DNA of 64,000 nt. Source: Candidatus Kaiserbacteria bacterium (GTDB taxonomy: Bacteria; Patescibacteriota; Minisyncoccia; Phycocordibacterales; UBA2100). The position numbers and the translations under genes were made by a program. Under the pieces are notes generated by a model. The model made no database searches. It was not told where the DNA came from and was given only the letters and a program-made list of their open reading frames with translations. Where the stretch lies: the NCBI GenBank assembly GCA_016432285.1, contig CP066682.1, forward strand, positions 352,933 to 416,932. The letters run 5' to 3'. This document shows, in pieces, positions 1 to 64,000 of this stretch. Each line of letters opens with the position of its first letter. Positions within the stretch are counted from its first letter, which is position 1.

Positions 1-253
1 CGACGCCTCCGACATAGCCGAAGCAGTGCTTTCCTACAGCGGCCTCAAGAAGTTTGATTATGCGATCTGCAACACGGCCGCAATGGACAAGAAACTCGTC
101 GCCGCGTATGAGAAAGAGAAAAAGTATCCGATCCTCTGCGACGATAAGCTCTCCGCGTACGCCGACGAGGTGATCACCGGCGATTTCTTCTCGGAGGCGG
201 ACATCGCCCGCCACGATTCGGGAAAGATAGCAAAAATTATTTCCGAGTTATGA
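1..253 (+). CDS. C-terminal fragment of a YvcK/CofD-like (UPF0052, gluconeogenesis factor family) protein; the 5' end lies outside the window
   Basis: The frame is open from base 2. The C-terminal motif ...VITGDFFSEADIARHDSGKIAKIISEL resembles the conserved YvcK C-terminus (..RHD..KLA..I). The stop codon is at 251-253. Confidence 0.45.
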   Translation, partial: DASDIAEAVLSYSGLKKFDYAICNTAAMDKKLVAAYEKEKKYPILCDDKLSAYADEVITGDFFSEADIARHDSGKIAKIISEL

Positions 254-260
254 TGCTTAT

Positions 261-695
261 ATGACCGCGAAGCTTTGGATTGCCATCGGCGTCCTCTTTC
301 TCGTCGTGATTCTCGGCGCGATCCTGATCGCGCTCCCGGCTCCTGCCGAAGCTCCGGTGCAGGGCACCGCGTTCGTTTCGGAGAACGTGCGCGTGGATGC
401 TCCGCGGATGGGGGAGACAGTGGCGAGCACGATCGAAGTGCGCGGGCAGGCACGCGGCAACTGGTATTTCGAAGCATCGTTCCCCCTTGAGGTACGCGAT
501 CCGAGCGGTAAAAGGGTGGGAGAAGGGTATGCGATGACGAGCGAAGAGTGGATGACGACAAATTTTGTATCGTTTGAAGGCACCGTTGTGGCGACCGATT
601 ACAGGGGGCCGGCCACGCTCGTTCTCCATAAGGACAATCCGTCGGGCTTGCCGGAGAATGACGATTCGGTCGAGTTTTCGATCGTCATCAAATAA
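261..695 (+). CDS. membrane-anchored protein with a Gmad2/GerM-like immunoglobulin-like domain
   Basis: An N-terminal TM helix (WIAIGVLFLVVILGAILIAL) is followed by a ~110 aa beta-rich domain with the pattern ..VRVDAP..G..V.S...V.G.ARG.WYFEASFP..V.D..G typical of Gmad2 Ig-like domains. Confidence 0.5.
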   Translation: MTAKLWIAIGVLFLVVILGAILIALPAPAEAPVQGTAFVSENVRVDAPRMGETVASTIEVRGQARGNWYFEASFPLEVRDPSGKRVGEGYAMTSEEWMTTNFVSFEGTVVATDYRGPATLVLHKDNPSGLPENDDSVEFSIVIK

Positions 696-698
696 TAG

Positions 699-1361
699 AT
701 GACACCGCTCTTTCGCGAACGGCAGCGGCGGGCGGAAAGGATAGTCGAATATCTCAAAAAAACGTATCCGAGGCCGAAAAGCGAATTGAAACATACGACA
801 CCGTTCCAGTTTCTTGTGTCGGTCGTGCTCTCGGCACAGTGCACAGACAAGCTCGTGAACAGGGTAACCGAACCGCTCTACAAAAAGTACAAGACACCGG
901 GAGACTTTGCGGGGGCGAATCCGCGCACGTTCGAGAAAGAGATCTCGTCGGTCTCCTTTTTCAGGGTGAAAGCAAAGGCGGTGATCGCTGCCGCCAAAAA
1001 AGTGGAGAAAGAATTTGGCGGCGCGGTGCCGCGTACTGCGGAGGAGCTCCAGCGCCTCCCTGGTGTCGGTTACAAAACCGCTCACGTGATTTTGGGCGAG
1101 CTCTACGATCTCTGGGAGGGGATCCCCACCGACACGCACGTGAAGCGCTTCGCGTATCGCTTCGATCTTTCGGATCAGGTAGACCTTAAGAAAATATCGA
1201 AAGATCTCGAAGCGCTCGTCCCCAAAAAAGACTGGAAGTACGTCAACAACGGCCTCGTGCTCTACGGTAGATACGTCTGCCCGGCGCGGCCGCACGTCTG
1301 CATCGATCATCCGCTCACCAAGCTCTGGCCCTCCGCCGCCAAGCGATGGCGCACAGTGTAG
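699..1361 (+). CDS. nth: endonuclease III (DNA glycosylase/AP lyase)
   Basis: HhH-GPD fold with LPGVGYKTAHVIL, and the C-terminal 4Fe-4S cluster motif C-x6-C-x2-C (CPARPHVCIDHPL). Length 220 aa. Confidence 0.85.
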   Translation: MTPLFRERQRRAERIVEYLKKTYPRPKSELKHTTPFQFLVSVVLSAQCTDKLVNRVTEPLYKKYKTPGDFAGANPRTFEKEISSVSFFRVKAKAVIAAAKKVEKEFGGAVPRTAEELQRLPGVGYKTAHVILGELYDLWEGIPTDTHVKRFAYRFDLSDQVDLKKISKDLEALVPKKDWKYVNNGLVLYGRYVCPARPHVCIDHPLTKLWPSAAKRWRTV

Positions 1362-1478
1362 AATCGCGGATATAAATTCCCTCGGAATCCGGATTTTCCT
1401 GCTGGAAAATCCTCAATCCTCGCGCTCTTCGCGCTGCGGAGGTTCCTCGGAAACATATACCCGCGATTCTCTCCGCCA

Positions 1479-3845
1479 CTAGTACCCCTTGTTGCGAATG
1501 AGGATCTCGAGGAGTTGGCGCGGGAAAATTTGCGGCGATTCCGTGAGGGCCTGGTGGTAAAGCACAGTCGAGGGGGTGAGGCCTGGGAGCGTGTTGATCT
1601 CGATGATCGTCAGCTCACCCGTCCGGGTATGCACGAAGGCGTCGATGCGCGCATAGCCCGTGATACCGAGCTTTCTCGCGAGGCGTTCGATGCGCTCGCG
1701 GATTTTTTTGACGACCGCGGGCTTGATGACTTGCGGCGGTGGCGGCGTGAGGTTGACGCCGGTGCCGCCCTGGAATTTTTCTTCCACCGAAAGCACCTCG
1801 CCTTCGGCGACGGTGATAGAGGGGTTCAATGCGTGGATGCCGCCGGTTTTGCCGATTACGCCGATCGTGATCTCCACGAGACCGCTCTTTTTTGTGTGCT
1901 TCAGCCTGTTGTCGATCACGCGCAACGTGTCGGTCTCGATGAAGCGCTCGAAGATGAGATAGGGCGGCGCGGAGGGCGGCATGTCGATGATCGTCGTTTG
2001 GTTTTTGAAAGTACCGGGGTGCGCGTGCGCCGCGCGCGTGCGCACGAGCGCCAGGTAGGCCACGAGGTCGGAAGGCCCGTAGAGATGCACGACACCGGTG
2101 GAGCAGCCGTCGCCCCGGGGCTTTACGATGAGCGAGCGCGAGTGCAGCTCCTTCAAGGACGCGTGCCAGAATTTGCGCAGCGAGGCGTCGCTCATTTTGA
2201 GCAGCTCCGCCGTCTCCGCTATTTTTCCGGGGACGGCCCCGACGCCCTCGAGCTCGAGCGAGCGGACCTGCTCGGAGGTGGCCCATTTGTCGATGCAGAG
2301 CTTCGATGCTTCGGCGTCGGGGCCGTTCATCGGAATCCCGCGCTTTTGCATGAGTGTCTGGAGTGTACCATCCTCGCCTTCTCCCCCGTGGAGCGCAGCG
2401 AAGAGAAAGCGCGTCTCTTCCAAAAGCTCGTCGAGCGTCATGTGCGCGGGCTCGAAAAAGGTGGCCGCGTCTTTTTTGGCGGAAAAGCCGAGGTGGAGCC
2501 GGGCGCGCTCTTCGTAGGAGCGGAGCCGCTCCCTCGTGCGCGGATATTCCCGGCAGTTCTGGCTGATTTCCTCAACCGTGTGGTTCAAGGTGAGGTGATA
2601 CGGCAGGCGCCAGACGCTACCATCCGTATCAAGAAGGAATGGGCGGGGTTCGTAGGTGGGCGAGTTGCGCAGCTTCAGCCACACGTTGGTGCCGCTCATG
2701 AGCGACACCTGCCGCTCCGAAGTAGGGCCGCCGAAGAGCACTGAAACGGGTTTGCGCTCGGCTTTCGCAACCGACTTCTGCTGTGGCATCCTGAGGCTAT
2801 GCCGACGCGCTGCCGAACCGAGGATGTAGCGCAAGACGTCGCTGTGCGTCATGCCGACACGCGATCCCTGCTGGAAAAGGAAGCTGTTCTGCTCCATGCC
2901 GGAGACGGTGTTGAAGTCGCAAAACCAGATCTCGCCGGAAGGAAGGATCCATCCGTCGAATCGCGCGAAGTCGCGCATCCCGAAAAGCGCGAAAAGCTGC
3001 TCGGCTTGCGCCTGAATGCGCTCGATCGAGGCATCGTCGAATCGCGGCGGCGAATGGTAAGAGACGTGGCGCGAGGGAAGGTACTTCTTCCGGAAATCGA
3101 AAATCTGATGCTCGGCGTAATCGGTCTCGATCTCGGTCGGGGGGAGCGCCACGGGAATACCGAAGCGGTTTTGCAAAATAATCACCGTGAATTCCTTCCC
3201 CTCGGCAAACGGCTCCAAAACGAGCCGCGTGTCCATGCGTTTTGAAAAGAGCATACGCGCTCTCTCGAGGACCTCTCTTGGGGAGCCGACAGAGAAGACT
3301 CCGATCGACGAACCGCCACTTGCGGGCTTGATGACCGCGCGCTTGATCTTATGCTCATCAAAAAACTTCCGCGTGATCGAAGCGTGGTCGCGCCCGTATA
3401 TTTTCAGCACGACCGACGGCAGCGTGAAAAATCCATTCTCCCGGATGTACTCGTTGCCCGTGTGCTTGTCGAACGCCTTCTTGCAGCTTTCGGATCCTGA
3501 TCCGACAAACGGAATCTTGTGCTTTTCGAGAAATGCCTGCACGCCGCCATCTTCGCCATAGCTGCCGTGCATCACCGGAAAAACGATGTCGGTGCGACGC
3601 AGGGCTCGGACGAACTGTGCGGTACCGAGGGGTTTCGCCGTTTGCTTCAGCTTGAAGTCGAAATCGGAGGGAGTGTTGCTGTAGAGCTGGGCAGGGGAGA
3701 TCGCGTAGGCATTGCGTTTCTGGTCGAGGTAAAAGGGCACGATCTCAACGGAATCCGATGAGAGGTGATCGAGGACGGAGCGCGCCGAATTGAGCGATAT
3801 ACCGCGCTCCAGCGAGGGACCTCCGCAAATCAGTCCGACCTTCAT
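1479..3845 (-). CDS. ddl: tandem-fused double D-alanine--D-alanine ligase (two complete Ddl/ATP-grasp modules in one 788-aa polypeptide)
   Basis: Module 1 begins MKVGLICGGPSLERGISLNSA. Module 2 begins ~aa 385 with PVSVLFGGPTSERQVSLMSG. Both have ATP-grasp cores, and module 2 ends with the typical Ddl C-terminus (..INTLPGLT..S). Confidence 0.8.
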   Translation of the reverse strand: MKVGLICGGPSLERGISLNSARSVLDHLSSDSVEIVPFYLDQKRNAYAISPAQLYSNTPSDFDFKLKQTAKPLGTAQFVRALRRTDIVFPVMHGSYGEDGGVQAFLEKHKIPFVGSGSESCKKAFDKHTGNEYIRENGFFTLPSVVLKIYGRDHASITRKFFDEHKIKRAVIKPASGGSSIGVFSVGSPREVLERARMLFSKRMDTRLVLEPFAEGKEFTVIILQNRFGIPVALPPTEIETDYAEHQIFDFRKKYLPSRHVSYHSPPRFDDASIERIQAQAEQLFALFGMRDFARFDGWILPSGEIWFCDFNTVSGMEQNSFLFQQGSRVGMTHSDVLRYILGSAARRHSLRMPQQKSVAKAERKPVSVLFGGPTSERQVSLMSGTNVWLKLRNSPTYEPRPFLLDTDGSVWRLPYHLTLNHTVEEISQNCREYPRTRERLRSYEERARLHLGFSAKKDAATFFEPAHMTLDELLEETRFLFAALHGGEGEDGTLQTLMQKRGIPMNGPDAEASKLCIDKWATSEQVRSLELEGVGAVPGKIAETAELLKMSDASLRKFWHASLKELHSRSLIVKPRGDGCSTGVVHLYGPSDLVAYLALVRTRAAHAHPGTFKNQTTIIDMPPSAPPYLIFERFIETDTLRVIDNRLKHTKKSGLVEITIGVIGKTGGIHALNPSITVAEGEVLSVEEKFQGGTGVNLTPPPPQVIKPAVVKKIRERIERLARKLGITGYARIDAFVHTRTGELTIIEINTLPGLTPSTVLYHQALTESPQIFPRQLLEILIRNKGY

Positions 3846-3991
3846 ATTTTGCGAAATTTCCTCATTAAAAAGTGCTTATTTTAAGCGATTTTTACAACTT
3901 CGAGACGCCGATACCACGGAATATAGCATTTTTTGCAGAAAACACTATCAGCACGTGGGGAGAGGACTGGCTCTCAGTGTAGGATGAAGGC

Positions 3992-4684
3992 ATGAGCAAG
4001 AAACGCAAAGTGGCGGTATTTGATGTCGATGGCACGATATTCCGCTCCAGCCTTCTCATAGAGCTCGTCGACCGGCTCATCGAAGAGAGCGTCTTTCCGA
4101 AGTCGGCGCACAGAGAATACGGGAAAGAGTACGAGAAGTGGCTCAATCGCGAAGGTGACTACCAGGAATACATTCTCGCCGTGGTCCGCGTCTTTAATAC
4201 CTACCTCAAAGGCGTGCACTATGGGGCGCTCGCCGATGCGGCGGAAGTGGTCGTGGAGGAGCAGTGGAAGCGCGTGTACCGCTACACGCGGGATCTTTTG
4301 AAAGACCTCAAGAAGAAAGATTACTTTCTTCTTGCGGTGTCGCATTCGCCAAAAACGGTGCTCGATAAATTCTGTCCGCGCATGGGTTTCGATAAAGCGT
4401 ACGGCGTGGTGTACGAGATCGGTCCGCAGGAGCTGTTTACCGGCACGATCGTCGAGGAGCATCTCATCTTCAACAAGGCGTCGATCCTGAAGCGGGCGGC
4501 CGAAAAGGAAAATCTCACGCTCGAGGGATCGATTGGCGTGGGCGACACGGAGACCGACATTTCCTTTTTGGAAGAAGTCGCCGAGCCGATCTGCTTCAAC
4601 CCCAACGCGAAGCTCTACACCTATGCAAAGCGCATGAAGTGGAAGGTGGTAGTCGAGCGGAAAGATGTGATTTATGAGCTCTAG
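3992..4684 (+). CDS. HAD-superfamily hydrolase (HAD-IB / phosphoserine-phosphatase-like)
   Basis: Motif I is VAVFDVDGTIF. Motif IV (GVGDTETD) is near the C-terminus. A capping domain lies between them. Confidence 0.7.
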   Translation: MSKKRKVAVFDVDGTIFRSSLLIELVDRLIEESVFPKSAHREYGKEYEKWLNREGDYQEYILAVVRVFNTYLKGVHYGALADAAEVVVEEQWKRVYRYTRDLLKDLKKKDYFLLAVSHSPKTVLDKFCPRMGFDKAYGVVYEIGPQELFTGTIVEEHLIFNKASILKRAAEKENLTLEGSIGVGDTETDISFLEEVAEPICFNPNAKLYTYAKRMKWKVVVERKDVIYEL

Positions 4685-5576
4685 CTCGTCGCCGACGCAT
4701 GCCTCGATCGGGTCGCGTCGCCGTCTGCTGACGGGGCGCTCCCTCTCGCGCCGTCGCGCTGCGAAAGACCCTCACGAGGCACGCGTCGACTCCTTCCGCT
4801 CGGCAGTGTGGGGGTATTGGAAGAAGAGCGGACGGCATGAGCTGCCGTGGCGAAAGACGAAAGACCCCTACCGCATTCTCGTCTCGGAAGTGATGCTCCA
4901 GCAGACGCAGGTGCCACGGGTGATCGACAAATACAAATCTTTCCTCAAAAAATTTCCGACGGTCCGCGCGCTCGCCCGTGCGCCGCTCGTTGACGTGCTC
5001 AGCGAGTGGAATGGGCTCGGATACAACAGGCGGGCGAAATATCTCAACGATGCCGCCAAAATGATCACGGCGACCTATCGCGGAAATCTTCGAGCGGCGC
5101 TGGCGCACCCCTTGCCGGGAATCGGGCCGTACACGAAATCCGCCGTGCGCGTCTTCGCGTTCAACGAGCCCGATGCATTGCTCGAAACCAACATCCGGAG
5201 CGCCTTTATCCTCCACTTTCACAGAGGACAGTCCTCTGTGGAAGATAAGGAGATTTTGCCGATGGTGCGGGAAGCCGCAAGAGGGCAGGATCCGCGAAGG
5301 TGGCATTCGGCGCTCATGGACTACGGGGCGCATATCAAAAAACTTCATCAAAACCCCAGCAGAAAAAGCGCACACTATGTCGTGCAATCGAAATTTGAAG
5401 GTTCTCGCCGACAGGTGAGAGGTGCCATATTAAAGACGCTCAGCCTCGGCCCCCGGGGCGATCTCGCGCTCGCGCAGGAGCTCTCCTTTGATGCGCGGCG
5501 CGTGCGCGAAGCGCTCTCCGGGCTTCTCAAAGATGGTCTCGTGAGCGCCAAGAAAGGCTCCTGGAAAATCGCCTGA
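4674..5576 (+). CDS. HhH-GPD superfamily DNA glycosylase (MutY/EndoIII-like, no Fe-S cluster motif seen) with a C-terminal winged-helix-like tail; the start is uncertain
   Basis: ELPWRKTKDPYRILVSEVMLQQTQV and LPGIGPYTKSAV are typical of MutY/Nth N-lobes. The ATG at 4674 overlaps the upstream gene by 11 nt and gives a Ser/Arg-rich 45-aa leader. A GTG at ~4809 is an alternative start. Confidence 0.6.
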   Translation: MSSSSSPTHASIGSRRRLLTGRSLSRRRAAKDPHEARVDSFRSAVWGYWKKSGRHELPWRKTKDPYRILVSEVMLQQTQVPRVIDKYKSFLKKFPTVRALARAPLVDVLSEWNGLGYNRRAKYLNDAAKMITATYRGNLRAALAHPLPGIGPYTKSAVRVFAFNEPDALLETNIRSAFILHFHRGQSSVEDKEILPMVREAARGQDPRRWHSALMDYGAHIKKLHQNPSRKSAHYVVQSKFEGSRRQVRGAILKTLSLGPRGDLALAQELSFDARRVREALSGLLKDGLVSAKKGSWKIA

Positions 5577-5662
5577 GCGTTCAATTGCGGAGGCTAAGCC
5601 TCCGAAAAAAGCTTAAAAACAAAGCGGCAAGGGGACTCGCCGCCTTGCCGCCTTCGTTGACC

Positions 5663-5851
5663 TCACCGCCACATCCACATCCGCGCAAACACTGCGCCAG
5701 CGAAGAAAGTACCGGCAGTGTCGATCATTCGCGGCGACGTTAAACGGACTCCGAGAATGACGGTTTGAAAATTGAGGAAGTCCTCAGCCGCCGCCGTTAC
5801 GAAGCCCGTTGCCACCAGTATTAGCGCGGTAACAAGGAACGTCTTCACCAT
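5663..5851 (-). CDS. small (62 aa) predicted membrane protein
   Basis: A strong SD (AGGAGGTG) lies 4 nt upstream of the ATG (minus-strand sequence ctaggaggtgcgagATGgtgaag). There is one hydrophobic helix. A rho-independent terminator (GC hairpin plus T-run) sits ~5620-5660 downstream on the minus strand. Confidence 0.45.
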   Translation of the reverse strand: MVKTFLVTALILVATGFVTAAAEDFLNFQTVILGVRLTSPRMIDTAGTFFAGAVFARMWMWR

Positions 5852-5900
5852 CTCGCACCTCCTAGTTGGTTTCAAACTATAAATTGCAACTTTGAACTTG

Positions 5901-7781
5901 TCAAACGCTCACGATAACCGGAATGACAATCGGGCGTTTCATAGTGCGCTGCAAGAGGAAGCGCGAGACGCTCTCCGCGAGGTCATCGCGGGCGGCATCG
6001 AGGTCGACGGCGCGCGGATTGCGCATTGAGCCTTCGACGGACTTGCGGATGATAAGGCGCGTCTGATCCATGAGCTCTTTGTTGTCGCGCAGATACACGA
6101 AACCGCGCGAGATGATGTCGGGAGATTTGTGGAGGCGACCGGTACGCCGGTCGACGGTGGCGACGACGACGCAAAAGCCCTCCTGCCCAAGCGCTTTTCG
6201 GTCGCGCATCAGCACATCGGAGAGCTCGGATACGGTGTGGCCCTCGACGACGCGAAGCTCCGAGGGCGCCTTCATGGGAAGCGTCGAGATTTTCTCACCC
6301 TTCACAATCTCGATGATCGAACCGTTGTCGGGGACCACGACGTGGTTTTTCGGTACACCGAGCTCCATGGCAAGGTGCGAGTGTACGCGGAGCATGTAGT
6401 GGTAGCCGTGCACTGGCACGAAGAACTTCGGCTTCACCTGCTTGTGAATCCACACCGCCTCCTCGCGATTGCCGTGGCCGGAGGCGTGCACGTCGCTCGC
6501 GTGATAGGTGATGATGTGCGCTCCCTGGCGCGAGAGGTTGTCCTTCAGCTTTTGCACCGCGCGCTCGTTGCCGGGAATCACAGAGGAGGAGAGCACCACG
6601 GTGTCGGTGGGCTGGAGCCGGATGTGCTTGTGCGATTTGTTGCCGATGCGAGCGAGCGAGGCAAACTCGTCGCCCTGCGCGCCGGTCGCGAGAATCACCA
6701 TCCGCTCCGGCGGGTACTCTCCCATGCTCTCCACGGGCACCACCGTGTCGTCTTTGTATTTGACGAGCCCAAGCTCGCGCGCGATCTCGATGTTGGTGCG
6801 CATGGAGCGGCCGTCGATCACGATCTTCTTGCCGTACTTTTCGGCAAAGGCGATTACGCGGATGAGCCGCTCAAGGTGCGAGGCGAACATCGCGATGATG
6901 AGGCGGCCGGTCGCGTCTTTGATGATGTTTTCGAGCGTGGTGTAGACGTTCTTCTCGGGGATCGAGAAGCCGGGCTGCCAGACGTTGGTCGAGTCCATGA
7001 GAAGGAGGAGCACGTTGCGACTCTTGAAGACGCCGAACTCACGCACTTCCTCTTCGCTCGGCTGCCCGTTGTCGTGGTTGAGCTTGATGTCGCCGGTAAA
7101 AACGACGTCGCCCCATGCGGTCTCGATGATGATTCCCATCGAATCCGGCACGGTGTGCGTAACGCCGAAAAAGCGCACAGTGTGATCGCCGAGTTTGATG
7201 TGCTCATCTTTTTCGACTTCGCGGATCTGTACGGGAGTCGTTTGCGCGAATTCCTCCTGGCGCTTCTTGATCATCATGCCGGTGAGGCGGCGCGTGTAGA
7301 TGGTCGGATTGCCGATGCGGTCGATCACGTAGGGAATACCGCCGATGTGATCGAGGTGACCGTGCGAAATGAGAAGCCCGCGGATCTTGTCGCGGCGCTC
7401 TTCGAGGTAGCCGGTGTTCGGGAGGATGTAATCGATGCCGGGCGTTTCTTCTTCGCGGAACTGGAATCCAGCGTCGAGAATGAAAATGTCGTTGCCGATC
7501 TCGACGGCCGTCATGTTGCGGCCGATTTCTTCGACGCCGCCAAGCGGAATCACGCGGACCGTTTCGGGGCCGATCGGCGGGGGCGTGGCGCCCGCGGGAC
7601 GCGGGCGGCCGCTCGGCGCCTGGTGCTCGACGCGTGTGCGGCGCTGCCGCGGCGGGTGCGCAGAGCGGCCGCGCCCGCCGTAGAATCGGCCGGGACGGTT
7701 GCGCTGCGGTCGCGCATTCGGGGAGGCAGAGCGCGGTCTCCCGTGAGAGCCTGCGCCGGGGTTTTGAGGAGGTGGGTTCAT
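5901..7781 (-). CDS. rnj: ribonuclease J (metallo-beta-lactamase/beta-CASP RNase) with a ~75-aa Arg/Pro/Gly-rich N-terminal extension
   Basis: Contains the HGHLDHIGG motif and beta-CASP region. Its start overlaps the upstream SBP gene stop by 4 nt (ATGA). Confidence 0.85.
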   Translation of the reverse strand: MNPPPQNPGAGSHGRPRSASPNARPQRNRPGRFYGGRGRSAHPPRQRRTRVEHQAPSGRPRPAGATPPPIGPETVRVIPLGGVEEIGRNMTAVEIGNDIFILDAGFQFREEETPGIDYILPNTGYLEERRDKIRGLLISHGHLDHIGGIPYVIDRIGNPTIYTRRLTGMMIKKRQEEFAQTTPVQIREVEKDEHIKLGDHTVRFFGVTHTVPDSMGIIIETAWGDVVFTGDIKLNHDNGQPSEEEVREFGVFKSRNVLLLLMDSTNVWQPGFSIPEKNVYTTLENIIKDATGRLIIAMFASHLERLIRVIAFAEKYGKKIVIDGRSMRTNIEIARELGLVKYKDDTVVPVESMGEYPPERMVILATGAQGDEFASLARIGNKSHKHIRLQPTDTVVLSSSVIPGNERAVQKLKDNLSRQGAHIITYHASDVHASGHGNREEAVWIHKQVKPKFFVPVHGYHYMLRVHSHLAMELGVPKNHVVVPDNGSIIEIVKGEKISTLPMKAPSELRVVEGHTVSELSDVLMRDRKALGQEGFCVVVATVDRRTGRLHKSPDIISRGFVYLRDNKELMDQTRLIIRKSVEGSMRNPRAVDLDAARDDLAESVSRFLLQRTMKRPIVIPVIVSV

Positions 7782-9610
7782 AGATTGGTTGAGTCTGTTT
7801 TATCAGTAAATATATTCCAGACGCGCTCCGTGTCGGTGTACCATTCGTACACATTGAGGAAGCGCTCCGAAGGGGAGGTGAGAGAGCCGAGTGCGACGCC
7901 GCGCAATTTTTCCGGGACGATGTAGATAAATTCCGGGGCGTAGAGGAAGACAGCAGGCTGGTCCTTTTCGACCACCGATTCGAACTCCTGGTAGAGCTCG
8001 GTACGGCGGCTCTTGTCGGTCGTGGCGCGCGCCTCCGCCAAAAGCGCGTCGGCGCGCGAATTCGCATACAGCGAAAGGTTGAGGCCCGGATCGTTGCGCT
8101 GCGAGCTGTGCCAAAAGGCGAAGAGATCGAGGGATCGGCCGACGACTTCTCCAAAAAGCACCGCGTCGTAGTTTCTCGGCCGCAGGATCGCGGTGTTGAG
8201 CTCCGAGAGCGAGTACACGTGCACGTCTACCTGCGCTCCCATGGCGCGCCACGCGGCCGCGACGATGTCTGCCGTTTGCGAGAGCTCCGGTTCGTCGGCC
8301 GTCGCGAGCGCAAACGAGAGAGTGCTCTTGCCCTTCGTCCACGCGCCGCTCGCATCGTCCCACTTCCAGCCGCCGCGCCGGAGGATCTCGCGCGCCGCTT
8401 CGGTGCGCGCGCTCGCTTCCACCGGTTCGTTCTGGGAAAGCGCGGCGGGCGTCGCCGGCGGCTCTTCTCCGAGCACTCGCGGGGGGATCGGCCCGTCGAT
8501 CGGTACGCCGTATCCTTCGAGCACCGCGTCGACGAGCACGCTCTTGTCGACCGCCTCATTGAGCGCCGCACGCACCGCCGCGTCGGCGAGTACCGGATTC
8601 TTGCTCTGGTTGAAAAAGACGCCGAAGGAGCGCGGCAGCGCGACCCGCACCATCTTCGTGCTATTCGGATCGAGGTTCTGCACGGCAGCAGGAGAGATAC
8701 CGGCGAAGCTGTCGACGCGCCCTGCGTTGTACGCGTTCAAAAGCGCGGTCTCGTTGGGATAAAAGAGCAGGGTGATGCGCTTCAGATAGGGCTTTCCGAG
8801 AGCGAATCGCTCGAAGGGCACGAGCTCGAAGGAAAGCGCGGCTCCGGTGCTGTCGGTGCTCTGCTTGTCGATGCGGTACGGGCCGCTTCCCACCGGATGC
8901 GTGTTGAGGGGATTGAAGGGAAAATCTTCCGCCGACACGCTCTCCCACAGTGTCTTCGGCAGAATACCGATCGTGGTGTTCTCGAGAAACGGAGCGTACG
9001 CGCGCGGCAGCTTGAAGACAATAGTAGAAGGATCAGGCGCGCTTACGGCGACGCCCTCCCAGTCGGCGCGCCGCTGGCTCTTGATGTCGGGACTCTGTGC
9101 TTTTTGGATCGTGAAGAGTACGTCGGCGGAGGTGAGGGACGTGCCGTTGTGGAAGACGGCGTCTTCGCGGATCTTAAATGTGTACGTCGTGCCGTCTTCG
9201 GATATTTCGTATGAAGAGGCGAGGTCGGGGACGAGGCGGCCGTCGGGGAGGGCTCGCATGAGACCTGAGTAAACGAGCGTCGTGAGATCGGCGTCGGGCT
9301 GCGAGAGTGCGAGCAGCGGATTGATGAAGCGCGCGGGGCCGATCACGCCTTCGGTGAGCGTCCCGCCCTGCGACGGGACGATGGTCGAGACGCTGCTGTT
9401 GAGGCCTGCAAGAAGCGCGAACGCGCTGACCGCAAGGAGCGCCGTCAATAGATAGAGCACGAGCCGCTCGCCCGGCGAGAAACGTCGAAGCTGCCCTTCG
9501 ATCATCGCAAGGTACGGGACGCTGCGGTGGCGCATCAGCTTTTGTGAGTAGCCTTCCTCAGCTTCCTTCGGAAGCGCGGGATCGGCGGGAGAGTCGTAAT
9601 CGGAAATCAT
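7778..9610 (-). CDS. ABC-transporter substrate-binding protein, family 5 (OppA/DppA-like peptide/nickel binding), N-terminally membrane anchored
   Basis: SBP_bac_5 features (PDLASSYEISEDGTTYTFKIREDAVFHNGTSLTSADV). An N-terminal TM segment is present. No permease or ATPase genes are adjacent. Confidence 0.75.
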   Translation of the reverse strand: MISDYDSPADPALPKEAEEGYSQKLMRHRSVPYLAMIEGQLRRFSPGERLVLYLLTALLAVSAFALLAGLNSSVSTIVPSQGGTLTEGVIGPARFINPLLALSQPDADLTTLVYSGLMRALPDGRLVPDLASSYEISEDGTTYTFKIREDAVFHNGTSLTSADVLFTIQKAQSPDIKSQRRADWEGVAVSAPDPSTIVFKLPRAYAPFLENTTIGILPKTLWESVSAEDFPFNPLNTHPVGSGPYRIDKQSTDSTGAALSFELVPFERFALGKPYLKRITLLFYPNETALLNAYNAGRVDSFAGISPAAVQNLDPNSTKMVRVALPRSFGVFFNQSKNPVLADAAVRAALNEAVDKSVLVDAVLEGYGVPIDGPIPPRVLGEEPPATPAALSQNEPVEASARTEAAREILRRGGWKWDDASGAWTKGKSTLSFALATADEPELSQTADIVAAAWRAMGAQVDVHVYSLSELNTAILRPRNYDAVLFGEVVGRSLDLFAFWHSSQRNDPGLNLSLYANSRADALLAEARATTDKSRRTELYQEFESVVEKDQPAVFLYAPEFIYIVPEKLRGVALGSLTSPSERFLNVYEWYTDTERVWNIFTDKTDSTNL

Positions 9611-9662
9611 GGCGCTTGTGGAGCGCTGCGCTTCGCCGCACGGAGCGGCCTGCGCGGAGGCG

Positions 9663-9923
9663 TTAGCTTAGTAAGAGATTAATGAGTGCCGAAAAGGCAA
9701 AGAGGATACCGAGGACGATCGTAGCATAAAAGAGCGTCTTCTCCAACCCGCGGCGCGTGTGGAAGCCAGAAGAGAAGTTGTCGGCGCCAAATGCTCCGCC
9801 GAGCGAAGCGCCGGTGCGTTGCAGCACGATCGCTACAATCAAGAGTACCGAGAGCCCGATCTGTATGTAGGGCAGAACCCCTTGGAGAAAACCCATCGGC
9901 GAGAGGATAGCATACTGCCCCAT
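9663..9923 (-). CDS. secG: preprotein translocase subunit SecG
   Basis: Two-TM SecG signature (IVAIVLQRTGASLGGAFGADNFSSGFHTRRGLEKTLFYATIVLGILF). The ORF-track entry 9663..10157 was trimmed to the internal ATG at 9923. The long upstream extension is Arg/Pro-rich and overlaps the next gene. Confidence 0.7.
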   Translation of the reverse strand: MGQYAILSPMGFLQGVLPYIQIGLSVLLIVAIVLQRTGASLGGAFGADNFSSGFHTRRGLEKTLFYATIVLGILFAFSALINLLLS

Positions 9924-9978
9924 AAAAACAAGTCGCCGCGGCGGGTCCTCAAAAAGAGGTCCAGCCGCGGCGTATTTC

Positions 9979-10452
9979 TCATGCGCGCCGCCACGTGATC
10001 GCCACGACGAAACCCGCAACCGCGAAAACGAGAAGGTATGCGGATGCGTACGGAGCAGAGTTGGCCGTGGTGATCGAGACGGCGTCCCAGAATCCCCGCG
10101 CCTCATTGGTGAAGGCCGCGGTGATCGCCGCATAACCAAAGAACACGACGACCGCAACCCCCGCCGTCATCAGGAACCACGTTACGAAGAACCCGAGGAA
10201 GTGCCGGATCCATGCACCGACGAACAAGGCGAGGAAGGATGTGATGATGATGTACGCGAACGCATCGGCGTCGCTCAGTTCCAGGATCTTCCTCATGTAG
10301 CCCACGCTCACGGCCGTGGCGAAGAGCCACGCGGCAAACAGCACCAGCACCGGTAGGTGCCAAGAGCGAATCCGTGGAGGGGTGAGCATTGCCCCGGTGA
10401 TCATTGCGATGACGATCGGAGCAAGCGGAAAGAGGTAGGCGTAATTCTGCAT
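9979..10452 (-). CDS. hypothetical polytopic membrane protein (about 5 TM helices)
   Basis: Hydrophobic helices occur throughout. It is co-directional with and upstream of secG. No recognisable family. Confidence 0.45.
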   Translation of the reverse strand: MQNYAYLFPLAPIVIAMITGAMLTPPRIRSWHLPVLVLFAAWLFATAVSVGYMRKILELSDADAFAYIIITSFLALFVGAWIRHFLGFFVTWFLMTAGVAVVVFFGYAAITAAFTNEARGFWDAVSITTANSAPYASAYLLVFAVAGFVVAITWRRA

Positions 10453-10630
10453 AGCACCACCATAATTTCGAGCACCGCATTCCCGGCGGCTCGGGTATGT
10501 ACTCAGGGCACTCTGGCATTCGGTGCCCCTTTAGTCAATTTCTTCTTGACCGGGGTGCGCCACTTCATTTATAGTGCCCGCACCTACGGCGAGAGCCGTA
10601 CATCCAAGCAATTTTTAAAAGCGTAACCAT

Positions 10631-10963
10631 TTGGATATGGCAAAAGAAGCGAAGAAGGGCAGCAAGGTAAACATCGAGCCGGTAGGCGACCGGGTGCTTG
10701 TAAGGCGCATGGACGTGGATGAAAAATCGCCGTCCGGCATTATCATTCCCGACACGGCGCAGAAGGAAAAGTCGAAGCGTGGCGTGATCGTCGCGGTCGG
10801 CCCCGGCAAGTACGGCGATGAGGCCGACCTCATCCCCATGACGGTGAAGGCCGGGCAGAAAGTGTTCTTTAATTCCGGCTGGGACAACGAGATCAAGATG
10901 GAAGGCGACGAATCCGAATACTTCCTGATCCACGAAAGCGACATCCTCGCGGTTATCAAATAA
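10631..10963 (+). CDS. groES: co-chaperonin GroES
   Basis: Typical GroES (VGDRVLVRR.D.DEKS.SGIIIPDTAQEK...G.VVAVGPG). It lies immediately upstream of groEL. Confidence 0.9.
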   Translation: MDMAKEAKKGSKVNIEPVGDRVLVRRMDVDEKSPSGIIIPDTAQKEKSKRGVIVAVGPGKYGDEADLIPMTVKAGQKVFFNSGWDNEIKMEGDESEYFLIHESDILAVIK

Positions 10964-10972
10964 GCACACACC

Positions 10973-12619
10973 ATGGCAAAAAAAGTAATTTTTGAACAAG
11001 ACGTCAGAAGCGCCCTCAAGCGCGGCGTTGACATCGTCGCGAATGCGGTGAAAGTAACGATCGGCCCGCGCGGCCGCAACGTCGCCCTCTCCAAATCGTG
11101 GGGAGGCCCGACGATCACCAACGACGGCGTCTCGATCGCGAAAGAGATTTCACTCGAAGACAAATTCGAAGACATGGGCGCCTCGATCGTCAAAGAGGTG
11201 GCCACGAAAACCAACGACAAAGCGGGAGACGGCACGACGACCGCCGTGGTGCTCACGCAAGCGATCGTCCACGAAGGCCTGAAGCGCACCGCGCTCGGCG
11301 CCAACGCCATGATGGTGCGCCGCGGCATCGAAGCGGCCGCCAAAGATGCAGTGGAGGAACTTCGCAAAATGGCGAAACCGGTGAAAGGGAAAAATGAGAT
11401 CAAACAAGTGGCTTCGATCTCCGCCGAATCGGAGGAGCTCGGCAAGACCATCGCCGAGGTCGTCGAGAAAGTAGGCAAAGATGGCGTCGTAACGGTGGAG
11501 GAAGGCCAGACGACCGCAATTGAATACGAATACGTGGAAGGCCTGGAGTTCGACAAGGGATATGTTTCCGCGTACATGATCACCAACGCCGAGCGCATGG
11601 AGGCGGAAGCCAAGGATGCGCCGATTCTCGTTACGGATAAAAAGATTTCGACGGTGAAAGACATCCTGCCGCTTTTGGAAAAAGTGGCGCAGGCCGGCAA
11701 GAAGGAGCTCGTGATCATCGCCGACGACGTGGATGGGGAAGCGCTCACCACGTTTGTCTTGAATAAATTGCGCGGCGGCTTCAACGTGCTCGCCGTGAAG
11801 GCTCCCGGATACGGAGATCGCAAGAAAGAAATGCTCGCCGACATCGCGATCACGGTGGGCGCGCAGGTAGTTTCTGAAGACCTTGGAATCAAACTCGAGA
11901 CAGCGGAGCTCTCGCAGCTCGGCCGCGCGCAGCGCGTGGTGGCCACGAAGGATTCGACGGTGATCGTCGGCGGTAAGGGCAAGAAGTCGGAGATCGAGGC
12001 GCGCGTCGCATCGCTCCGCAAGCTCGCCGAGAGCACCGACTCGAAGTTCGACAAAGAAAAACTCGACGAGCGCGTCGCCAAGCTCTCGGGCGGCGTGGCG
12101 GTGATCCGCGTGGGAGCCGCGACGGAAACTGAAATGAAATATCTCAAAGACAAAATCGAAGACGCGGTGAATGCGACGAAGGCCGCGATCGCCGAAGGCA
12201 TCGTGCCGGGCGGCGGAGCCGCGCTCGCGAAGGTCTCGGAAAAATTGGGCAAGAAGGTGAGCGCGAGCGCGCACGACGAATACACCATCGGCTACCGCAT
12301 TCTGCTTTCTGCGCTCTCCGCACCCTTCCTCCAGATCGCATACAACTCGGGCCGCGAAGACGGCGTCGTGCTTCTGAAGGAAATCGCCCACAAAGGCGGC
12401 AACTTTGGATTCGATGCCTCGAAAGACGCGCGGGAGGCGCACATCGTTGACATGTACGAGGCGGGAATCATCGATCCGGTGAAGGTAACACGAAGCGGTG
12501 TGGAAAACGCTGCTTCCGCTGCGGCCGTGCTCCTCACGACAGAAGCCGCCGTTGCCGACCTGCCGGAAGAGAAGAAGGCCGCGCCGGGCGGTATGCCGGG
12601 GGGGATGGACGAAATGTAA
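10973..12619 (+). CDS. groL: chaperonin GroEL (Cpn60)
   Basis: Full-length Cpn60 with AGDGTTTA, the GGM-rich C-terminus and conserved domains throughout. Confidence 0.95.
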   Translation: MAKKVIFEQDVRSALKRGVDIVANAVKVTIGPRGRNVALSKSWGGPTITNDGVSIAKEISLEDKFEDMGASIVKEVATKTNDKAGDGTTTAVVLTQAIVHEGLKRTALGANAMMVRRGIEAAAKDAVEELRKMAKPVKGKNEIKQVASISAESEELGKTIAEVVEKVGKDGVVTVEEGQTTAIEYEYVEGLEFDKGYVSAYMITNAERMEAEAKDAPILVTDKKISTVKDILPLLEKVAQAGKKELVIIADDVDGEALTTFVLNKLRGGFNVLAVKAPGYGDRKKEMLADIAITVGAQVVSEDLGIKLETAELSQLGRAQRVVATKDSTVIVGGKGKKSEIEARVASLRKLAESTDSKFDKEKLDERVAKLSGGVAVIRVGAATETEMKYLKDKIEDAVNATKAAIAEGIVPGGGAALAKVSEKLGKKVSASAHDEYTIGYRILLSALSAPFLQIAYNSGREDGVVLLKEIAHKGGNFGFDASKDAREAHIVDMYEAGIIDPVKVTRSGVENAASAAAVLLTTEAAVADLPEEKKAAPGGMPGGMDEM

Positions 12620-12679
12620 GGTTTGAAGGGAAAAGTTTTCAACGCGGCCGCCCAGCAGGGCGGCCGCTTCGCGTTATGA

Positions 12680-15600
12680 TTGAAGCACATGGGAACAACG
12701 ACCCGTGGAATTTTCAGTGTTGCGTTTTTCCTGATTTTCTACGCCTTTTTTCTTGTGCCACCTGCGGTGGCTACAATCGACGACTCCGCCGATCGAACGT
12801 GCGTGCCATTTCTTGCTGTATGCGGATGTGGTGAGACGTTGCAAAACAATACGTGCGTGAAGGTAACTTCCGAAAACACCGGTCTTAAGTCCAACGGTGT
12901 CAACATGAACGGATGCAAGTGCCAGAGCACGGAAAAACCGGCGGGTGGCACTTGCAGAGCGGTACGGGATTGCAAAGGAGAATGGTACGAGCAAAACGGC
13001 AAACGGGTCAACATCGATCCGAACGCCGAGAAGAATTTCGCGGATCTTTTGAAAGGACTTCCAAATCAACCTCCGAGCGGAGGTTCGGGACAGCAAGGGG
13101 GCGCTACACCTGATCTCTCGCCGCCGCAGCAAGCACCTTCGGAAACGAGCGATCATCAGGATTCAGAAAGCATTCAATCAGCGTTTGATCCTCTAACAGG
13201 GCAACCAATCGATCAGGGGAAGTCCGGCGATCAAAAGAATTGGGGCGAACTTCTTTCGGAGGACGAGTGGAATGATTTGGTAAAGCAAGATCAAAATCTG
13301 AGCAATCAATATCCGCCACCGACGCTGGACGAGGCGACACGGCTGCAACCAGGCTCGCCGGATACGCCATTTGATGTAGCGAAAATTGATCCGATCACGG
13401 GAGAGCCGACATACAGTGGTTTTCAAAACGGTCCGGTCCCAAACGATGAAACTGCTTCGGGGGATGAACCACGATCCGAACCGTCGTGGATGGATTCGGT
13501 CCGTGACTATGCCGGGAAAGCGTGGGACGCGATCAAGAATGAATTCGGCGGTGAGGCGGAGGCGGGTCAGGGATGCCCGAAATACAATTGTTGGGGCATC
13601 AAAAACGGCGGCAGCGGATATCAAAAATTCGGATCGGAAGAGGCCGCAGCCACACGATATCTTTCGAACTGGAAGGACTATGTCGACAAGGGATACAACA
13701 CTGTCGACAAGTATCTCAACCGATGGGTTGCCCCGAAGGAAGCCGGGACGGATCCCGAATACTATGGCCAGTATGTAAACGGAGTAAAACAAGCGATTGG
13801 CGGAAATCAGCTTGAGGCGGGCAACGCGGAGCAGGCGATCTCGATGATGAAAGCGCAAGCCCTCTACGAGCAGGGGGTCTCGGGCAGGAGCTTTCCGATC
13901 TCGGATCAGGCGATCGAGGCGGCTGCGCAACGAGTATTCGGATCGAGCTATTCCCGGGGGCCGGTGGAAGATATCGGCCCGGGAGCGGGAAGGAGTTTTG
14001 CCGCCGAGAGCTACGGCGACACGGATCGCTTTGCGCCGACGGAGGCACCCGCATGGGTGGCATCGACTCCCGGATCGACACCAGCTGATCTCGGTCTGCA
14101 ATCTGGGGTCTCTCCGTTTGGGTGGGGCAACAATTTCGACTCATACGGAGAGCCGTCCGATTCGCTCGTCGCGCAAACCGGTCCGGAAGAAACGTACGTA
14201 CCAAACGAGATCGCAAGCGGCGCGTTCGACATCGGTCCGCAGGATGTGCCGCCGCCTGTCCTCACAGACGCGCAAATCGGGGGAGGGTACAACGACCCGG
14301 ATTTCGACCCGTTCGGCGATTTCAATACGCCGGTAAACGAGCCCGCGACAGCGGACGCCGGGGATCAACAGCGCAACGAAGTCGATATTGCCGCCAACGA
14401 CGCCGAACGACAGGCGGAAATTGAGAGAGCACGAAACGAAGTCGACATCGCGGCCAACGATGCGGAGCGGCAGACGGAATTGGCTCGTGCCGAGGAGCGG
14501 CGCAACGAAGTCGATATTGCCGCCAGCGACGACGAGCGACGCCCGCTCCAGCCGAATCGCCAAGCGATCGAGCAGGCGCAGCGGGAGTATGTGGACGACT
14601 ACTTAAAGGAGTACGAGCAACGCCGTGAAGCGCAGCAACAGGCTGTAGCCAATGCGCAGAAGCAGAAGGCGCTCGACACCTTGAACGCGGCCGCGGCCGA
14701 TGTGAAAGATCGTGCCAATTCGATCGCGCAGACGGTCCGCGATCCGCAAAATCTCGACGTCAAGGATCTCGCCGCCGACGTGAAGAGCGCCCCCACCGAG
14801 CTCGCGCGTCTTCGCGCCGCCGCGCGCGAGGCGCTCGATAAGGGAGCGATCTCCAAAGAGCAGTACAACAACGTGATACGCGGGTCGGAAACGCTTCAGG
14901 GGATGGTCAGTGAGTACGCGAAGAATGACAAATATTTCAGCGAAGAATATAAAGGCCAGGTGCAAGGCGCTTTGCAGGGCAGGATTGAAACCGGCGAGAC
15001 GCGGGATCAGCTTGCGAAAGCCGGCAGCGCACTCGCGCAGGTAACCGACGTTCCGAAGACGTACACGCCGCCGCCGCGCACGCTCGGCTCAGACGCGAGC
15101 TCCGGCGTGAGCGATGCGGGGTACAGCCAGTCGCAGTCAGAAGGGTTGATCGACGGCGGCGCACTCGACTCGGGCTTCGGCCTCTCCTCGCAGCAGGTGG
15201 CCTCGCTCTACGACCAGCTCGAATTGGACGCGCAGGCGGATCAGCTGGTCGAGAGTGGGGCTCTCGACTCGGGCTTTGGCCTCACGTCGCCCCAGGTCGC
15301 ATCGCTCTACGACCATCTCGACTTGGAGAATAAAGTGGAGGGGATCGACTGGACGTCGGTTTCTTTCCACAGTCCATATACCGACACCGGTCTTTCGGAG
15401 GACATCAACGAGCAGATCCGCCTCGCGGCCGGTCCGCAGGAGTTCGTACCCGAAGAGCCGTTTGTGGAGGCGCGGCCTGATCGGAGCGGCCCGAACGATC
15501 AGGTTGCGATCAACGACGACAATCAAGTATTGCCGCTTGGTCAAAACAAGGAGGAGCTCGATCTTGAGCGGGGAGAATATGCGAAGTGGGACGACATCGT

Positions 15601-16822
15601 CCACTTTGCCGACGCGAAATCGTGGAACGACTTTGGGCAGGATGAGACGGATCGCAATTACCGCACCCCAGGCTTCCCGTCGGCTGCCGGTATCGACAAG
15701 GTCGCCGACGCGATCAGGGATGCCTCGAAAAACGTACTGGACGCATTTCGCAGCTCGGACGTGGAAGATGCGATCAAGAATTACAAAAGCCCCTACGGAG
15801 ACTACTTCGGCAACTACCTACAGTCACCGGATCCGTTCTCTCAAAGCGGCGAAGATCTGACGCGGCAGGTGCTGGCGTCCAACATTCCCGCGTCCGATCG
15901 CTTCACCCCAAGCGGGGAAGCGATTACTGAGGATGTCCTCGGGTCCAACTTCGCGCCGGTCGATTCGTCGGATCGAAGCGGCGAGGCGCTCACGCAAGAT
16001 GCGCTCGATTCCAGTTTCATCCCACCCGATTCGTTCGATCAGAGCGGGGAGGCTCTCACCGAATCCATCTCACTTTACAATCTGGCGGAATCGCAAAAGC
16101 TCATCGACGAAGGCTCGCTCGATTCTGGCTTCGACGGCTTCACCGGGGAGCAGGTAGCCGAAGCCTACCGAGACTACGCGCTGCGGAATACCGATTGGGA
16201 TCGACTCGTCTTGAACGACGACGTGCCGCAGGAAACACCTGAGGCCGATGTTTCCGATATACTGCCCGCGGATCCTTCCCAAATCGTTCCCGTAACGAAA
16301 CTCGCCGCACCAAATCAACTTATACCGAACGTGCCCGAGAAGCCGGCCGACGAGGTCAGTGCCGCCGACAAAACGGACGCGCAGTCTCCCGAAACTTCCG
16401 CCGAGGAAACTCCTGCGCAAAAGCCGCAGCTTCCAGCCGCCTGCTTCGGGCCGTCGGTCGCCGCGTGCAGTAAGGCGCTCGGCAAGGAGTGGAGCGAGAG
16501 CCGCAACGAGATCGCAAAGGATCTCGGAGTGAGCTGTACGCCCGGAAGCGCTTCCTGCAACAGGCAGATCCTAAAAGCGATCGTGGACCAAGGGGGCTTA
16601 CCACCGCCTTTGCCGCAGCCTCGAGATCCGTACTCGCGCGCGGCGCAGAATTATCCGACAGGGGACTCGCTCGTCAATTTCCTGAAAGCGGGAGGACTCC
16701 CGAGCGACTACCTCAGCCGCGCCGATTTCGCGAAGGAGAACGGCATCGACGGCTACAAAGGCACCGCGGCGCAAAACCTCCAGCTCCTCCAGTGTCTCCG
16801 AGACCCTTCCTGCAGGAAATAA
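12680..16822 (+). CDS. very large (1380 aa) secreted/surface protein: signal/TM anchor, N-terminal Cys-rich module, long acidic low-complexity region with several tandem repeat families, and a C-terminal Cys-containing module
   Basis: N-terminal hydrophobic segment (IFSVAFFLIFYAFFLVPPAVA). A Cys-rich segment spans aa 40-110. Tandem repeats include NEVDIAANDAERQxE (x3) and GALDSGFGLxSxQVASLYDxLxL (x2, with a third degenerate copy). The C-terminus has CFGPSVAACS...SCTPGSASC...LQCLRDPSC. Confidence 0.7.
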   Translation: MKHMGTTTRGIFSVAFFLIFYAFFLVPPAVATIDDSADRTCVPFLAVCGCGETLQNNTCVKVTSENTGLKSNGVNMNGCKCQSTEKPAGGTCRAVRDCKGEWYEQNGKRVNIDPNAEKNFADLLKGLPNQPPSGGSGQQGGATPDLSPPQQAPSETSDHQDSESIQSAFDPLTGQPIDQGKSGDQKNWGELLSEDEWNDLVKQDQNLSNQYPPPTLDEATRLQPGSPDTPFDVAKIDPITGEPTYSGFQNGPVPNDETASGDEPRSEPSWMDSVRDYAGKAWDAIKNEFGGEAEAGQGCPKYNCWGIKNGGSGYQKFGSEEAAATRYLSNWKDYVDKGYNTVDKYLNRWVAPKEAGTDPEYYGQYVNGVKQAIGGNQLEAGNAEQAISMMKAQALYEQGVSGRSFPISDQAIEAAAQRVFGSSYSRGPVEDIGPGAGRSFAAESYGDTDRFAPTEAPAWVASTPGSTPADLGLQSGVSPFGWGNNFDSYGEPSDSLVAQTGPEETYVPNEIASGAFDIGPQDVPPPVLTDAQIGGGYNDPDFDPFGDFNTPVNEPATADAGDQQRNEVDIAANDAERQAEIERARNEVDIAANDAERQTELARAEERRNEVDIAASDDERRPLQPNRQAIEQAQREYVDDYLKEYEQRREAQQQAVANAQKQKALDTLNAAAADVKDRANSIAQTVRDPQNLDVKDLAADVKSAPTELARLRAAAREALDKGAISKEQYNNVIRGSETLQGMVSEYAKNDKYFSEEYKGQVQGALQGRIETGETRDQLAKAGSALAQVTDVPKTYTPPPRTLGSDASSGVSDAGYSQSQSEGLIDGGALDSGFGLSSQQVASLYDQLELDAQADQLVESGALDSGFGLTSPQVASLYDHLDLENKVEGIDWTSVSFHSPYTDTGLSEDINEQIRLAAGPQEFVPEEPFVEARPDRSGPNDQVAINDDNQVLPLGQNKEELDLERGEYAKWDDIVHFADAKSWNDFGQDETDRNYRTPGFPSAAGIDKVADAIRDASKNVLDAFRSSDVEDAIKNYKSPYGDYFGNYLQSPDPFSQSGEDLTRQVLASNIPASDRFTPSGEAITEDVLGSNFAPVDSSDRSGEALTQDALDSSFIPPDSFDQSGEALTESISLYNLAESQKLIDEGSLDSGFDGFTGEQVAEAYRDYALRNTDWDRLVLNDDVPQETPEADVSDILPADPSQIVPVTKLAAPNQLIPNVPEKPADEVSAADKTDAQSPETSAEETPAQKPQLPAACFGPSVAACSKALGKEWSESRNEIAKDLGVSCTPGSASCNRQILKAIVDQGGLPPPLPQPRDPYSRAAQNYPTGDSLVNFLKAGGLPSDYLSRADFAKENGIDGYKGTAAQNLQLLQCLRDPSCRK

Positions 16823-16872
16823 GACACTTGGCTTCAAATAGAAAAGGAGAGTCGTTGTGATAGAATGGCGGC

Positions 16873-17430
16873 ATGACAGCCTGGATCGTCGTCGGCATTC
16901 TCGTCCTTGTCGCGCTGTGGCTCGTGTGGGCGTACAACAACTTCGTGCGTCTCACCAACCGCTCCGAAGAGGCGTGGTCGGACATCGACGTGCAGATGAA
17001 GCGCCGTTACGACCTCATCCCGAATCTCGTGGAAACAGTGAAGGGCTACATGACGCACGAGCGGCAGACCTTGGAGAGCGTGACGGAGGCGCGCACGAAG
17101 GCCATGGGAGCGCACAGCGTGGGCGAACACGCGCAGGCGGAAAATATGCTGACGGGTGCTTTGAAAACTTTGTTCGCCGTGGCGGAGAGTTATCCGGATT
17201 TGAAGGCCAACACAAATTTCGTGGAGCTCCAGCGCGAGCTCGCGGACACCGAGAATAAAATCCAGGCCGCCCGCCGTTTCTACAACAGCGTCGTGCAGGA
17301 TCTCCAAAACGCACTCGAGCAATTCCCCGGCAACCTCGTCGGCTCTACCTTCGGCTTCAAGACGCGCGAGTTCTTCCAGCTCGATGCGGGCGAAGAGGCT
17401 GCGCGACAGCCCGTGAAGGTGAGCTTCTAG
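16873..17430 (+). CDS. lemA: LemA family membrane protein
   Basis: N-terminal TM followed by the LemA signature (YNNFVRL...EAWSDIDVQMKRRYDLIPNLVETVKGY..HE..TLE.V..AR). Confidence 0.85.
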   Translation: MTAWIVVGILVLVALWLVWAYNNFVRLTNRSEEAWSDIDVQMKRRYDLIPNLVETVKGYMTHERQTLESVTEARTKAMGAHSVGEHAQAENMLTGALKTLFAVAESYPDLKANTNFVELQRELADTENKIQAARRFYNSVVQDLQNALEQFPGNLVGSTFGFKTREFFQLDAGEEAARQPVKVSF

Positions 17431-18138
17431 CTACCACTTCGCTTTTGAGTAGTCGATGGGCTTCGCGTAGAAGGAGTGTTTGTCTACGTAGCCAACAACG
17501 CGCAACGATTTGAAAAGCTTCTTGGTTTTCTCGCTCATGCGCTCTTCCTTCGGGTCGTGCTCGTTCCAGTCGGTGCGTTTGTAGAAAAGCGCGCTCGTGG
17601 GAACATACGTGATCTTGGAGAGCTCCCGTACGATGTGTGCAGGCTCCTTGCCACGCATAAACGTGCCGAGTATTTCTTGCAGTTTTTTCACAGCCTCCTG
17701 ATCTTCTGGAGAGACGCGCACTTTCTCGTCTCTCGTCCACGAAAACTGGTTTTTGGCAAGGATCACATCGCGCAGCGTGCGGCCAAACTCTCCGGCGGCG
17801 AGCCGCGCGAGTGTTACCTGCACCACCCCAAGCTGTCCCAAGGGGGACTCGCCCTTCGCCTCGTGGTAGACGTTTTCTGAAAGCAGGGTGAGATCCTCTT
17901 TTGAGTAGAGCTCCTGCTGCGCGCGCTCGATTTTTGCACCCTCACGAGCCTGCGCCGGCCCAGCATCGCTCACGGCTGCACCCGCATATACGGTGCCCGC
18001 CGCAAGGAGTGTGCGCAGCACTTTGACAGTTTCTTGAAGCGAAGGACCTTGCCCAGAAGAGGATTCATCTTTCAAAAAATCAGAGACCAATTTTTTTGCA
18101 CCCTCGATGCGCGAGCGGTCGATTCTGTCCATCCCCAT
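17431..18138 (-). CDS. cell-wall hydrolase, SleB/Hydrolase_2-like domain protein
   Basis: YHEAKGESPLGQLGVVQVTLARLAAGEFGRTLRDVILAKNQFS matches the SleB-family catalytic domain. It is convergent with lemA. Confidence 0.55.
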   Translation of the reverse strand: MGMDRIDRSRIEGAKKLVSDFLKDESSSGQGPSLQETVKVLRTLLAAGTVYAGAAVSDAGPAQAREGAKIERAQQELYSKEDLTLLSENVYHEAKGESPLGQLGVVQVTLARLAAGEFGRTLRDVILAKNQFSWTRDEKVRVSPEDQEAVKKLQEILGTFMRGKEPAHIVRELSKITYVPTSALFYKRTDWNEHDPKEERMSEKTKKLFKSLRVVGYVDKHSFYAKPIDYSKAKW

Positions 18139-18197
18139 GCCACAAGTATAGCCTTCATTCTGGATTCTTTCAGTCCGCGAGAGTATGATGACCGGCT

Positions 18198-19097
18198 ATG
18201 GCATCCCTCTACACCGAAAAGAGCAAGAACATCCAAAAGACGTGGCTTTTGATGGGCGTCTTTCTCGTCCTCATCATCGCAATCGGATATTTCGCCGGGT
18301 GGTACCTCAACAACCCTTCTATTGTATACATCGCGGTCGCATTTTCGCTTTTCATGAACGTCGCGGCGTACTGGTTTTCGGACAAAGTCGCGCTTGCCGC
18401 CACTGGCGCCAAGGAAGCTGATCCGAACCAGTTCCGTGAGCTGCATCGCATGCTCGAAAATCTCGCGATCACCGCGGGCCTTCCGAAGCCGCGGCTCTAC
18501 GTGATCGACGATCCGGCACCGAATGCCTTTGCCGCAGGAAGGAATCAGGAGAGGGCGGTCGTGGCCGTCACGACAGGCCTCCTCGGCCAGCTTGAGAAAG
18601 CGGAGCTCGAGGGAGTGATCGCGCACGAGCTCTCACACATCGGCAATCGCGACATTCTCGTGATGACCGCGGCGGTCGTGCTCGCCGGATTTATCGCGAT
18701 CATCGCCGACATATTCCTCCGCATGAGCTTTTTCGGGGGAGGAGGGGATCGCGACAACCGCAATCCCTTGTTCGCGATTCTTGGTATCGTGGCCATCATC
18801 GTGGCCCCGATCGCGGCGCAGCTCATACAGCTCGCCGTCTCGCGCCGCCGCGAATTTTTGGCCGACGCCTCGGGCGCGCTCCTCACGCGCTACCCCGACG
18901 GGCTCGCATCGGCCTTGAAAAAGATCGCGAGCTACCAGGCACCGATGAAAAGGGCCAACCACGCCACCGCGCACCTCTTTATTTCGAATCCCTTCGGCGC
19001 GCACGAGGCCGGTCGCTTTATCGCCAAGATCTTCAGCACCCACCCGCCGGTGGAGGAGCGCGTGGCGGCCCTCGTGGGGTTGCGCGGGCAGATCTAG
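18198..19097 (+). CDS. htpX: zinc metalloprotease HtpX (peptidase M48)
   Basis: HELSHIGNRD (HExxH), four TM segments and M48 topology. It lies near lemA, a common association. Confidence 0.9.
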   Translation: MASLYTEKSKNIQKTWLLMGVFLVLIIAIGYFAGWYLNNPSIVYIAVAFSLFMNVAAYWFSDKVALAATGAKEADPNQFRELHRMLENLAITAGLPKPRLYVIDDPAPNAFAAGRNQERAVVAVTTGLLGQLEKAELEGVIAHELSHIGNRDILVMTAAVVLAGFIAIIADIFLRMSFFGGGGDRDNRNPLFAILGIVAIIVAPIAAQLIQLAVSRRREFLADASGALLTRYPDGLASALKKIASYQAPMKRANHATAHLFISNPFGAHEAGRFIAKIFSTHPPVEERVAALVGLRGQI

Positions 19098-19100
19098 CGG

Positions 19101-19106
19101 TATACT
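19101..19106 (+). promoter_or_regulatory. TATACT -10-like box (cggTATACT) heading a short transcription unit
   Basis: Same extended -10 consensus as upstream of rnpB and the tRNAs. It is followed 28 nt later by GGGAGG and an ATG. Confidence 0.4.
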
Positions 19107-19133
19107 GAAAACGGTCATACGTGGGAGGTCAAG

Positions 19134-19337
19134 ATGACCGAAATCGTTGATGCGAAGAAGTTCTTCGAGCGGAAGTGGCTTTTTAATGAGAGGCGGAGAG
19201 CGCAGAACCGTGCTCCCCGGATGCAGGAAGATGCGCAGCGCATCCAATTCCCTTTATCGCAAACGCCCGAGCAGCGGCGGCGTAGCAATGAAAGGAGTGT
19301 TCGGGAAGTGCAAGCGCGGATCGTTCAGGATCAGTGA
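19134..19337 (+). CDS. small (67 aa) highly basic Arg/Gln-rich ORF, function unknown
   Basis: A good SD (GGGAGG) lies 6 nt upstream of the ATG. GC3 is consistent with coding. No homolog recognised. Confidence 0.3.
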   Translation: MTEIVDAKKFFERKWLFNERRRAQNRAPRMQEDAQRIQFPLSQTPEQRRRSNERSVREVQARIVQDQ

Positions 19338-19347
19338 GGAGTGTGTG

Positions 19348-19500
19348 ATGAATGTTCTCTACGTGGGAGCGTACTTGATCGCTCACGGGCGGGGCAGAGA
19401 GTACCGCGAGCGTGCGCGAAGATTGCGAGTCGCTCGCCGGGCGCAGCGGCGAAGCGCTCGCGAAAGCAGGGGATTCAGCAAGCGCTTCCGTCGAAAATAA
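19348..19500 (+). CDS. small (50 aa) ORF: short hydrophobic N-terminus followed by an extremely Arg-rich tail
   Basis: An SD (GAGGAG) lies 7 nt upstream of the ATG. It is immediately followed by a strong terminator. No homolog recognised. Confidence 0.25.
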   Translation: MNVLYVGAYLIAHGRGREYRERARRLRVARRAQRRSARESRGFSKRFRRK

Positions 19501-19514
19501 TCGAAAGTTAAGGT

Positions 19515-19542
19515 GGGCCGCTTCGGCGGCCCCCTCCTTTTA
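19515..19542 (+). terminator. rho-independent terminator (ggccgcTTCGgcggcc + CCTCCTTTT)
   Basis: Perfect 6-bp GC stem with a tetraloop, followed by a T-run. Confidence 0.6.
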
Positions 19543-19724
19543 ATAGGAATTGGAATGCGATATGCTCAGTGCGCGAGGAGGGTTCGAATCCGAATCGAGG
19601 ATTCGAAAGCCGGAGGCGCGTCGGCGCCGAGGCGGGGTCGCGGAAATTTTCAACAGAAAATTATCCCTGACCGCATAGTGGGCTTGTTATACGATGTTTG
19701 TCGGCTCGGTTTGCAGATATACAC

Positions 19725-19812
19725 GGAGGGTTCGCATAGTGGTCTAGTGCGCCGCATTGGAGATGCGGTGTGGGGAAACCCACCGAGAGTTCGAATCTCT
19801 CACCCTCCGCCA
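19725..19812 (+). tRNA. tRNA-Ser (anticodon GGA), class II with long variable arm; CCA encoded
   Basis: Manual fold: acceptor GGAGGGT/ACCCTCC, anticodon loop TTGGAGA, variable hairpin GTGGGGAAACCCAC, T-arm GAGAGTTCGAATCTCTC, discriminator G, then CCA. Confidence 0.85.
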
Positions 19813-19815
19813 TCT

Positions 19816-20127
19816 ATGGACGATAAGATCCAAAATCTTGAAAAAGAAATTTTAACGCTCCGCGAGCGAGGTCGCACCTTGGAGTCGCAAATCGAATTAC
19901 TGAAAGAGCGCAACGCGCGGGTGGAGAGCGAAAAGGCGTGGGAGACGAGCTACTTCCGAGTACTCTCGATCGGGCTCGTCACGTACGTCGTGGCGGCCGC
20001 GCTCCTCTTTGCGATCGGTGTCGCCAATTTTCTGCTGGCAGCTCTCATGCCCTCGATCGGGTACATTCTCTCCACGCTCTCGTTCCCGGCGTTGAAGCGC
20101 TGGTGGCTTCGGAGGCGAGTCTCGTAG
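19816..20127 (+). CDS. small (103 aa) coiled-coil plus single-TM protein, hypothetical
   Basis: The ORF-track entry 19513..20127 runs through the tRNA, so it was trimmed to the first ATG after the tRNA. It has an N-terminal coiled coil (IQNLEKEILTLRERGRTLESQIELLKERNARVESE) and a C-terminal TM. Confidence 0.45.
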   Translation: MDDKIQNLEKEILTLRERGRTLESQIELLKERNARVESEKAWETSYFRVLSIGLVTYVVAAALLFAIGVANFLLAALMPSIGYILSTLSFPALKRWWLRRRVS

Positions 20128-21045
20128 CTACACGGTCTCGTGTTTCTTGAAGATCACGATGCTTTCGCTGTCGCTTTCCGCTTCTTTCAGGGGCAGCACG
20201 GTATTCACGACGATCTCGACGGGCGCCCCATCCCTTTCCACGACGCAGGTGAGCTGCGTTTCTCCGTGGGAGACGCGTGAGGCGTTTTGCTTTTCTGCGA
20301 GCTCGATCAATTTCTTGTAACTCTCGAGGACATTCTTCGTCGAAAAGCCCGCCTCCGCGACGGCGCGCGCCGCCTCTTCGTACGATGCCTCTCCGCCTTC
20401 CGTTTGCGCTGCTTTGAAGGCCTCTTCATCGTCCACTTCACTCTTTTTCCAAAAATCTCCAGCATTCGGATCCACGGTCGTGCTGCCCGCGCGTATCACG
20501 CCCATGGTTTCGTACTTGCCGGTCCGGCGCACTGCATTCGCGCCTTTGAGGCGGCAGAGAAGCCAGCCGCCAGACTCGACATTTTTGAGAAGATGTTTGG
20601 TCATCGTTACCTCTTCGTCGAGCACGACGACGATTTTCGCCCGCTCTCCCTCGTGCCATTCCGCCGCACCCTTCTGGATCTCATCGAGGCCGCTCTTTTT
20701 GCGCAGCATGTCTGCCTCTGCCGTCCTCTCCGTGAGCATACGGAAGTGGGGGATCGAATCTCCCTTGCGAAAGGCGCGCGTGATAGCCACATTGCGCTCC
20801 GGATGCACGACGTAGATGTCGAGATCCTCGGGATTCAGTCGATTGAGATGGAAAGCGCGTCGGAACGATCGGAATTTTTTTATGTCGCTCTTGTGGACTT
20901 CGAGATACGGATCCGTCTTCAGATCTTGCTCGAGCTCGCGCTCGAAATCCGCCTCCTCTTTTTCGGCAGTCGGCTCGCCTTGCTCGCGCCCAAACTCGTT
21001 GCCTACACCTGCCTTCAACATCCTCCCAATATACCAGGTATGCAC
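20128..21045 (-). CDS. hypothetical protein (305 aa), no family recognised
   Basis: Long ORF with uniform composition. It is convergent with the preceding gene and abuts it stop-to-stop. Confidence 0.5.
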   Translation of the reverse strand: MHTWYIGRMLKAGVGNEFGREQGEPTAEKEEADFERELEQDLKTDPYLEVHKSDIKKFRSFRRAFHLNRLNPEDLDIYVVHPERNVAITRAFRKGDSIPHFRMLTERTAEADMLRKKSGLDEIQKGAAEWHEGERAKIVVVLDEEVTMTKHLLKNVESGGWLLCRLKGANAVRRTGKYETMGVIRAGSTTVDPNAGDFWKKSEVDDEEAFKAAQTEGGEASYEEAARAVAEAGFSTKNVLESYKKLIELAEKQNASRVSHGETQLTCVVERDGAPVEIVVNTVLPLKEAESDSESIVIFKKHETV

Positions 21046-21088
21046 ACCGTCAACTGGACGATGGTGAAAGTCGCGCTACGATTCACGT

Positions 21089-21493
21089 ATGACAGAAGTC
21101 AGTTTGATTTCGCTCCTCGCTTCCGGGATCGTGAGCCTTCTCATCGGTTTCGCGTGGTATCACCCGAAGGTCTTTGGAGGAATCTGGATGCGGCTCTCCA
21201 ACATCACGCCCGAATCGCAGGAGCGCGGCAAGCGTCGCATGCCGGTGAGCGCGGGAATCACTTTCCTTGCGAGCATGGTGATCGCGTACGTCATGAGCTA
21301 CTTCGGCATCGCGTGGGGTGTGTACGATCCGATCGGTGCAATCGAGCTCGCGTTCTGGATCTGGATCGGATTCGTCGCGCCGACGATGCTCGGCACGGTG
21401 CTCTGGGAACAAAAGCCCTTCCTCCTCTATGTGATCAACGTCGGCTTCTGGTTTGTCGCGCTCGTTGCTATCGCGATCGTTCTGGTTTTCTAA
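21089..21493 (+). CDS. DUF1761-like integral membrane protein
   Basis: Four TM helices. The pattern resembles DUF1761 (WYHPKVFG..W......P). Confidence 0.5.
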   Translation: MTEVSLISLLASGIVSLLIGFAWYHPKVFGGIWMRLSNITPESQERGKRRMPVSAGITFLASMVIAYVMSYFGIAWGVYDPIGAIELAFWIWIGFVAPTMLGTVLWEQKPFLLYVINVGFWFVALVAIAIVLVF

Positions 21494-21536
21494 AGAGCCG
21501 GTTCTCCTTTTTTGAGAAGTGTGCTTTGATGCGCTC

Positions 21537-22064
21537 ATGAAACGCGTATTCACCGTTGCACTTCTTCTCACCGCCGTTGCGGTGCTGATCTCGCTCGTCT
21601 ACACCAAGCTCCCCACGCCACTCACGCAGCAACAAGAGCAGCAAGAGGAACAGCAGGAGCAACGGCAAGCGCAGCAAGAGAAGCAAGGCGTCGGCGAGAC
21701 GGTGGAACTCGATGGGCAGATCATTCGCATCAGCGTCGCGGATACAGACGAGGAGCGGCAGTTGGGCTTGAGCGGCCGTGAGGGGCTTGCGCAAGACGAG
21801 GGAATGTTGTTTATTTTTCCGGAGGACGGTTTGCATGCATTTTGGATGAAGGACATGCTCTTTTCGATCGACATTTTATGGCTCTCTGCCGAGGGCAAAA
21901 TCGTCCATATTGAAAAGAGCGTCTCTCCCGACACCTTCCCCTCGTCGTTTTCCCCATCCGCGCCGGCGAGATACGTTTTGGAGTTGCCAGCGGGCTTTTC
22001 CGAGCGGTATACTGTGATGCAAGGGGACGTGGTGCATCTCGGAAGCGCGACGCTTTTTGATTAG
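21537..22064 (+). CDS. DUF192 (COG1430) domain protein with N-terminal TM anchor and Gln/Glu-rich linker
   Basis: Core ISVADTDEERQLGLSGREGLAQDEGMLFIFPEDGLHAFWMKDMLFSIDILWL is typical of DUF192. The start may alternatively be the ATG at 21519. Confidence 0.65.
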   Translation: MKRVFTVALLLTAVAVLISLVYTKLPTPLTQQQEQQEEQQEQRQAQQEKQGVGETVELDGQIIRISVADTDEERQLGLSGREGLAQDEGMLFIFPEDGLHAFWMKDMLFSIDILWLSAEGKIVHIEKSVSPDTFPSSFSPSAPARYVLELPAGFSERYTVMQGDVVHLGSATLFD

Positions 22065-22108
22065 CTTCGCGATATTGCCTCATGCAGCTTGCAGGGGGTG
22101 GTTGTCCA

Positions 22109-22126
22109 CACTATCGCGATAGCGAG
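22109..22126 (+). promoter_or_regulatory. NrdR-box-like palindrome (ACACTATCGCGATAGCG) upstream of nrdJ
   Basis: Perfect 12-bp palindrome CTATCGCGATAG embedded in ACACTAT...ATAG.G, resembling the NrdR operator consensus acaCTATATATAGtgt. It lies ~50 nt upstream of the nrdJ ATG. Confidence 0.35.
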
Positions 22127-22176
22127 CTCGCAAAAGCGCGGGAGTACAATAAACCTCCGATTAAAAATCTAGGTCA

Positions 22177-24534
22177 ATGCGCATGACAAAAACAATCGCC
22201 GCACGCGCGGCACGTGAGAAAGGTTCGGCAGGGGTCGTCGACGGCTCCGCGCTTCGCGTGTACAAAAAATATTTACCGCAGATCCAGAAACGCGACGGAC
22301 GAATCGTGCCGTTTGAATTTGAAAAAATCGTGCGCGTGATCGAGAAGGCGATGAAAGCCTCCAACGAAGGCTCCGCGGAGGAAGCGATGGTCGTGGCCCA
22401 CAAGGTCGCGGGCGAGATGATGCGCATCGCCAAGACCTACAAGAACTTCCTGCCGACCGTCGAGGGCTGCCAGGACGAGGTAGAGCGTCAGCTCATCCTC
22501 TCCGACTACGTGGCGACCGCGAAGAACTACATTCTCTACCGCGCGGAGCGCTCCAAGATCCGCAAAGAGCAGGGAGAGGTGCCGGAGCATGTCCGCAAGC
22601 TCGCCGAGGAGTCGAAAAAGTATTTCAAAAGCAATCCGCTCGGAGAGTTTGTGTACCTCCGGACCTACGCGCGCTGGATCGAGAGCGAGCAGCGCCGCGA
22701 GACGTGGATCGAGACAGTCGATCGCTACGTCAATTTCATGAAAGAGAATCTCGGCGAAAAGCTCACGAAGCGCGAGTACGCGGAGGTGCGCGAAGCGATC
22801 CTCAAGCAGGAGGTGATGCCCTCGATGCGCGCGATGCAGTTTGCGGGCGCGCCTGCCAAAAAGTGCAACACGTGTTTCTACAACTGCTCTTTCACCGCAC
22901 CAGTGAAGCTCGAAGATTTCGCGGAGATCATGTATCTCTCGATGCAGGGATGCGGCGTGGGGTATTCGGTGGAAAGCCAGAACATCCAGCAGCTTCCGCA
23001 GATCGAAAAGCAAACCAGCGAGAAGCTCCCGACGCACGTCGTGCAAGACACGAAAGAAGGGTGGTGCGACGCGCTCACGCTTGGCCTTCGGACCTGGTAT
23101 TCCGGCAAAGACATCGAATTTGATTTCTCACTCATTCGCCCCGCAGGCGCGCGCTTGAAGACGATGGGCGGCAAGGCCTCCGGTCCTGAGCCCCTGCGCT
23201 CGCTCCTCGCCTTCGCGCGGGAGCGCATTTTGAAGCGGCAGGGGAGGCGCCTTCGCAACATCGACGCGCACGACATCATCTGCAAGATCGGCGAGTGCGT
23301 GGTGGCGGGCGGCGTGCGCCGCACGGCCATGATCTCGCTCTCGGACCTCGACGACGTGGAAATCCGCGACGCGAAAAAGGGCCAATTCTTCCTCACCGAT
23401 CCGTACCGCTCGGTCGCCAACAACTCCGCCGTCTACGAATCGAAGCCGACCAACGCCGAGCTCATGGACGAGTGGGTCGCCCTTATGAAATCGGGCACCG
23501 GCGAGCGCGGCATCTTCAACCGCGGTTCGCTCGAGAAGACCATGCCCGAGCGCCGTATCAAGCTCTTGCAGAAAAAGTACAAGCGCAAAGGCTACATCGG
23601 GCAGGTGGGCACTAATCCGTGCGGCGAGATCATTCTGCAATCAAAACAGTTCTGCAATCTCTCCGAAGTGATCGCGCGCGCCGACGACACCGAGAAAACC
23701 CTGCTGCGGAAAGCGAGGCTCGCGACATTGCTCGGCACCTACCAGTCGACGCTCACGAATTTCAACTACATCTCGCAGGAGTGGACCGACAACTGCCGCG
23801 CGGAGCGACTCCTCGGTGTCTCGATCACCGGCCAGTGGGATTCTCCCGCGGTGCGCAATCCGAAGGTGATGAAAAAAATGCGCGACGCTGCGGTGAAGAC
23901 CAACGCTTCGTACGCCAAACGTTTCGGGGTGAATCCCTCAAGCTCGATCACATGCGTGAAGCCCTCGGGAACCGTCTCGCAGACCTTCGATTGCTCCTCC
24001 GGCATCCACCCGCGTCACTCGCAGTACTACATCCGCCGCGTGCGCATCTCGGCTACCGACTCGCTCTTCAAGATGGTCCGCGACCAGGGGATCCCGCACC
24101 AGCCTGAAGTGGGGCAGAATCCGGGCGAGGCCAACACCTACGTCTTGGAGTTCCCGGTCAAATCTCCCACAGGGTCGGTTTTCAAGAACGACCTCACCGC
24201 GCTCCAGCAGCTCGAATACTGGAAGATGGTGAAAGTGAATTTCACGGAGCACAATCCTTCGGCCACGATCTCGGTGGGCGACGAGGAGTGGGTGGAGGTG
24301 GTCTCGTGGCTCTACGCCAATTGGGACATCATCGGCGGCCTCTCCTTCCTGCCGCGCGAAAACCACGTCTACCGTCTCGCACCGTACGAATCAATCGACA
24401 AAAAGACGTACGAGCAGCTCGCTGCGAAGTTCCCGAAGATCGACTACTCGAAGCTCGTCATCTACGAGCGCACCGACGAAACCGAGCAGAAAAAGGAGCT
24501 CGCCTGCGCTGGCGGCACCTGCGAAATTATTTAA
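22177..24534 (+). CDS. nrdJ: ribonucleotide reductase, class II (adenosylcobalamin-dependent), with N-terminal ATP-cone
   Basis: ATP-cone at the N-terminus (VPFEFEKIVRVIEKAMKA). Contains the NPCGEI active-site region and the class II C-terminal Cys pair (CAGGTCEI). Length 785 aa. Confidence 0.85.
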   Translation: MRMTKTIAARAAREKGSAGVVDGSALRVYKKYLPQIQKRDGRIVPFEFEKIVRVIEKAMKASNEGSAEEAMVVAHKVAGEMMRIAKTYKNFLPTVEGCQDEVERQLILSDYVATAKNYILYRAERSKIRKEQGEVPEHVRKLAEESKKYFKSNPLGEFVYLRTYARWIESEQRRETWIETVDRYVNFMKENLGEKLTKREYAEVREAILKQEVMPSMRAMQFAGAPAKKCNTCFYNCSFTAPVKLEDFAEIMYLSMQGCGVGYSVESQNIQQLPQIEKQTSEKLPTHVVQDTKEGWCDALTLGLRTWYSGKDIEFDFSLIRPAGARLKTMGGKASGPEPLRSLLAFARERILKRQGRRLRNIDAHDIICKIGECVVAGGVRRTAMISLSDLDDVEIRDAKKGQFFLTDPYRSVANNSAVYESKPTNAELMDEWVALMKSGTGERGIFNRGSLEKTMPERRIKLLQKKYKRKGYIGQVGTNPCGEIILQSKQFCNLSEVIARADDTEKTLLRKARLATLLGTYQSTLTNFNYISQEWTDNCRAERLLGVSITGQWDSPAVRNPKVMKKMRDAAVKTNASYAKRFGVNPSSSITCVKPSGTVSQTFDCSSGIHPRHSQYYIRRVRISATDSLFKMVRDQGIPHQPEVGQNPGEANTYVLEFPVKSPTGSVFKNDLTALQQLEYWKMVKVNFTEHNPSATISVGDEEWVEVVSWLYANWDIIGGLSFLPRENHVYRLAPYESIDKKTYEQLAAKFPKIDYSKLVIYERTDETEQKKELACAGGTCEII

Positions 24535-24556
24535 TTCTGCTCTCTTAAAAAGTGGA

Positions 24557-24582
24557 AAGCCCCGCGATCCTCGCGGGGCTTT
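24557..24582. terminator. bidirectional rho-independent terminator between nrdJ and the convergent small gene
   Basis: gccccgcgatcctcgcggggc hairpin flanked by an A-run upstream and a T-run downstream. Confidence 0.6.
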
Positions 24583-24589
24583 TCGTGCG

Positions 24590-24847
24590 TCAGATGTCGA
24601 TGACGATCTTTTCGGTGTCGTCGCGCTCCGTGACGCAGATCAGGCGGGCTCTTCCGATTGCGACCTCGCCTTCTTTCTCGTCAGGCATCTTGTGCCTGCC
24701 GTAGGTTACATGCCTTTTTTCGGGGATCCTGAGACCCTGGGATTTAGCCTGCATGAGCGTCAAATACACGCTCGACCCGGGCGCCATCCACACCTCGACC
24801 GACGTTTCGGTGCCGGCGAGCGTCAGCGTTACCGTAATCCTTGGCAT
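24590..24847 (-). CDS. small (85 aa) hypothetical protein, possibly beta-barrel (Mop/TOBE-like)
   Basis: The ORF ends at the bidirectional terminator. Weak resemblance only. The first ATG at 24868 is an alternative start. Confidence 0.3.
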   Translation of the reverse strand: MPRITVTLTLAGTETSVEVWMAPGSSVYLTLMQAKSQGLRIPEKRHVTYGRHKMPDEKEGEVAIGRARLICVTERDDTEKIVIDI

Positions 24848-24912
24848 CGTATCTCCTCCAATGAACAACGTCGCTCACAAGAAAACACGATTGCCAGAGC
24901 GCGTCAAATTGG

Positions 24913-24918
24913 TATACT
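24913..24918 (+). promoter_or_regulatory. extended -10 box TGgTATACT for rnpB
   Basis: ttggTATACTac lies 6-7 nt upstream of the P1 5' strand. Confidence 0.5.
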
Positions 24919-24922
24919 ACCC

Positions 24923-25342
24923 GTCTGCGTCAGGCAATCGCCCCGCGTAAGCGGGGAGGAAAGTCCGGACACGCACATTGTTCTTACGATGTAGCAGGGT
25001 AGCGGGTAACGCCCGTCCGAGTAATTCGAGGGATGCGAACAGAGACGCCGAAGCCGAGAGGCGACGGCTCCTACCGAGGTTTAACCTCGGTCGGATGAGG
25101 CCCGCAGCAATGCGGGAGTGCAACGGCAAAAATCCTACCTGCGTGCAAGGTCGTGACCCATGGGATAATGCGCTCCGAATAGTTCGGCTGATCCGGAGAG
25201 ATGAATAAAATCCGATTTTCCGAAATGTGCGGATCGCGTTATCCCACGGGTAGAACCGCTCGAGGTGATCGGCAACGATCATCCCAGATACATGATTGCC
25301 TCGTCCTTCGGGATCAGACAGAATCCGGCTCATGACGCAGAA
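24923..25342 (+). ncRNA. rnpB: RNase P RNA (bacterial type A)
   Basis: Conserved P4 motifs GGAGGAAAGTCCGGAC (5') and ACAGAATCCGGCT (3'). P1 pairs ctgcgtcagg (24925-34) with catgacgcag (25331-40). A terminator follows. Confidence 0.85.
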
Positions 25343-25346
25343 CGAA

Positions 25347-25376
25347 CCCCGCCGCAAGGCGGGGTTTGCTTTTTTA
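25347..25376 (+). terminator. rho-independent terminator after rnpB
   Basis: ccccgccgcaaggcgggg hairpin followed by tttgctttttt. Confidence 0.65.
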
Positions 25377-25519
25377 ACTCAGGATGGCGGCACTTTCTGC
25401 TTTGACAACAGACGATCTTATGGGCGAACGGCACAACTTGTAAGAAAAACGCTTGCGGGGTATCATGTGCCTTATGATAGATAACCTGGTTGAGTAGACC
25501 TCGTTGTGAGCCAGGAGGA

Positions 25520-26293
25520 TTAACGTTGTAGGTCAAGAGGAGGGTTCACGGAGAACACCTTCCGGACCCATTCGCGCGTGTCGTCCACGCGCTTTATGAG
25601 GTTAGCGCGTCTGTTTGGATCGGAAATCTCTTTAGCCACCTGGATATACTGGAGATTTGACTCGGCAATTTTTTTGTCGATCGCGTACTCACGTGCATGA
25701 TTTTTTTCAACGAGGAATTTTATGAATTCGTCGTCCTTCTTCTCCTCTCTGAAGTAGTTCCACTTCAGCGCAAGAAAAAAAGCCTGGTTGTTCTTGCCGA
25801 TTAGGTTCTCGTAGTGGTAGAGGTTTCCAACATTCGCTATTTGCATGTGCACGCTCGCCAGATCTTCGTGGATTAAGGCGCGGTCGATTCGCTCTTTTGC
25901 TTTTCCTCCCTTGTCCGTAGATGCAGTTTGCCAGTCGTAAAGCGTCTTGTAGAGAAGTGCGTGTATGTATCCGAGAATGTTGTTCACCTTCACGCTCACG
26001 TATGCCTTTTCCTGGCCGTGGGTTCGTGCCATCTCTTCAGCGATGGTTTTTGAAATCCAAAGATAGACGCCATACCCAGCGACACCGACAAAAGCCATTA
26101 CGATGCTCAAGATGTCTAGAACGTCAGATGTCTCAATGGGAGCCAAAAGTGGCGAGGATATCTGAGCCAGACGAAGGAAGTCAGGCACGTACAAGAAGCC
26201 GACGGCAAAAATAAAAACCGTCGCTAAAATGCCGATTAGTTCGAAGACCTTTCTCATGCGCGGATCCATTCTACGCTCCAAAGTTAGGTCCAC
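25520..26293 (-). CDS. hypothetical membrane protein (2-3 N-terminal TM helices plus soluble C-terminal domain)
   Basis: Long ORF with N-terminal TM helices. No family recognised. Confidence 0.5.
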   Translation of the reverse strand: MDLTLERRMDPRMRKVFELIGILATVFIFAVGFLYVPDFLRLAQISSPLLAPIETSDVLDILSIVMAFVGVAGYGVYLWISKTIAEEMARTHGQEKAYVSVKVNNILGYIHALLYKTLYDWQTASTDKGGKAKERIDRALIHEDLASVHMQIANVGNLYHYENLIGKNNQAFFLALKWNYFREEKKDDEFIKFLVEKNHAREYAIDKKIAESNLQYIQVAKEISDPNRRANLIKRVDDTREWVRKVFSVNPPLDLQR

Positions 26294-26311
26294 AAGTGCT
26301 CGTTTTCGTGC

Positions 26312-28612
26312 ATGTTATACTCGACAACGATGCAGTATCTCGGATACGCGGAAAAGGTGTCCTGGTATTCCTTCCTCGCCCTCCTCACGCTCGCGCCCTT
26401 CTTTTTCGTTCCGGTCGCCTCGCTCACCGTGCCCGCCGCAAAGATGGCGCTTGCCGCGATTCTCACCGCAGTTGCGGCAGTGACCGCCGTACTCTCCATT
26501 CTTTCGCGTGGCTCGCTTCGTCTCCCGCGACACCTGCTGCTTCCCGCCGCGGCGCTGTTGCCGCTCGCGTATTTCGTCTCTGCGCTCTCGACCGGGCTCT
26601 CGCGCGAATCGATCCTCGGAAGCGGTGAGCAAGACACGGTTGTCGCGATGATCATCTTTGTCGCGCTCTTTTTCGTCGGCGTCGTGGTCCTCATCAGCGA
26701 CGAGCGGCTCCTTGCGGGCCTCAAGGCTTTCCTCTTGGGTCTCGGTGCCATGCTCCTACTCCAGATTGTGCACCTTGCTGCGCCTTCGTTTACGTTCGGG
26801 GGAGCGATCATCGGCGTCGCGGGAAGCGCCGCCGGAAGCTGGCACGATCTCGCGATACTTGCAGGCCTCTCACTCTTCCTCTCACTCGCGCTCAAGCCCA
26901 CGCGCGTCGCGGAAAATCCGCGTGTGCGGTACGGACTCTATGCGCTTGCCGCAGTGTCGGCGATTTTTTTGATCCTCACCAACGCGTCCGACGTGTGGCT
27001 CGGCCTTACGCTGCTTTCGATCTTGTACGCAATCTATGCCTGGCGGTATGTGCCGCCGCAGGGGGACCCAGGGAATCCTGGTGCGGTTCGCGGCGTACTC
27101 TTCTGGATCGTACTCGCGATCCTTTTCGCAGGACTTTTTTGGGGCGGGTCAGTGATCCAGTCGCGGTTCCCCCAGCAGCTTCAAGTAACGCAGCTTGAAG
27201 TACGTCCGTCGTGGCAGGGGACGCTCGCCATCGGGCGGCAGGTTTTCAGCGAAGCGAGCAGCATCTTTTTTGGCTCGGGCCCCAACACGTTTACGCAGCA
27301 GTGGGGACTCTACAAGCCGCTCTCGGTCAACGAGACGCAGTTTTGGAACACCGATTTCTACTTCGGCGTGGGCTTCATACCCACCTCGATCGTGTCACTC
27401 GGCGCGATCGGCCTCGTCGCGTGGCTGATCGTACTCTTCGCGCTCCTCGCAGCTTTAAGGCGCACGTTTACGGGCGAGGCGCAGGGGATTGGGAGATTGC
27501 GGATCGCGCTCCTTTCGGGTGCCGTGTATCTCACCGTGTTGCAAATACTCTACGCGCCGGGAAGCGCCATCGCGATTCTCACGTTTGTTTTCTATGCGTT
27601 TCTCGTCGCCGACGAATATCTCACGAAGTCGGTGCGTGAAATCAACGTCGCTTTTTCGTGGATTGGCGCGCGCGCAAGGATATTCTCCGGCGCCCTCTCT
27701 GTGCTGGCGCTCGTCGTACTCCTCTCGGGAGCACAATCTGCACGCGTGCTCTTTTCGGACGCCTTCGTGAATCGCGCGATCATCATCAACGCTTCGCGGC
27801 AAGACCTTCCTGCCGCGTCCCGCGCCATATCGATGGCGCTTTTGGTCGATTCCAAAAACGATCGGGCGCATCGAGCGGCTGTCGAGCTTGGCATACTCGA
27901 GCTTGCCCGCCTTGCGAACTCCGGAGATCAGAGCGATGCCGCGAGGGCGCAGCTACAGCAAACGCTGTCCGACACGATCCGGCATGGCCTCGCGGCGATT
28001 ACCATCGAGGATCGGAATTATCAAAACTGGCTTTCGCTCGCGTACCTCTACCGTGAGCTCGCGGGAGTGGGCGTCGAGGGGGCCGCCCAAAATGCGCGCG
28101 ACGCGTACGGGAAGGCTCTCGAAGACAACCCGACCAATCCGCTGCCGTACCTCGGGCTCGCGCAGCTTGATCTCCTCGCGGGCAGCGATGCGGCGGGGAA
28201 GGAGAATCTCGCGAAGGCGCTGGAGCTGAAGCCGGATTTGGCGATCGCACACTACCTCCTGTCGCAAATCGAAGCGCGCGCGGGCAATTTGCAGGCGGCG
28301 GCCGATGCGGCCGCAAAGGCCGTCCAGATTTTGCCGGAAGATCCGCTCGGCTGGTACAACGTGGCGACCGTCCTCTACGCGCAGGCTAACTACCCGGCTG
28401 CCGCGGCGGCGCTTGAACGAGCCGTCGGTCTCCAGAACGACTACGCCAATGCGCTCTTTTTGCTCGGCCTCACGTACTACCGCCTTGGCCGTACCGATGA
28501 CGCGCTCACGGTCTTGCGCGCAGTCGTGGCGCTGAATCCGGAGAATGCGGATGTCCGCGGCATCGTGGCTGCGATCGAAGCGGGAGAAGATCCATTCGCG
28601 AAGGGCCGGTAG
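26312..28612 (+). CDS. polytopic membrane protein with C-terminal TPR repeats (O-antigen ligase/Wzy_C-like plus TPR)
   Basis: About 12 TM helices in the first ~480 aa. The C-terminal ~250 aa contain tandem TPR-like Ala-rich repeats (AYGKALEDNPTNPLPYLGLAQL..; ALELKPDLAIAHYLLSQIEARAGNLQAA..; ERAVGLQNDYANALFLLGLTYYRLGRTDDAL). Confidence 0.55.
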   Translation: MLYSTTMQYLGYAEKVSWYSFLALLTLAPFFFVPVASLTVPAAKMALAAILTAVAAVTAVLSILSRGSLRLPRHLLLPAAALLPLAYFVSALSTGLSRESILGSGEQDTVVAMIIFVALFFVGVVVLISDERLLAGLKAFLLGLGAMLLLQIVHLAAPSFTFGGAIIGVAGSAAGSWHDLAILAGLSLFLSLALKPTRVAENPRVRYGLYALAAVSAIFLILTNASDVWLGLTLLSILYAIYAWRYVPPQGDPGNPGAVRGVLFWIVLAILFAGLFWGGSVIQSRFPQQLQVTQLEVRPSWQGTLAIGRQVFSEASSIFFGSGPNTFTQQWGLYKPLSVNETQFWNTDFYFGVGFIPTSIVSLGAIGLVAWLIVLFALLAALRRTFTGEAQGIGRLRIALLSGAVYLTVLQILYAPGSAIAILTFVFYAFLVADEYLTKSVREINVAFSWIGARARIFSGALSVLALVVLLSGAQSARVLFSDAFVNRAIIINASRQDLPAASRAISMALLVDSKNDRAHRAAVELGILELARLANSGDQSDAARAQLQQTLSDTIRHGLAAITIEDRNYQNWLSLAYLYRELAGVGVEGAAQNARDAYGKALEDNPTNPLPYLGLAQLDLLAGSDAAGKENLAKALELKPDLAIAHYLLSQIEARAGNLQAAADAAAKAVQILPEDPLGWYNVATVLYAQANYPAAAAALERAVGLQNDYANALFLLGLTYYRLGRTDDALTVLRAVVALNPENADVRGIVAAIEAGEDPFAKGR

Positions 28613-28613
28613 T

Positions 28614-30320
28614 ATGCCAGGCTTCGTTCGCGGAGGCATCAGATTTCTTTCCTCCGAAGTGCGAGGACTTCAGGCAGCTGTGTACATCCTCGCTTTGAGC
28701 GCCCTCCTCTCGTCATTGCTCGCGCTGGTGCGCGACCGCTTGTTTGCAGCGCAATTCGGCGCGGGTGCGGAGCTCGACCTCTACTACGCCGCGTTCCGGA
28801 TTCCTGATCTTCTCTTTGTAGCGACAGGCGCGCTTGTGTCTGTGTACGTGCTGATTCCACAATTGAGTGCGCGCGACAGGGAAGGGCAGCTCCGGTACAT
28901 CGACACGATCATCGCGGGCTTCTCGGCGCTTGCGCTCCTCTGCGCCGGTGTGGCCGCCTTTTTTGCGCCCTCGCTGCTCCGCTTCTTTTTTCCCGTTTTC
29001 TTCGCCGAAGGGTGGGGCGACGCGCTCGTCGGTATTACGCGCATCCTCCTTTTGCAGCCGATCTTTCTCGGGCTTTCAAATATTCTCGCCGCGATCACGC
29101 AGGCGAGGCAACGGTACGCGCTCTACGCTATTTCGCCGCTCCTGTATAACCTCGGGATCATATTCGGCCTCCTCGTCTTCTTTCCTCTCTGGGGGCTCTC
29201 GGGACTCGCGTGGGGAGTCGTGCTCGGTTCACTCCTCCACGCCGGCATCCAGCTGCCCTCGATTATCGCTGACGGTTTTTTGAAATCACTCCCGTGGATT
29301 CGGGAGCCCCAGGCCCTGCTTGCGACAGCCGTCGTCTCGGTGCCGCGGGCACTCACGCTCGCGATGAGCCAGATAATCTTTTTGGGACTGACCGCGCTTG
29401 CCTCAGCGCTTGCGCCCGGTTCGATCGCAGTCTTTATGTTCGCCTTCAATCTTCAGGCAGTTCCGCTCTCAATCGTCGGAGCTTCGTACTCGGTCGCCGC
29501 GTTCCCGACGCTTGCCTCGGCGCTCTCAGAGGGGCGACGCGAGGAGTTTGTCGAGCACATTACGATTGCCGCACGGTACGTGTTCTTCTGGTCGCTCCCC
29601 ATTTCGGCGCTCGTACTCGTTTTGCGCGCGCATCTCGTGCGCGTGGTGCTTGGCTCCGGCGCCTTCGACTGGACCGACACGCGTCTTACGGCGGCGGCGT
29701 TTGCGCTCATGGCGCTTTCGCTTGCCGCGCAGGGTCTGACGCTTCTCCTCGCGCGCGGCTACTATGCGGCTGGTCGCACGCTCGTGCCGCTCTTTGTGGC
29801 CCTCGGAAGTGCGATAGCCACCATCGCACTGGCAATGCAATTCATCGAGCTTCTCAAGGACGAGCGTCTGCTCGTTACTCTTCAACAGCTCCTCCGGCTC
29901 GAGGATGTCTCGGGCAGCTCCGTGCTCGCGCTTGCGCTTGCGTATGCGATCGTCTCCATCATCGGCTGTATTGTTCTCGTTGCGCACTTCGAGTACGCCT
30001 TTGGCGGATTTATGGTGCGAACGCGCGATTCGCTGCTCCACGCCCTCGCGGCCGCTCTCGCCGCCGCAGGCGCGGCGTACCTTGTGCTCACTGTCGTGGG
30101 GCCGCTCACGCTCTCGTCGACCCTCCTTTCAGTCTTCTTGAGGGGAGCGGCTGGCGGTGTTGCGGGTATCCTTGCGGCGGCACTCGCGTACGCACTCCTT
30201 GGTAATCGAGAGTATGCGGAGACGATTTCGGGCATACGCTCGCGTCTGTGGCGCGGCTCCCTGAAGAAAACACCGCCGATCGCCTCAGCGGAGGAGGCAA
30301 CGGTTTCTGGTCCGCAGTAG
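28614..30320 (+). CDS. murJ: lipid II flippase MurJ (MviN)
   Basis: The MurJ N-terminus (RDRLFAAQFGAGAELDLYYAAFRIPDLLF), 14 TM helices and ~570 aa length fit MurJ. The ORF-track entry 28545 overlaps the previous gene, so the ATG at 28614 (2 nt after the upstream stop) was chosen. Confidence 0.8.
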   Translation: MPGFVRGGIRFLSSEVRGLQAAVYILALSALLSSLLALVRDRLFAAQFGAGAELDLYYAAFRIPDLLFVATGALVSVYVLIPQLSARDREGQLRYIDTIIAGFSALALLCAGVAAFFAPSLLRFFFPVFFAEGWGDALVGITRILLLQPIFLGLSNILAAITQARQRYALYAISPLLYNLGIIFGLLVFFPLWGLSGLAWGVVLGSLLHAGIQLPSIIADGFLKSLPWIREPQALLATAVVSVPRALTLAMSQIIFLGLTALASALAPGSIAVFMFAFNLQAVPLSIVGASYSVAAFPTLASALSEGRREEFVEHITIAARYVFFWSLPISALVLVLRAHLVRVVLGSGAFDWTDTRLTAAAFALMALSLAAQGLTLLLARGYYAAGRTLVPLFVALGSAIATIALAMQFIELLKDERLLVTLQQLLRLEDVSGSSVLALALAYAIVSIIGCIVLVAHFEYAFGGFMVRTRDSLLHALAAALAAAGAAYLVLTVVGPLTLSSTLLSVFLRGAAGGVAGILAAALAYALLGNREYAETISGIRSRLWRGSLKKTPPIASAEEATVSGPQ

Positions 30321-30405
30321 GAGGCTCTCGGCACTCTGCGGCTCGCTGAGATGAAAAAAGGGGAATCGGCATTAGGGTGGTTGTCTGTTAGGATAGGGCT
30401 TCTTA

Positions 30406-30443
30406 CATGAATATCCGCAACTTCTCAATCATCGCACCCATCG
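30406..30443 (+). pseudogene. degenerate duplicate of the lepA 5' end (pseudo-start MNIRNFSIIAPIV...), part of an att-like direct repeat
   Basis: 30406-30443 aligns to 30577-30614 (real lepA start) with 33/38 identities, including a 19-bp perfect DR aacttctcaatcatcgcac (30419-30437 and 30589-30607). The frame terminates after 55 codons. Confidence 0.6.
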
Positions 30444-30465
30444 TCGCGGCACGCCGCTCCCTGAG

Positions 30466-30555
30466 AACCCACGGTTCTCAGCGGTCGACCTGCGCGCACT
30501 CGGTCGACCTGCTCTCCGTCACGGGAAAACTACAGTTTTCCCGACCCCTTTCGAA
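30466..30555. repeat. copy A of a conserved ~90-nt structured intergenic element (perfect 9-bp stem hairpin cgggaaaac-N4-gttttcccg at 30522-30543)
   Basis: Shares aacccacggttYtc...cacgggaaaacNNNNgttttcccgacccctttcRaa with copy B at 35082-35160. The middle segment differs between copies but is palindromic in both. Confidence 0.7.
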
Positions 30556-30576
30556 CGATGTGAGCGATTTCTGAAT

Positions 30577-32358
30577 ATGCACATCAGAAACTTCTCAATC
30601 ATCGCACACATCGATCATGGCAAGTCGACGCTTGCGGATCGTATGCTCGAAATCACGGGTACGATCGAGCCGCGCCGCATGCAGGAGCAGGTGCTCGATC
30701 GCATGGACTTGGAGCGCGAGCGCGGCATCACGATCAAAATGCAGCCCGTGCGGATGCGGTGGAATCATGAGGGCGCCGATTACATTCTCAATCTTATCGA
30801 CACGCCCGGACACGTTGATTTTGCATACGAAGTCTCGCGAGCGCTCTCCGCGGTCGAGGGCGTGATTCTGCTCGTGGACGCGACGCAGGGCGTGGAGGCA
30901 CAGACGCTCTCCGTGCTTTCGGTGGCAAAGAGCCTCGGCCGCACCATCATTCCGGTCGTGTCGAAGATCGACGCGCCGGCGGCGCGTGTGGAGGAACATG
31001 TGGCGGAGCTTGCGCTCCTTTTGGGGTGCGAGGAGCGCGACGTGCTCCGGAGCTCCGGCAAGACGGGCGAAGGCGTGCCCGCTCTCTTGAACGCGATTGT
31101 CGAGCGGATCGCGCCGCCCGAGAGCACGGGCGAGAAGACCCAGGCCCTCGTCTTCGATTTCGGCTATTCGGATCATCGCGGCGTGATCATCTACATGCGC
31201 GTCTTTGGCGGTTCCGTAAAAAAGGGCGACGAGCTGCGCCTCGCGGCGGCCGACGCCTCGTTCACTGCGCTCGAAGTGGGAGTTTTGATGCCTGAAGAAA
31301 AGCCGTGCGGAGAGTTGCTCGCGGGAGAGATTGGCTACGTCGTTACCGGCATCAAAAAACCGGGCATCGCCTCCGTCGGCGACACGGTTACGGCCGCAAA
31401 AAATGCCGCGCCCCCGTTTTCTGGCTACCAAGCGCCGTCGCCCGTCATCTGGGCTTCCGCGTATCCGGAGTCGCAAGACGATTTGCCGCTCCTACGGCAG
31501 TCGCTCGAGCGCCTGCGGCTCTCGGATTCGTCGCTTTCGTATGAAGAAGAATCTTCGGGCGTGATGGGCAAGGGATTCCGCTGCGGCTTCCTTGGCATGC
31601 TGCACCTCGAGATCGTTATCGAGCGGCTCCGCCGGGAGTTTGGTCTCTCACTCGTCGTCACGCAACCGACGACCGTCTACGAAATCACACGCACCAACGG
31701 CAAGGTGGAGGAAATCTACGCGCCCGCGCGTTTTCCCGACGACGGAACGGTGGCGAAAGTGCGGGAAGTCTGGGCGAAGGTATTCGTGATCTCGCCGCCA
31801 GATTATATCGGTGGTGTGTCGCAGCTTTTGTATGAGCATGAGGCGAAGGTGGGGGAGACGGAAACGATGCCCGACGGCAAGATGCAGCTTTCGGCCGAGA
31901 TGCCGCTGCGGGAGCTCATGCGGGGATTCTTCGATCGACTCAAGAGCATCTCATCCGGATTCGCCTCGCTCTCGTACGAGCTTCAGGGATTGCGCGAGGC
32001 CGACGTCACGCGGCTCGACGTACTGGTGGCGGAAGAGCTCGTCCCGGCTTTTGCGCGCATCGTGAGCCGCCGGCGACTCCAGACGGAGGCCGAGGCCATG
32101 GTGGAAAGACTCGAAAAGCTTTTGCCGCGGCAGCTCTTCGAGCTGAAGATTCAGGCGAAGGTAGCCGGGAGGATCATCGCCTCACGTAGAAAATCAGCGA
32201 TGCGCAAAGACGTGACGGGCTATCTCTATGGCGGCGACGTGACGCGAAAGATGAAACTGCTCGAAAAACAAAAACGCGGCAAAAAGAAAATGCTCGCGCG
32301 CGGCAAGGTGGATATACCCCACGATGTTTTCCTAAAGGTGGTGCGGGAGACCAACTAG
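30577..32358 (+). CDS. lepA: elongation factor 4 (LepA)
   Basis: N-terminus IRNFSIIAHIDHGKSTLADR, G-domain motifs and the LepA C-terminal domain. Length 593 aa. Confidence 0.9.
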   Translation: MHIRNFSIIAHIDHGKSTLADRMLEITGTIEPRRMQEQVLDRMDLERERGITIKMQPVRMRWNHEGADYILNLIDTPGHVDFAYEVSRALSAVEGVILLVDATQGVEAQTLSVLSVAKSLGRTIIPVVSKIDAPAARVEEHVAELALLLGCEERDVLRSSGKTGEGVPALLNAIVERIAPPESTGEKTQALVFDFGYSDHRGVIIYMRVFGGSVKKGDELRLAAADASFTALEVGVLMPEEKPCGELLAGEIGYVVTGIKKPGIASVGDTVTAAKNAAPPFSGYQAPSPVIWASAYPESQDDLPLLRQSLERLRLSDSSLSYEEESSGVMGKGFRCGFLGMLHLEIVIERLRREFGLSLVVTQPTTVYEITRTNGKVEEIYAPARFPDDGTVAKVREVWAKVFVISPPDYIGGVSQLLYEHEAKVGETETMPDGKMQLSAEMPLRELMRGFFDRLKSISSGFASLSYELQGLREADVTRLDVLVAEELVPAFARIVSRRRLQTEAEAMVERLEKLLPRQLFELKIQAKVAGRIIASRRKSAMRKDVTGYLYGGDVTRKMKLLEKQKRGKKKMLARGKVDIPHDVFLKVVRETN

Positions 32359-32508
32359 CCCGTGATGATCGCGAGGACGCCCGGCGCAAAGAAAATCACC
32401 ATGCCGATGATGATGAGGACGGCGACGACGCTCCAGATGGCGTTGACGATCCGTTTGGTACGCTTGTGAAAAAGAAAGCTCATAGGTGAAGTGGTACGAT
32501 TATAGCGT

Positions 32509-32886
32509 ATGAGCTGGAGTCGGCAAAGGAACGATCTCGGCCGCAGGCTCTTGAGGCGGCTGGGGCTCCTCGCGCTTCTTGGGGTCGTCGTTTTTGCCAT
32601 CTCGGGCGTATGGGGAGTCTTTGGCAAGGCGCGGGACTCGCAGACACTCCGCGCGGAGGCAGAAGTGGCACGCAACGACCTCCTTTCGCGCGAGGCGCAG
32701 CTCGAAGCCGATTTGGAGAAGCTGCGTACCGACCGCGGCGTCGAGGAAGAGCTCCGTACGCAGTATTCGCTCGCCGGGGAAGGCGAGCGGCTCATCGTAA
32801 TCGTCGATCCCTCGAGCACGACCCCGATCAAGGCGACCTCTTCGCCGATCAAGCTGTGGTTCCAAAAGATTTTCCCCTGGTGGTGA
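32509..32886 (+). CDS. septum formation initiator family protein (FtsB/DivIC-like)
   Basis: Single TM, then a coiled coil, then the conserved EEELRTQYSLAGEGERLIVIVD motif. The minus-strand ORF 32355..32852 is its antisense shadow. Confidence 0.7.
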   Translation: MSWSRQRNDLGRRLLRRLGLLALLGVVVFAISGVWGVFGKARDSQTLRAEAEVARNDLLSREAQLEADLEKLRTDRGVEEELRTQYSLAGEGERLIVIVDPSSTTPIKATSSPIKLWFQKIFPWW

Positions 32887-32888
32887 TG

Positions 32889-32894
32889 TATAGT
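32889..32894 (+). promoter_or_regulatory. -10 box TGTATAGT for tRNA-Gly
   Basis: gatgTATAGTatt lies 9 nt upstream of the tRNA 5' end. Confidence 0.45.
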
Positions 32895-32903
32895 ATTCCG
32901 ACC

Positions 32904-32974
32904 GCGGGATTAGTTTAGTGGTAGAACGGCTGCTTCCCAAGCAGCAGATACGGGTTCGATTCCCGTATCCCGCA
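32904..32974 (+). tRNA. tRNA-Gly (anticodon CCC); CCA not encoded
   Basis: Acceptor GCGGGAT/ATCCCGC, anticodon stem GCTGC/GCAGC with loop TTCCCAA, T-arm CGGGTTCGATTCCCG. Confidence 0.85.
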
Positions 32975-33010
32975 CACGAGCGAGCGCTTGGCCGATTTCC
33001 CGTACTCGCA

Positions 33011-33364
33011 CTACAGGTACTTTTTTCCGTATGTCCGCATTTCGTCCACCACCTTCCGGAGGGCCCTGCCTTGCGAAGTGAGGCGATACTCCACGTAAGG
33101 TGGGAGGCGCTTCAGCGCAGTGCGAGCCACGAGGCCGCGCCTTTCGAGCCGGCGGAGCGTCTTGGTGAGCGTGCGGGTACTCATACCGAGCGATTCGTCG
33201 AGATGTCCAAAACGGCGCGGGCCGTCCAAAAGATCGCGCACGACGAGGAGGGAGCAGGCGTCCCCGAGGAGATCGGCCACCCGGGCGACGGGGCAGTCGG
33301 CGCAGAGGTCTTCGCGTTGCTTTTTGGTGCGCAACATCAGACCACGGTAGCACGAGTTATCCAC
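33011..33364 (-). CDS. HxlR-family (MarR-like winged-helix) transcriptional regulator
   Basis: CPVARVADLLGDACSLLVVRDLLDGPRRFGHLDESLGMSTRTLTKTLRRLERRGLV is a typical HxlR helix-turn-helix. The start may be the internal ATG 27 nt downstream. Confidence 0.8.
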   Translation of the reverse strand: MDNSCYRGLMLRTKKQREDLCADCPVARVADLLGDACSLLVVRDLLDGPRRFGHLDESLGMSTRTLTKTLRRLERRGLVARTALKRLPPYVEYRLTSQGRALRKVVDEMRTYGKKYL

Positions 33365-33424
33365 TTTACAAAGTAAAGCGACTATCTATACTGAGTCTCT
33401 ACCAACAAACTTTACTAAGTAAAG
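33364..33424. promoter_or_regulatory. two palindromic operator boxes CTTTAC-N3-GTAAAG (33364-33378 and 33410-33424) in the divergent hxlR/LUD promoter region
   Basis: Both boxes are perfect 6+6 inverted repeats with identical half-sites, 46 bp apart. A TATACT -10-like box lies between them (33388-33393). Confidence 0.55.
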
Positions 33425-33467
33425 CAACTGAAATCGAGCGGCGTCAGCAGAAGCGCCACATCAACGT

Positions 33468-34085
33468 ATGGAATATACGAAACTTGCAACTGAAGAGATC
33501 ATCGAGAAGGCAGTGCACGAGCTCGAAGCGAGGCGTTTCAAGACCGCCCGTGTGCAGAATCGCGCCGAAGCGCTCGAATACATCAAGAAGACTATTCCCG
33601 CAGGTGCGTCGGTCATGAACGGTTCGTCGGTGACGCTCGAGGAGATCGGCTTTGTCGATTACCTCAAAGCTGGCGGGCACCCGTGGAGAAATCTGCACGA
33701 GGAAATTCTTAATGAGCCCGACAAAGACAAGCGCGCGCAGGCGCGCATGCATGCGGTCGTTTCCGATTACTATCTCGGCAGCGTGCATGCGCTTACGGAG
33801 GGTGGTGAGATGGTGATCGGCTCCAACACCGGAAGCCAACAGCCGCACCTCTCGTACACCTCACAAAATCTCATCTTGGTCGTCGGCACACAAAAGATCG
33901 TACCGGACCTGCCGGCGGCCTTGGAGCGGCTCGAAAAGCACGTCATCCCCCTCGAAGACGAGCACATGAAGGGGCTGTACGGCTCTGGCACGCAGCACAA
34001 CAAGACGCTGATTCTGTACGGGGAGAGCAGCATGATGAAGCGGAATGCCACCGTGCTCCTCGTAGAGGAAAAACTCGGTTTCTAG
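33468..34085 (+). CDS. LUD-domain protein (LutC/YkgG, DUF162-like lactate-utilisation family)
   Basis: Conserved LUD-domain pattern (..G.S.T..E.G.....L......H...YY.GS.HA.TE.G..V..S..GS.....). It is divergent from hxlR. Confidence 0.65.
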   Translation: MEYTKLATEEIIEKAVHELEARRFKTARVQNRAEALEYIKKTIPAGASVMNGSSVTLEEIGFVDYLKAGGHPWRNLHEEILNEPDKDKRAQARMHAVVSDYYLGSVHALTEGGEMVIGSNTGSQQPHLSYTSQNLILVVGTQKIVPDLPAALERLEKHVIPLEDEHMKGLYGSGTQHNKTLILYGESSMMKRNATVLLVEEKLGF

Positions 34086-34124
34086 GCGATATGGTATTAT
34101 CAGGTATCACTAAAAAATAATCGT

Positions 34125-34367
34125 ATGGCTACAAAACAAAACGTAACTATTTACTCGACCCCGACCTGCCACTTCTGCCACATGGCGAAGGACTTTTTTG
34201 CCGCCAACAAGATTCAGTTCACCGACTACAACGTTGCGACCGATCTCGAAAAGCGCAAAGAGATGGTAGAAAAGAGCGGTCAGATGGGCGTGCCCGTCAT
34301 CACGATCGGCAAAGAGACCATCGTCGGCTACGACGAGGATCGCCTCAAGGAGCTGCTCGCAGTCTAG
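34125..34367 (+). CDS. glutaredoxin-like protein (NrdH/YruB type, CxxC = CHFC)
   Basis: 80 aa. IYSTPTCHFCHMAKDFF...GVPVITIGKETIVGYDEDRLKELL is a classic Grx fold. Confidence 0.85.
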   Translation: MATKQNVTIYSTPTCHFCHMAKDFFAANKIQFTDYNVATDLEKRKEMVEKSGQMGVPVITIGKETIVGYDEDRLKELLAV

Positions 34368-34384
34368 TGCCCTCGGCAGGAATC
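34366..34384. repeat. 19-bp perfect direct repeat agtgccctcggcaggaatc duplicating the 3' end of tRNA-Arg (second copy 34525-34543, inside the tRNA)
   Basis: Exact 19/19 match 159 bp apart. The intervening DNA also holds an inverted partial copy of the tRNA T-arm (34470-34485, ttcgattcctgc). Confidence 0.7.
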
Positions 34385-34526
34385 TCCCTCGACTCTCGGC
34401 TCGCCGTCGCTCGCCTCGGTCTGGGCACCGCCTCGCTGCTCGGCCTGCTGGCCTCGCATCGCTCCGGCGTTCGATTCCTGCACGCGCCATGCAGCGGCAC
34501 GGCGCTCTCGATCACTTGCTTCGCAG

Positions 34527-34598
34527 TGCCCTCGGCAGGAATCGAACCCACATCTCTCCCTTAGGACGGGATAGCTCTATCCATTGAGCTACGAGGGC
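34527..34598 (-). tRNA. tRNA-Arg (anticodon CCT); CCA not encoded
   Basis: Reverse complement folds as acceptor GCCCTCG/CGAGGGC, D-arm GCTCAATGGATAGAGC, anticodon loop GTCCTAA, T-loop TTCGATT. Confidence 0.8.
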
Positions 34599-34632
34599 GA
34601 GGCCGCAACTATAGCATGCTAAGATTTCAGGC

Positions 34633-34923
34633 ATGGATCCGAGTCAGGAAACGCTGAGAGAGATTCTTCGTCTCACACAGGAGAACAACCGCATGCTCCA
34701 CAAAATGCGCCGCAGCGCGTTTTGGGGCGGGATCCTGAAGCTCCTTCTGTACGCCGCGCTCCTCGGAATTCCGCTGTGGCTCTACATCACGTACCTTGGC
34801 CCCATGATGCAGGAGGTCATACAAACGTATCGCGACATCCAGGGCACCGGCGCCAACGTCTCGGCGCAGTTCACTGATTTTCAGGGAATGCTTCAGCAGT
34901 TCAAGGATAATTTCTCGCAGTAA
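34633..34923 (+). CDS. small (96 aa) hypothetical membrane protein
   Basis: Helical N-terminus plus one TM (ILKLLLYAALLGIPLWLYITYL). No family recognised. Confidence 0.4.
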   Translation: MDPSQETLREILRLTQENNRMLHKMRRSAFWGGILKLLLYAALLGIPLWLYITYLGPMMQEVIQTYRDIQGTGANVSAQFTDFQGMLQQFKDNFSQ

Positions 34924-34953
34924 AACAGGTCGACTTCCAATAAAAAGATCTGG

Positions 34954-34959
34954 TATAGT
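34954..34959 (+). promoter_or_regulatory. extended -10 box TGgTATAGT upstream of tRNA-Phe
   Basis: atctggTATAGTacc, ~40 nt upstream of the tRNA. Confidence 0.4.
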
Positions 34960-34999
34960 ACCGCAATCGCCCGGAGAGGTTCGTTTCTGGGCGTCGCTT

Positions 35000-35073
35000 G
35001 CCCAGATAGCTCAGGTAGTAGAGCATTCCCCTGAAGAGGGAAGGGTCGTCAGTGCAAATCTGACTCTGGGCAC
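35000..35073 (+). tRNA. tRNA-Phe (anticodon GAA)
   Basis: Acceptor GCCCAGA/TCTGGGC, D-arm GCTCAGGTAGTAGAGC, anticodon loop CTGAAGA, T-arm GTCAGTGCAAATCTGAC, discriminator A. Confidence 0.85.
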
Positions 35074-35081
35074 CTCTTGGA

Positions 35082-35160
35082 AACCCACGGTTTTCCAACG
35101 CTCGCTTCGCGAGCTGTCTTCCTCCACGGGAAAACAATTGTTTTCCCGACCCCTTTCAAA
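35082..35160. repeat. copy B of the conserved structured element (hairpin cgggaaaac-aatt-gttttcccg at 35127-35148), 8 nt downstream of the tRNA-Phe 3' end
   Basis: Aligns with copy A (30466-30555). Flanks and hairpin stems are identical. The central segment holds a different palindrome (gctcgcttcgcgagc). Confidence 0.7.
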
Positions 35161-35296
35161 GCCCAGAAGAGCCGTGCCTGCGCACGGCTCGTGTCGGATT
35201 TGCAAGCCGGAGCCATGTCGCCTTGGCGACAGGCGAGGCCGGGCAGGAGCCACTTAACGAGCGCAGCGAGTTTAGTGAGCTGTCGCCAAATCTGAC

Positions 35297-35315
35297 TCTG
35301 GGCACACAAAAAAAT
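35297..35315. repeat. 19-bp perfect direct repeat caaatctgactctgggcac duplicating the tRNA-Phe 3' end (first copy 35055-35073)
   Basis: Exact 19/19 match 242 bp downstream. This is an att-like duplication bracketing element copy B. Confidence 0.7.
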
Positions 35316-35355
35316 CCGGCCTGTCAGTCGACAGGCCGGTGCACACTTCGTTTGT

Positions 35356-35775
35356 TCAGGCGGCATTTTGTTCGCGCCTCCGGGTTTCTGAGGATCGCGC
35401 TTTTCGACGCTCAGCCTCCTGCCGCGCGGCTTTTCCCGGCCACAAAATCCCCGCTCCCCGGTGTTCGCGGTTCAGGTACAGCGCCAGAACGGACATTCCG
35501 TACGAGTACCACCCGCAGAGGGTCAGCAGAATGAACATCACCTCGTTGGACGTTCCGTTCTTTAAGAAGTTGTGTGGATACTTGCGAACCGTGATCGCGT
35601 ACACAACTCCGGCTCCCGCGAATCCGGCCGGGAGCCAGGTGACCCCGATCACGCCGATGAGGATATACGAAAAGTTGGACCACGCTTCTGTCATGGGATT
35701 CCCCCGCGCTGAAAAACGTATGCGGATCAGCCCGCACCTAGTGGAGAAGCCTACGGATTTGGGGCGGAAGGTCAA
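35356..35775 (-). CDS. hypothetical membrane protein (3 TM helices), basic C-terminal tail
   Basis: A terminator (ccggcctgtc..gacaggccgg plus T7) sits immediately after its stop on the minus strand. The start may be the internal ATG (MTEAWSNF...). Confidence 0.4.
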   Translation of the reverse strand: MTFRPKSVGFSTRCGLIRIRFSARGNPMTEAWSNFSYILIGVIGVTWLPAGFAGAGVVYAITVRKYPHNFLKNGTSNEVMFILLTLCGWYSYGMSVLALYLNREHRGAGILWPGKAARQEAERRKARSSETRRREQNAA

Positions 35776-35776
35776 G

Positions 35777-36352
35777 CTACAGCCCCAGGGTAAACGTCAT
35801 TGGCTTTGCGCCCGCGACGAGCCACTTTGAGGTGTCGAGCTTGATCTCGCGTGTGGTTCCGAGATCCTTGTATTTCAAGCTGCCTTTCTGGAGTGCGTAG
35901 TCGAAGACCCGCTTCGTGAGCTCCACGTCTTTTTGGCAGTACATCTTCACTTTTTCCACCTCTCCCTGCTTCCACCATTTCAGCGACAGCGAGCCGTCGC
36001 CACTCTTGCCCTCGCCGAGCGTCCCGGCTGCCACCGAATCGAGCTTCAGCCGCCGCCCGAGCGATGAGTAGATCTCCTGCAAGAGGTCGAGGCTCTTGAT
36101 GCGTTTCAAATCCCCCGGGTAGTATTTATTGAGAAGCGGAATGTCAAAATAATCAGAATTGTAACCCACGAGCATGTCGGTACGCTCCAAAATGGGCCAG
36201 AGCTGCGGCAGCTCGTTCTCCAAAAAGCAGGAGTACTGATTCGTCTCCGAATCGTGAATCCCGACGACTGCAATCGTGAGGTCGGACGGATCTCCCGAGC
36301 CCGTCTCGCTCATCCAGTTCGCGGTCTCAATGTCAAAAACAACCGTTCGCAT
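35777..36352 (-). CDS. RNase H-like 3'-5' exonuclease (DnaQ/PolB-exo-like domain protein)
   Basis: Exo motif I (VVFDIETAN), motif II (LVGYNSDYFDIPLL) and motif III (YCQKDVELT). Confidence 0.65.
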   Translation of the reverse strand: MRTVVFDIETANWMSETGSGDPSDLTIAVVGIHDSETNQYSCFLENELPQLWPILERTDMLVGYNSDYFDIPLLNKYYPGDLKRIKSLDLLQEIYSSLGRRLKLDSVAAGTLGEGKSGDGSLSLKWWKQGEVEKVKMYCQKDVELTKRVFDYALQKGSLKYKDLGTTREIKLDTSKWLVAGAKPMTFTLGL

Positions 36353-36389
36353 CGGGGTAGTATATCGCGATACGCTCGCGGTCCAAAAA

Positions 36390-37667
36390 TCAGCCGAGCG
36401 AGGAGAAGAGGTGTTCGGCGATTCTGTCGGCGGGAAGCGTGATTTCGTTGCCGGTCGCGAGATTTTTCACGGTGTACCGGCCACTCTCGCGCTCCTTCGA
36501 GCCCACCGCAAGCACAAAGGGGATTTTCATTTTGTCGCCCTGCCGGATCTGATCGCCGATGCGCTTTCCCGAAAAGTTGAGCGCGACGGTTACGTCTTCG
36601 CGCCGCAAGTCCTGCGCGAGCTTCACCGCATGGCTCGTGGCGTCTTCGTCGACGATCGCGATCATAAGCTCGGTGGCGGGCGCGTAGGCGGGCATCAGGT
36701 TGTGGGTTTCCAAAAAGTCGCGTGCGGTTACATCGCCCATGGCAAAGCCGACCGCCGGTATCGATCCTCCTCCAAAGAGCGAGAGCAGGTTGTCGTATCT
36801 GCCGCCGCCAAACATTGAGCGGCGGTTGGATTCGTCGGTGTCGTACACTTCGAAGACCATGCCGGTGTAGTAGTCGAATCCGCGCGTGATCTTGGTGTCC
36901 ACGATCATGTTGTGCACGCCCATGTACTCGAGCTGACGCCGAAGCTCCTCGAGGTAGGCGGTCGACGTGGTGCGGTCGAGCTGATCGATGAGCGAGAGCG
37001 CCGTCTTGGCCCCGAGCACATCGGAAAGCGCTTTTTCAAAATTCTCGTGCTTGGCGCGCCGGTCGAGAAGCCGGGTCGTTTCGGCACGGAGCGAGGCGTC
37101 GATGCCGGTGGCGTCGTAGATCGTGTCGAGGATGCGGCGATCGGAGACGCGAATCTCGAAATCGCGCTCTTCTGCGCCGAGGCTGCGGAGGATGCCGTGC
37201 GCGATTGCGATCACCTCCGCATCTGCTTCCACGCTGTTTACCCCCACGATGTCGGCGTTGAGCTGCCAATGCTCGCGAAGGCGACCGCGCTGCGGACGCT
37301 CGTAGCGGAAGACGTTGGCAATCGTGTACCAGCGTGCCGGAAGCGGAATCTCGCGCGAGCGCGCCGCGACCATACGCGCGAAGGTCGGGGTCATCTCAGG
37401 ACGGAGTGTTACCTCCCGCTCGCCACGGTCCCGAAAGGTGTAGGTCTGCTCGTTGACGATTTCCTCCGAGGTTTTGCTGCGGTAGAGCTCCGACGGCTCT
37501 AAGACCGAGGCGTTGTATTCCTCGTAGCCGAACAGCTCGCACACGCGCTCCATGTGCTCGAAGATGTAGCGTTGCAGGAACTGATCTTCGGGGTAAAAGT
37601 CGCGCACGCCCTTGTAGCTTTCGGTCGAGAGCTTTTCTCGCTTGGTCATTCCCCGTATTATACTCAC
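36390..37667 (-). CDS. hisS: histidine--tRNA ligase
   Basis: Class II aaRS motifs and the HisRS N-terminus (YKGVRDFYPEDQFLQRYIFEHM..). Length 425 aa. A C-terminal anticodon-binding domain is present. Confidence 0.9.
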   Translation of the reverse strand: MSIIRGMTKREKLSTESYKGVRDFYPEDQFLQRYIFEHMERVCELFGYEEYNASVLEPSELYRSKTSEEIVNEQTYTFRDRGEREVTLRPEMTPTFARMVAARSREIPLPARWYTIANVFRYERPQRGRLREHWQLNADIVGVNSVEADAEVIAIAHGILRSLGAEERDFEIRVSDRRILDTIYDATGIDASLRAETTRLLDRRAKHENFEKALSDVLGAKTALSLIDQLDRTTSTAYLEELRRQLEYMGVHNMIVDTKITRGFDYYTGMVFEVYDTDESNRRSMFGGGRYDNLLSLFGGGSIPAVGFAMGDVTARDFLETHNLMPAYAPATELMIAIVDEDATSHAVKLAQDLRREDVTVALNFSGKRIGDQIRQGDKMKIPFVLAVGSKERESGRYTVKNLATGNEITLPADRIAEHLFSSLG

Positions 37668-37672
37668 GCGCC

Positions 37673-38071
37673 ATGGAAACGACAGCCAACCTCGGGATAG
37701 TGAGAAAATCGCGCGCCGGATTAGGGCACGGCTTTTTTGCCACGCGGAAGATCGAAAGAGGCGAGTGCGTCGCCGAATACACGGGGAAGCGCATAGCTAC
37801 GACGTACGCGGATACCCTCAAGAGCCGCTACCTTTTTGAAATCGACGAGTCGTGGACGATCGACGGCTCCGGGCGCGAGAATGTCGCGCGCTACATCAAT
37901 CACTCCTGCGAGCCGAATGCGGAAGCGGAAATACACGACGGCCGCATCTACATCCTCGCGACGCGAACGATCCGCAAAGGCGAGGAAATCACAATCGACT
38001 ACGGAGACGAGTACTACGACGAGTTCATCCGCCCCGTCGGCTGCAAGTGCGCGGCGCAAAAGCACCGCTAA
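37673..38071 (+). CDS. SET-domain protein (putative protein-lysine methyltransferase)
   Basis: 132 aa. The NHSCEPN...GEEITIDYG SET signature plus a C-terminal Cys cluster (post-SET-like CKCAAQKH). Confidence 0.8.
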   Translation: METTANLGIVRKSRAGLGHGFFATRKIERGECVAEYTGKRIATTYADTLKSRYLFEIDESWTIDGSGRENVARYINHSCEPNAEAEIHDGRIYILATRTIRKGEEITIDYGDEYYDEFIRPVGCKCAAQKHR

Positions 38072-38557
38072 CTAGGCGCTGCCGATCAAGATCCCAGCCA
38101 AAAAGACGAGCGCGCCGCCAAAGACTACTTGCGCGACCGAAAACCAGAAGCCCGCTTTGAAATAACGGTAACGAATGTAGCCGATCGAGAGGAGCTCGAT
38201 CCCGACGACGACGTAGGCGACGTAGAGGGCGATTGAAAAATCAGAGATGAGAAAGGGGAGCGTGTGAAAAACGCCTCCCACGAACGTAGTGCCGCCGACG
38301 ATAGCGCCGCGCACAAAGGGGTGCCCGCGGCCCGTGTGGTGGCCTGGGTCCGAGAGCGCTTCGGCGAACGCCATGCTGATCGCCGCGCCGACGGCGGCGG
38401 CGGAGCCGACGAGAAACGCGACGTGCGGGCTCCCGCTCGCGAAGGCGGCCGCAAAGAGCGGGGCGAGCGTAGAGACCGAGCCGTCGATGAGGCCAATGAG
38501 AGCCGGCTGGACCACCTGGAGGAGAAATTCTTTGTCGATGTGTTCCTCTTGAGACAC
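38072..38557 (-). CDS. VIT1/CCC1-family (DUF125) Fe/Mn transporter; start assigned to GTG (alternative TTG 9 nt upstream)
   Basis: The N-terminal EEHIDKEFLLQ..IDGSVSTLAPLFA and 5-TM topology are typical of the VIT family. The first ATG in the ORF-track entry (38707) would add an Arg/Pro-rich extension antisense to the next gene. Confidence 0.65.
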   Translation of the reverse strand: MSQEEHIDKEFLLQVVQPALIGLIDGSVSTLAPLFAAAFASGSPHVAFLVGSAAAVGAAISMAFAEALSDPGHHTGRGHPFVRGAIVGGTTFVGGVFHTLPFLISDFSIALYVAYVVVGIELLSIGYIRYRYFKAGFWFSVAQVVFGGALVFLAGILIGSA

Positions 38558-38564
38558 TCGCGCA

Positions 38565-38966
38565 TTGTACGCTATACTCAACTCGATGAAAAAAGGCACC
38601 CTGATCTTCTCGCTCGCGGTGCTCGCTCTGCTCGTGGCGGGGATCGGCGTGGCGTTTACCGTGCGGGCGCGACCGGGGGATCTCGATTCGTTTGCCACCT
38701 GCCTCAAGGATCGGGGCGCGGTATTCTACGGCGCCTTCTGGTGCCCGCACTGCAAGCGCACGAAGGATCTCTTTGGCGCTTCCGCCAAGCTGCTCCCGTA
38801 CGTGGAGTGCTCCACGCCCGACGGACAAACGCAGCTCGATGCCTGCAAAGAAAAGGGGATTGACCAGTACCCCACATGGATTTTTGCCGATGGATCGCGG
38901 CTTACCGGCGAGCGCACGTTAGAGGAACTTTCCGAAAAAACCTCCTGCGCGCTCCCGCAGTCGTGA
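38565..38966 (+). CDS. membrane-anchored thioredoxin-fold protein (CPHC active site), candidate extracytoplasmic partner of DsbB
   Basis: Signal-anchor, then AFWCPHCKRTK.. Trx fold. It is immediately upstream of a DsbB homolog. A TATACT box lies 7 nt before the ATG. Confidence 0.7.
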   Translation: MYAILNSMKKGTLIFSLAVLALLVAGIGVAFTVRARPGDLDSFATCLKDRGAVFYGAFWCPHCKRTKDLFGASAKLLPYVECSTPDGQTQLDACKEKGIDQYPTWIFADGSRLTGERTLEELSEKTSCALPQS

Positions 38967-38973
38967 TTTTTTC

Positions 38974-39510
38974 ATGCTCGAAACGGTCAACTACATCCTT
39001 GGCCTCAAAGTGATCGCACTTCAGATCGTTACGCTTGCGCTACTCGGGCTCTACCTGCTGAAGGATCGCTTTCCGGATCTGCGTGAGGCCGCGGGCTTCG
39101 TAGGACGATGGGGTCTGTGGGTCGGCTTTTTCACGGCGCTTGGTGCGAGCGCGGTATCGCTCGTGCACTCCACAATCTTCAACCTTCCGCCGTGTCCTTT
39201 GTGCTGGTGGCAGCGTATCTTCCTGTATCCGCAGGTCTTCCTGTTTGCGCTCGCGCTGTGGAAGCGGGATCGTGGTATTGCGGATTATTCGATCCTCCTT
39301 TCCGTCCTTGGCCTCGGGTTTGCCCTCTACCACCACGCGCTTCAGATGTTTCCCTCGAGCTTCGCGCCGTGCTCCGCCGAGGGCGTAAGCTGCGTGCAGA
39401 TTCTCTATCTTGAGTTCGGCTACATCACGTACCCCCTCATGGCGGCGAGCGCCTTCGCTTTCTTAATCGTCCTCATGCTCTTTGTACGCACGCGAGTCGT
39501 GCAATTCTAA
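38974..39510 (+). CDS. dsbB: disulfide bond formation protein DsbB (BdbC type)
   Basis: 4 TM. First periplasmic loop CPLCWWQR, second loop Cys pair (CSAEGVSC), as in Bacillus BdbC/DsbB. Confidence 0.8.
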   Translation: MLETVNYILGLKVIALQIVTLALLGLYLLKDRFPDLREAAGFVGRWGLWVGFFTALGASAVSLVHSTIFNLPPCPLCWWQRIFLYPQVFLFALALWKRDRGIADYSILLSVLGLGFALYHHALQMFPSSFAPCSAEGVSCVQILYLEFGYITYPLMAASAFAFLIVLMLFVRTRVVQF

Positions 39511-39517
39511 AATCCCA

Positions 39518-40543
39518 TCACAGCAACGGCTCGCGGCCGCGTCGCTTCAGCAGGAGTCCTTCGAGCGAGTAGCGGTCGTACCCGTGACAGAAGATCGCAA
39601 GTCCGAGACCGATGAGAATGAGGTGTGGCCACACGGCCTCTTGGAAGTAGAGGAGGCTCAGCGTGAGCCAAAAGAGGAGAAAGAGCGACGTCCAGCGCAC
39701 CGCGATCCCGAGTAAGAGCATGAGCCCTGCCAAGAATTCGATGATGAGTGCGCCGAGCACCACGAAGAGCGGGTCGAAGGGAAAGTAGCGGGTGAGATCG
39801 TTCTCGATCACTACATCGAGCGCGAGCTGGCTGTGGATGTATTTCGCGTAGACCGCGGCAAACATGATCCCGAAACCGAAGAGGATGCGCATCAGCGGGA
39901 ACGCAAAGCGTGAGAGTCTCGAAAACGCGAGGAGTGCGCGAGGGCGGTCGCGAATCGATTGATCGACCGACCACACGCCGCCGCCGAGAATCAGGAGGAG
40001 GAGCGCGCCTCCTAAGTGATCCGTGTACGTCAGAAGGTACGAGCCGTGCACGAATGCGGCGTACAGATAGATCAGCACGGCACAGAGCGCGGCGAGGCGC
40101 GTGTACGCGCCGAGCGTCAGAAACGCGCCGAGCGCGATGAGGAAAATCTGGGCCGCATTCTGAAAAGATCCGAAGAGATCCTGAAGTGGCATCTCCGGTC
40201 CGTAGAGCGAACCCATAATGCCGAAGGAGATGAAGCAGAGCCCGATCGTAACGCGGGCGAGGGGAAGAGCGAAGCGCTTCAATTTGAAGAAGAGCGGGTC
40301 GAGCGTCCTTTCAAATATGCCGAATATACTCGCGGCGATGATCGTTGAGAGGACGACGGCTGATACAAAGCCCCAGAAGAAGAATTGGTATTCGTTGCCG
40401 AAGTACGCGAGAAAGGGATTCGGGGAGCTCGTTGCCATTCCCGCGGCCACGCTTGCTGGATCGAGTACGTACACCTCGTGCGCAAAGACGCTACCCGGAA
40501 TCACGAGCACGGACGCGAGCAGTGTGAGGAGTAGCCTACCCAT
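39518..40543 (-). CDS. DoxX-family membrane protein (duplicated DoxX-like module, N-terminal signal peptide)
   Basis: 341 aa, about 8 TM helices with a DoxX-like pattern. It overlaps the upstream FAD-oxidase gene by 8 nt (operon). Confidence 0.55.
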   Translation of the reverse strand: MGRLLLTLLASVLVIPGSVFAHEVYVLDPASVAAGMATSSPNPFLAYFGNEYQFFFWGFVSAVVLSTIIAASIFGIFERTLDPLFFKLKRFALPLARVTIGLCFISFGIMGSLYGPEMPLQDLFGSFQNAAQIFLIALGAFLTLGAYTRLAALCAVLIYLYAAFVHGSYLLTYTDHLGGALLLLILGGGVWSVDQSIRDRPRALLAFSRLSRFAFPLMRILFGFGIMFAAVYAKYIHSQLALDVVIENDLTRYFPFDPLFVVLGALIIEFLAGLMLLLGIAVRWTSLFLLFWLTLSLLYFQEAVWPHLILIGLGLAIFCHGYDRYSLEGLLLKRRGREPLL

Positions 40544-42185
40544 GGCGGATCATGTCGCGCTCGATATCTGCAAGCGTACCACCAACTTTTTTTCCGGGGT
40601 TCAGAATGCCCGCCGGATCGAATATGCGCTTCACCTTCGCGAAAAGATCGCACATCTTCTCTCCAAACATGATCGGCAGGTAGGGCGTGCGCACGATTCC
40701 GTCGTTGTGCTCGCCCGTGATCGATCCGTGGTATTTCGCGACGAGCCGGTACACACGATCGTCGAGCTCCATGATCGTCTGCCGCGACTTCGGCTCCCCG
40801 AGATTCATCAGGGGGATGATGTGAAAATCCGCGTCGCCGATGTGCCCCGCGATCGTGTAGATCAGATCGTACTCACCGAGGAGCTCCTGTAGTTCCGGCA
40901 GGAAGGCGGGATAGTCGGCAGGATGCACGACGATGTCGTCGATAAAAGGTGCCGCGTGGAGGCCCCGGAGGTTTTTCCGCAGCAGCGAGAAGCTTTCGCG
41001 GCGGATTGTCCAGTACTTTGCGGCAGCGGTCTCGCTCCCCGCTACCGTGGCCTTCACCGGGATCCCGTGGAGCGAGTCGGCCGCGCGGTGCGCTTTTTTT
41101 CGCGCCTCTGCGAGCGAATCTTCCGCAAACTCCGCAAGCAAGACCAGCTTCGGCACGCCGCCCGTGAGGGCCATCCAGGTTTCTGGAATGAACGAAAAGC
41201 CCAGTTTGACCATCTGCAAGAAACCGAAGTGCCTGATGATCTGCGGCATGAAGCGCACCGCGAGCCGGAAGGTCTGATCGTCGTAGCTCTCGAAGGATTC
41301 GGGAGAAAGCGCGAGCACGCGGCGCACGATTTCGGGCAGCGTGTTGAGATCCGAGAGAAAGATCACGAGCATGGATTTTTCGGGCTTCAGCTTCACGAGG
41401 CCGATCTTTGCTTTAGTCACGATCCCAAGTGTTCCTTGGGAGCCCGTGATCAGCTGCGTGATGTCGAATGTGTCGTGCTCGCGATCCCACACTTCCCAAA
41501 GCGCGTAGCCAGCCGAGTTTTTGGAAACGCTTGGCCGCGCTTTTTCGATTTCGTCGATATGCTCCTCGATAAGCGCGCGGACCTCGCGGTATACGGCCCC
41601 TTCGAAATCGTGTTGCGACTCCTTCTGCTCCCACTCCGGCCTCGTGAGAGGCCGCATAATCACTTTCGATCCGTCGGAGAGGATCACGTCGAGCGCGCGG
41701 ACATACTTTCTCGTCTGTCCGTACTTCAACGTGAGCTCGCCGCCGGAGTTGTTGCCGATCATGCCGCCAAGGGCGCAGATCTCGCGCGAAGCGGGGTACG
41801 AGGGGATCAGCGCGCCCGCCTTCGAAAGTGTGATCTTCTCGAAATCGCGGTAGTACACGCCCGGCTCCGCGATTGCATAGTCGGTGCCTACGTCTTCGAT
41901 CGTTTGCATGTATTTTGTGAACACGAGTGATATTGAGCTGGTGAGCGGCCCACCCGTCATGTCGGTGCCGGCGGAGCGCGGTGCGATGCTGATGTCTTCA
42001 CCCTTTTCTTTTGCCTCGCGTACGAAACGAACGACCGCGGCCACGTCATCGGCATCTTTCGGAAAGACCACGACGCTCGGGCGCCTCTCGAAAATGCTTG
42101 TGTCGTGGCTGTAGAGAGCGCGCGTGTTATCGTCGTCGGCGACATCGCCTTTGAGGAGGGGAGCGAGCCGCTCGCGCAGTGTCAT
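40536..42185 (-). CDS. FAD-linked oxidase (GlcD/D-lactate dehydrogenase-like, FAD_binding_4 + FAD-oxidase_C)
   Basis: FAD_binding_4 motifs (PRSAGTDMTGG..., ALGGMIGNNSGG) and a C-terminal oxidase domain. Length 549 aa. Confidence 0.8.
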   Translation of the reverse strand: MTLRERLAPLLKGDVADDDNTRALYSHDTSIFERRPSVVVFPKDADDVAAVVRFVREAKEKGEDISIAPRSAGTDMTGGPLTSSISLVFTKYMQTIEDVGTDYAIAEPGVYYRDFEKITLSKAGALIPSYPASREICALGGMIGNNSGGELTLKYGQTRKYVRALDVILSDGSKVIMRPLTRPEWEQKESQHDFEGAVYREVRALIEEHIDEIEKARPSVSKNSAGYALWEVWDREHDTFDITQLITGSQGTLGIVTKAKIGLVKLKPEKSMLVIFLSDLNTLPEIVRRVLALSPESFESYDDQTFRLAVRFMPQIIRHFGFLQMVKLGFSFIPETWMALTGGVPKLVLLAEFAEDSLAEARKKAHRAADSLHGIPVKATVAGSETAAAKYWTIRRESFSLLRKNLRGLHAAPFIDDIVVHPADYPAFLPELQELLGEYDLIYTIAGHIGDADFHIIPLMNLGEPKSRQTIMELDDRVYRLVAKYHGSITGEHNDGIVRTPYLPIMFGEKMCDLFAKVKRIFDPAGILNPGKKVGGTLADIERDMIRHG

Positions 42186-42205
42186 CGTATGAAGTATAGC
42201 AATGA

Positions 42206-42236
42206 AAAAACGGCAGACCGGAGCCTGCCGCTTTTT
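42206..42236. terminator. bidirectional rho-independent terminator (A6-cggcagACCGGAGCctgccg-T6)
   Basis: Perfect 6-bp stem flanked by an A-run and a T-run. It separates the small minus-strand gene from the FAD-oxidase gene. Confidence 0.55.
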
Positions 42237-42251
42237 TGGTGGTTCGCGAGA

Positions 42252-42461
42252 TTACTTCGCGAACCGATAGCTCAGCGCGCCTGCCGGAAAGTCTTTCGGC
42301 AAGGCACCGCGCTTGATCATCGCGTCGCAACGCGTCGCCACTTCGGGTTCGCCCATGCTACCCGTCGGAAAGATCGCCCCAGTCCTATTCGGAGTATCCG
42401 CCTCCGATTCAACCGCGTACGGGATGAGGGGAGGAACTTTCGTTGTTTTGCCACGTGCCAT
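42252..42461 (-). CDS. small (69 aa) hypothetical protein
   Basis: An SD-like AGAGGA lies 7 nt upstream of the ATG (MARGKTTKVPP...). It ends 15 nt before the bidirectional terminator. The longer ORF-track version overlaps the XRE gene. Confidence 0.35.
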   Translation of the reverse strand: MARGKTTKVPPLIPYAVESEADTPNRTGAIFPTGSMGEPEVATRCDAMIKRGALPKDFPAGALSYRFAK

Positions 42462-42583
42462 CGCACATCCTCTCATTTCGAGCGCCATGCTCGGTTTGCG
42501 AATGTTGCCAGACTTGTAACGATAGTCAACTGATAAAGTAAAGTTCACTTGACCGGCGCCTGCGCCGTAGGCAAGATAGGCAA

Positions 42584-42790
42584 ATGCAGGAGCGCGTTGC
42601 AAATACCGTACAGTCCGCACGGATGAAGGCTGCCATCACGCAGGAGGAGCTGGCCGCCGCGGTCGGCGTCAGTCGTCAGACGATTATCGCCATCGAGAAG
42701 GGTAACTATGCTCCTTCGATCCTGTTGGCGCTCCGGCTCGCGCGCTACTTCAAGACGCCCGTCGAAAAATTATTCGCTATCGAATCGTAG
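42584..42790 (+). CDS. XRE-family helix-turn-helix transcriptional regulator (Cro/C1 type)
   Basis: [39 protein letters not shown] is a classic HTH_3. Length 68 aa. Confidence 0.85.
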
Positions 42791-42791
42791 T

Positions 42792-43142
42792 ATGAAGGAA
42801 ATCCTCGCATCGCTCGCTCTCATCGTGCTCCTCGTGTTCATTCTCAACCCGTTCCACTTTTGGATGCCGATGCCGATACAGATTGCAGTCCTGGGAGGTC
42901 TTGCGGCGGCGTTCGGGGCGATTGCGGTCTTCGCGTTGCGAGAGCGGGCGGCTGACGAGCGGGAGGCGGCCCACCGCAGCTTCGCAGGGAGAATCGCATA
43001 TCTTTCTGGAGCCGCGGTGCTGCTCGCGGGTATCACACTCCAGAGTCTCGACCATAGTATCGATCCGTGGCTCGTGGGCGCCCTCGCCTTCATGGTGGTC
43101 GCAAAGACGGCTGCACGCATATACAGCGACCTCTACAGTTGA
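42792..43142 (+). CDS. small (116 aa) membrane protein, 3 TM, cotranscribed with the XRE regulator
   Basis: The ATG lies 2 nt after the XRE stop. The protein is hydrophobic throughout. The longer ORF-track version was trimmed. Confidence 0.55.
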   Translation: MKEILASLALIVLLVFILNPFHFWMPMPIQIAVLGGLAAAFGAIAVFALRERAADEREAAHRSFAGRIAYLSGAAVLLAGITLQSLDHSIDPWLVGALAFMVVAKTAARIYSDLYS

Positions 43143-43227
43143 GATTGTCCACAGGCGGATGTAAAGTCAATTTGACATTCACCGGACGCTTTTTATACTG
43201 ACCTTTATTAGTCTTTAGCGCGATACT

Positions 43228-43782
43228 ATGGCGACACAAAAAATATTCGTGTGGATAGCGGGTGTGATTATCATCCTCGGCGGCGGCTACTTCCTCTTCT
43301 GGGGCAGCGCACCGAAATCGGATGACTCGATGATGAAAGGGGAGACGATGGAGCAGAAAGATGCGATGCAGGCTGGGGGACAGACGATGCAGAAAGATGA
43401 AATGATGCAGAAGGAAGACGGCGCGATGATGGAAGGAGATACAATGATGGAAGGCGACGCCATGATGCAAAAGAGCGGCTCGTATGAGGCGTATGCTCCC
43501 GAAAAGCTGGCGAGGGCCGAAAGCGGCGACGTCGTACTTTTTTTCCGGGCGTCGTGGTGCCCCACCTGTAAGGCGGTCGACACCGATATTCGCGCGAATC
43601 TCGGTTCGATCCCGGCTGGGCTCACGATCCTCGACATCGACTACGATAACTCCGCGGCGCTGAAGCAAAAGTACGGCATCACCTACCAGCACACTTTCGT
43701 GCAGGTGGATTCTAAGGGTACTCTGATCAAGAAGTGGAGCGGTTCCCCGACGCTCGCCGCGCTCGCGCGGGAGGTGCAATAA
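43228..43782 (+). CDS. membrane-anchored thioredoxin-like protein (WCPTC) with a ~50-aa Met-rich linker
   Basis: N-terminal TM. The linker MMKGETMEQKDAMQAGGQTMQKDEMMQKEDGAMMEGDTMMEGDAMMQK contains 14 Met. A Trx fold with a CxxC follows. Confidence 0.7.
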   Translation: MATQKIFVWIAGVIIILGGGYFLFWGSAPKSDDSMMKGETMEQKDAMQAGGQTMQKDEMMQKEDGAMMEGDTMMEGDAMMQKSGSYEAYAPEKLARAESGDVVLFFRASWCPTCKAVDTDIRANLGSIPAGLTILDIDYDNSAALKQKYGITYQHTFVQVDSKGTLIKKWSGSPTLAALAREVQ

Positions 43783-43784
43783 GC

Positions 43785-45515
43785 ATGGTATTGCTTCTCG
43801 TCTCGTTCGTCGCCGGCGTGCTGACCGTGCTCGCTCCGTGCGTGCTGCCGCTCCTTCCCGTCATCGTCGGCGGCTCTTTGGCGGGCGGATCTCGCCGGCG
43901 CGCGTATGTGATCACCGCATCGCTCGCGCTCTCGATCGTCGTCTTCACGCTCGTGCTGAAGGCCTCGACCGCGCTCATCGGGGTTCCTGAAGAGATCTGG
44001 CGGTATCTTTCTGGGATCATCGTGATGGTCTTCGGCCTCTTTCTCCTTTTCCCCGACGTGTGGGCCTCAATTCCCGGCGTGAACGCCTTGAATATCGGCT
44101 CGAACAAGCTGCTGGCGAGAGGGTATCAAAAGGGGAGCTTCTGGGGAGACGCGCTCATGGGCGCTGCGCTCGGCCCAGTGTTTGCCGGCTGCTCGCCGAC
44201 CTACTTCATCATTCTCGCGACCGTGCTTCCGGTACAGCCGCTTGTCGGGATCGTGTATCTCGCAGCATACGCCGCGGGCCTCTCGCTCATGCTCCTCTTG
44301 ATAGCGTTCCTCGGGGATCGACTCGTGCAAAAGCTTGGGATCACCATCGAGCCGAGGGGATGGTTCCGGCGTGGCATTGGAGCACTCTTCGTGATTGTGG
44401 GCGTACTGGTTTTCACCGGCGTGATGCGGGACATCGAGGTGTGGTTCGTTGAAAAGGGACTGAACTTCAGCCAACTCGAGTATTTGCTCCTTGGCAACGA
44501 AGAAGCGCGTGCCGCCGCATCGGTCACGGATCTTTCGCCCGAAGCGAAAGCGACTGCCTACGAGAAGGCGCCCGAGCTTGTCTCTCCCGCGGGTTACCTC
44601 AACACGGAAGGCGAGCCGATCACACTCGAGAGCCTCCGGGGCAAAGTGGTACTGTTGGACTTTTGGACGTACAGCTGCATCAACTGCCAGCGCACCTTCC
44701 CGTACCTGCGGATGTGGTACGAGAAGTACAAAGATCAGGGCCTTGAGATCGTCGGTATTCACACGCCCGAGTTCGCTTTCGAAAAAGTGAAAGCCAACGT
44801 CGAGAACGCCGCCACCCGTTTCGGATTGACCTATCCGATCGTGCAGGACAACGACTACGAGACCTGGCGTGCATACGGCAATCAGTACTGGCCGCGAAAG
44901 TATCTCGTCGATATCGACGGTTACATCGTGTACGACCACATCGGCGAAGGCGCATACGAGGAAACCGAGCAAGCGATTCAGCGCGCGCTCGCGGAGCGGG
45001 CACGGCGACTCGGGCAGGAGATGCCGCAGCAAGCGGCTGGTGAGGCTCCGGAAACGGTCGCCGTTGAGCCGGGCCGTGTCGGAAGTCCGGAAATCTATTT
45101 CGGATCATCTCGCAACGAGTACCTCGGCAACGGGGTGCAGTATCGAAGTGGCACGCAAAATTTCACGCTTCCAGATCGTATTTTTCCAAATGTTCTTTAC
45201 CTCGGCGGCAGGTGGGAATTTACCGACGAGGCCGCTCGCAGCGCGTCGGCGGGCGCGGAGATCCGCTTTACGTACACAGCCAAAAACGTCTACCTCGTGG
45301 CCTCGGCAGAGAGCGGCGTGCGAATCAAAGTAACGCACGATGGGGGAAAGGCTCTCGGTGCGACGCGCGGGGCGGATGTCGATGCAGACGGGTACGTGAG
45401 AGTCACTGAAAGTGGCCTCTACCACCTCGTGGAGAATGATGACTACGAAACGCACCTACTGGAGATCACGATTGAAGGCGCGGGGCTCGAGGCGTACACC
45501 TTCACCTTCGGCTAG
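43785..45515 (+). CDS. DipZ-like fusion: CcdA/DsbD-type transmembrane electron transporter + thioredoxin-like (TlpA/redoxin, CINC) domain + C-terminal beta-rich domain
   Basis: The N-terminal 6-TM part has the two CcdA Cys (LAPCVLPLLP and FAGCSPTY). The middle has WTYSCINCQRTFP. The C-terminal ~190 aa is beta-rich, as in mycobacterial DipZ. The ATG at 43785 lies 2 nt after the upstream stop. Confidence 0.75.
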   Translation: MVLLLVSFVAGVLTVLAPCVLPLLPVIVGGSLAGGSRRRAYVITASLALSIVVFTLVLKASTALIGVPEEIWRYLSGIIVMVFGLFLLFPDVWASIPGVNALNIGSNKLLARGYQKGSFWGDALMGAALGPVFAGCSPTYFIILATVLPVQPLVGIVYLAAYAAGLSLMLLLIAFLGDRLVQKLGITIEPRGWFRRGIGALFVIVGVLVFTGVMRDIEVWFVEKGLNFSQLEYLLLGNEEARAAASVTDLSPEAKATAYEKAPELVSPAGYLNTEGEPITLESLRGKVVLLDFWTYSCINCQRTFPYLRMWYEKYKDQGLEIVGIHTPEFAFEKVKANVENAATRFGLTYPIVQDNDYETWRAYGNQYWPRKYLVDIDGYIVYDHIGEGAYEETEQAIQRALAERARRLGQEMPQQAAGEAPETVAVEPGRVGSPEIYFGSSRNEYLGNGVQYRSGTQNFTLPDRIFPNVLYLGGRWEFTDEAARSASAGAEIRFTYTAKNVYLVASAESGVRIKVTHDGGKALGATRGADVDADGYVRVTESGLYHLVENDDYETHLLEITIEGAGLEAYTFTFG

Positions 45516-46867
45516 AGGCCGCAGACGGAGCAGAGCTCCCGCAAGATGCGCGCGGTTTCCGCAGGGCCCGCGACTTCGCGCGTTTTGATGCCGGTCGGGA
45601 TCACCATCGCGTCGTTGCCCCCGCGCTTCAGATCGTCGCCCACAAAGAGCATATCCTTCGGCTCCACGCCGAGGCGCTTGCTGAACCAGCGGACACCCAT
45701 CGCCTTGTCGACTCCCTTATGGGTGATGTCGATCGCCGTGCGACCCGAGACGCGCACGTCAAAATCCTTGAGGCGCCTTCGGAGGTAGCGCGCCAGCTTG
45801 TTGCGCTTCTTGCGATCCGGATCCCATGCGGCCTTCAGATCGGCAGGTGCATCGATGCCGATCGCGGCGAGCGTTACCTGATTGTCGCGCGCGAGTATTT
45901 TCTCACCGTACTGCGGCGTGTTTTCCATAATCCCGGTCTCCGAGATGCCTGCCTCGAGTGTTTTCGTCACGCGCTCAAACTCACCAGAGCCGAAGGAATG
46001 GTTGAACTCCCGCGTCCATGCGCCGTCCTTGCAGAGGAAACAGCTGGCGCACGTGTCGGGGAAGAGATGCAAGTTGGCAAGATTCGCGTCCGGCGGGAGC
46101 GCCGAGAGGAGGTACGTTTGCATGCGCTCAAAAGATGCGCCGCTCATGACTGCGACGGGCAGGCCCCTGAGGAGCCGGGCGAGATGCTGTGCGACTTCGG
46201 GCGTGGGTTTCTGGAAGCTCTCGGCGAGCGTGTTGTCGAGATCGAAGATGATCGCCTTGGGGCAGCGCTTCACGGGCGCGTGGCGGCGCCACCACTCAAA
46301 GAGAAGCGGGATCGAGCTCAAGACGATGATTGCGAGCACGATCGGCGTGATGTAATTTTCGGCATCTGGGATTGCGCGCCCGAGGGTGTAGCCTGCGAGC
46401 GTGACGCCGCCCGCCCAGAGGAGCGCACCCACGGCGTTGTAGAAGAAAAACACTCGGTACTCCATGCTTCCCACGCCAGCAAGGATCGGCGCGAAGGTAC
46501 GTACCACCGGTACGAAACGGGCGAGTAAAATCGTCGACTTGCCGTAGCGTTTGAAGAAAGCGTTGGTCTGTTCCAGGTGCTGCTGCTTAAAAAAGCGCGA
46601 GTCAGCGCGCTTGAAGAGCGCGAGCCCGACCTTCGCGCCAAACCAGTATCCGACGTTGTCGCCGAGGATCGCGGCGAGCACCAAAAGCGGCGCGAGGATC
46701 CAGATATTGAAGATACCCGCCGAGGCGAGCACCCCCGAGGTAAAAAGGAGACTGCCGCCGGGCAGAAAAAAACCGAAGAACACGCCGGATTCGAGGAAAA
46801 TGATCCCAAAGAGACCGGGGTAGCCGATGAGCTGGACGAGCTGAAGGAGGTCGATCTCGAAGGGCAT
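45512..46867 (-). CDS. DedA (SNARE-associated/TVP38) membrane domain fused to a C-terminal HAD-IIB-like (Cof/phosphomannomutase-type) hydrolase domain
   Basis: N-terminal GYPGLFGIIFLESGVFFGFFLPG.S.LF..G (DedA). C-terminal CPKAIIFDLDNTLAE ... GDDLKRGGND (HAD motifs I and IV). The start was trimmed to MPFEIDLL. Confidence 0.6.
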   Translation of the reverse strand: MPFEIDLLQLVQLIGYPGLFGIIFLESGVFFGFFLPGGSLLFTSGVLASAGIFNIWILAPLLVLAAILGDNVGYWFGAKVGLALFKRADSRFFKQQHLEQTNAFFKRYGKSTILLARFVPVVRTFAPILAGVGSMEYRVFFFYNAVGALLWAGGVTLAGYTLGRAIPDAENYITPIVLAIIVLSSIPLLFEWWRRHAPVKRCPKAIIFDLDNTLAESFQKPTPEVAQHLARLLRGLPVAVMSGASFERMQTYLLSALPPDANLANLHLFPDTCASCFLCKDGAWTREFNHSFGSGEFERVTKTLEAGISETGIMENTPQYGEKILARDNQVTLAAIGIDAPADLKAAWDPDRKKRNKLARYLRRRLKDFDVRVSGRTAIDITHKGVDKAMGVRWFSKRLGVEPKDMLFVGDDLKRGGNDAMVIPTGIKTREVAGPAETARILRELCSVCGL

Positions 46868-46898
46868 GGAGACCTCGCATTCTACCAGGTCGCGTGTT

Positions 46899-48176
46899 TT
46901 AGACGAAAGATTCGGGGATGGGGAATTTCTGACACATTGACCGGATCTCTTCACGGATCTCTTCATGCCTCTTCTTGTCGTCCTTATTTTTCATCGTCTC
47001 CACCATGAGATCTGCAACGCGGCCGCACTCTTTTTCCGTGAATCCGCGCGTCGTGATCGCGGGCGGGCCGAAACGGATGCCGGAAGGATCCATGGGGCCG
47101 CGAGGATCGTCGGCGATCGAGTTTTTGTTGAGGGTGATGCCGACCTCATCGAGCAGCGTCTCGGCTTCCTTGCCGGTGAGCCCCAGGGAGCCGAAGACAT
47201 CGGCGAGAATGAGATGGCTGTCGGTGCCGCCGGTTAGCATGCGGACGCCGGAGTCCTTGAACACGGCCTCCATGGCTTTCGCGTTCTTGAGGATTTGTGC
47301 GGCATACTCGCGGTACTGCGGGGTGAGCGCCTCGCCGAAGCACACGGCCTTCGCCGCGATCGTGTTCATGAGCGGGCCTCCCTGAAGGCCGGGGAAGATA
47401 CTCTTGTCGATCTTTTTCGCCACCTCTTCGTTTTCTCGCGTGAGAATCATGCCGCCGCGGGGGCCGCGGAGGGTCTTGTGCGTCGTGGTCGTCATCACGT
47501 CGAATCCGAAATCGAAGGGGTTCTTCATGGCCTTCCCGGCAATGAGACCCGCGATGTGCGCGACGTCCATGACCGCATACGCGCCTACCTCGCGCGCGAT
47601 GTCCACGAATTTCTGATAGTTGAGCTCGCGCGGATACGCGGAGTAGCCCGCGAGCACGATTTTCGGCTTCTCCTTCTTGGCAACCTCGCGCATTTCGTCG
47701 TAGTCGATCTCGCCCGTGTCGACGTTTTTCATCTTGTAGCGGACGAATCGGAAAATCTTGGTGAGGTAGGTAACGGGGTGGCCGTGCGTAAGGTGCCCGC
47801 CGTGCGAGAGATCCATTCCAAGAACGGTGTCGCCCGGCTCAAGAAGCGCGAAGTAGAGGCCGATGTTGGCGTTGGCGCCCGCGTGCGGTTGCACGTTGGC
47901 GAACTTGCAGTTGAAGAGCTCTTTGGCGCGATCTCTCGCGAGGTTTTCCACGACATCGGTGTAGGTCTGGCCGCCGTAGTAGCGTTTGCCAGGGTACCCT
48001 TCGGAATATTTGTTGGTGAGGATGGAGCTGTTGGCTTCCCGCACCGCGCGAGAGACGTAGTTTTCGGAGGGAATCAGCTCGATGCCTTCAGCTTCGCGCT
48101 TCTCCTCGCCTTCGAGCGCTGCGTACACGTCCGGATCCTGTTTTTTGACGCTCCCGTACAGGTCGGTGCTTCTCAT
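46899..48176 (-). CDS. glyA: serine hydroxymethyltransferase
   Basis: Full-length SHMT with the PLP-Lys region (TTTTHKTLRGPRGG). Length 425 aa. Confidence 0.95.
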   Translation of the reverse strand: MRSTDLYGSVKKQDPDVYAALEGEEKREAEGIELIPSENYVSRAVREANSSILTNKYSEGYPGKRYYGGQTYTDVVENLARDRAKELFNCKFANVQPHAGANANIGLYFALLEPGDTVLGMDLSHGGHLTHGHPVTYLTKIFRFVRYKMKNVDTGEIDYDEMREVAKKEKPKIVLAGYSAYPRELNYQKFVDIAREVGAYAVMDVAHIAGLIAGKAMKNPFDFGFDVMTTTTHKTLRGPRGGMILTRENEEVAKKIDKSIFPGLQGGPLMNTIAAKAVCFGEALTPQYREYAAQILKNAKAMEAVFKDSGVRMLTGGTDSHLILADVFGSLGLTGKEAETLLDEVGITLNKNSIADDPRGPMDPSGIRFGPPAITTRGFTEKECGRVADLMVETMKNKDDKKRHEEIREEIRSMCQKFPIPESFV

Positions 48177-48796
48177 AAAAGCGATTGTACCGTCTTCAAG
48201 ACTTCCGTCCAGACCTCCTCGAGAGGTTTGTCTGCGTCGATGACGACGGGCGTCCCGAATTCGGCGAGGTGTTTCTTGTAACCCTCCCGTACGCGCGTGT
48301 GAAATTCGATCGATTCGTTGTCGAAGCGCGTCGGCTCCTCCTCGCGGGAGTGGACGCGTGCGATACCGACTTCCGGCGACACGTCGAGAAAAATCGTCGC
48401 GTCGGGTTTGCAGTTTTCGAGAATGATATCCGAGACTTTCGTGTAGAGCGGCAGCAGCTCCGGTTTTTGCCGGCCGTAGATCTGGTAGGCGATGGAGGAG
48501 AGCGCGAAGCGGTTGGAGATTACATGTGTACCGCTCTCGAGCGCGGGCACGATGATCTCGGAGACCATCTGCGCGCGTGCCGCGAGAAAGAGGAGAAGCT
48601 CAGCGCGCACGTCGATTCCTTTCGTGCGCTCCGACATGAGGAGGTCGCGAATCTGATGCCCCAGGGCCGTGCCGCCTGGATCCTGCGTGTAGACGAAATC
48701 CGAAAATTCTTTCCTCAGCATGTCGACGATCGTGGTCTTGCCGGATCCCTCGCCGCCCTCGAACACGATGAATTTTCCACGCTGCATAGGCGGCAA
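48173..48796 (-). CDS. tmk: thymidylate kinase
   Basis: P-loop FIVFEGGEGSGKTT, the DRY/LID region and ~207 aa. Its stop overlaps the glyA start by 4 nt. Confidence 0.9.
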   Translation of the reverse strand: MPPMQRGKFIVFEGGEGSGKTTIVDMLRKEFSDFVYTQDPGGTALGHQIRDLLMSERTKGIDVRAELLLFLAARAQMVSEIIVPALESGTHVISNRFALSSIAYQIYGRQKPELLPLYTKVSDIILENCKPDATIFLDVSPEVGIARVHSREEEPTRFDNESIEFHTRVREGYKKHLAEFGTPVVIDADKPLEEVWTEVLKTVQSLL

Positions 48797-48801
48797 TTGT
48801 A

Positions 48802-49281
48802 CTACTCAAACTGATGTCCGATAACGTTGTCGGGATCGGATTTATTGAAAAGCTTTTCGCTGCCCTCAAGAAGGTACACACTTTTGATGCCCGCATCGAT
48901 CATCGTGCTCCAGCACGGCTCGCAGCACCACCAGTGGCCCCATAAATACAAATCTGCGCCCTTTGTATCTGCGCCGCTCTCCTTTGCGTTGCGGATCGCG
49001 GATGCCTCACTGTGATTCTCGTAGCCGCAGCCTGCGCAGAGCTCGTATCCGGTGCCCGTCGGGACGTTGTGCTTCTCACGCTCGCAGCCGTTTGTGTGCG
49101 GACCGGCGCCGATCGATCCGCGACCAATGATCGCGCCGTCTTTCACGATCACCGCCGCGCCCACGTGCCGGATCGTGTTGTTCTCCTTCGCGAAATCGCG
49201 CGCCGCCGCCATCCACGGATTCTCGAGGCGTACATACTCGATCGATCGGCCGGCGGGAAGATACGGGTAGGGGATCGTCAT
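48802..49281 (-). CDS. dCMP deaminase (cytidine/deoxycytidylate deaminase family)
   Basis: HSEASAI ... CCEPC zinc-binding motifs. The ORF-track entry 48802..50178 is chimeric: its 5' 900 nt is antisense to thyA. The start was trimmed to ATG 49281 (MTIPYPY). Confidence 0.85.
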   Translation of the reverse strand: MTIPYPYLPAGRSIEYVRLENPWMAAARDFAKENNTIRHVGAAVIVKDGAIIGRGSIGAGPHTNGCEREKHNVPTGTGYELCAGCGYENHSEASAIRNAKESGADTKGADLYLWGHWWCCEPCWSTMIDAGIKSVYLLEGSEKLFNKSDPDNVIGHQFE

Positions 49282-49305
49282 TGCCAAAATGTAGCACGTA
49301 GTACA

Positions 49306-50154
49306 ATGAGTCTCCTTATGGCCCGGTTCGACGAGATCTACCAGGAGATGCTCGGGAAGATCATGAAAGAGGGCGTGCGGCAGGTTTCGGGCCGCAACCA
49401 GCACGAAACGGTCGCGATCCCGGGGATGCACTTTTCGATAGACGTGGAAAAGGAGGGCTTCCCGCTTCTCACGCTCCGCAAGATACCGGTCAAGATGTTC
49501 GTGGCGGAGCAGATCTGGTTTATCGCGGGAGTGCGGAAGCCGTCGGATTTTTTGGAGGATTTCACGAAAATTTGGAATGAGTTCACGAATCCCGCGGGCG
49601 TCGTCACGGTGGCCTACGGCTACCGCTGGCGCAAGCACTTCGGCCGCGATCAGCTCGGCCTCCTCGTGAAATTGTTGAAGAAGGATCCGAGCTCTCGCCA
49701 CGGCGTGATCGTTACATGGGACCCCTCTGAAGACGGACTCGGTGGCACCAAAAGAATGAACGTGCCATGCCCGTACTCGTTTACCGTCAACATCATCGGC
49801 GGGCGGCTGCACCTCCACAACATCGTGCGCTCCAACGACATGGTGCTCGGATTTCCATCCGACGTCGCGGGCTTTGCGCTTTTGCAGTGCATCCTCGCGC
49901 AAAAGCTCGGCGTCGCTCCGGGCATATACAGCCACTCGATCTCCAACGCACACGTCTGGGACAATCAGTATCCGGTTGCCGAAGAGCTCTTGAAGCGAAA
50001 AAGCGAACATCCTGCGATCAAAGTGGTGTTGCCCAAAAACACGTTCGATCGCGCGGAGAAAAAAGACAAGAAATTGGTCGACGAGATCGTGAATCCGATC
50101 GCCGCGCAGTACCAGCCGCTTCCCGCGATTTCCGGCATGCAAATTGTGCTTTGA
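49306..50154 (+). CDS. thyA: thymidylate synthase (ThyA, folate-dependent)
   Basis: ThyA motifs (RLHLHNIVRSNDMVLGFPSDVAGFALLQ, PCPYSF). The start is ATG 49306 or the in-frame ATG at 49318 (MARFDEIYQ aligns with E. coli M1). A -10-like TACAAT overlaps the start. Confidence 0.9.
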   Translation: MSLLMARFDEIYQEMLGKIMKEGVRQVSGRNQHETVAIPGMHFSIDVEKEGFPLLTLRKIPVKMFVAEQIWFIAGVRKPSDFLEDFTKIWNEFTNPAGVVTVAYGYRWRKHFGRDQLGLLVKLLKKDPSSRHGVIVTWDPSEDGLGGTKRMNVPCPYSFTVNIIGGRLHLHNIVRSNDMVLGFPSDVAGFALLQCILAQKLGVAPGIYSHSISNAHVWDNQYPVAEELLKRKSEHPAIKVVLPKNTFDRAEKKDKKLVDEIVNPIAAQYQPLPAISGMQIVL

Positions 50155-50157
50155 GCA

Positions 50158-50774
50158 TGGATGATCTAAATAAGCCACTTACGGCGAGACAGGGTATTGA
50201 GCGAGAAGCCCAGCTTTCCTTTTTGAAGAAAATTTTTGAGAGTCAGCTTCCGGTGTATTTGGTAGGCGGCCTTGCGGATGACGCACTCCTCCATAAAAAG
50301 GCCACAAGACGTCACCAAGATGTCGACTTTTTGGCATCGCGCCACGATTCGGACCTGTTAATAGAGGAACTTTCGCGTATGGGCTACAGAGTTCGTGAAG
50401 AGGGACCGGTCCCGCTGCGAGAGAGCCCATATAAGCTGTCTATCCTGGGGAATAACATCAAAGCGGAAGTCGTTTTTTACGATAGAGATCAAAACGGCGA
50501 ATCTTATGTCGCACTATCGAACCCCATGATGGGTGAAAGGTTGCGGGTGTATGTCGATATGAAGGAAGCGATGCCTGCTCAGCAGATCAATGGTATCGAA
50601 GTGAAGACGGTTTCCACACTTACCCTCATACGTCTAAAAGACGAATACCATCAGGCGGGAGCGCCCGAATCCAACCCTCAACAGGTTCGAACTAGGAATA
50701 GACTCATTGACAAGTTCTACCCCGGAGAAAATCCTGATTCTGACAAATTCAAGCTTCGGATCGAGAAAGAGTGA
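50158..50774 (+). CDS. Pol-beta-superfamily nucleotidyltransferase (ANT(2'')/LinB-like small NTase); lower-GC gene inserted between thyA and dcd
   Basis: The GG-x-DDAL...HQDVDFL motif (GS...D-x-D) of minimal nucleotidyltransferases. Local GC is ~48% against ~62% in the flanks. Its ATG is 4 nt after the thyA stop, and its stop overlaps the dcd ATG. Confidence 0.65.
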
Positions 50775-51445
50775 TGGTTCGACGGTTGCTGGAAGCAAGA
50801 TATAATGCCAAGTCCATGGCCATCCTTACCGGCGAAGAGATCCTGGCGCGCGTGAAGAAAGGCAACATCGCCTTCTCTCCTGGGCTCGACCAGTTCCAGC
50901 TCCAGACCCACGCCGTCGACCTCCGGCTCGGCTTCACCTTCCTCATCCCGAAGTCGTGGCACATGACCGCGAAAGGTCGCGAAGCGTACCGCATCGATCC
51001 CTTGAAGGATCACGGTCCCGAATACTTCGACATCATCGAGCTCGAACAGGGGCAGTGTTTTGAACTCCTGCCGCAGGAGTACGTGCTCGTCTCCACCTTT
51101 GAGACGATCAAAGTGCCGGACGATCTCATGGCCGTGCTCTACCCGCGCTCGTCGGTGAACCGCAAGGGTCTTTCCGTCGATCTCACGGGCATCATCGACT
51201 CGGGCTACGAAGGGCCCCTCACGCTTCCCGTCAAAAACAACACACGCTCGCAGGTGATCCAGTTGCACCCGGGGGAGCGCTTCTGCCAAGTCGTCTTCGA
51301 GCAGCTTTCCAAAAAGGTGAAGCCTCGCCGCAGTCGGTGGCACCAGAAAGACGTGGTGGAAAAGGGCGCAAAAGAAAAGAGCGTGGAGATGAAGATGGTC
51401 TTTGGGGGAGATCTGAAGAAGCTGAAAAAAGATTTTGCAGCATGA
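50771..51445 (+). CDS. dcd: dCTP deaminase
   Basis: dUTPase-fold dCTP deaminase motifs (VDLTGIIDSGYEGPLTLPVKN, ERFCQVVF). The true start may be the ATG at 50813 (MAILTGEEIL). Confidence 0.8.
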   Translation: MMVRRLLEARYNAKSMAILTGEEILARVKKGNIAFSPGLDQFQLQTHAVDLRLGFTFLIPKSWHMTAKGREAYRIDPLKDHGPEYFDIIELEQGQCFELLPQEYVLVSTFETIKVPDDLMAVLYPRSSVNRKGLSVDLTGIIDSGYEGPLTLPVKNNTRSQVIQLHPGERFCQVVFEQLSKKVKPRRSRWHQKDVVEKGAKEKSVEMKMVFGGDLKKLKKDFAA

Positions 51446-51947
51446 TATGGCTGCGAGAATCTGTGCGGTCGTAGCGATCGGAAAAAATCGGGAACTCGGC
51501 AAAGACGGCAAGCTCCTCTGGCACATTCCCGCCGACCTGAAGCGCTTCAAAGAGCTGACGCTCGGGCATCCCGTGATCATGGGGCGTAAAACCTTCGAGT
51601 CGATCGTGGACTACCTCGGCGGCCCGTTGCCTGATCGCACCAATATCGTCGTGACGCGGGATCGTAGCTGGAAGCACGAGGGCGTGATTGCGGTGGGATC
51701 ACTGGACGAGGCTATCGCGCAGGCCCGGCAGCTCGATGACCAAGAAATTCACATCGGCGGCGGTGCGGACATATACGCGCAAGCGCTCCCGCAGATCGAT
51801 CGGCTCTACCTTACGCTCATCGATGCAAAAGGGGATGCGGACACTTTTTTCCCGGCATACGAAGACGAGTTTACGAAAAAGACGCTCGAAGAGGCGCACG
51901 AGTGGAATGGTTTGAAGTATCGCTACGTGAATCTCGAGCGTTCATAA
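51435..51947 (+). CDS. folA: dihydrofolate reductase
   Basis: ICAVVAIGKNRELGKDGKLLWHIPADLKRFKELTLGHPVIMGRKTFESI is a canonical DHFR. Length ~165 aa. Confidence 0.9.
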   Translation: MQHDMAARICAVVAIGKNRELGKDGKLLWHIPADLKRFKELTLGHPVIMGRKTFESIVDYLGGPLPDRTNIVVTRDRSWKHEGVIAVGSLDEAIAQARQLDDQEIHIGGGADIYAQALPQIDRLYLTLIDAKGDADTFFPAYEDEFTKKTLEEAHEWNGLKYRYVNLERS

Positions 51948-52374
51948 AAACGCGCCCCGGAGAAGACTCCGAGGCGCGGGAAAGATCCAGCTCGCATGCG
52001 ACGTAGAAGGTCGGCCGACCGGTGAAGCGGTTCACGCGCGCGTAGATGTGCGCCGTGCGCTCGGTGATCCGGGGCTTGAGGCAGGCGACGATTGCTTCAT
52101 GGTGCCCGCCCGACTCGTCTCTGAAGCCGAGACGCCGGATCGTGCCCCGCGTGGTGATTTCTGGCGAGAGCAGCGAGCGGATGCCGATGTCGTAGACTGC
52201 CTCCGCGCCGGTAAAGACCGCGATGCCGAGCCGCTGCCGTTGTTCGGCGAACGGGATTCCGGCGGACATGTCTTGCGCGATCTCCCGCGTCTTGGATCTC
52301 GGGTCGCCGAATGCGGTCATCAAGATCATGATCACAAATGCGCTCGCCATACCGGCGACAATGGATTTCTGCAT
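51871..52374 (-). CDS. hypothetical protein with an N-terminal signal-like hydrophobic segment (low confidence; its 3' end overlaps folA by 77 nt)
   Basis: ORF only, no homology recognised. The convergent overlap with folA and a hairpin after folA make it doubtful. Confidence 0.25.
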   Translation of the reverse strand: MQKSIVAGMASAFVIMILMTAFGDPRSKTREIAQDMSAGIPFAEQRQRLGIAVFTGAEAVYDIGIRSLLSPEITTRGTIRRLGFRDESGGHHEAIVACLKPRITERTAHIYARVNRFTGRPTFYVACELDLSRASESSPGRVFMNARDSRSDTSNHSTRAPLRASFS

Positions 52375-52442
52375 CTCACGTCTCCTCGTGCTGTGTTGCC
52401 GTCCGAAAACATTTATGCGTCCGGAGAGGAAGATTGTCAAAA

Positions 52443-53444
52443 TCACGAACGAGAGAGACTCTTCAAAACCTTGAGATACAAGTTTTCGACGATTTTTTCC
52501 TGTGCCTTGCCTGCTTTTACGTAGTGATCGAGGCCGGGCGCGGCGTTGATTTCGAGCACGACGTACCTGTGCGGTGTCTGCTCGATGCCGCCCTCCGTCA
52601 TAATATCGACGCCACAGAGCCGGAGCCCCATGTCCTTGGTGAGACGTATCGCGAGACGCTTCCAGCCCGGATGGATCGATTGCGTGACATCGACTGCATC
52701 GCCGCCGCTCGAGAGGTTCGCATTGTCGAGCAAGAAAATCCGCTCGCCGCGCGCGGGCACTGATCGCATCGAGCGTTTCTGCGCGCGCAACTTTGCTTTC
52801 ATGCGCGCGTCGTCGAGCTGTATGTTCGTGTCGCGGCTCGCGGCAAGAAAGGCGCGCGCTTTCTTGCGAAGAAGCTGCCCGATCGTCGATCTGCCGTCGC
52901 CGACGACGCTGAGGGGGATTCGCTCGTACGCGGAGATCACGTTCGTATCGAGCACCACGATGCGGTAGTCGCGGCCGCGCGCGAGTCGCTGCACCAGAGC
53001 CACGCGGTCGTTTGCGAAGACGTGCTTCAGCGCCGCTTTCAGCTCCCGATCGCTGCGAACCACGAGGACTCCCGTCCCGTGACTGCCGCTGTTGGGCTTC
53101 ACCACGAGCGGGTAGCCAATTTTTTTTGCGTAGGCAGCCGCTGCTTTGCCCGAGCGCTTCGACCGGAGGATTTTCGCGAAATCGTCGCGGAAAAAAGTTT
53201 TGCCCTCGATCGCCCTGTAGCCCATCCTTCGCATGAAGAAGGCCGCATAATCTTTGTCCTTGGCGATGTCGGACGAGCCCACTCTATTCAGGTCGAGCGT
53301 GTTGTACCGGAAGTAGCTCTTCCTGCCGTTTCGGAAAATGATTTGGCCAGCCACGCCCCATGTAGGCTCAAGCAGCACACGCGCGCCCACCTGCGGCGCG
53401 ATTTTCTTCAGCAATTTTCCGAGAAGCAGGCTCTCTTTTTGCAT
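52443..53444 (-). CDS. RimK-like ATP-grasp ligase (alpha-L-glutamate ligase / cyanophycin-synthetase-like)
   Basis: ATP-grasp motifs (YPLVVKPNSGSHGTGV..., VLEINAAPGL). Length 333 aa. Confidence 0.7.
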   Translation of the reverse strand: MQKESLLLGKLLKKIAPQVGARVLLEPTWGVAGQIIFRNGRKSYFRYNTLDLNRVGSSDIAKDKDYAAFFMRRMGYRAIEGKTFFRDDFAKILRSKRSGKAAAAYAKKIGYPLVVKPNSGSHGTGVLVVRSDRELKAALKHVFANDRVALVQRLARGRDYRIVVLDTNVISAYERIPLSVVGDGRSTIGQLLRKKARAFLAASRDTNIQLDDARMKAKLRAQKRSMRSVPARGERIFLLDNANLSSGGDAVDVTQSIHPGWKRLAIRLTKDMGLRLCGVDIMTEGGIEQTPHRYVVLEINAAPGLDHYVKAGKAQEKIVENLYLKVLKSLSRS

Positions 53445-53495
53445 ACCGTGGGCGCATCATACATCGTTGATTTTTTTCGCAAATGGCGTAGTATT

Positions 53496-56423
53496 ATGAA
53501 AATCATGGCCCATCGTATCGCGGTCTACCCATCGAAAGTGGGGGACGCGCGTGCCGAGGGGGTGCTCCGGTCCCTGAAAGCGGTTTTTCCCACAGCACAT
53601 CTTGATCGGGTCGCCAGTGTGGCGACCTACGTCGTTGAAGCGGCGCTCACCGATCGCGACCTGGAGGTGGCGGCCGTTCGGCTTACGAACCCGATCATCG
53701 AACACTCCTCGAGAGAATCCGTCGACGCACCTGCGGGGTACGCATTCGCGATCGAGATCGGCTACCTGCCGGGCGTGACGGACAACGTGGGCAAAACCGC
53801 GCGCGAGACGATCGAAGATGCGCTTTCAAAAAAGTTCAGCGGGGGCGAGGCCGTCTATTCCTCCACTCTCTATTTTTTCTTCGGTGATCTCACCAAAAAA
53901 GACGCGGAGGCGTTCGCGAAAGAGCTCCACAACCCCTTGATCCAACGCACTATCGTATATGGTAGTGGCGAAAAAGAATTTCCGATTGTCGTTCCTCGCG
54001 TTGATCTCCATGCGCCACCGGAGGCGGATCTAGTCGATCTCGACGTCGACGACGCAGAGCTCCTGCGGATCGGCAAAGAGGGAATACAAAACAGAGATGG
54101 CACAAGGCGCGGCCCGCTCGCACTTTCGGTGCGGGCGCTGAAGGTGATCCGCGATTATTTCAAACAGGAGGGCCGCAAGCCAAGCGATATAGAGCTCGAA
54201 GCGCTCGCACAGGCGTGGTCGGAGCACTGCAAGCACACGATCTTCGCCGATCCGCTCGACGAGATTGAAGACGGGATCTACCGCCGCTACATCAAAGGCG
54301 CCACGGAGAAAATCCGCAAAGAAAAGGGGAAGAGGGATTTTTGCGTATCGGTGTTCAAAGACAATTCCGGCGCGATCGCGTTCGACGAAAAATACCTCGT
54401 CACGCACAAGGTGGAGACGCACAACTCACCCTCGGGGCTCGACCCCTTCGGCGGCTCGGTCACGGCGATCGTGGGCGTCAATCGCGATTGCCTCGGCTTC
54501 GGGCTCGGCGCGAAGCCGATCGCCAATACGTACGGCTTTTGCGTAGCCGACCCCACCGATGCTACCGAGCTCTTTCGCGATAAAGAAAAAACACAGCCGC
54601 TTCTTCCGGCACGCCGCATACTCGAAGGCGTGATCGCCGGTGTGAACGCGGGAGGCAACCAAAGCGGCATCCCCACGATGGACGGCTTCGTGATCGCAGA
54701 CCCTTCCTACCGCGGCAAACCGCTCGTGTACGGCGGCACCGTCGGGCTCATCCCTCGTAAGAAAGGCTCGCGTACGTTGTATGAAAAAAAGGCCAAGGCG
54801 GGCGATTACATCGTGATGATCGGCGGCAGGGTCGGCCTCGACGGGATCCACGGCGCGACCTTTTCTTCAGAATCGCTCTCGTCCGGCTCGCCCGCGACCG
54901 CGGTGCAGATTGGAGATCCGATCACGCAAAAGAAATTCTCCGATGCGCTCGTGCGCGAGGCGCGTGATGCGGGACTCTACTCCAGCATCACTGACGACGG
55001 CGCGGGCGGACTCTCTGGATCGGTGGGAGAGATGGCGCGCGAGAGCGATGGAGCACTGGTGGATCTCGAAACCGTCCCACTGAAGTACCCGGGCCTCTCG
55101 CCGTGGCAGATCTGGCTCTCCGAATCCCAAGAGCGCATGACGCTCGCGGTCCCGAAATCGAAATGGAGCGCCTTCCAAAAAATCTGCGAGCGACACGACG
55201 TGGAGGCCACGCGCATCGGGGAGTTTACTTCCTCCGGGCGGTGCATCGTCCGCCACAAAGGGCAAACGGTGCTCGACATCTCGCTCGATTTTCTACATGA
55301 GGGCCGCCCGATCGAAGCACAAAAGAGCGCACGACCCGAGCCGAAATCGCTTTCGACACAAAAGCACGCCGACCTTGGCGAAGCGCTGCTCGATATGCTC
55401 TCTCGTCCGAGTATCGGTTCGATCTCTTTTATCTCGCAGCAGTACGATCACGAGGTGCAGGGCACGTCTGTCACAAAGCCGCTCCAAGGGAAAGGGCGCG
55501 TCAATGCGGAGGCCACTGTCTTGAAGCCGCTCGCGGAAAGCGATAAGGGAGTCGTGCTCGCGCACGGTATTGCGCCGTGGTACTCGAAGATCGACACGTA
55601 CGCCATGGCGGCCGCCGCGATCGACACGGTGGTGCGCAATGCCATCATCGCAGGAGCCTCGCGCGATTATCTCGCGATCCTCGACAATTTCTGCTGGTCA
55701 TCGAGCGATGCGCCCGAGCGCCTCTTCGAGCTGAAAATGGCGTCGAAAGCGTGTTACGACGTCGCCACCGCGTACGGCACCCCTTTCATTTCTGGTAAAG
55801 ACTCGATGTTCAACGACTTCCGCGGATACACGGCGGAAGGAAAGCCGACGCATATCGCCGCGCTTCCGACGCTGCTCGTCTCCGCCATCGGCGTGATCCC
55901 CAACGTGGAGAAAGCAATGACGATCGATCTGAAGCGAGTGGGGGACCTCCTGTATGTGGCAGGCGAGACCAACGATGAGCTCGGCGCTTCCGAGTATTCG
56001 GAGGCGGGCGACGTGCCGATTGTCGATACGAAGAAAAATGCGGCCGTCTACGATGCCGTGGCAAAGGCGATCGGAAACGGACTCGTGGCTTCTGCGATCG
56101 GCGTCGGCCGTGGCGGTCTTGCGGTCGCCCTCGCGAAATCCGTTATCGCAGGGAAACTCGGGGCCGCAATCGACCTCTCGAAGCTTGCGGGTAGAGCGAA
56201 AGGCGACGCCGAGAAGCTCTTTTCCGAAAGCCAGGGCCGCATTTTGCTTTCGGTACCACGCACTTCGAAAGCCGCATTCGAGAAAATGTGTCAAGGTGTC
56301 ACCGTGACAGAGGTCGGTGAGGTGCTCGAGGCGGCTTCGCTTTCCGTCGAGGGAGACAAGTCGATTGAGATTCCGCTCTCAAAACTCACCGAGGCATATC
56401 GGTCCTTCTTCAAAAAATGGTAG
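53496..56423 (+). CDS. purL: phosphoribosylformylglycinamidine synthase, PurS-like domains fused N-terminally to PurL (synthetase subunit); the glutaminase PurQ is separate
   Basis: aa 1-80 look like PurS (RIAVYPSKVGDARAEGVLRSLKA...NPIIE) and aa 90-170 are a second PurS-like module. An AIRS-type duplicated PurL body follows. Total 975 aa. The ORF-track N-terminal extension (53022-53495) is antisense to the RimK-like gene. The start ATG at 53496 is preceded by TAGTAT. Confidence 0.85.
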   Translation: MKIMAHRIAVYPSKVGDARAEGVLRSLKAVFPTAHLDRVASVATYVVEAALTDRDLEVAAVRLTNPIIEHSSRESVDAPAGYAFAIEIGYLPGVTDNVGKTARETIEDALSKKFSGGEAVYSSTLYFFFGDLTKKDAEAFAKELHNPLIQRTIVYGSGEKEFPIVVPRVDLHAPPEADLVDLDVDDAELLRIGKEGIQNRDGTRRGPLALSVRALKVIRDYFKQEGRKPSDIELEALAQAWSEHCKHTIFADPLDEIEDGIYRRYIKGATEKIRKEKGKRDFCVSVFKDNSGAIAFDEKYLVTHKVETHNSPSGLDPFGGSVTAIVGVNRDCLGFGLGAKPIANTYGFCVADPTDATELFRDKEKTQPLLPARRILEGVIAGVNAGGNQSGIPTMDGFVIADPSYRGKPLVYGGTVGLIPRKKGSRTLYEKKAKAGDYIVMIGGRVGLDGIHGATFSSESLSSGSPATAVQIGDPITQKKFSDALVREARDAGLYSSITDDGAGGLSGSVGEMARESDGALVDLETVPLKYPGLSPWQIWLSESQERMTLAVPKSKWSAFQKICERHDVEATRIGEFTSSGRCIVRHKGQTVLDISLDFLHEGRPIEAQKSARPEPKSLSTQKHADLGEALLDMLSRPSIGSISFISQQYDHEVQGTSVTKPLQGKGRVNAEATVLKPLAESDKGVVLAHGIAPWYSKIDTYAMAAAAIDTVVRNAIIAGASRDYLAILDNFCWSSSDAPERLFELKMASKACYDVATAYGTPFISGKDSMFNDFRGYTAEGKPTHIAALPTLLVSAIGVIPNVEKAMTIDLKRVGDLLYVAGETNDELGASEYSEAGDVPIVDTKKNAAVYDAVAKAIGNGLVASAIGVGRGGLAVALAKSVIAGKLGAAIDLSKLAGRAKGDAEKLFSESQGRILLSVPRTSKAAFEKMCQGVTVTEVGEVLEAASLSVEGDKSIEIPLSKLTEAYRSFFKKW

Positions 56424-56439
56424 TTTCACTGCGCTCACT

Positions 56440-57213
56440 ATGAAAAAGAAACCACATGTCATTCTATTTTCGGGATACGGGCTCAACACCGAGGACGAAA
56501 CCAAGTGTGCGTTCGAGTTGGTGGGCGCAACGGCGGACATCGTGCACATCAACGATCTCATCGCCGATCCGAAGTTGCTCGGGAAGGCGCAGGTACTCGT
56601 GATGCCCGGAGGATTTTCGTACGGCGACGATACGGGCGCCGGCAAGGCGTACGGCAACAGGGTAAAGCAGCATCTCAGCGGTGCGATCGAGCAGTTCCTC
56701 GCACGGGATACGCTCATGATCGGCATCTGCAACGGCTTCCAGATCATCACGAATGCGGGTTTCGTGCCGGGCGCGCTTTTGCAAAACGACTCGGGTCGTT
56801 ACAGCTGCCGCTGGGTCGACCTCGAAGTGACGGGCGAGAGTCCGTGGCTCACCGGAATCAAGTCGCTCAGCGTGCCGATCGCCCATGGCGAGGGGAAGTA
56901 TTTCGCGCCCCCGGAAACGCTCGCGCAGCTCAAAAAGGAGGGCGCGATCGCCCTCCGGTACGTGCGTGGGGAGACGGCGAATTATTTCGACATGCCGGAG
57001 AATCCGAACGGCTCGCTCGAGAATATCGCGGGTGTTACATCTCACGGTGGCCGCGTCCTCGGGCTCATGCCCCACCCCGAGCGGGCCGTGCGCTTCACGC
57101 AGCTGCCGCACTGGACCTACCTGCGGGAAGGATATGTCCGGGACGGCAAGGAGCTCCCCGCGGAAGGGCCGGGGCTTCAGCTTTTTAGAAATGCGGTACA
57201 CTACTTCTCATGA
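56440..57213 (+). CDS. purQ: phosphoribosylformylglycinamidine synthase glutaminase subunit PurQ
   Basis: Class I glutamine amidotransferase with GICNGFQ (catalytic Cys) and the His (HGEG). Trimmed from the ORF-track entry 56317 to MKKKPHVILFSG. Confidence 0.85.
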   Translation: MKKKPHVILFSGYGLNTEDETKCAFELVGATADIVHINDLIADPKLLGKAQVLVMPGGFSYGDDTGAGKAYGNRVKQHLSGAIEQFLARDTLMIGICNGFQIITNAGFVPGALLQNDSGRYSCRWVDLEVTGESPWLTGIKSLSVPIAHGEGKYFAPPETLAQLKKEGAIALRYVRGETANYFDMPENPNGSLENIAGVTSHGGRVLGLMPHPERAVRFTQLPHWTYLREGYVRDGKELPAEGPGLQLFRNAVHYFS

Positions 57214-57743
57214 ACAAACCACTTGTCGGCATCCTGATGGGCTCTGATTCGGATCTTCCGGTCATGCAGGAGGCGTTGAAGGCGCTTGAAGAATTCGGCA
57301 TTCCGTCCGAAGTGCACACGCTCTCCGCGCACCGCACGCCCGAAGCCGTCGTCGACTATGTGCGCAAAAGTGAAGCGGCAGGCTACAAAGCCTTCATCTG
57401 CGGTGCCGGCGGCGCGGCGCATCTTGCCGGAGTGGTGGCCGCACACACGACGCTTCCCGTGATCGGCGTGCCGCTGGAGAGCGCCAAGATGGGCGCCGCC
57501 GGCGTTGACGCGCTCTTTTCCACCGTGCAAATGCCGCCGGGAATCCCTGTTGCCACCGTGGCGATCAACGGCGCGAAAAATGCTGGAATTCTTGCCGCGC
57601 AGATAATCGGCGCGGGAGATGAGTCGGTGCGCGCGAAGGTAGTAGCGTACAAAGAAAAAATGGCGAAAGACATTTCGGCCAAAGATCTGGAACTTCAAGA
57701 GAAAGGTTTTAAGAAATATCTTGAAGACAAGGGGCTGATATGA
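57210..57743 (+). CDS. purE: N5-carboxyaminoimidazole ribonucleotide mutase
   Basis: [14 protein letters not shown]...SAHRTP...[10 protein letters not shown] is a canonical PurE. Its start overlaps the purQ stop by 4 nt. Confidence 0.9.
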
Positions 57744-58783
57744 GTATCAAGAAATCACTCACGTACAAAGTGGCGGGAGTCGATATAGATACGGCCAACG
57801 AAACCAAGAGCGAGTTGAAGGGAATTCTTGATACCGCTGATCAGCGTGTCCTCAACAGGGTGGGCGCGTTCGCCACGCTCTTCGACGGCCGCTTTCCCGA
57901 ATACGAGCATCCCGTGCTCGTTTTCAAGACCGAGGAGCCCGGCTCCAAGCAAAAGATCGCACTCGATCATGGGAGTGTAGAGACGATTTGCCAGGATTTG
58001 ATCAACCACCTCATCAACGACGCCATCGTCATGGGCGCGAAGCCGCTTTCGGTCCAGGACTGTGTCGTCTGCGGCAAGCTGGAGAAAGACGTGATCCTGC
58101 GGATGGTGAAGGCGCTCTCGGAGGCGTGCAAGGCGCAAGGCGCAGTGTTGACGGGCGGGGAGACCTCGGAGCAGCCGAGCGTCGTGCCGGCAGGCACCTA
58201 CGTTCTCACTGCGAGCATCGTGGGCGTCGTCGACAAAAAGAACCTGATCGACGGCTCCAAGATTAAAGAGGGAGACACCGTGCTCGCGCTCGCTTCGAGC
58301 GGTATTCACACCAACGGTTACTCGCTGGTGCGGAAGATCATGGAAACGGCTCCGGAGATTCTAAAAGAATCGATCGACGGCAAGCCCTTTATCGAAACGA
58401 TCCTGACGCCGCATCGGTGTTACTACAGCGCGCTCAAAGACCTGTTCGGCAACGACGGACTCGTCGGGCTCGCGCACATCACCGGGGGCGGTATCAAAGA
58501 AAATCTCAACCGCATTCTGCCGAAAAATCTTTCGTCCCGCATCGATCTCTCGAAGATCCGCGTGTTGCCGATTTTTAAGACGCTCAAAAAGTTCGGCAAT
58601 CTCGATGATGCGGATATGCTGCGCACCTTCAATCTCGGCGTCGGCATGATGGCCGTGGTCAAGCCGGAATATGCCTCCGAAGCGATTGCGCACCTCCAGA
58701 AAACCGGCATCGATACGTACGTGGTGGGCACCATTGCGGCGGGGGATGGGTCGGTCGCGACCGAAGGCGAGCTCACGTGGTGA
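57740..58783 (+). CDS. purM: phosphoribosylformylglycinamidine cyclo-ligase (AIR synthetase)
   Basis: AIRS N- and C-domains. Length 347 aa. Its start overlaps the purE stop. Confidence 0.9.
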   Translation: MSIKKSLTYKVAGVDIDTANETKSELKGILDTADQRVLNRVGAFATLFDGRFPEYEHPVLVFKTEEPGSKQKIALDHGSVETICQDLINHLINDAIVMGAKPLSVQDCVVCGKLEKDVILRMVKALSEACKAQGAVLTGGETSEQPSVVPAGTYVLTASIVGVVDKKNLIDGSKIKEGDTVLALASSGIHTNGYSLVRKIMETAPEILKESIDGKPFIETILTPHRCYYSALKDLFGNDGLVGLAHITGGGIKENLNRILPKNLSSRIDLSKIRVLPIFKTLKKFGNLDDADMLRTFNLGVGMMAVVKPEYASEAIAHLQKTGIDTYVVGTIAAGDGSVATEGELTW

Positions 58784-58817
58784 TTGACATCATAGTAAAT
58801 ATGATGTATACTCAAAT

Positions 58818-59753
58818 ATGACTGAAGTACTTCGAGAAACCAACTTCAACTTCCTCGGCGAAAAAAAGACAGGAAAGGTGCGCGACATCTACGAACAGCC
58901 GGACCGGCTGATTTTGATAACGACCGATCGCCACTCCTCCTTCGACCGCATCATTGCCCACATTCCTCACAAAGGGCAGGTCTTGAATCAGGTCAGCGCA
59001 TGGTGGTTCGAGCACACGAGGGACATCGTCCCGAACCATATTCTCGCCACGCCGGACCCGAACGTTACGGTCGGCAAAAAATACCAAACGGTGCCGGTGG
59101 AAGCCGTCGTGCGCGGTTACCTCACCGGCGTTACCGACACCGCGATCTGGACTCGCTACGAAAAGGGAATGCGTGATTTCGGAGGCGCGAAGCTCGCGAA
59201 CGGGCTCAAGAAAAATCAGAGATTGCCGCAACCGATTTTCGATCCGACGACCAAGGAGGACACACATGACCGCGCGATTTCCCCAGAAGAGATGATCGCC
59301 GAAGGGCTCATCACGAGGGATCTCTTTGAAAACGTAAAACAAACGGCGCTTGAGCTCTTTGCGCGCGGGCAGGAGCTCGCCGCAAAAAACGGTCTCATAC
59401 TTGTCGACACGAAGTACGAGTTCGGTCTCGACGAAAAAGGCGCGCTCGTTCTCATCGATGAGATTCACACACCGGATTCCTCACGCTACTGGATGCTCGA
59501 TACCTACGAGGACCGTTTCGCAAAAGGAGAAGAGCCGCAGTATTTTGACAAGGAGTTCCTTCGCCTGTGGTTTAAGGAGCACTGTGATCCGTACAAAGAC
59601 GCCGTGCTACCGGAGGCGCCGAAGGAGCTTGTGGAGGAAATGAGTCGCCGCTACATACAGATGTATGAGAAAATAACGGGGCAGGCGTTTCTGGCCGGCG
59701 CGGAGCCAATTATTTCGAGAATGGAGAACAATCTAAGAGAGTATGCCATTTGA
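58818..59753 (+). CDS. purC: phosphoribosylaminoimidazole-succinocarboxamide synthase (SAICAR synthetase)
   Basis: Long-form PurC, 311 aa. A TATACT box lies 5 nt upstream of the ATG (leaderless candidate). Confidence 0.9.
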   Translation: MTEVLRETNFNFLGEKKTGKVRDIYEQPDRLILITTDRHSSFDRIIAHIPHKGQVLNQVSAWWFEHTRDIVPNHILATPDPNVTVGKKYQTVPVEAVVRGYLTGVTDTAIWTRYEKGMRDFGGAKLANGLKKNQRLPQPIFDPTTKEDTHDRAISPEEMIAEGLITRDLFENVKQTALELFARGQELAAKNGLILVDTKYEFGLDEKGALVLIDEIHTPDSSRYWMLDTYEDRFAKGEEPQYFDKEFLRLWFKEHCDPYKDAVLPEAPKELVEEMSRRYIQMYEKITGQAFLAGAEPIISRMENNLREYAI

Positions 59754-61155
59754 TCAACTGACAGCAATCACACCAATCGACGGCCGCTACCGGGACGCGG
59801 CCTCGGGGCTTGCCGAGTATTTCAGCGAGTATGCGCTCATACGGGCACGGGTGCGCATGGAGTGCGAATACTTGATCGCGCTTTCGGAAACGCCCCACGT
59901 CGGCGTGCGCTCGCTCTCTGCCGAGGAAAAGAAACTACTCCAAAGAATGGCTGCGGTCTCGCTCGACGATGCGCGAGTGGTGAAGAAAATCGAGAAGGAG
60001 GGCTATGAGGAAATCCCCGCCACCAACCACGATGTGAAAGCGGTCGAGTACTTCCTCAAGAAACGACTGGCGGGCACCTCGCTCGTCGATCTTTCGGAGT
60101 GGATACACTTCGCCACCACCTCCGAAGATACCAACAGCATCGCGTACGGGCTTCTCCTGCGGGATTTTTTGGAAGGCATGTTCCTCGATTCGCTTGGCGA
60201 GATCGAAAAGCACCTCGGAGAGTACGCAAAAAAATATGCGGCCGCTCCCATGCTCGCGCGCACCCACGGCCAGCCAGCCACCCCGACCACCTTTGGCAAG
60301 GAGATGAAAGTATTTCTCAATCGTCTGGAGCGGCAAGTGGAAATCTTGAAGGCAGGCACGATTTTGGTGAAGCTCGGCGGAGCTACCGGTAATTGGAGCG
60401 CGCACGTGGCGGCAGCGCCCGAGGTGGACTGGATCGATTTTTCGCGGAAGTTTATCGAGCAGCTCAACGAAGCGGGAAAGGGCAAGCAGCATGTGGTCCG
60501 TCTCGCGCTCAATCCGTACACGACGCAGATCGAGCCGCACGACACGTATGCAGAGCTTTTCGATGCGGTGCGGCGTATCAATACGATTTTGCTCGATCTT
60601 TCGCAGGATTACTGGCGGTACATCAGCGACGGATGGCTCACGCAAAAGCCGAAGGCCGGGGAAGTGGGCTCTTCGACGATGCCGCACAAAATAAACCCGA
60701 TTGATTTCGAGAACGCCGAGGGCAATCTTGGCGCCGCCAACGCGCTCTTCGAATTCTTTTCCCGCAAACTCCCGATCTCGCGCTTGCAGCGCGACCTTTC
60801 GGATTCTACGGTCGAGCGTATCTTCGGCACCGCCTTCGCCCATACGGTGATCGGCTGGAAGGCCCTGACGCGCGGCCTCGGCAAGGTGGGAGTCAATGAG
60901 AAGGCGATGCTCGCGGATCTCCAGAAGCATCCGGAAGTGATCGCAGAGGCGATCCAGACGGTGCTCCGCAAAGAGGGAGTCGAGGTGCCTTATGAAAAAT
61001 TGAAAGCGCTCACCCGCGGCAGAGAAGTGACGCTCGAAGATTTCGCAGCATTTATCGACGGTCTCGACGTGTCCGCCGAAGTGAAGAAGCGCCTTAAATC
61101 ATTCGCTCCCGAAAGCTACATCGGCCTTGCCGAAAAAATCGCGAGGAGCGACTAA
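59743..61155 (+). CDS. purB: adenylosuccinate lyase
   Basis: Fumarate-lyase signature region (GSSTMPHKINPIDFEN). Length 470 aa. Its start overlaps the purC stop. Confidence 0.9.
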   Translation: MPFDQLTAITPIDGRYRDAASGLAEYFSEYALIRARVRMECEYLIALSETPHVGVRSLSAEEKKLLQRMAAVSLDDARVVKKIEKEGYEEIPATNHDVKAVEYFLKKRLAGTSLVDLSEWIHFATTSEDTNSIAYGLLLRDFLEGMFLDSLGEIEKHLGEYAKKYAAAPMLARTHGQPATPTTFGKEMKVFLNRLERQVEILKAGTILVKLGGATGNWSAHVAAAPEVDWIDFSRKFIEQLNEAGKGKQHVVRLALNPYTTQIEPHDTYAELFDAVRRINTILLDLSQDYWRYISDGWLTQKPKAGEVGSSTMPHKINPIDFENAEGNLGAANALFEFFSRKLPISRLQRDLSDSTVERIFGTAFAHTVIGWKALTRGLGKVGVNEKAMLADLQKHPEVIAEAIQTVLRKEGVEVPYEKLKALTRGREVTLEDFAAFIDGLDVSAEVKKRLKSFAPESYIGLAEKIARSD

Positions 61156-61553
61156 TCAACGTCGTCAGTCGGGGGATTTTCGGCACGCTCACGCGTTTCG
61201 TTAATTTTGTCGTGTAAGACACGCGCTATGGCGACGTAGTACGTGGGGTGCTGTTGCCAGACATGTTCCTCGCTGATCAAAATCATGTTGCGCAAATCCG
61301 CTATTTCATAGACCTTGAGTCCGACTGCGCGCTGCTGAATGTCCGTTTCCGAAATGACGAGCGGGTCTCCATTTTTATCGTGCAGAGATCCTATGAATTC
61401 GTACATTTTTTTAACGTGCGCAAGGAATTCCTTTTCCGTCGGGTAACGATCATAACCTTCATTGTCTCTCTTCACTCCCGAAGAGTCTGGAGACCGTTGT
61501 TTCCACGGGCCCTTGATGACGTTTTTGCCGGGGTCGAAAGAATCCTTGACCAT
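61152..61553 (-). CDS. hypothetical protein (133 aa), lower-GC gene at the distal end of the ABC operon
   Basis: Uniform ORF with ~50% GC in a ~62% GC background. No family recognised. It starts 19 nt after the permease stop and converges on purB with a 4-nt overlap. Confidence 0.5.
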   Translation of the reverse strand: MVKDSFDPGKNVIKGPWKQRSPDSSGVKRDNEGYDRYPTEKEFLAHVKKMYEFIGSLHDKNGDPLVISETDIQQRAVGLKVYEIADLRNMILISEEHVWQQHPTYYVAIARVLHDKINETRERAENPPTDDVD

Positions 61554-61572
61554 GCGCGAAATGATACCAAGG

Positions 61573-62364
61573 TTATTGCTTGAGCCCGAGGCCGGTACGG
61601 ATCAGGTACCAGTTGATCACCGCGAGCGCAAGGATGAGCACGCCAAGCACACCGACCGAAACGGCAAGCGAGATGTCGGCGATACCGAGGAAGCCGTAGC
61701 GGAAACCGTTGATGAGGTAAAAGAGCGGATTGGCGTAGGTGATCGCCTGCCACCAGGCGGGGAGCGTGTGCACGGAATAAAAGATGCCGCCGAGGTAGAC
61801 CAGGGGAGTGAGGACGAAGGTGGGCACGAGGTTGATGCCGTCGATTGTCTTGGCGTAGACGCCATTGACCAATCCCGCGAGCGCGAAGACGAGCGAGGTG
61901 AGGATCGCGAAGGCAAGGATGATCAGCGCGTTGTGGATGGTGATCGAGAGCCCCGTGAAAAAGAGCGAGATCGTCATCACGAGCGCGCCCACCAAGACGC
62001 CGCGCACGACGCCGCCTGCGATGAAGCCCGCGATGATAAGCCACGGCGGCATGGGGGAGACGAGCATCTCGTCGATCGATCGCATGAAGAATTTCGACTG
62101 GAAGAAGGTGAACGAGGAATTGGCATACGCGCTCGTTACGATCGCGAGCATGACGAGCCCCGGCACCACGAACTGCATGTAGTCGAAGCCCTGCATATCT
62201 CCAATGCGGGAGCCAAGCACCGTCCCGAAGACCGTGAAGTAGAGGGCGGAAGTGATCACGCTCGGCAAAAAGGTCTGCACCCAGATGCGGAACATGCGCA
62301 CCACGTCCTTGCGGAGCATGGTGTAGAAGGCGATCCATTTTCTGCGGGCAGGCATACCTGTCAC
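61573..62364 (-). CDS. ABC-2 type transporter permease
   Basis: 6 TM helices with the ABC-2 pattern. Length 263 aa. It is downstream of the cognate ATPase. Confidence 0.8.
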   Translation of the reverse strand: MTGMPARRKWIAFYTMLRKDVVRMFRIWVQTFLPSVITSALYFTVFGTVLGSRIGDMQGFDYMQFVVPGLVMLAIVTSAYANSSFTFFQSKFFMRSIDEMLVSPMPPWLIIAGFIAGGVVRGVLVGALVMTISLFFTGLSITIHNALIILAFAILTSLVFALAGLVNGVYAKTIDGINLVPTFVLTPLVYLGGIFYSVHTLPAWWQAITYANPLFYLINGFRYGFLGIADISLAVSVGVLGVLILALAVINWYLIRTGLGLKQ

Positions 62365-62630
62365 ACGAAATGACCTGATCGCAGGCCGGTAGTAAGTCGA
62401 CGTTTTAAAGCAGTTCTTGCACCAGCGGATTTCTTCAGCATTTGCTCCCGCCGCTCGGCATCGGCCTGCGATGAGTACGCCTCATAGTACAGGAGTTTGA
62501 ACGGTACCCGAGGTTTCGTTGACTTGTTTAGGCCGTCGTTATGTTCGGAAAAACGTCTGCGCAGGTCCGATGTATACCCGGCGTAGAGCTTTGTATCTTT
62601 TGAACTTTGCAAGATGTATACGTAGAACAT
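62361..62630 (-). CDS. small GIY-YIG nuclease-domain protein (UPF0213/YhbQ-like, 89 aa), lower-GC gene wedged between the ABC ATPase and permease genes
   Basis: FYVYILQSSKDTKLYAGYTSDLRRRFSEHN shows the GIY-YIG, Arg and Glu/Asn catalytic positions. Its stop overlaps the permease ATG (ATGA). GC is ~50%. The ORF-track entry 62361..62897 was trimmed to ATG 62630. Confidence 0.75.
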   Translation of the reverse strand: MFYVYILQSSKDTKLYAGYTSDLRRRFSEHNDGLNKSTKPRVPFKLLYYEAYSSQADAERREQMLKKSAGARTALKRRLTTGLRSGHFV

Positions 62631-62659
62631 AACTAGGTCATTTCGTGTGAACAGGCATA

Positions 62660-63427
62660 CTATTTTTCTTGCGTGAGCTTCAAAAAGACTTCCTCCAGCC
62701 GGCCGCCTCGATAGCCGTCTTTCGCGGCGCCCGTATCGTCGTGCATGGCGAGCACCTCCTGCATCGTGCCGTTGGCGACGATCTCGCCTTTGTTGATGAT
62801 CGCCACGCGCTTCGCGAGCTGCTCCGCTTCTTCGAGATAGTGCGTGGTGAGGAGGATGGTTACGCCTTCTCCGGTGAGCTTGCGGAGGTAGTCCCACATC
62901 CCGCGCCGCAGCTCCACGTCGACGCCCGCTGTCGGCTCGTCCAAGACGAGAAAGCGCGGCTTGTGTATCAACGCGCGGGCAATCATGAGGCGGCGCTTCA
63001 TGCCGCCCGAGAGCTGCATGCCGTTCTGCTCCATTTTCTCTCCGAGCCCGAGGTCGGTAAGGAGCTGCCTGGCGCGCGGAAGCGCCTCGCTGCGGGGGAG
63101 CCCATAGTAGCCGCCCTGGTTGACGACGATGTCGATGAGTTTCTCAAAGGGGTTGAAGTTGATTTCCTGCCCGACGAGGCCGATGAAGGTTTTGGCCACT
63201 TCGGGCTCTTTGTCGATCGAATGCCCGAAGACCTCCACCGTGCCGCTCGTTTTATTGACGAGGCCGGTCGCGATGCCGATGATCGTCGTTTTGCCCGCGC
63301 CGTTGGGGCCAAGCAGCGCAAAAAAGTCGCCCTGCGGAATGTCGAGCGAGACGCCTTTCAAGGCGACGGTCCCGCTCCGGTAGGTTTTCTTGAGGTCCTT
63401 GATCGAAAGTGCGTGCATGGGTTTCAA
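62660..63427 (-). CDS. ABC transporter ATP-binding protein
   Basis: Walker A (GPNGAGKTT), ABC signature (LSGGMKRR), Walker B (LVLDEPTAGVD) and the H-loop. Confidence 0.9.
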   Translation of the reverse strand: MKPMHALSIKDLKKTYRSGTVALKGVSLDIPQGDFFALLGPNGAGKTTIIGIATGLVNKTSGTVEVFGHSIDKEPEVAKTFIGLVGQEINFNPFEKLIDIVVNQGGYYGLPRSEALPRARQLLTDLGLGEKMEQNGMQLSGGMKRRLMIARALIHKPRFLVLDEPTAGVDVELRRGMWDYLRKLTGEGVTILLTTHYLEEAEQLAKRVAIINKGEIVANGTMQEVLAMHDDTGAAKDGYRGGRLEEVFLKLTQEK

Positions 63428-64000
63428 GATAGTAGGCTAGTCTCTACAAAATGAAAAGCGTCGGAAGGATCTTTGACTGCCTGCGTGGGGATGACGCCGA
63501 TCACGGTGGCATCGTTGCCGCCGGTGAAGAGCGCGTCGCCCACGTAGAGGCAGTCCTCTTTTTTCCACCCCTCGTGCTCCAAAAGGCGCAGGATGTTGTA
63601 GCCCTTGTGCTTGCCATCGAGAATGAAGTTGAAGCTCGTGGTGCCGGCGGGCTCTACTGAAATCCCGAGTTCGCGGAGCTTGCGGACGTCCGCATCGTGC
63701 CGCGCGAGCGCGGCCTGCCGCTTTTTGTCATCCGGATCGAATGCGTATTTTTCGTTGATGTCGGCGTGGAAGCCGGTAACGCTCGCGGTCAACTGCGCAC
63801 CGCGATTTTCTTCCTCGAGTGGATAGCCGTGAAAATCTTCTCTCCGCAGGAGAGAGACGAATGCTTTGATTGCCGCCGTCTGCTTTGTGGAGAGCTCCTC
63901 GATCCAGAGCGGCGCGCCGTTTTTCGTGCGCGCATCGTTGCCGCTCTGCGCGAGCACGTAGTACTTACCATCGAATCGCGACGTCACTTGCTCGCGTATC
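63424..64000 (-). CDS. HAD-superfamily hydrolase, C-terminal part (N-terminus beyond the window end)
   Basis: HAD motif IV (CLYVGDALFTGGNDATV). No motif I (DxD) is seen before the first in-window ATG, so the CDS probably continues past 64000. Its stop overlaps the ABC ATPase start by 4 nt. Confidence 0.5.
   Translation of the reverse strand, partial: IREQVTSRFDGKYYVLAQSGNDARTKNGAPLWIEELSTKQTAAIKAFVSLLRREDFHGYPLEEENRGAQLTASVTGFHADINEKYAFDPDDKKRQAALARHDADVRKLRELGISVEPAGTTSFNFILDGKHKGYNILRLLEHEGWKKEDCLYVGDALFTGGNDATVIGVIPTQAVKDPSDAFHFVETSLLS

Follow-up and report, generated by a model that had tools for sequence, protein, structure and literature searches.

A candidate non-autonomous insertion element with a target-derived antisense arm and a probable triple-helix tail at gene ends of Patescibacteria

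The window, i.e., the whole 64,000-nt stretch of Candidatus Kaiserbacteria DNA that was analyzed, carries two canonical copies of a small structured element, copy A at the start of lepA and copy B following a tRNA-Phe gene (Table 1). Their neighbors in the window are housekeeping genes, encoding MurJ, LepA, a LUD-domain protein, HisRS, and an exonuclease. The window also contains, at tRNA-Arg(cct), a degenerate third unit whose parts are arranged in the same way, and a bona fide member of the same family was found at the orthologous tRNA-Arg in another genome (locus L123). A filterless scan of the window with covariance model R1 retrieved only the two canonical copies.

Table 1. Positions of the three units in the window, counted from its first letter (DR1 and DR2, duplicated gene ends; H0 to H3, hairpins of the core).
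Unit	Feature	Position	Strand	Basis or remark
Copy A	DR1, displaced original lepA start (ATGAAT...CCCATCG)	30407-30443	+	D5 duplication and L120 homology
Copy A	5' arm of outer stem	30431-30443	+	Final 13 nt of DR1
Copy A	Left end TC, then hairpin H0 (GCGGC-AC-GCCGC)	30444-30457	+	H0 at 30446-30457
Copy A	Hairpin H1, CTGAGAACC-CAC-GGTTCTCAG	30461-30481	+	Fold; lower stem covaries family-wide
Copy A	Variable hairpin H2, GGTCGACC...GGTCGACC	30484-30509	+	8-mers at 30484-30491 and 30502-30509
Copy A	Pyrimidine-rich linker tgctctccgtca	30510-30521	+	Family consensus YTTCCNCCA
Copy A	Hairpin H3, CGGGAAAAC-TACA-GTTTTCCCG	30522-30543	+	Homopurine strand / homopyrimidine strand
Copy A	Tail ACCCCTTTC	30544-30552	+	Mirror repeat of H3 pyrimidine strand; proposed Hoogsteen third strand
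Copy A	3' arm CGATGTGAGCGAT	30556-30568	+	Antisense to lepA codons 9-13
Copy A	Spacer ttctgaat	30569-30576	+	Holds stop TGA 30572-30574
Copy A	55-codon ORF	30407-30574		Runs from DR1 through copy A, ends in spacer
Copy A	DR2, start of working lepA (gene 30577-32358)	30577-30613	+	
tRNA-Arg(cct)	Degenerate unit	34367-34525	+	Same architecture
tRNA-Arg(cct)	DR1	34367-34383		
tRNA-Arg(cct)	Core remnant	34384-34468		Without H1 or H3
tRNA-Arg(cct)	3' arm GTTCGATTCCTGC	34469-34481		
tRNA-Arg(cct)	Spacer	34482-34525		
tRNA-Arg(cct)	Real tRNA-Arg following the unit	34526-34598	minus	
Copy B	DR1, tRNA-Phe T-loop to 3' end (gene 35000-35074)	35055-35073	+	Its end is the 5' arm
Copy B	Hairpin H1, TTGGAAACC-CAC-GGTTTTCCAA	35077-35098	+	
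Copy B	Variable hairpin H2, GCTCGC-TTC-GCGAGC	35100-35114	+	
Copy B	Hairpin H3, CGGGAAAAC-AATT-GTTTTCCCG	35127-35148	+	
Copy B	Tail ACCCCTTTC	35149-35157	+	
Copy B	3' arm GCCCAGA(AGAG) plus GTCGGATTTGCA	35161-35204	+	Reverse complement of tRNA-Phe-like 3' part; 35161-35171 is reverse complement of the tRNA-Phe end preceding the core; nested 9-bp hairpin at 35169-35190
Copy B	Spacer	35205-35286	+	
Copy B	DR2, second tRNA-Phe 3' segment	35287-35305	+	Then terminator-like hairpin (about 35308-35340)

The stem of H3 with any four-nucleotide loop (CGGGAAAAC-N4-GTTTTCCCG) occurs exactly twice in the 64 kb, both times on the + strand, compared with 0.02 occurrences expected from shuffles. The 18-mer GTTTTCCCGACCCCTTTC, which runs from the stem into the tail, is also found twice (0.05 expected), as is the left-end 14-mer AACCCACGGTTYTC, which alone is not significant (0.78 expected). 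All strings that the initial annotation had quoted as common to both copies lie where it placed them, on the + strand. The left end that it listed as conserved is indeed common to both copies, but is itself hairpin H1; the middle parts are, as it described, unlike in sequence and yet palindromic, forming a hairpin in each copy. The direct repeat that it reported in copy A is present, but since the 8-mer GGTCGACC is self-complementary, its two occurrences constitute an 8-bp stem.

Each window copy folds as a four-way structure composed of an outer stem, H1, the variable hairpin, and H3 followed by the mirror-repeat tail, with the outer stem made up of the neighboring gene end and its reverse complement. 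As the arm is reverse-complementary to the sequence preceding the core, the whole unit folds as a closed multi-branch structure, and single-strand folds that include the outer stem yielded z-scores of -4.9 (A) and -4.2 (B) with DNA parameters. The 3' arm of copy A agrees with the working lepA copy at 12/13 positions and with DR1 at 11/13, and that of copy B is broken by the nested hairpin. At the position of H0, other loci (L122, L007, L063, and L015) have hairpins too, with different sequences. The element of about 90 nt that had been proposed therefore exists as a core, but the unit is larger, with the 3' arm following the tail. The gene-end duplications noted beside both copies are present (37 nt with 86% identity in A; 19/19 identical in B), although copy A is not simply intergenic, as had been stated of both, because it is located between the displaced and the working lepA starts. 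The initial annotation did not include the inverted arm derived from the target, nor did it recognize that the left end is a hairpin or that the tail is a mirror repeat (triplex).

The family extends well beyond the two copies of the window. Loci were collected by scanning with an exact 21-base H3 pattern, which matched at least 119 loci, and the apparent invariance of H3 is partly an ascertainment effect because the loci were fetched with this exact pattern. One match (L027) was discarded as a chance palindrome without the tail. Among the matches listed, nearly all hosts are Patescibacteria metagenome-assembled genomes, including Saccharibacteria, Parcubacteria/Paceibacterota, Jorgensen-, Kaiser-, Taylor-, Lipton-, Colwell-, Moranii-, and Berkelbacteria, plus WS2, and a few bins are labeled otherwise. 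The units are about 130-250 bp in size and have no ORF within the elements. In every inspected locus, the order is constant: gene-end copy, core, antisense arm, spacer, and intact gene end. Within the core, H0 (optional) is followed by H1, whose top is a conserved AACC/GGTT, then by a variable hairpin (also optional), the YTTCCNCCA linker, H3, and the tail. The arm (13-20 nt) is reverse-complementary to the intact target, and the spacer often contains a terminator-like hairpin at tRNA targets, and a stop codon and restart at 5'-end targets.

The insertion sites are highly conserved sequences near gene ends, either the T-loop of tRNAs or the codons for the P-loop of translational GTPases, and the target gene is kept intact, with one gene-end copy continuous with the gene body and a second one beyond the element. 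Of the 125 copies among the matches listed, 68 are at tRNAs of 17 amino-acid types, all with the tRNA on the opposite strand and its 3' end facing the tail; copy B is the sole copy in this sample with a tRNA upstream on the same strand. At least 12 copies are found at the 5' ends of lepA, fusA, or typA, within the first codons and directly after the P-loop AHID codons. Further targets are the 5' ends of murD-like, glycosyltransferase, and dinB-like genes, the 3' end of rpmG, and tRNA 5' ends. The orientation relative to target transcription is sense at the 5' ends and antisense, convergent at the 68 tRNA sites, and no orientation bias relative to GC skew was detected (58 vs. 47 loci). For nearly all copies in which a second gene-end copy could be located, this begins within about 90 nt of the tail, and so these units have no room for a gene or cargo. 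Tandem units are present at one tRNA in L056 and L103, and in the L056 pair H3 and the tail differ jointly. In L010, two units flank a 6.9-kb defense island (GmrSD/HNH, EcoRI-like methylase, and AbiE), in which no integrase or recognizable recombinase was found; its 334-aa and 170-aa proteins had no match in Pfam, PADLOC, or PDB.

Compensatory changes in H1 were measured on a model-fitted alignment of 77 copies, in which 85 cells were changed on both sides of a pair compared with 26 in shuffles (0/500). The signal collapsed in controls in which the partner was slid by 1-3 columns, and G-C, A-U, C-G, and U-A pairs were all found at one column. On the + strand, G-T/T-G combinations outnumber A-C/C-A combinations by 33 to 5, and this excess suggests that the + strand is the folding strand.

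The tail follows the H3 duplex in its changes, a G being answered by C and an A by T, as judged from about five variant classes provided by divergent copies that the model found nearby. In addition to the canonical form (purine strand GGGAAAA with tail AC-CCCTTT-C), these include GGGGAAA with AC-CCCCTT-C (L074 and the second L011 copy), GGGGAA with AC-CCCCT-C (the second L114 copy and L123), and GGAGGGGA with AC-CCTCCCCT (the second L095 copy, 8/8); in the second copies of L055 and L103, which are weak, the rule fits only partly. Thus, the 9-bp stem that was called perfectly conserved is exact in both window copies, but varies together with the tail across the family. With respect to the pyrimidine strand of H3, the tail is a mirror image and not a complement, the strand order is purine, loop, pyrimidine, linker, pyrimidine, and this motif of a purine-pyrimidine hairpin with a mirror tail had 138 matches vs. 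3 in shuffles. In established triplex chemistry, such a layout is that of a parallel pyrimidine-motif intramolecular triplex. It is probable, judging by the three-strand covariation, that H3 and the tail form a triple helix; a purine-motif triplex formed by the opposite strand would be an equally good fit. A point against is that successive C+·G-C triples have little stability at neutral pH. The loop of H3 showed weak pairing, ambiguous in register, with the nucleotides past the tail (38% vs. 27% for L3-X1). Overall, going by the compensatory changes in H1 and the joint changes of H3 and tail, the structure of the core is under selection; compensatory substitutions in the stem were a check that the initial annotation had proposed.

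Neither a known repeat nor an RNA family explains the copies, and their number far exceeds two, so that neither of the outcomes that the initial annotation had named as refuting it was seen. At the gathering threshold, Rfam (release 15) identified only RNase P and four tRNAs in the window, and E-value scans of copy A and five strong-member loci yielded only tRNAs and weak sub-threshold off-target matches. Neither the exact H3-tail pattern nor a relaxed pattern had a match in the 2.9 million viral contigs of IMG/VR, and copy B had no BLAST match among collections of phages and plasmids. Literature searches, including the sequence string itself, retrieved nothing relevant on the element; group I introns in tRNA genes of Patescibacteria are the subject of a 2026 paper, in which these structures go unmentioned. 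For the LepA of the window, a lookup by exact protein returned no record.

Several candidate identities were considered and dropped. A self-cleaving ribozyme was rejected because the hammerhead-like CUGAGA of copy A belongs to the covarying H1 stem and is not found in other copies, and a diversity-generating retroelement because the differences between the duplications are not adenine-specific. There is no reverse-transcriptase gene near either window copy, which argues against a retron msr-msd. In an apparent sigma-70 promoter inside H1, the spacing from TTGAAA to AATACT is only 12 nt. Intrinsic termination was set aside since H3 is followed by ACCCCTTTC, which covaries with the stem, and not by a T run, and a pairing between the TTCC linker and the purine strand of H3 was set aside since the linker does not covary in H3 variants. 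The resemblance to the 16S 3' end (AACCUGCGGUU, ACCUCCUUUC) was judged coincidental, as the tail follows the H3 sequence.

Comparison with relatives shows both window copies to be insertions. Among 80 related metagenomic lepA loci (45-82% identity), the element is upstream of lepA only in L122. In L120, whose LepA is 82% identical, a promoter-like ctgttaggat continues straight into lepA, leaving an empty site, and this promoter-like region is homologous to the window sequence upstream of DR1 (30407). By this homology, DR1 of copy A is the original lepA start, and the working start at 30577 is the added one. Likewise, tRNA-Phe is uninterrupted in five relatives, and the empty sites at both window positions indicate that copies A and B were inserted.

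The duplications differ in length (19, 37, 52-71, and up to 85 nt) and are mosaic, not identical. DR1 equals DR2 until about 7-9 nt from the core, where two to three lineage-constant changes appear in DR1: ATCGAAC to ATCTCAC at the T-loop center, CAC to CCC at the GTPases, and TTGATG to ATAATG. In window copy A, five of the six differences between DR1 and DR2 fall within the first 12 of the 37 nt (binomial estimate about 0.02), and the start of DR1 resembles the empty-site relative. In 46 loci the arm is a closer match to the intact target than to DR1, whereas the opposite holds in 3 (p about 1e-8), with a mean match of 11.3/13 to the intact target vs. 9.5/13 to DR1 and complementarity to the intact target of at least 12/13 in 36 of 59 loci. 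The outer stem has 2-3 mismatches, lying 4-9 nt from the core. A mosaic pattern combined with an arm that tracks the intact copy is expected from reciprocal exchange, at a fixed short distance from the core, between a target and an element equipped with a copy of it, and is poorly accounted for by a staggered-cut duplication.

The explanation that we favor, with a probability of roughly 55%, is a small, protein-less, non-autonomous site-specific insertion element, for which the folded single strand would be the recombination substrate and the enzyme would be supplied in trans. We regard the element as previously undescribed, and as a new variant of site-specific integrative elements. The initial annotation had listed a mobile element or a recombination site among its possibilities, and the empty sites in relatives, the mosaic duplications, the tandem copies, the selection on structure, and the occurrence at no fewer than 119 loci with many different targets support it. 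The element may move as, or through, a folded single-stranded form; a double-stranded circle of 170 bp would be strained. In this form, the arm would pair with the element's own target copy to give a duplex that mimics the target, with a bubble of 2-3 nt located 4-9 nt from the core. The recombining unit, comprising core, arm, spacer, and gene-end copy, would then meet a chromosomal gene end, and a recombinase acting in trans would exchange strands about 7-9 nt from the core, i.e., inside the duplicated segment, which could generate the hybrid duplications. By analogy, the nearest working parallel may be the folded single-strand recombination sites of integrons (attC) and CTX phage (attP). Some points count against this mechanism: no recombinase or other associated protein was found with the element, no excised form was seen, the viral contigs, phages, and plasmids searched hold no copy that would point to a vehicle of horizontal spread, it would be unusual for a single sequence-specific tyrosine or serine recombinase to act on more than 20 target sequences, and replication-coupled single-strand mechanisms are often biased relative to GC skew, for which no bias is seen here.

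A more far-reaching reading, which we consider unlikely, is that of a programmable insertion module, in which the triple-helix scaffold, a 13-20 nt antisense arm that selects the site, a trans-acting enzyme, and the element's own replacement gene end would work together; by carrying the replacement gene end, such a module would allow essential genes to survive.

Guide-directed insertion, to which we give rather little credence, would have the 3' arm base-pair with a single-stranded or opened target, with the core serving as a scaffold for an enzyme, so that retargeting would need just a new arm and a new gene-end copy. The position of the arm directly 3' of the conserved scaffold and its near-perfect complementarity to the intact target at many unrelated targets are in line with this, as is the occupation of both tRNA and fusA sites by one host-lineage subfamily. 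The intact copy would also remain a target, consistent with the tandem insertions. However, an att-mimic stem on highly conserved targets gives equal complementarity, no associated protein is known, and guiding by itself explains neither the mosaic duplications nor the gene-end copy beside the arm.

The mosaic duplications would also fit crossovers within short homology, as expected if the element were a cassette, selfish or neutral, whose spread relied on uptake of DNA and on recombination, either homologous or by single-strand annealing, without a dedicated enzyme. In such a scheme, which also seems to us rather improbable, the gene-end copy and the gene body would be the homology arms, and the core would loop out or stall forks and thereby provoke repair. 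Saccharibacteria are able to take up and recombine DNA, unrelated small hairpin insertions with duplicated gene starts share the lepA site in L121, L125, L128, and L133, and the degenerate core at tRNA-Arg retains the architecture, all of which speak for a cassette. Nevertheless, a core of about 70 nt held in sequence and structure across phyla is left unexplained, as are the lineage-constant mismatches beside it and, least explained of all, the covariation of tail and H3. In addition, at 19-37 nt the left homologies would give RecA very little length to act on, and transformation tends more to the loss of insertions than to their gain.

We assign a still lower probability to a cis-acting or small structured RNA, either a translation-coupling leader of lepA/fusA or a tRNA-like minihelix arising from read-through, with the duplications as a by-product. 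The G-U-type bias in H1 on the + strand would be expected of an RNA, the element is co-transcribed with the gene at 5'-end targets, and the minus strand at tRNA sites would fold as an acceptor/T-stem minihelix. At the 5'-end loci checked, an upstream ORF crosses the core and terminates 2-27 nt short of the real start; the remaining frames through the core are, however, about equally stop-free, which makes this read-through a weak signal. The RNA reading, and with it the free-standing small RNA that had initially been suggested, is weakened because the orientation to transcription varies by target class and because the core lies between terminator-like hairpins at several inspected tRNA loci. 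Moreover, no Rfam family matched, and the presence or absence of the element among close relatives speaks against an essential regulator.

Finally, decayed junctions (attL/attR remnants or cis-mobilizable relics) of larger islands or prophages are very improbable, even though partial tRNA duplications are the classic scar of integrase insertion and units flank the L010 island, as that island lacks an integrase, the short distance between tail and second gene-end copy leaves no cargo space in nearly all copies where the latter was located, the 2.9 million viral contigs scanned carry no copy, and independent decay would not yield one 70-nt structured core everywhere.

The site-specific insertion element that we favor would be of interest for several reasons. 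Patescibacteria genomes are tiny and gene-dense with few recognized mobile elements, and this one, which is absent from Rfam and the searchable literature, spans many of their lineages. It is inserted into essential genes (tRNAs, EF-G, LepA, and BipA), with an intact gene end still joined to the gene body. Its sequence also implies a natural intramolecular triple helix kept by three-strand covariation, which is rare in bacterial DNA or RNA. If the arm directs insertion, the element would offer a compact, retargetable DNA-insertion scaffold and a genetic handle on organisms that are hard to manipulate, and if it is a programmable module, it would add a class to the known forms of nucleic-acid-guided DNA insertion, one native to bacteria with the smallest genomes. 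On a practical note, gene callers and tRNA finders can be misled by the pseudo gene starts, partial tRNAs, and inverted repeats that the units introduce, and the inverted repeats might add to local inversions seen among relatives.

Among known systems, MITEs, REP/BIME sequences, and the IS200/IS605-derived PATEs are likewise small, non-coding, hairpin-rich, dispersed, and non-autonomous. However, MITEs have constant terminal inverted repeats and short target-site duplications of fixed length, whereas the arms described here differ by target and match the local gene, and the duplications span 19-85 nt and reach or pass the gene end. REP/MITE-type repeats also differ in copy number, as there are few copies of our element per genome. 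IS200/IS605 (PATE) and REP/RAYT elements make no duplication and insert on the 3' side of a fixed tetra- or pentanucleotide, in contrast to the long duplications without a common junction motif seen here. Guided transposition systems (IS200/IS605 guides, IS110/IS1111 bridge/seek RNAs, and TnpB omega-RNA) share a scaffold followed by a variable, target-complementary segment and are likewise retargetable over evolutionary time, but the likeness is one of layout: our element has no transposase or nuclease gene in or beside it, makes long gene-end duplications, and has a putative guide that pairs with adjacent sequence on the same strand. The proposed triple helix has the strand order and the covariation (G to C+, A to T(U)) of known intramolecular Py·Pu-Py triplexes in H-DNA, designed oligonucleotides, and RNA major grooves, from which it differs by its natural bacterial mobile context and by three to four adjacent C+·G-C triples, with its formation deduced from covariation.

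The tRNA-targeting islands of T-loop class tyrosine integrases and CIMEs are closer, as they too have a direct repeat from the T-loop to the tRNA 3' end, leave the gene intact with the duplicated fragment beside the element, accrete in tandem, and use protein-gene ends. By contrast, the element is only 130-250 bp with neither integrase nor cargo, carries an inverted target copy beside the core, and serves more than 20 targets with one core family. The closest resemblance is to integron attC and the CTX attP(+) site used by XerCD, which are likewise imperfect hairpins with a stem that imitates a duplex site and keep their structure more than their stem sequence, pointing to a folded single strand; their mismatches or bubble close to where strands are presumably exchanged may have a counterpart in the mismatched outer stem described here. 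The RYYYAAC/GTTRRRY cores of attC, which the initial annotation had also noted as not present, are absent from the GTPase-type arms (CCCATCG / CGATGTG in window copy A), and GTTCGAA / TTCGAAC appear in tRNA-type arms only as T-loop copies. There is also no integron integrase, attI, or cassette array, and the copies are solitary at gene ends. In place of attI or dif, at which CTX-type IMEX integrate, the element uses many different gene ends, both of tRNA genes and of protein genes. Its own hairpin, unlike those of attC and attP, surrounds a conserved core of several hairpins that has a triplex-type tail, and the element brings along a replacement gene end.

A third unit with the architecture of the window copies at the lepA start (copy A) and at tRNA-Phe (copy B) adjoins a tRNA-Arg gene. 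From a partial copy of the tRNA-Arg 3′ end it continues through 85 nt of interior sequence to the inverted arm GTTCGATTCCTGC, which a spacer separates from the real tRNA. The core parts of the element, namely the two hairpins H1 and H3 and the mirror-repeat tail, are all absent from this interior, which shows no significant structure on the plus strand. The third unit is probably either a decayed copy or a member of a different family; a true family member is present at the orthologous site in the metagenomic locus L123. The cluster lepA - tRNA-Gly(ccc) - tRNA-Arg(cct) - tRNA-Phe(gaa) is syntenic between the window (32904-35074) and the related loci L121, L123, L128 and L134-L136, among which individual tRNAs flip orientation.

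Positions of units, hairpins and other features in the window and in locus L010
Feature	Locus	Position	Strand	Remark
Third unit	window	34367-34525	+	adjoins tRNA-Arg(cct), 34526-34598 (-)
55-codon ORF	window	30407-30574	+	displaced lepA start, through whole element, to TGA
Nested hairpin, perfect 9-bp	window	35169-35190		GAGCCGTGC-CTGC-GCACGGCTC; inside antisense arm of copy B
Two near-identical units	L010	443-467 and 7342-7366	both -	tRNA-Asn; 6.9 kb apart
Bacterial RNase P RNA	window	24922-25348	+	117 bits (threshold 100)
Tandem imperfect repeats, 60-99 nt	window	14372-14548 and 15132-15327	+	78-81% identical

Besides the hairpin nested in copy B, similar short inserts (e.g., CGCTTCGCT) are found in several copies of the tRNA type, those in L025, L093 and L117 among them, where they interrupt the 5′ arm. 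Other short hairpin repeats, of GGAGG...CCTCC types and ggcgactNNaaggtcgcc, are dense in the flanks of the copies in L021, L024, L032, L061, L087, L109 and L008, which also have in common the conserved flank aaaggctaaagccttttt acgggtactccctcc. In L010, the paired units enclose a defence island encoding GmrSD/HNH, an EcoRI-like methyltransferase, an SDH-type protease, AbiEii/AbiEi and two further proteins in which no family could be detected. No protein of this island was recognised as a recombinase.

Elsewhere in the window, the RNase P RNA is 427 nt long, compared with 367 positions in the model, and its length and low score indicate that it may be divergent. The tandem repeats, which bear no relation to the insertion element, are probably coding repeats of a large ORF.

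At the lepA 5′ end, the TGA of the 55-codon ORF lies 2 nt ahead of the working lepA ATG, and other 5′-end copies are arranged alike, with an upstream ORF stop 2-27 nt ahead of the real start. This arrangement suggests termination-reinitiation coupling, but is not statistically distinctive. Different small hairpin insertions of the form CCCCG...hairpin...CGGGGCA(A/G)GCG were observed at the lepA start in the relatives L121, L125, L128 and L133, ~100 nt before the match begins; each comes with a duplication of 6-36 nt of the start codon region, and all lack an antisense arm. Mini-insertions of several families seem to have a hot spot at the lepA 5′ end.

Follow-up and report, generated by a model that had tools for sequence, protein, structure and literature searches.

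How does the 3′ end of a tRNA gene come to occur twice, once in the gene itself and once across the stop codon of its neighbour, with an inverted piece of the same gene lying between the two copies? The question is raised by the tRNA-Arg(CCT) locus of a Candidatus Kaiserbacteria genome, within a stretch of 64,000 nt that was analysed as a whole and is referred to here as the window. The sequence AGTGCCCTCGGCAGGAATC occurs exactly at 34366–34384 and 34525–34543 (159 nt from start to start in the window), in full agreement with the original prediction of a perfect 19-bp direct repeat of the tRNA 3′ end lying over the glutaredoxin stop. On the tRNA strand the repeat reads GATTCCTGCCGAGGGCACT and corresponds to tRNA-Arg positions 57–75, which comprise the last four bases of the T-loop, the 3′ T-stem, the 3′ acceptor strand, the discriminator and one or two trailer bases. 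The inverted T-arm fragment predicted between the repeats is likewise present and perfect: GTTCGATTCCTGC at 34469–34481 is complementary to 34535–34547 at 13 of 13 positions and represents an inverted G53, T-loop and 3′ T-stem. The Rfam tRNA model places tRNA-Arg(CCT) at 34527–34598 (56.4 bits), and the distal repeat copy shares 2 nt with the glutaredoxin stop codon TAG (34365–34367), namely its last two bases. The outer features of the locus are:

34125–34367, plus strand: glutaredoxin gene (open reading frame; PF00462)
34366–34384, minus strand: repeat copy 2 (DR2), read as the displaced original tRNA-Arg 3′ end, abutting the glutaredoxin stop
34525–34543, minus strand: repeat copy 1 (DR1), the working tRNA-Arg 3′ end (tRNA positions 57–75)
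34526–34598, minus strand: tRNA-Arg(CCT), intact (ARAGORN), its last 18 nt within repeat copy 1

Three tRNA-derived stretches within 180 bp could be taken for a decayed second tRNA-Arg gene or for chance repetition, the former, with no insertion, being the reading against which the original prediction had been set. However, only 19 nt of the tRNA are duplicated: positions 57–75 recur directly and positions 53–65 in inverted form, no 5′ half is present, and the insert yields neither an ARAGORN match nor an Rfam tRNA match, even at E ≤ 5. An exact 19-nt repeat within 600 nt appeared in 0 of 100 Markov shuffles of the window. A decayed gene or a chance repeat, already refuted by the strong match to the element family described below, is thus left with a negligible probability.

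Comparison of the tRNA-Arg(CCT) locus across relatives, as proposed in the original prediction, argues for insertion instead. Syntenic loci in Kaiserbacteria-like genomes were reached via homologues of the neighbouring 96-aa protein, which adjoins the feature and is identical to NCBI protein HYS26_02280. In these relatives, tRNA-Arg(CCT) and glutaredoxin occupy opposite strands, and the distance between the tRNA 3′ end and the glutaredoxin stop is 0 nt (L007), 3 nt (L009) or 46 nt (L003), compared with 158 nt in the window; none of the three loci has the repeat or the inverted fragment at this tRNA. Repeat copy 2 sits at the exact position of the tRNA end in L007 and L009. Because the tRNA of the relatives ends so close to glutaredoxin, repeat copy 2 is best read as the original tRNA-Arg 3′ end, and the sequence comparison indicates that about 159 bp were inserted into tRNA-Arg at the T-loop, the tRNA being completed by a second copy of its own end. 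The gene stays intact because the insertion brought along a replacement for its last 19 nt. Exact-protein look-ups with glutaredoxin and the 96-aa neighbour returned identical short contigs only, providing no close strain to compare, and the predicted empty site of the locus (...GGGTTC followed by GATTCCTGCCGAGGGCACT and AGACTGCG) had 0 matches in the scanned metagenomes, which therefore offer no demonstration of recent mobility at this site. The tRNA-Ser and tRNA-Gly genes of the same window have no comparable insert.

What, then, was inserted? The sequence between the repeats measures 140 nt and contains no plausible gene, its overlapping mechanical open reading frames running on into flanking sequence. 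Its predicted fold consists of three hairpins on the tRNA strand, joined by conserved linkers. From the tRNA outwards (B1 denotes the element family described next), its parts are:

34506–34524, minus strand: spacer 3′ of tRNA-Arg, the place of an intrinsic terminator hairpin in other B1 members
34484–34505, minus strand: hairpin P1, GCGCCGTGC-CGCT-GCATGGCGC on the tRNA strand, adjoining the antisense segment (folding; same position in family members)
34469–34481, minus strand: antisense (inverted) copy of tRNA-Arg positions 53–65 (13/13 match to its own tRNA)
34461–34468, minus strand: conserved linker GCCGGAGC (family comparison)
34437–34460, minus strand: hairpin P2, with a loop of the CAGCAG type and an internal tandem G.A mismatch (covariation and fold)
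34418–34436, minus strand: conserved linker GCGAGGCGGTGCCCAGACC (family comparison)
34385–34417, minus strand: hairpin P3, with the conserved loop GAGCGACGGCGAG (34400–34412), followed by the element end GAGTCGAGGGA (family comparison and stem analysis)

A search with nhmmer using the Arg insert recovered similar elements of identical layout 3′ of other tRNAs in loci of the Candidate Phyla Radiation (CPR, Patescibacteria). Scanning metagenomes with the pattern GCGAGGCGG-N(5-35)-GAGCGACGGCGAG then yielded 120 loci, about 44 of them true elements, which we term B1; the remainder are chance matches in GC-rich coding DNA. Thirty-three of the roughly 44 elements lie directly 3′ of a tRNA, and they cover at least 14 isoacceptors (Gly, Arg, Phe, Cys, Glu, Ser, Leu, Asn, Gln, Val, Pro, Ala, Tyr and Lys). 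Their geometry is constrained: in the 33 tRNA-adjoining elements the repeat starts at tRNA position 56, 57 or 60 and ends at 73–83, repeat copy 2 starts 14–15 nt (sometimes 20) past the loop motif GAGCGACGGCGAG, and the antisense segment covers tRNA positions 53 to 62–68 and lies 31–33 nt before GCGAGGCGG. Some copies contain a second antisense piece directed against the acceptor strand, with P1 between both pieces. The window copy fits this geometry, with a repeat of 57–75, repeat copy 2 starting 15 nt after GAGCGACGGCGAG, and an inverted fragment of 53–65 placed 32 nt before GCGAGGCGG; it also has the family order of GCCGGAGC (34461–34468), GCGAGGCGG (within 34418–34436) and GAGCGACGGCGAG (34400–34412). 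A profile HMM built from 41 other copies, the window copy being excluded, matches 34389–34469 with E = 3.2e-13. Because both the geometry and the profile match, the 140 nt represent one intact element rather than debris, and the insert in tRNA-Arg is very probably a complete inserted member of the B1 family. The original prediction of insertion at a tRNA hotspot therefore stands, but its interpretation as scars of repeated integration and excision does not, since the locus holds one complete, structured element with landmarks at fixed distances.

The Arg element is not alone in the window. The claim that it is the third gene-terminus duplication there is borne out, with spacings of 170 (lepA), 232 (tRNA-Phe) and 159 (tRNA-Arg). 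The 5′ end of lepA is duplicated at 30407–30443 and 30577–30613 (37 nt at 86% identity, with a perfect 19-nt core), and the 3′ end of tRNA-Phe at 35055–35073 and 35287–35305 (19/19). The corresponding elements are:

30444–30576, plus strand: family A element, extending from the displaced lepA 5′ end (30407–30443) to the working lepA start (30577), with antisense segment CGATGTGAGCGAT at 30556–30568
35075–35286, plus strand: composite element 3′ of tRNA-Phe (35000–35074), flanked by the 19-nt repeats at 35055–35073 and 35287–35305
35075–35160, plus strand: family A module of the Phe composite
about 35165–35286, plus strand: family B2 module of the Phe composite, with antisense T-loop GTCGGATTTGCAA at 35193–35205

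The lepA and Phe inserts have in common a module A, consisting of the hairpin GAAACCnnnGGTTTC, a linker CTTCCnCCAC, a 9-bp hairpin and GACCCCTTTC, and the Phe and Arg inserts have in common a module B, which in each case holds its own tRNA's T-loop and 3′ T-stem in inverted form. The B1 profile gives E = 0.019 on the Phe module. As originally observed, the hairpin core GGGAAAACnnnnGTTTTCCCGACCCCTTTC is absent from the Arg insert and occurs in the window only at 30523–30552 and 35128–35157. This absence reflects family membership and not decay, the Arg insert being B1 whereas the lepA and Phe elements belong to family A. The two lepA copies encode MNIRNFSIIAP and MHIRNFSIIAH and specify their arginine with CGC and AGA, respectively; because they differ by synonymous codons, one of them comes from another lepA allele and not from local duplication.

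More than 119 stretches of species-representative genomes contain an 18-nt family A core; nearly all belong to the CPR (Saccharibacteria, Parcubacteria, Berkelbacteria and other Patescibacteria), and many copies sit at contig ends. Read on the tRNA strand, the typical layout begins with an intact tRNA whose end is repeat copy 1; a terminator hairpin follows, then an antisense copy of positions 53 to 60–71 of that tRNA, 2 nt, the reverse-complemented core with its hairpins, repeat copy 2 and finally host DNA. More than 20 tRNA isoacceptors are occupied. Measured in 53 cases, the repeat begins at position 57–60 (sometimes 53) and extends 1–5 nt beyond the acceptor stem; the antisense segment is separated by 2 nt from the core and has position 53 as its start in 28 of 46 cases. 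A second class of targets comprises the 5′ ends of the translational GTPase genes for EF-G, LepA and TypA, where the core lies 42–76 nt upstream of the start codon, the repeat extends approximately from the start codon to the AHID(H/A)GK motif and the antisense segment covers that motif. In all cases the repeat runs from the crossover point to just beyond the gene end, with an exact length of 10–27 nt at tRNAs and 19–45 nt at GTPase genes; in a few family A copies, repeats of 37–79 nt take in the terminator as well as some of the antisense segment. Recurrent neighbour genes across 119 family A loci were limited to the GTPase targets and unrelated housekeeping genes, with no candidate effector among them.

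The classical footprint left by an integrase is a tRNA 3′ end present as direct repeats that begin within the T-loop. The Arg locus could accordingly be the scar of a larger phage, island or satellite inserted by a tyrosine integrase, whose body was lost and whose attL and attR sites were left fused. Besides the footprint itself, two loci give this reading some substance: stacked units occur in tandem (L116 has a remnant core upstream), and at L028 a 6.9-kb defence island by tRNA-Asn (GmrSD, an EcoRI-type methylase, AbiE and a protease) lies between 274-nt repeats holding module A. Yet a complete architecture with covarying stems and fixed spacing is shared by dozens of independent copies, something not expected of remnants left by random deletion. 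The measured family A copies at tRNAs span only 83–267 bp and none has an integrase; the L028 island, the only hit in a search for longer autonomous versions, lacks a recognisable integrase as well, its two remaining open reading frames having no Pfam, PHROG or PDB match. Furthermore, the family A core had 0 matches in 2.9 million viral contigs, and blastn of the Arg element and module A against phages and plasmids returned nothing relevant, two Streptomyces hits being GC-rich chance matches in a coding gene. We therefore regard a scar as improbable. An intact integrase-type integrative element was rejected on a different count: the repeat and insert are indeed missing in relatives, but there is no integrase gene in or near the insert. 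More generally, no integrase, transposase, reverse transcriptase, recombinase or Cas1 was matched by Pfam among the approximately 57 open reading frames of the window. Rfam at its gathering threshold recognised only tRNAs and RNase P in the window, and permissive Rfam searches returned nothing credible at E ≤ 5 over 30300–35450 or at E ≤ 1 in three family A loci.

Several other classes of element can be set aside. The Arg element is not a MITE, as its ends (GCGAAGC... and ...GAGGGA) are not inverted repeats and the repeat length tracks the distance to the gene end, and it is not a casposon, with no Cas1 gene, no terminal inverted repeats and no duplication of about 14–15 bp. The dependence of repeat length on the position of the gene end also excludes a target-site duplication of fixed stagger. 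A cut-and-paste or casposase-like transposition producing a long target-site duplication might still be contemplated, considering the perfect 19-nt repeats at all three sites of the window and the similar targets of casposons, which reportedly also include tRNA 3′ ends and an elongation-factor gene. However, the variation in repeat length (10–27 nt at tRNAs, 19–45 nt at GTPase genes) with an outer end that follows the gene end, the lack of terminal inverted repeats by the repeats and of Cas1 or transposase genes nearby, and the codon-aware divergence of the lepA copies make such a process very unlikely. Repeats of the retroviral primer-binding-site type are also rejected: since many repeats extend into the non-CCA trailer, they derive from the gene and not from the mature tRNA.

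The structure of the elements provides further constraints. Consensus folding with MAFFT and alifold was uninformative as the stems vary, and a per-copy stem analysis was used instead. Across 42 B1 copies the sequence of the P2 stem varies while its pairing is kept: Watson-Crick pairs number 305, compared with 15 tandem G.A and only few mismatches of other kinds. P3 is likewise a covarying hairpin. Together with repeat copy 2, the Arg element folds on the tRNA strand at −76.6 kcal/mol (z = −3.4), a value equalled in 0 of 200 shuffles, compared with z = −0.5 for the element on the opposite strand; in this predicted fold the antisense segment pairs with repeat copy 2 and closes a multi-helix junction. 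The tRNA-type strand is the more stable one in 41 of 42 B1 copies and 98 of 116 family A copies. This better-folding strand is sense with respect to tRNAs and antisense with respect to GTPase genes, and the elements are therefore oriented by where the gene ends relative to its interior, not by transcription. That orientation mildly favours a role as single-stranded DNA over one as co-transcribed RNA, although strand-specific folding by itself would fit an RNA just as well.

The antisense segment matches its own target. A match of at least 11 nt to the tRNA at hand is found in 54% of the elements, compared with 2.9% for other tRNAs, and the segments track unusual T-loops, such as TGCAAAT of tRNA-Phe in module B of the Phe insert and TCCGAnn in L096 and L138. 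This tracking extends to tRNA positions 54–55, outside the repeat. The inverted fragment is not the natural continuation of an antisense T-arm strand, as its loop reads sense and long copies enter the acceptor strand. Judging from these sequence comparisons, the inverted T-arm fragment at tRNA-Arg is a built-in, target-matched module of B1 and not debris. Nearly identical element bodies were found at different tRNAs, which indicates that the repeat and the antisense segment have often been re-matched.

Taken together, the best explanation overall is that a non-coding B1 element of about 140 nt occupies the T-loop of tRNA-Arg, having arrived by non-autonomous homing; we would put the probability of this combined reading at roughly 0.55. 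Under this model the element would be moved by an enzyme presumed to be encoded elsewhere and would insert near where an essential gene ends, at a highly conserved site that it recognises through its built-in antisense segment. That segment would pair with the duplicated half of the T-arm, so that a folded single strand presents a double-stranded mimic of the target to a trans-acting recombinase; alternatively, it could serve as a guide by direct pairing with the target. The T-loop would be the site of strand exchange or cleavage, a mismatched bubble possibly forming at the crossover, where the element side of repeat copy 2 differs from the T-loop, and the element-borne copy of the gene end would keep the essential gene working. 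Considered by itself, the folded-site step is a tentative choice, ranked first among the mechanisms in our analysis.

Two other routes deserve consideration. In the first, a doubtful but noteworthy alternative, the scaffold and its target-matched segment would serve as the guide RNA of a nuclease or recombinase whose gene lies elsewhere, comparable to the omega RNA of TnpB/IscB or the bridge RNA of IS110: an unoccupied tRNA gene would be cut or recombined in the T-loop and repaired with a copy of the element, the tRNA body and the short repeat serving as homology arms. The target-matched segment does lie at a fixed distance from the scaffold (2 nt in family A, 31–33 nt before the motif in B1), and it matches its own target past the repeat, up to the target-only positions 53–55. 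Because the tRNA T-loop and the AHID motif of GTPase genes are unrelated in sequence, programmable recognition is implied; the targeting of highly conserved sites in essential genes is as practised by homing elements, and terminator-like hairpins border many copies. Yet the working tRNA retains the full target, so that a simple nuclease guide would cut occupied alleles too, and the matches are short (median 11–13 nt). Orientation, moreover, is fixed relative to the gene end and not to transcription, no promoter is evident inside the element, and neither the neighbours nor the window open reading frames include a candidate effector gene.

In the second, the repeat and inverted copy would be by-products of template switching during replication or repair, with fold-back at the terminator palindrome, perhaps seeded by a mobile body. 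The direct-inverted-direct order of the tRNA 3′ part is suggestive here, as is the long palindrome formed by the tRNA end, the terminator and the inverted copy. Template switching would also account for repeats and inverted copies that match the local tRNA despite near-identical bodies, a pattern that neither the folded-site nor the guide model explains simply, and the long family A repeats (37–79 nt), which contain the terminator, hint at a better fit with replication template switching. What speaks against this route is that in most copies both the inner end of the inverted copy (position 53) and its spacing to the scaffold are constant, that in B1 the conserved P1 is embedded in the inverted copy at the 65/66 junction, and that the synonymous codon differences between the lepA copies reveal one of them as foreign, not locally templated. 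As a full account we consider it improbable, and homing of a non-autonomous element through a folded site remains our preferred reading.

Comparison with known systems places the elements between several designs. Insertion at the T-loop and 3′ end, a replacement 3′ end with the displaced end left as a direct repeat, and possible tandem stacking are shared with the tRNA elements of tyrosine integrases, including prophages, genomic islands and integrase-less satellites (for example, among tycheposons). Unlike these, however, the elements described here are about 140 nt long and gene-free, possess a structured scaffold and a target-matched antisense segment, use one scaffold at many tRNAs as well as GTPase 5′ ends, and have no phage or plasmid counterpart. 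With CTX-phi and other Xer-exploiting elements (IMEX) and with integron attC sites they share inverted segments that pair within one strand into a double-stranded site, a mismatch on the crossover side, strand-specific folding, non-autonomy and a trans-acting recombinase (the latter presumed in our case), but the target here is a tRNA or GTPase gene and not dif or attI; the resemblance is one of design only. The bridge or seek RNA of IS110/IS1111 and the TnpB omega RNA of IS200/IS605 similarly combine a structured non-coding scaffold with a short programmable target-matching segment; by contrast, our elements have no transposase or TnpB gene and no Rfam match, duplicate at least 19 nt of the gene end, and, unlike in guide-RNA-bearing transposable elements, their conserved loops are not the variable parts. 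Casposons share the preference for tRNA 3′ ends and a translation-GTPase gene end, along with flanking direct repeats, yet their own hallmarks (Cas1 and a polymerase, terminal inverted repeats and a fixed duplication of about 14–15 bp) are absent here. Finally, homing introns and inteins are likewise selfish insertions at the most conserved sites of essential genes that preserve function, although function is preserved here by duplication of the gene end and not by splicing, and no homing endonuclease gene is present.

The elements appear to form a widespread family seemingly undescribed in the literature, searches by topic and by literal motif sequences having found no description of them. 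It is conceivable, though we hold it with reserve, that they constitute an undescribed class of homing elements that encode no protein in cis, are almost entirely confined to CPR, and can be re-matched both to tRNAs and to the P-loop region of EF-G, LepA and TypA. If such a class holds true, insertion would proceed by a new mechanism, guide-directed or folded-site, that involves a trans-acting enzyme. On that condition the antisense segment, matched as it is to the target, would point to programmable insertion, a system of relevance to mobile-element biology and possibly to genome engineering. At a practical level, the elements break assemblies, as reflected in the many copies at contig ends, and they give rise to pseudo gene starts and pseudo tRNA ends that can mislead annotation. 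They may also serve as landing pads for defence islands, as at L028. If these inferences hold, even tiny CPR genomes, here a contig of about 859 kb, would host abundant selfish elements, and the most conserved sites of essential translation genes would be invaded without being broken, by virtue of a spare gene end.

Species-representative genomes hold the 18-nt core of family A (GTTTTCCCGACCCCTTTC) in over 119 stretches (L012-L130), a lower bound drawn from the matches listed, and nearly all of the hosts among these matches belong to the CPR, with the core often located at contig ends. The family targets not only tRNAs but also the 5' ends of the EF-G, LepA and TypA genes. The few matches in metagenome-assembled genomes that carry the labels Bdellovibrionales, Bathyarchaeia or WS2 could stem from errors in binning or point to a broader host range. 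Two stretches of the window hold family A sequence:

30407-30613: family A element separating the displaced 5' end of lepA from the start now in use
35000-35305: composite tRNA-Phe element, module A followed by a B2 module

At lepA, the open reading frame that begins at the old ATG (30407) remains open across the entire family A element and stops at a TGA (30572-30574) located 2 nt ahead of the real lepA ATG at 30577. The same arrangement, with an open frame through the element and a stop 2-27 nt ahead of the start, occurs in all five GTPase-associated copies checked. This layout suggests that the target gene is kept expressed through translational coupling.

In the tRNA-Phe element, module A is reversed relative to its usual orientation and lies at the centre of a palindrome whose two arms are the tRNA acceptor strand (TCTGGGC) and an inverted copy of it (GCCCAGA, 35161-35167). 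The tRNA-Phe of the window also has an unusual T-loop (TGCAAAT). In a relative (L003, 4068-4195), a second, diverged T-arm and acceptor end (GGTCAGTGCAAGTCTGACCCCGGGCAC), similar to the T-arm of the window tRNA-Phe, lies 10 nt downstream of tRNA-Phe; the 3' part of this tRNA seems to have been replaced as well, with the insert almost absent.

Several copies depart from the usual plan. Family A copies of a third type (L019, L022, L040, L047, L051, L059, L097 and L126) carry CCAAAGGCTAAAGCCTTTTTACGGGTACTCCCTCCTAAGGGAGAC after the core and sit in AT-rich intergenic DNA, with neither a tRNA nor another Rfam RNA nearby; no direct repeat was found at them. Among deviating B1-like copies (L131, L155, L214, L225, L249; L164/L171, L175/L209, L234), some have only the antisense acceptor/CCA piece adjoining the scaffold, with no detectable repeat, and others lack the upstream tRNA altogether; they may represent sub-lineages with different crossover points or non-tRNA targets. 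Within the window, the B1 profile gave weak matches at 19550-19653, a short distance upstream of tRNA-Ser(GGA); with E-values of 0.42 and 2.7 they are not significant and are probably due to chance. Separately, tandem imperfect repeats with periods of ~60-69 and 99 nt (14371-15327) lie within a 1380-aa open reading frame (12680-16819) that has no Pfam match.

Assemblies made independently from short reads of the same organism (L001 and L002, Logan contigs identical to the window) break at window positions ~30708, 34436 and 35057, within or beside the three elements, which fits with these elements being repeated in the genome. Elsewhere, in L028 (1-8000), a 6.9-kb segment encoding GmrSD, an EcoRI-type methylase, AbiEi/AbiEii and a ClpP-like protease adjoins tRNA-Asn and is bounded by direct repeats of 274 nt that share 97% identity and both contain a module A element; no integrase could be recognised in the segment. 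The elements may offer defence islands a site at which to land or recombine.

Follow-up and report, generated by a model that had tools for sequence, protein, structure and literature searches.

Several prophages and islands are known to integrate at the ends of genes. Phage 21 and e14 insert at icd, and such elements target gene ends while carrying a replacement end in attP. Other systems are programmed by nucleic acids, such as the bridge RNA of IS110, the guide RNAs of TnpB/IscB and the homing spacers of CRISPR-associated transposons that match tRNA genes; they were taken here as a lead only. CTX-phage and IMEX, which are devoid of their own integrase, are integrated by the host XerCD recombinases (PMC3442271), and integron attC sites recombine as folded single strands (PMC4792948). 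In both cases, inverted copies of a site pair so as to imitate a duplex site that is mismatched in its centre, and after exchange of one strand the junction is resolved by replication (PMC3442271, PMC4792948). In Patescibacteria, group I introns have been found in the anticodon loop (35/36) of tRNA genes, which they interrupt and from which they self-splice (PMC13011429).

The locus reported here belongs to a window of 64,000 nucleotides, the whole stretch of Candidatus Kaiserbacteria DNA that was analysed. An intact tRNA-Phe(GAA) gene was located by ARAGORN at 35000-35074 on the + strand (Rfam, 35000-35072, 63 bits). It has a non-canonical T-loop (TGCAAAT), also present in relatives, and is preceded by a promoter-like TCGACT-18-TATAGT (34930-34959, +), a consensus match only. 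The sequence CAAATCTGACTCTGGGCAC, of 19 nt, occurs twice in the window as a perfect (19/19) direct repeat. The first copy (35055-35073, +) extends from T-loop C56 to one base beyond the discriminator, and the second (35287-35305, +) is an orphan tRNA-Phe 3' fragment with nothing tRNA-like on its 5' side. The chance expectation for this pair was 0.01, and two or more matches were obtained in none of 100 shuffles. The initial annotation had rightly assigned the first copy to the 3' end of a complete tRNA-Phe, as borne out by both programs, and the duplication that it described is real; the second copy, placed at 35297-35315, was 10 nt too high, the spacing being 232 nt rather than 242 and the intervening stretch 213 nt rather than 223. 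No credible gene lies between the repeats, in line with the absence of ORFs first noted, but mechanical ORFs do cross this stretch (35077-35295, +; 35049-35366, -), and the sequence under them consists of conserved non-coding scaffolds. An intrinsic-terminator-like hairpin with a T-run (35316-35339, -), which abuts the second copy, is part of the native flank and relates to a convergent gene.

Another origin of the repeat had been raised together with its discovery, namely that the second copy is the last piece of a degraded second tRNA-Phe gene in tandem. The 19-nt identity taken by itself would agree with such a decay. However, when the 55 nt located 5' of the second copy were compared with the 5' part of the tRNA, the score was -5, as against -7.4 +/- 3.8 for shuffled sequences, 299 of 1000 of which did at least as well. 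The same 55 nt are homologous to element bodies of a second type (see below) found after tRNA-Gly and tRNA-Val elsewhere, and neither ARAGORN nor Rfam found a second tRNA. The shuffle test and this homology refute the tandem decay, to which we attach practically no probability.

The repeat delimits an insertion of 232 bp at the tRNA-Phe 3' end, made of two structured mobile elements that encode no protein. The first is a type-1 scaffold, copy B, at 35077-35157 (+), matched by the covariance model at 35097-35159 with an E-value of about 1e-9. It comprises hairpin 1 (35077-35098, +), hairpin 2 (35100-35114, +), a linker TGTCTTCCTCCA (35115-35126, +), hairpin 3 with the sequence CGGGAAAAC-AATT-GTTTTCCCG (35127-35148, +) and the sequence ACCCCTTTC (35149-35157, +). 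The conserved element announced at this place is thus genuine, except that its hairpin 1 begins at 35077, 3 nt and not 8 nt past the tRNA. The second is a type-2 element (35161-35286) in which the tRNA 3' end recurs inverted and split, a third copy that had been missed. This inverted copy, hereafter X' (35161-35204, +), starts with GCCCAGA (35161-35167, +), the complement of the acceptor segment TCTGGGC, and resumes with GTCGGATTTGCA (35193-35204, +), complementary to TGCAAATCTGAC with one G.T pair. Between the two parts stands a hairpin, GAGCC-GTGCCTGCGCAC-GGCTC (35169-35190, +), and the same split arrangement was found at another locus, L158. The type-2 scaffold body follows at 35205-35286, with CCGGAGCCATG, the hairpin GTCGCCTTGGCGAC (35217-35230) and, further on, CACTTAACGAGCGCAGCGAGTTTAGTGAGCTGTCGC; judging by type 1, it is probably oriented along the minus strand. 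Type-2 relatives, collected by nhmmer and pattern matches, adjoin other tRNAs (L159, L110, L088, L016, L158 and L052) in a mirror-image layout. Both further hairpins listed in the initial annotation exist (35169-35190 and 35217-35230), but the insert is not a single element decorated with hairpins: it combines two scaffold families and an inverted target copy, being a type-2 element whose 'tail' contains a type-1 scaffold. Representatives of both families occur throughout Patescibacteria.

A type-1 scaffold occurs again 4.6 kb upstream of the tRNA-Phe insert, with the 5' end of lepA standing on either side of it. The truncated duplicate, MNIRNFSIIAPI, lies at 30407-30443 (+), its final 7 nt (CCCATCG) being element-specific and changing a His to a Pro. 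The type-1 element itself, copy A, covers 30444-30576 (+), with hairpin 0 (30446-30457), hairpin 1 (30461-30481), hairpin 2 (30483-30509) and hairpin 3 (30522-30543), all on the + strand, followed by ACCCCTTTC (30544-30552, +) and by an X', CGATGTGAGCGAT (30556-30568, +), with an 8-nt tail. Intact lepA follows at 30577-32358 (+), its first 37 nt (30577-30613) forming the second copy of the repeat.

Beyond the window, the type-1 core was detected at no fewer than 119 loci, nearly all in Patescibacteria MAGs, and the covariance model added further, divergent copies. The whole element measures 130-230 bp and is bounded by gene-end-specific repeats of 12-85 nt. The layout is constant: a truncated gene-end copy (X) is followed by the scaffold, by X', in which the intact target is copied in inverted orientation, by a tail and by the intact gene. 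At 62 loci linked to tRNAs, X corresponds to the tRNA 3' end in antisense, and X' is a sense copy running from the T-loop to the acceptor and starting about 6 nt past the core, after which comes the intact tRNA. The targets included 64 tRNA 3' ends (17 isotypes) and 14 GTPase 5' ends, as well as Mur-ligase-like, DinB-like and glycosyltransferase genes, the GTPase, Mur-ligase and DinB targets corresponding to conserved 5' motifs. One locus, L011, carries cargo: at tRNA-Asn, defence genes amounting to 6.9 kb lie between two element copies, with no integrase. What best distinguishes the family is the inverted target copy, which is foreign to the classical integrase footprint. Copy B has a rare orientation, with the tRNA in sense and on the left (1 of 65 cases). 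This orientation is explained only through the composite arrangement of the tRNA-Phe insert.

The type-1 scaffold is structurally constrained and its helices covary strongly. In an alignment based on a hand-seeded covariance model, 97.6% of the cells to be paired were paired, as compared with 85.0% after shuffling. Double-sided changes affected 14 of the 17 scaffold pairs, the observed values being reached by 0 of 500 shuffles and slid controls being far lower. RNAalifold applied to a MAFFT alignment found hairpin 3 only, because hairpin 1 was misregistered, a problem solved by the hand-seeded model. Mismatches on the scaffold strand were more often G.T than A.C (20 versus 7), and the folds were more stable than those of shuffled sequences (z = -3.4 and -3.9). 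The sequence of hairpin 3 is near-invariant and might, instead of folding into a hairpin, serve as a palindromic duplex site that a dimeric protein recognises. The loop of hairpin 1 and a base of the linker are strongly associated, which may indicate a pseudoknot, although subfamily structure could explain it.

Such constraint could reflect a scaffold acting chiefly in cis as a processing or regulatory RNA, mobility being secondary. The X:X' helix would then be a P1-like closing stem or an RNase III site, or X' may base-pair with the beginning of the gene that follows. Besides the covariation and the folding energies, this proposal is in keeping with the capacity of X' to pair with X or, alternatively, with the intact gene copy, and with the position of the window copies, which would be co-transcribed with tRNA-Phe or lepA; there is no + strand terminator before the insert, so that the type-1 scaffold is predicted to be transcribed as a tRNA-Phe trailer. 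However, in 64 of 65 tRNA cases the scaffold is antisense to the adjacent tRNA and hence outside the tRNA transcript. A single scaffold is found at functionally unrelated genes, it is missing from orthologous sites in most relatives and it matches no Rfam family, and the gene-end duplications are left unexplained. A primarily cis-acting role is therefore considered improbable.

The comparison with related genomes that had been suggested for tRNA-Phe was carried out and revealed unoccupied sites. In L121, L128 and L133-L136, the closest relatives in which the synteny lepA, tRNA-Gly, tRNA-Arg, tRNA-Phe is conserved, an unrelated flank lies directly 3' of the tRNA; these relatives are of genus level, with LepA identities of only 75-82%, and not strains of one species. 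Among the loci of 80 relatives, the lepA-site element was found only in the window and in L122. Contig L200, which is independent, is 100% identical to window positions 30708-35057 and stops within the tRNA-Phe T-loop, so it has no bearing on occupancy. Among the source data, SRR12113422 contains an identical contig. Identical-protein look-ups with LepA returned no record, and neither an excised form, a circle junction nor an empty allele at strain level was seen. Overall, we consider it very probable that mobile DNA of these scaffold families was inserted at tRNA-Phe in an att-like manner.

The origin of the repeats could be assessed from their sequences. Perfect repeats of 50-79 nt take in genome-specific flank, and tandem or remnant copies occur; they are signs of recent activity, although long perfect repeats including genome-specific flank could also arise by in-situ duplication. 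When the two copies of a protein-gene end differed, the differences fell at codon positions 1, 2 and 3 in the ratio 17/12/58, and 51 codons were synonymous versus 17 non-synonymous. Given this preference for synonymous positions, the element brings its own gene-end copy. The 7 terminal nt that are specific to the element (CCCATCG, ATCTCAC) were encountered again in unrelated genomes. Over the junction, X' matched the intact target and not the truncated copy in 12 versus 3 cases for protein targets and in 44 versus 1 for tRNAs. Mismatches in the X:X' helix comprised 6 G.T versus 15 A.C, with neither a G.T excess nor a + strand bias, so that wobble counts, obtained with a noisy automated stem finder, give no evidence that X:X' pairing within a folded strand is selected.

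These data also bear on a SINE-like retroelement, whose scaffold RNA would be copied by a trans-acting reverse transcriptase with the nicked target as primer. The repeats would then be long duplications of the target site, generated in situ, and X' the product of snap-back or template switching on the target. The variable length of the repeats, many of which are perfect even in genome-specific flank, is what this model would predict, as are the wobble bias towards folding of the scaffold strand and an X' complementary to the intact target over the junction, as if copied upon insertion. However, the synonymous-site bias points to one gene-end copy from another lineage rather than to in-situ fill-in, and together with the element-specific terminal nucleotides it contradicts a simple fill-in duplication. 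Furthermore, no reverse transcriptase was found near any copy, neither an A-tail nor a comparable 3' signature was present, and group II introns are reported to be absent from Patescibacteria (PMC13011429). Retroposition thus appears unlikely, if slightly less so than the cis-RNA role discussed above.

A linked enzyme was searched for at several levels. No integrase was present in the 213-nt insert, and Pfam detected no recombinase, reverse transcriptase or transposase in the 37 ORFs of the window or in the L011 cargo. All-against-all clustering of ORFs in 8-kb neighbourhoods of the 119 loci returned only EF-G, itself a target, and housekeeping families. The initial annotation had proposed an integrase-type attachment footprint; an attachment-site-like duplication caused by inserted mobile DNA is indeed supported by the empty relatives, while the integrase in cis is lacking at all of these levels. 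With Rfam 15 at the gathering threshold, the whole window yielded tRNA and RNase P only, neither scaffold copy being a member of any family, and with E-values up to 10 both copies remained without a family (best sub-threshold score 18.8 bits, E = 0.33). At 18 related loci, Rfam reported tRNA and rRNA only. No match to the type-1 core was found in 2.9 million viral contigs, and a full-text literature search found no published description of the element.

The inserts might also be deletion scars, that is attL-attR remnants of larger integrase-encoding prophages or islands that lost their interior. Repeats restoring a gene end are typical of such islands, and at L011 the scaffold copies surround 6.9 kb of cargo. 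Against this, more than 100 loci share the minimal size and a complete scaffold, structural selection acts on the scaffold across phyla, no recurrent integrase was encountered in the 8-kb neighbourhoods and none in the L011 island, and the viral contigs gave no match. Deletion scars are consequently regarded as very unlikely, even more so than retroposition or a cis-acting RNA.

With tRNA- and gene-end-integrating prophages and islands, the present elements share direct gene-end repeats on both sides, a gene rebuilt from an element-borne copy and empty relatives; the tRNA 3'-end repeat and the empty related site agree with the usual definition of an integrase island. In contrast, they have no tyrosine or serine integrase in cis, they are only 130-230 bp long, one scaffold serves many unrelated targets and an inverted target copy is always present. 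Like MITEs and CIMEs, which are non-autonomous and mobilised in trans, they are small, non-coding, multi-copy, patchy and devoid of enzyme, but they lack element-intrinsic terminal inverted repeats, the sole inverted repeat (X/X') being target-derived and changing with the target. Their gene-end repeats of 12-85 nt, whose diverged cases differ at synonymous sites, are also unlike the fixed short duplications of 2-10 bp of MITEs. No autonomous parent is known.

The arrangement of X', tail and repeat, with about 7 nt of heterology beside the scaffold, reproduces the geometry of CTX, IMEX and attC, and two inverted copies that can fold into a target mimic are present in the window (35161-35204 and 35287-35305). 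However, the targets are neither dif nor attI, but tRNA 3' ends and protein-gene 5' ends, and the paired arms vary while the central scaffold is conserved, the reverse of attC. The integron boxes R'' (RYYYAAC) and R' (GTTRRRY) were not recognised, AAC...GTT occurring only where derived from the tRNA T-loop; lepA-type junctions read ...ATCG / CGAT..., unlike these boxes. The IS110, TnpB, IscB and CRISPR-transposon systems resemble our elements by a structured scaffold beside a variable target-complementary segment and by universally conserved targets, but here no DEDD enzyme, TnpB or Cas is linked, an extra sense copy of the target is present and the guide role is putative. IS200/IS605 and TnpB/IscB elements are characterised by an RNA family, a fixed 4-5-nt motif and no duplication, whereas Rfam matches to IS605-orfB and HEARO were absent, junctions differed by target and long duplications were present. 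A retron is equally unsupported, the targets being the only recurrent neighbouring protein families and no reverse transcriptase being adjacent. The group I introns of Patescibacteria (PMC13011429) have in common with our elements the phylum, the association with tRNA genes and an ORF-less structured RNA; an intron was rejected here, the tRNA-Phe being intact, the insert starting past its 3' end and no intron match being obtained.

The best reading of these data, which we consider probable, is that of non-autonomous att-like integrative elements mobilised in trans, the choice of target residing in the element's nucleic acid. Integration would proceed by recombination between the gene-end copy of the element and the chromosomal gene, with a crossover just beyond the segment of about 7 nt adjoining the scaffold, the gene being rebuilt meanwhile. 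At the tRNA-Phe locus, the empty allele would read ...CTGGGCAC joined straight to ACAAAAAAATCC. The scaffold would recruit a recombinase or another enzyme encoded elsewhere in the genome, and the intermediate may be ssDNA, a dsDNA circle or RNA. X' may pair with the gene-end copy of the element, so that a folded single strand would offer a duplex mimic of the target, as for CTX-phage attP and integron attC; alternatively, X' could act as a guide pairing directly with the target. Any such specific folded-strand or guide mechanism is put forward tentatively, as a possibility that we rate below even. Somewhat more doubtful still is that they form a hitherto undescribed class of integrative elements, programmable and guided by nucleic acids, in which a folded scaffold of about 90 nt would recruit a host enzyme while X' and the gene-end copy would set the site by pairing. 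In such a class, cargo in the tail would be inserted alongside the element and, the targets being universally conserved gene-end sequences, movement between distant Patescibacteria would be possible.

Patescibacteria have tiny genomes with few recognised mobile elements. More than 100 insertions at the most conserved sequences of these genomes are now marked by a scaffold that has no Rfam family, and at least one of them brackets a defence island. The inserts leave behind orphan fragments of tRNAs and truncated copies of gene 5' ends, which can mislead annotation, and they are markers for horizontal transfer among uncultured lineages. If target choice is truly encoded by the element, integration at specific sites would follow a new route that requires no enzyme from the element, and it could possibly be used as a programmable insertion tool.

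The 19-mer CAAATCTGACTCTGGGCAC was found in two exact copies in the window, at 35055-35073 and 35287-35305, with 0.01 expected by chance. The initial annotation had recognized this repeat correctly but placed its second copy 10 nt too high (35297-35315); the actual spacing is 232 nt, with 213 nt between the copies, instead of 242 and 223 nt. The first copy is the 3' end of an intact tRNA-Phe(GAA) (35000-35074), from C56 of the T-loop to one nucleotide beyond the discriminator, and a promoter-like site lies upstream of this gene by sequence match (34930-34959). An A-run and a strong hairpin (35316-35339) directly 3' of the second copy resemble an intrinsic terminator on the minus strand, probably serving the convergent gene. 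Decay of a tandem tRNA was excluded as the source of the second copy, since the 55 nt preceding it bear no likeness to the 5' part of the tRNA. The T-loop of tRNA-Phe is non-canonical in this lineage (TGCAAAT, TGCAAGT, TGCGAGT or GCGCAMT where TTCGAAT is usual) and therefore lacks the usual T54-Psi55, in the window (35053-35059) as well as in loci L121, L128, L133-L136, L146 and L161. An independent assembly (L200, Logan SRR12113422), 100% identical to window positions 30708-35057, stops within this T-loop, 2 nt into the first repeat copy, a break that may reflect either coverage or a variant in the population.

A search with LepA returned 80 metagenome loci (best identity 82%), in which the order lepA, tRNA-Gly(ccc), tRNA-Arg(cct), tRNA-Phe was conserved. 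Comparison with empty sites bore out the proposed insertion: in the closest relatives with the odd T-loop (L121, L128, L133-L136), tRNA-Phe directly abuts an unrelated flank, which in L128 and L136 runs into a homologue of the window's downstream RNase H-like gene. At the same tRNA, L159 carries a decayed copy of the type-1 element (one of two families of protein-less structured elements) in the usual antisense orientation, and L141, L154 and L158 carry the second scaffold type. A small ORF without Pfam match (35356-35775, minus strand, 108-139 aa) separates the second repeat copy from the RNase H-like gene; in L128 and L136, where the homologue of the latter is much nearer to tRNA-Phe, the spacing suggests that the ORF could be confined to one lineage or belong to a larger insertion.

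A sister insertion occupies 30407-30613, at lepA. Whole-window repeat finding revealed a duplication, 170 nt upstream (30407-30443, 86% identity), of the initial 37 nt of an ORF that starts at 30577 and is assigned to LepA by Pfam; a second copy of the hairpin element lies between the repeats. The order is a truncated 5' copy MNIRNFSIIAPI, a type-1 scaffold and intact lepA, and the AHID codons of this intact gene have their complement in an inverted target copy, X' (CGATGTGAGCGAT, 30556-30568). Insertion is polymorphic: apart from the window, L122 is the only one of the 80 loci to harbor a type-1 element at lepA; L120, L123, L124, L127, L134 and L136 are empty there, and several loci have a shorter hairpin insert. 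In L123, the covariance model located a type-1 copy 33 nt past tRNA-Arg. The shorter inserts are a third kind, hairpins of 30-50 nt ending in ...CTAACGGGGCARG just upstream of lepA in L121, L125, L128, L133 and L135, located at or within a duplicate of a lepA 5' fragment; L135 has two tandem copies of the gene's first 48 nt, the first of them split by the hairpin. In this lineage, small insertions cluster at the start of lepA, which forms a hot spot.

Hairpin 1 of the two window inserts differs in its stem (CTGAGAA/TTCTCAG versus TTGGAAA/TTTCCAA) with pairing kept and loop CCCACGG, and both have a variable hairpin 2, the linker TCC-NCCAC, an invariant hairpin 3 (CGGGAAAAC-N4-GTTTTCCCG) and ACCCCTTTC. 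Their folding surpassed that of shuffled sequences (z = -3.4 and -3.9), and Rfam gave no match to either, even at E-values up to 10. An exact pattern scan (GGGAAAAC-N4-GTTTTCCCGACCCC) over one genome per species yielded at least 119 loci, almost all in MAGs of Patescibacteria/CPR (Saccharibacteria, Parcubacteria lineages, Berkelbacteria, Kazan and WS2). Together with the groundwater-type relatives of its LepA, this distribution suggests a source in the same group for the window itself. Viral contigs were also scanned for the core pattern, with no match.

All copies were oriented on the scaffold strand and tRNAs were mapped. Among the matches listed, 64 instances had a tRNA on the opposite strand, of 17 isotypes, 33-125 nt to the right of the core. 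From left to right, such loci comprise an antisense copy of the tRNA 3' end (X), from the extreme 3' end to the T-stem/T-loop boundary; a left terminus, in most cases ATCTCAC or TCGAAC, after which come (G)TCGC and a variable hairpin 0; the scaffold with its conserved hairpins; a sense copy (X') beginning about 6 nt past the core and made up of GTTCGAATCC, T-stem and acceptor; a tail of 12-100 nt, often with a terminator-like hairpin; and the intact tRNA. As X' starts with GTTCGAATCC in most type-1 elements, the odd T-loop of tRNA-Phe might have a bearing on targeting. In protein targets, the left copy starts a few nucleotides before the ATG and extends as far as a conserved N-terminal motif; X', a short tail and the intact gene follow in that order. 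One scaffold serves many targets: the matches listed include 14 cases at the AHID G1 motif of the GTPases EF-G and LepA, others at a Mur-ligase-like GLG motif, a DinB-like IIGHLDMDAFFAAVE motif and a glycosyltransferase, and 21 instances outside these classes. Type-1 elements of L021, L031, L083, L103, L114 and other loci form a group outside the assigned targets, with a left flank ...CCACCCTCCCCCGTCGC and a right flank formed by an extra hairpin, then ACGGGTACTCCCTCC...; L031 has further sequences complementary to this right flank 2.5 and 3.0 kb downstream, and Rfam detected no RNA gene there.

A covariance model was seeded from 19 gap-free copies and its 112 hits were realigned. In this alignment, paired cells amounted to 97.6% (85.0% in shuffles), 14 of 17 pairs showed changes on both sides, and the covariation score of 0.274 (0.070 in shuffles) was reached by none of 500 shuffles and fell to at most 0.056 with partners slid. 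The scaffold is a selected structure. Divergent members, not selectable by the exact pattern, maintain hairpin 3 through compensatory changes (GGGGAACC/GGTTCCCC, GGAGGGGA/TCCCCTCC), and the excess of G.T over A.C on the scaffold strand (20 versus 7) is modest evidence that this strand folds, whether as RNA or as single-stranded DNA. One caveat is that hairpin 3, being highly constant in sequence, could instead be a palindromic binding site in duplex DNA. In hairpin 1, the identity of the first loop base goes along with that of the base following TTCC (C with G, U with A); in alignment A4, CAGC/CCTC go with G, TTGC/TAGC/TCGC with A, and loops ending in AC with T. This strong association could reflect a tertiary pair or pseudoknot, or else subfamily structure. 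L036 has two type-1 copies 0.3 kb apart (3123-3192 and 3432-3503, at tRNA-Asp and tRNA-Met) of different hairpin-1 subfamilies, yet with the same hairpin-3 loop (CCAG) and following bases, which could indicate exchange between elements at hairpin 3; in other two-copy genomes, this loop is not always common to both.

The tRNA-Phe insert contains more than the type-1 scaffold adjacent to the tRNA (copy B, 35077-35157). Its type-2 part (35161-35286) begins with GCCCAGA (35161-35167), an inverted copy of the acceptor, and continues with a hairpin whose loop is GTGCCTGCGCAC (35169-35190), with GTCGGATTTGCA (35193-35204), inverted from the T-arm and containing one G.T, and with a body of about 80 nt (CCGGAGCCATG, a hairpin, AGGCGAG...CACTTAACGAGC...GAGTTTAGTGAGCTGTCGC), followed by the sense fragment, i.e. 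the second repeat copy. Homologues lie directly 3' of tRNA-Gly (L159, L110), tRNA-Val (L088), tRNA-Phe (L158) and others, in the order tRNA, tail, split antisense copy, body and sense fragment; that of L159 has a body about 80% identical (by eye) and a repeat of 27 nt. This layout is the type-1 architecture on the opposite strand, and the left end (...CTCAC...CTCGCTGCGCTCG) is like the type-1 left terminus. The window insert is therefore a composite: it is a type-2 element, its own strand being minus, with a type-1 scaffold as tail, or, viewed from the plus strand, a type-1 scaffold with the type-2 body as tail, X' being common to both. This arrangement accounts for the rare orientation of copy B, with the tRNA in sense on the left (1 of 65 among the matches listed).

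The element carries both a gene-end copy and an inverted target copy. Diverged protein-target repeats differed at codon positions 1/2/3 in 17/12/58 cases, with 51 synonymous versus 17 non-synonymous codon differences, and this synonymous excess implies that both gene-end copies evolved as coding sequences, in different lineages, before being joined. Such a bias fits a putative attP-borne gene end, whereas neutral decay of an in situ duplication does not predict it. The truncated copy ends in about 7 nt that are specific to the element and are found again in unrelated genomes: CCCATCG (His to Pro) in the lepA type, also in L122, whose own gene has CACATGTTG, and ATCTCAC in place of TTCGAAC in the tRNA type. 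Truncated tRNA copies match up to the T-stem/T-loop boundary, a median of 17 nt from the 3' end. Across this boundary, X' is complementary to the intact target and not the truncated copy (12 versus 3 for proteins and 44 versus 1 for tRNAs among the matches listed). The element-borne copy would recombine with the chromosomal gene, the exchange falling just outside the heterologous segment of about 7 nt. Specificity would come from base pairing rather than a sequence-specific protein, because the arms differ completely among tRNA, GTPase, Mur and DinB targets. No wobble bias was evident among mismatches of the X:X' helix; the data agree equally well with X' as a direct guide to the target and with a folded single strand. 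Signs of recent activity are perfect repeats of 50-79 nt reaching into the genome-specific trailer or 5' UTR, as well as tandem or remnant copies (L019, L076).

Structural selection on the scaffold is accompanied by no linked enzyme. Clustering of all ORFs from the 119 loci listed gave only EF-G, a target, and housekeeping families, and Pfam detected no recombinase, transposase or reverse-transcriptase domain in the 37 ORFs of the window. A 788-aa ORF (1479-3845, minus strand), in which the N-terminal and the C-terminal D-Ala-D-Ala ligase domain each match two stretches, seems to be a double Ddl, either tandem or fused; imperfect tandem repeats at 14372-14548 and 15132-15327 (periods of 60-69 and 99 nt, 78-81% identity) lie within a 1380-aa ORF (12680-16822), hence a repetitive protein; and a 146-aa ORF (24917-25357), probably spurious, overlaps on the opposite strand a bacterial class A RNase P RNA (24922-25348, 117 bits). 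In L011, two 274-nt element copies (353-626 and 7252-7525, 97% identical) bracket 6.9 kb at tRNA-Asn, with defence-type genes (GmrSD/HNH nuclease, EcoRI-type methylase, SDH protease, AbiEi/AbiEii) and no integrase. The tail can therefore hold cargo, and this case suggests that elements can bracket or carry it. As to the outcome, the initial att-duplication reading is right, but what brought it about is not an element with its own integrase; catalysis would be provided by an enzyme encoded elsewhere.

According to the respective reports, attP of the CTX phage is a folded single strand integrated by host Xer with exchange of one strand pair (PMC3442271), and the integron attC also recombines as a folded single strand, the junction being resolved by replication (PMC4792948). 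The geometry of the element, with X', a loop, the sense copy and a mismatched segment next to the scaffold, matches both. The target gene is rebuilt, as with att-type integrative elements, and mobilisation would occur in trans, as for non-autonomous elements. The element is, however, distinct from integrase-bearing islands (it has no integrase), MITEs (no intrinsic terminal inverted repeats; repeats of 12-85 nt), IMEX (not at dif) and integron cassettes (its centre is conserved and its arms variable), and lacks the defining features of IS200/IS605 or TnpB scaffolds, retrons and group I introns, among them the introns newly reported from anticodon loops in the same phylum, Patescibacteria (PMC13011429). 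No description of it was found in a full-text literature search, an absence which is not proof. The tRNA-Phe insert is a composite of two members of families that are widespread and undescribed, consisting of tiny structured elements with gene ends of Patescibacteria as their targets, and these may, as a tentative and still rather doubtful proposal, represent a new, nucleic-acid-programmed integration system.
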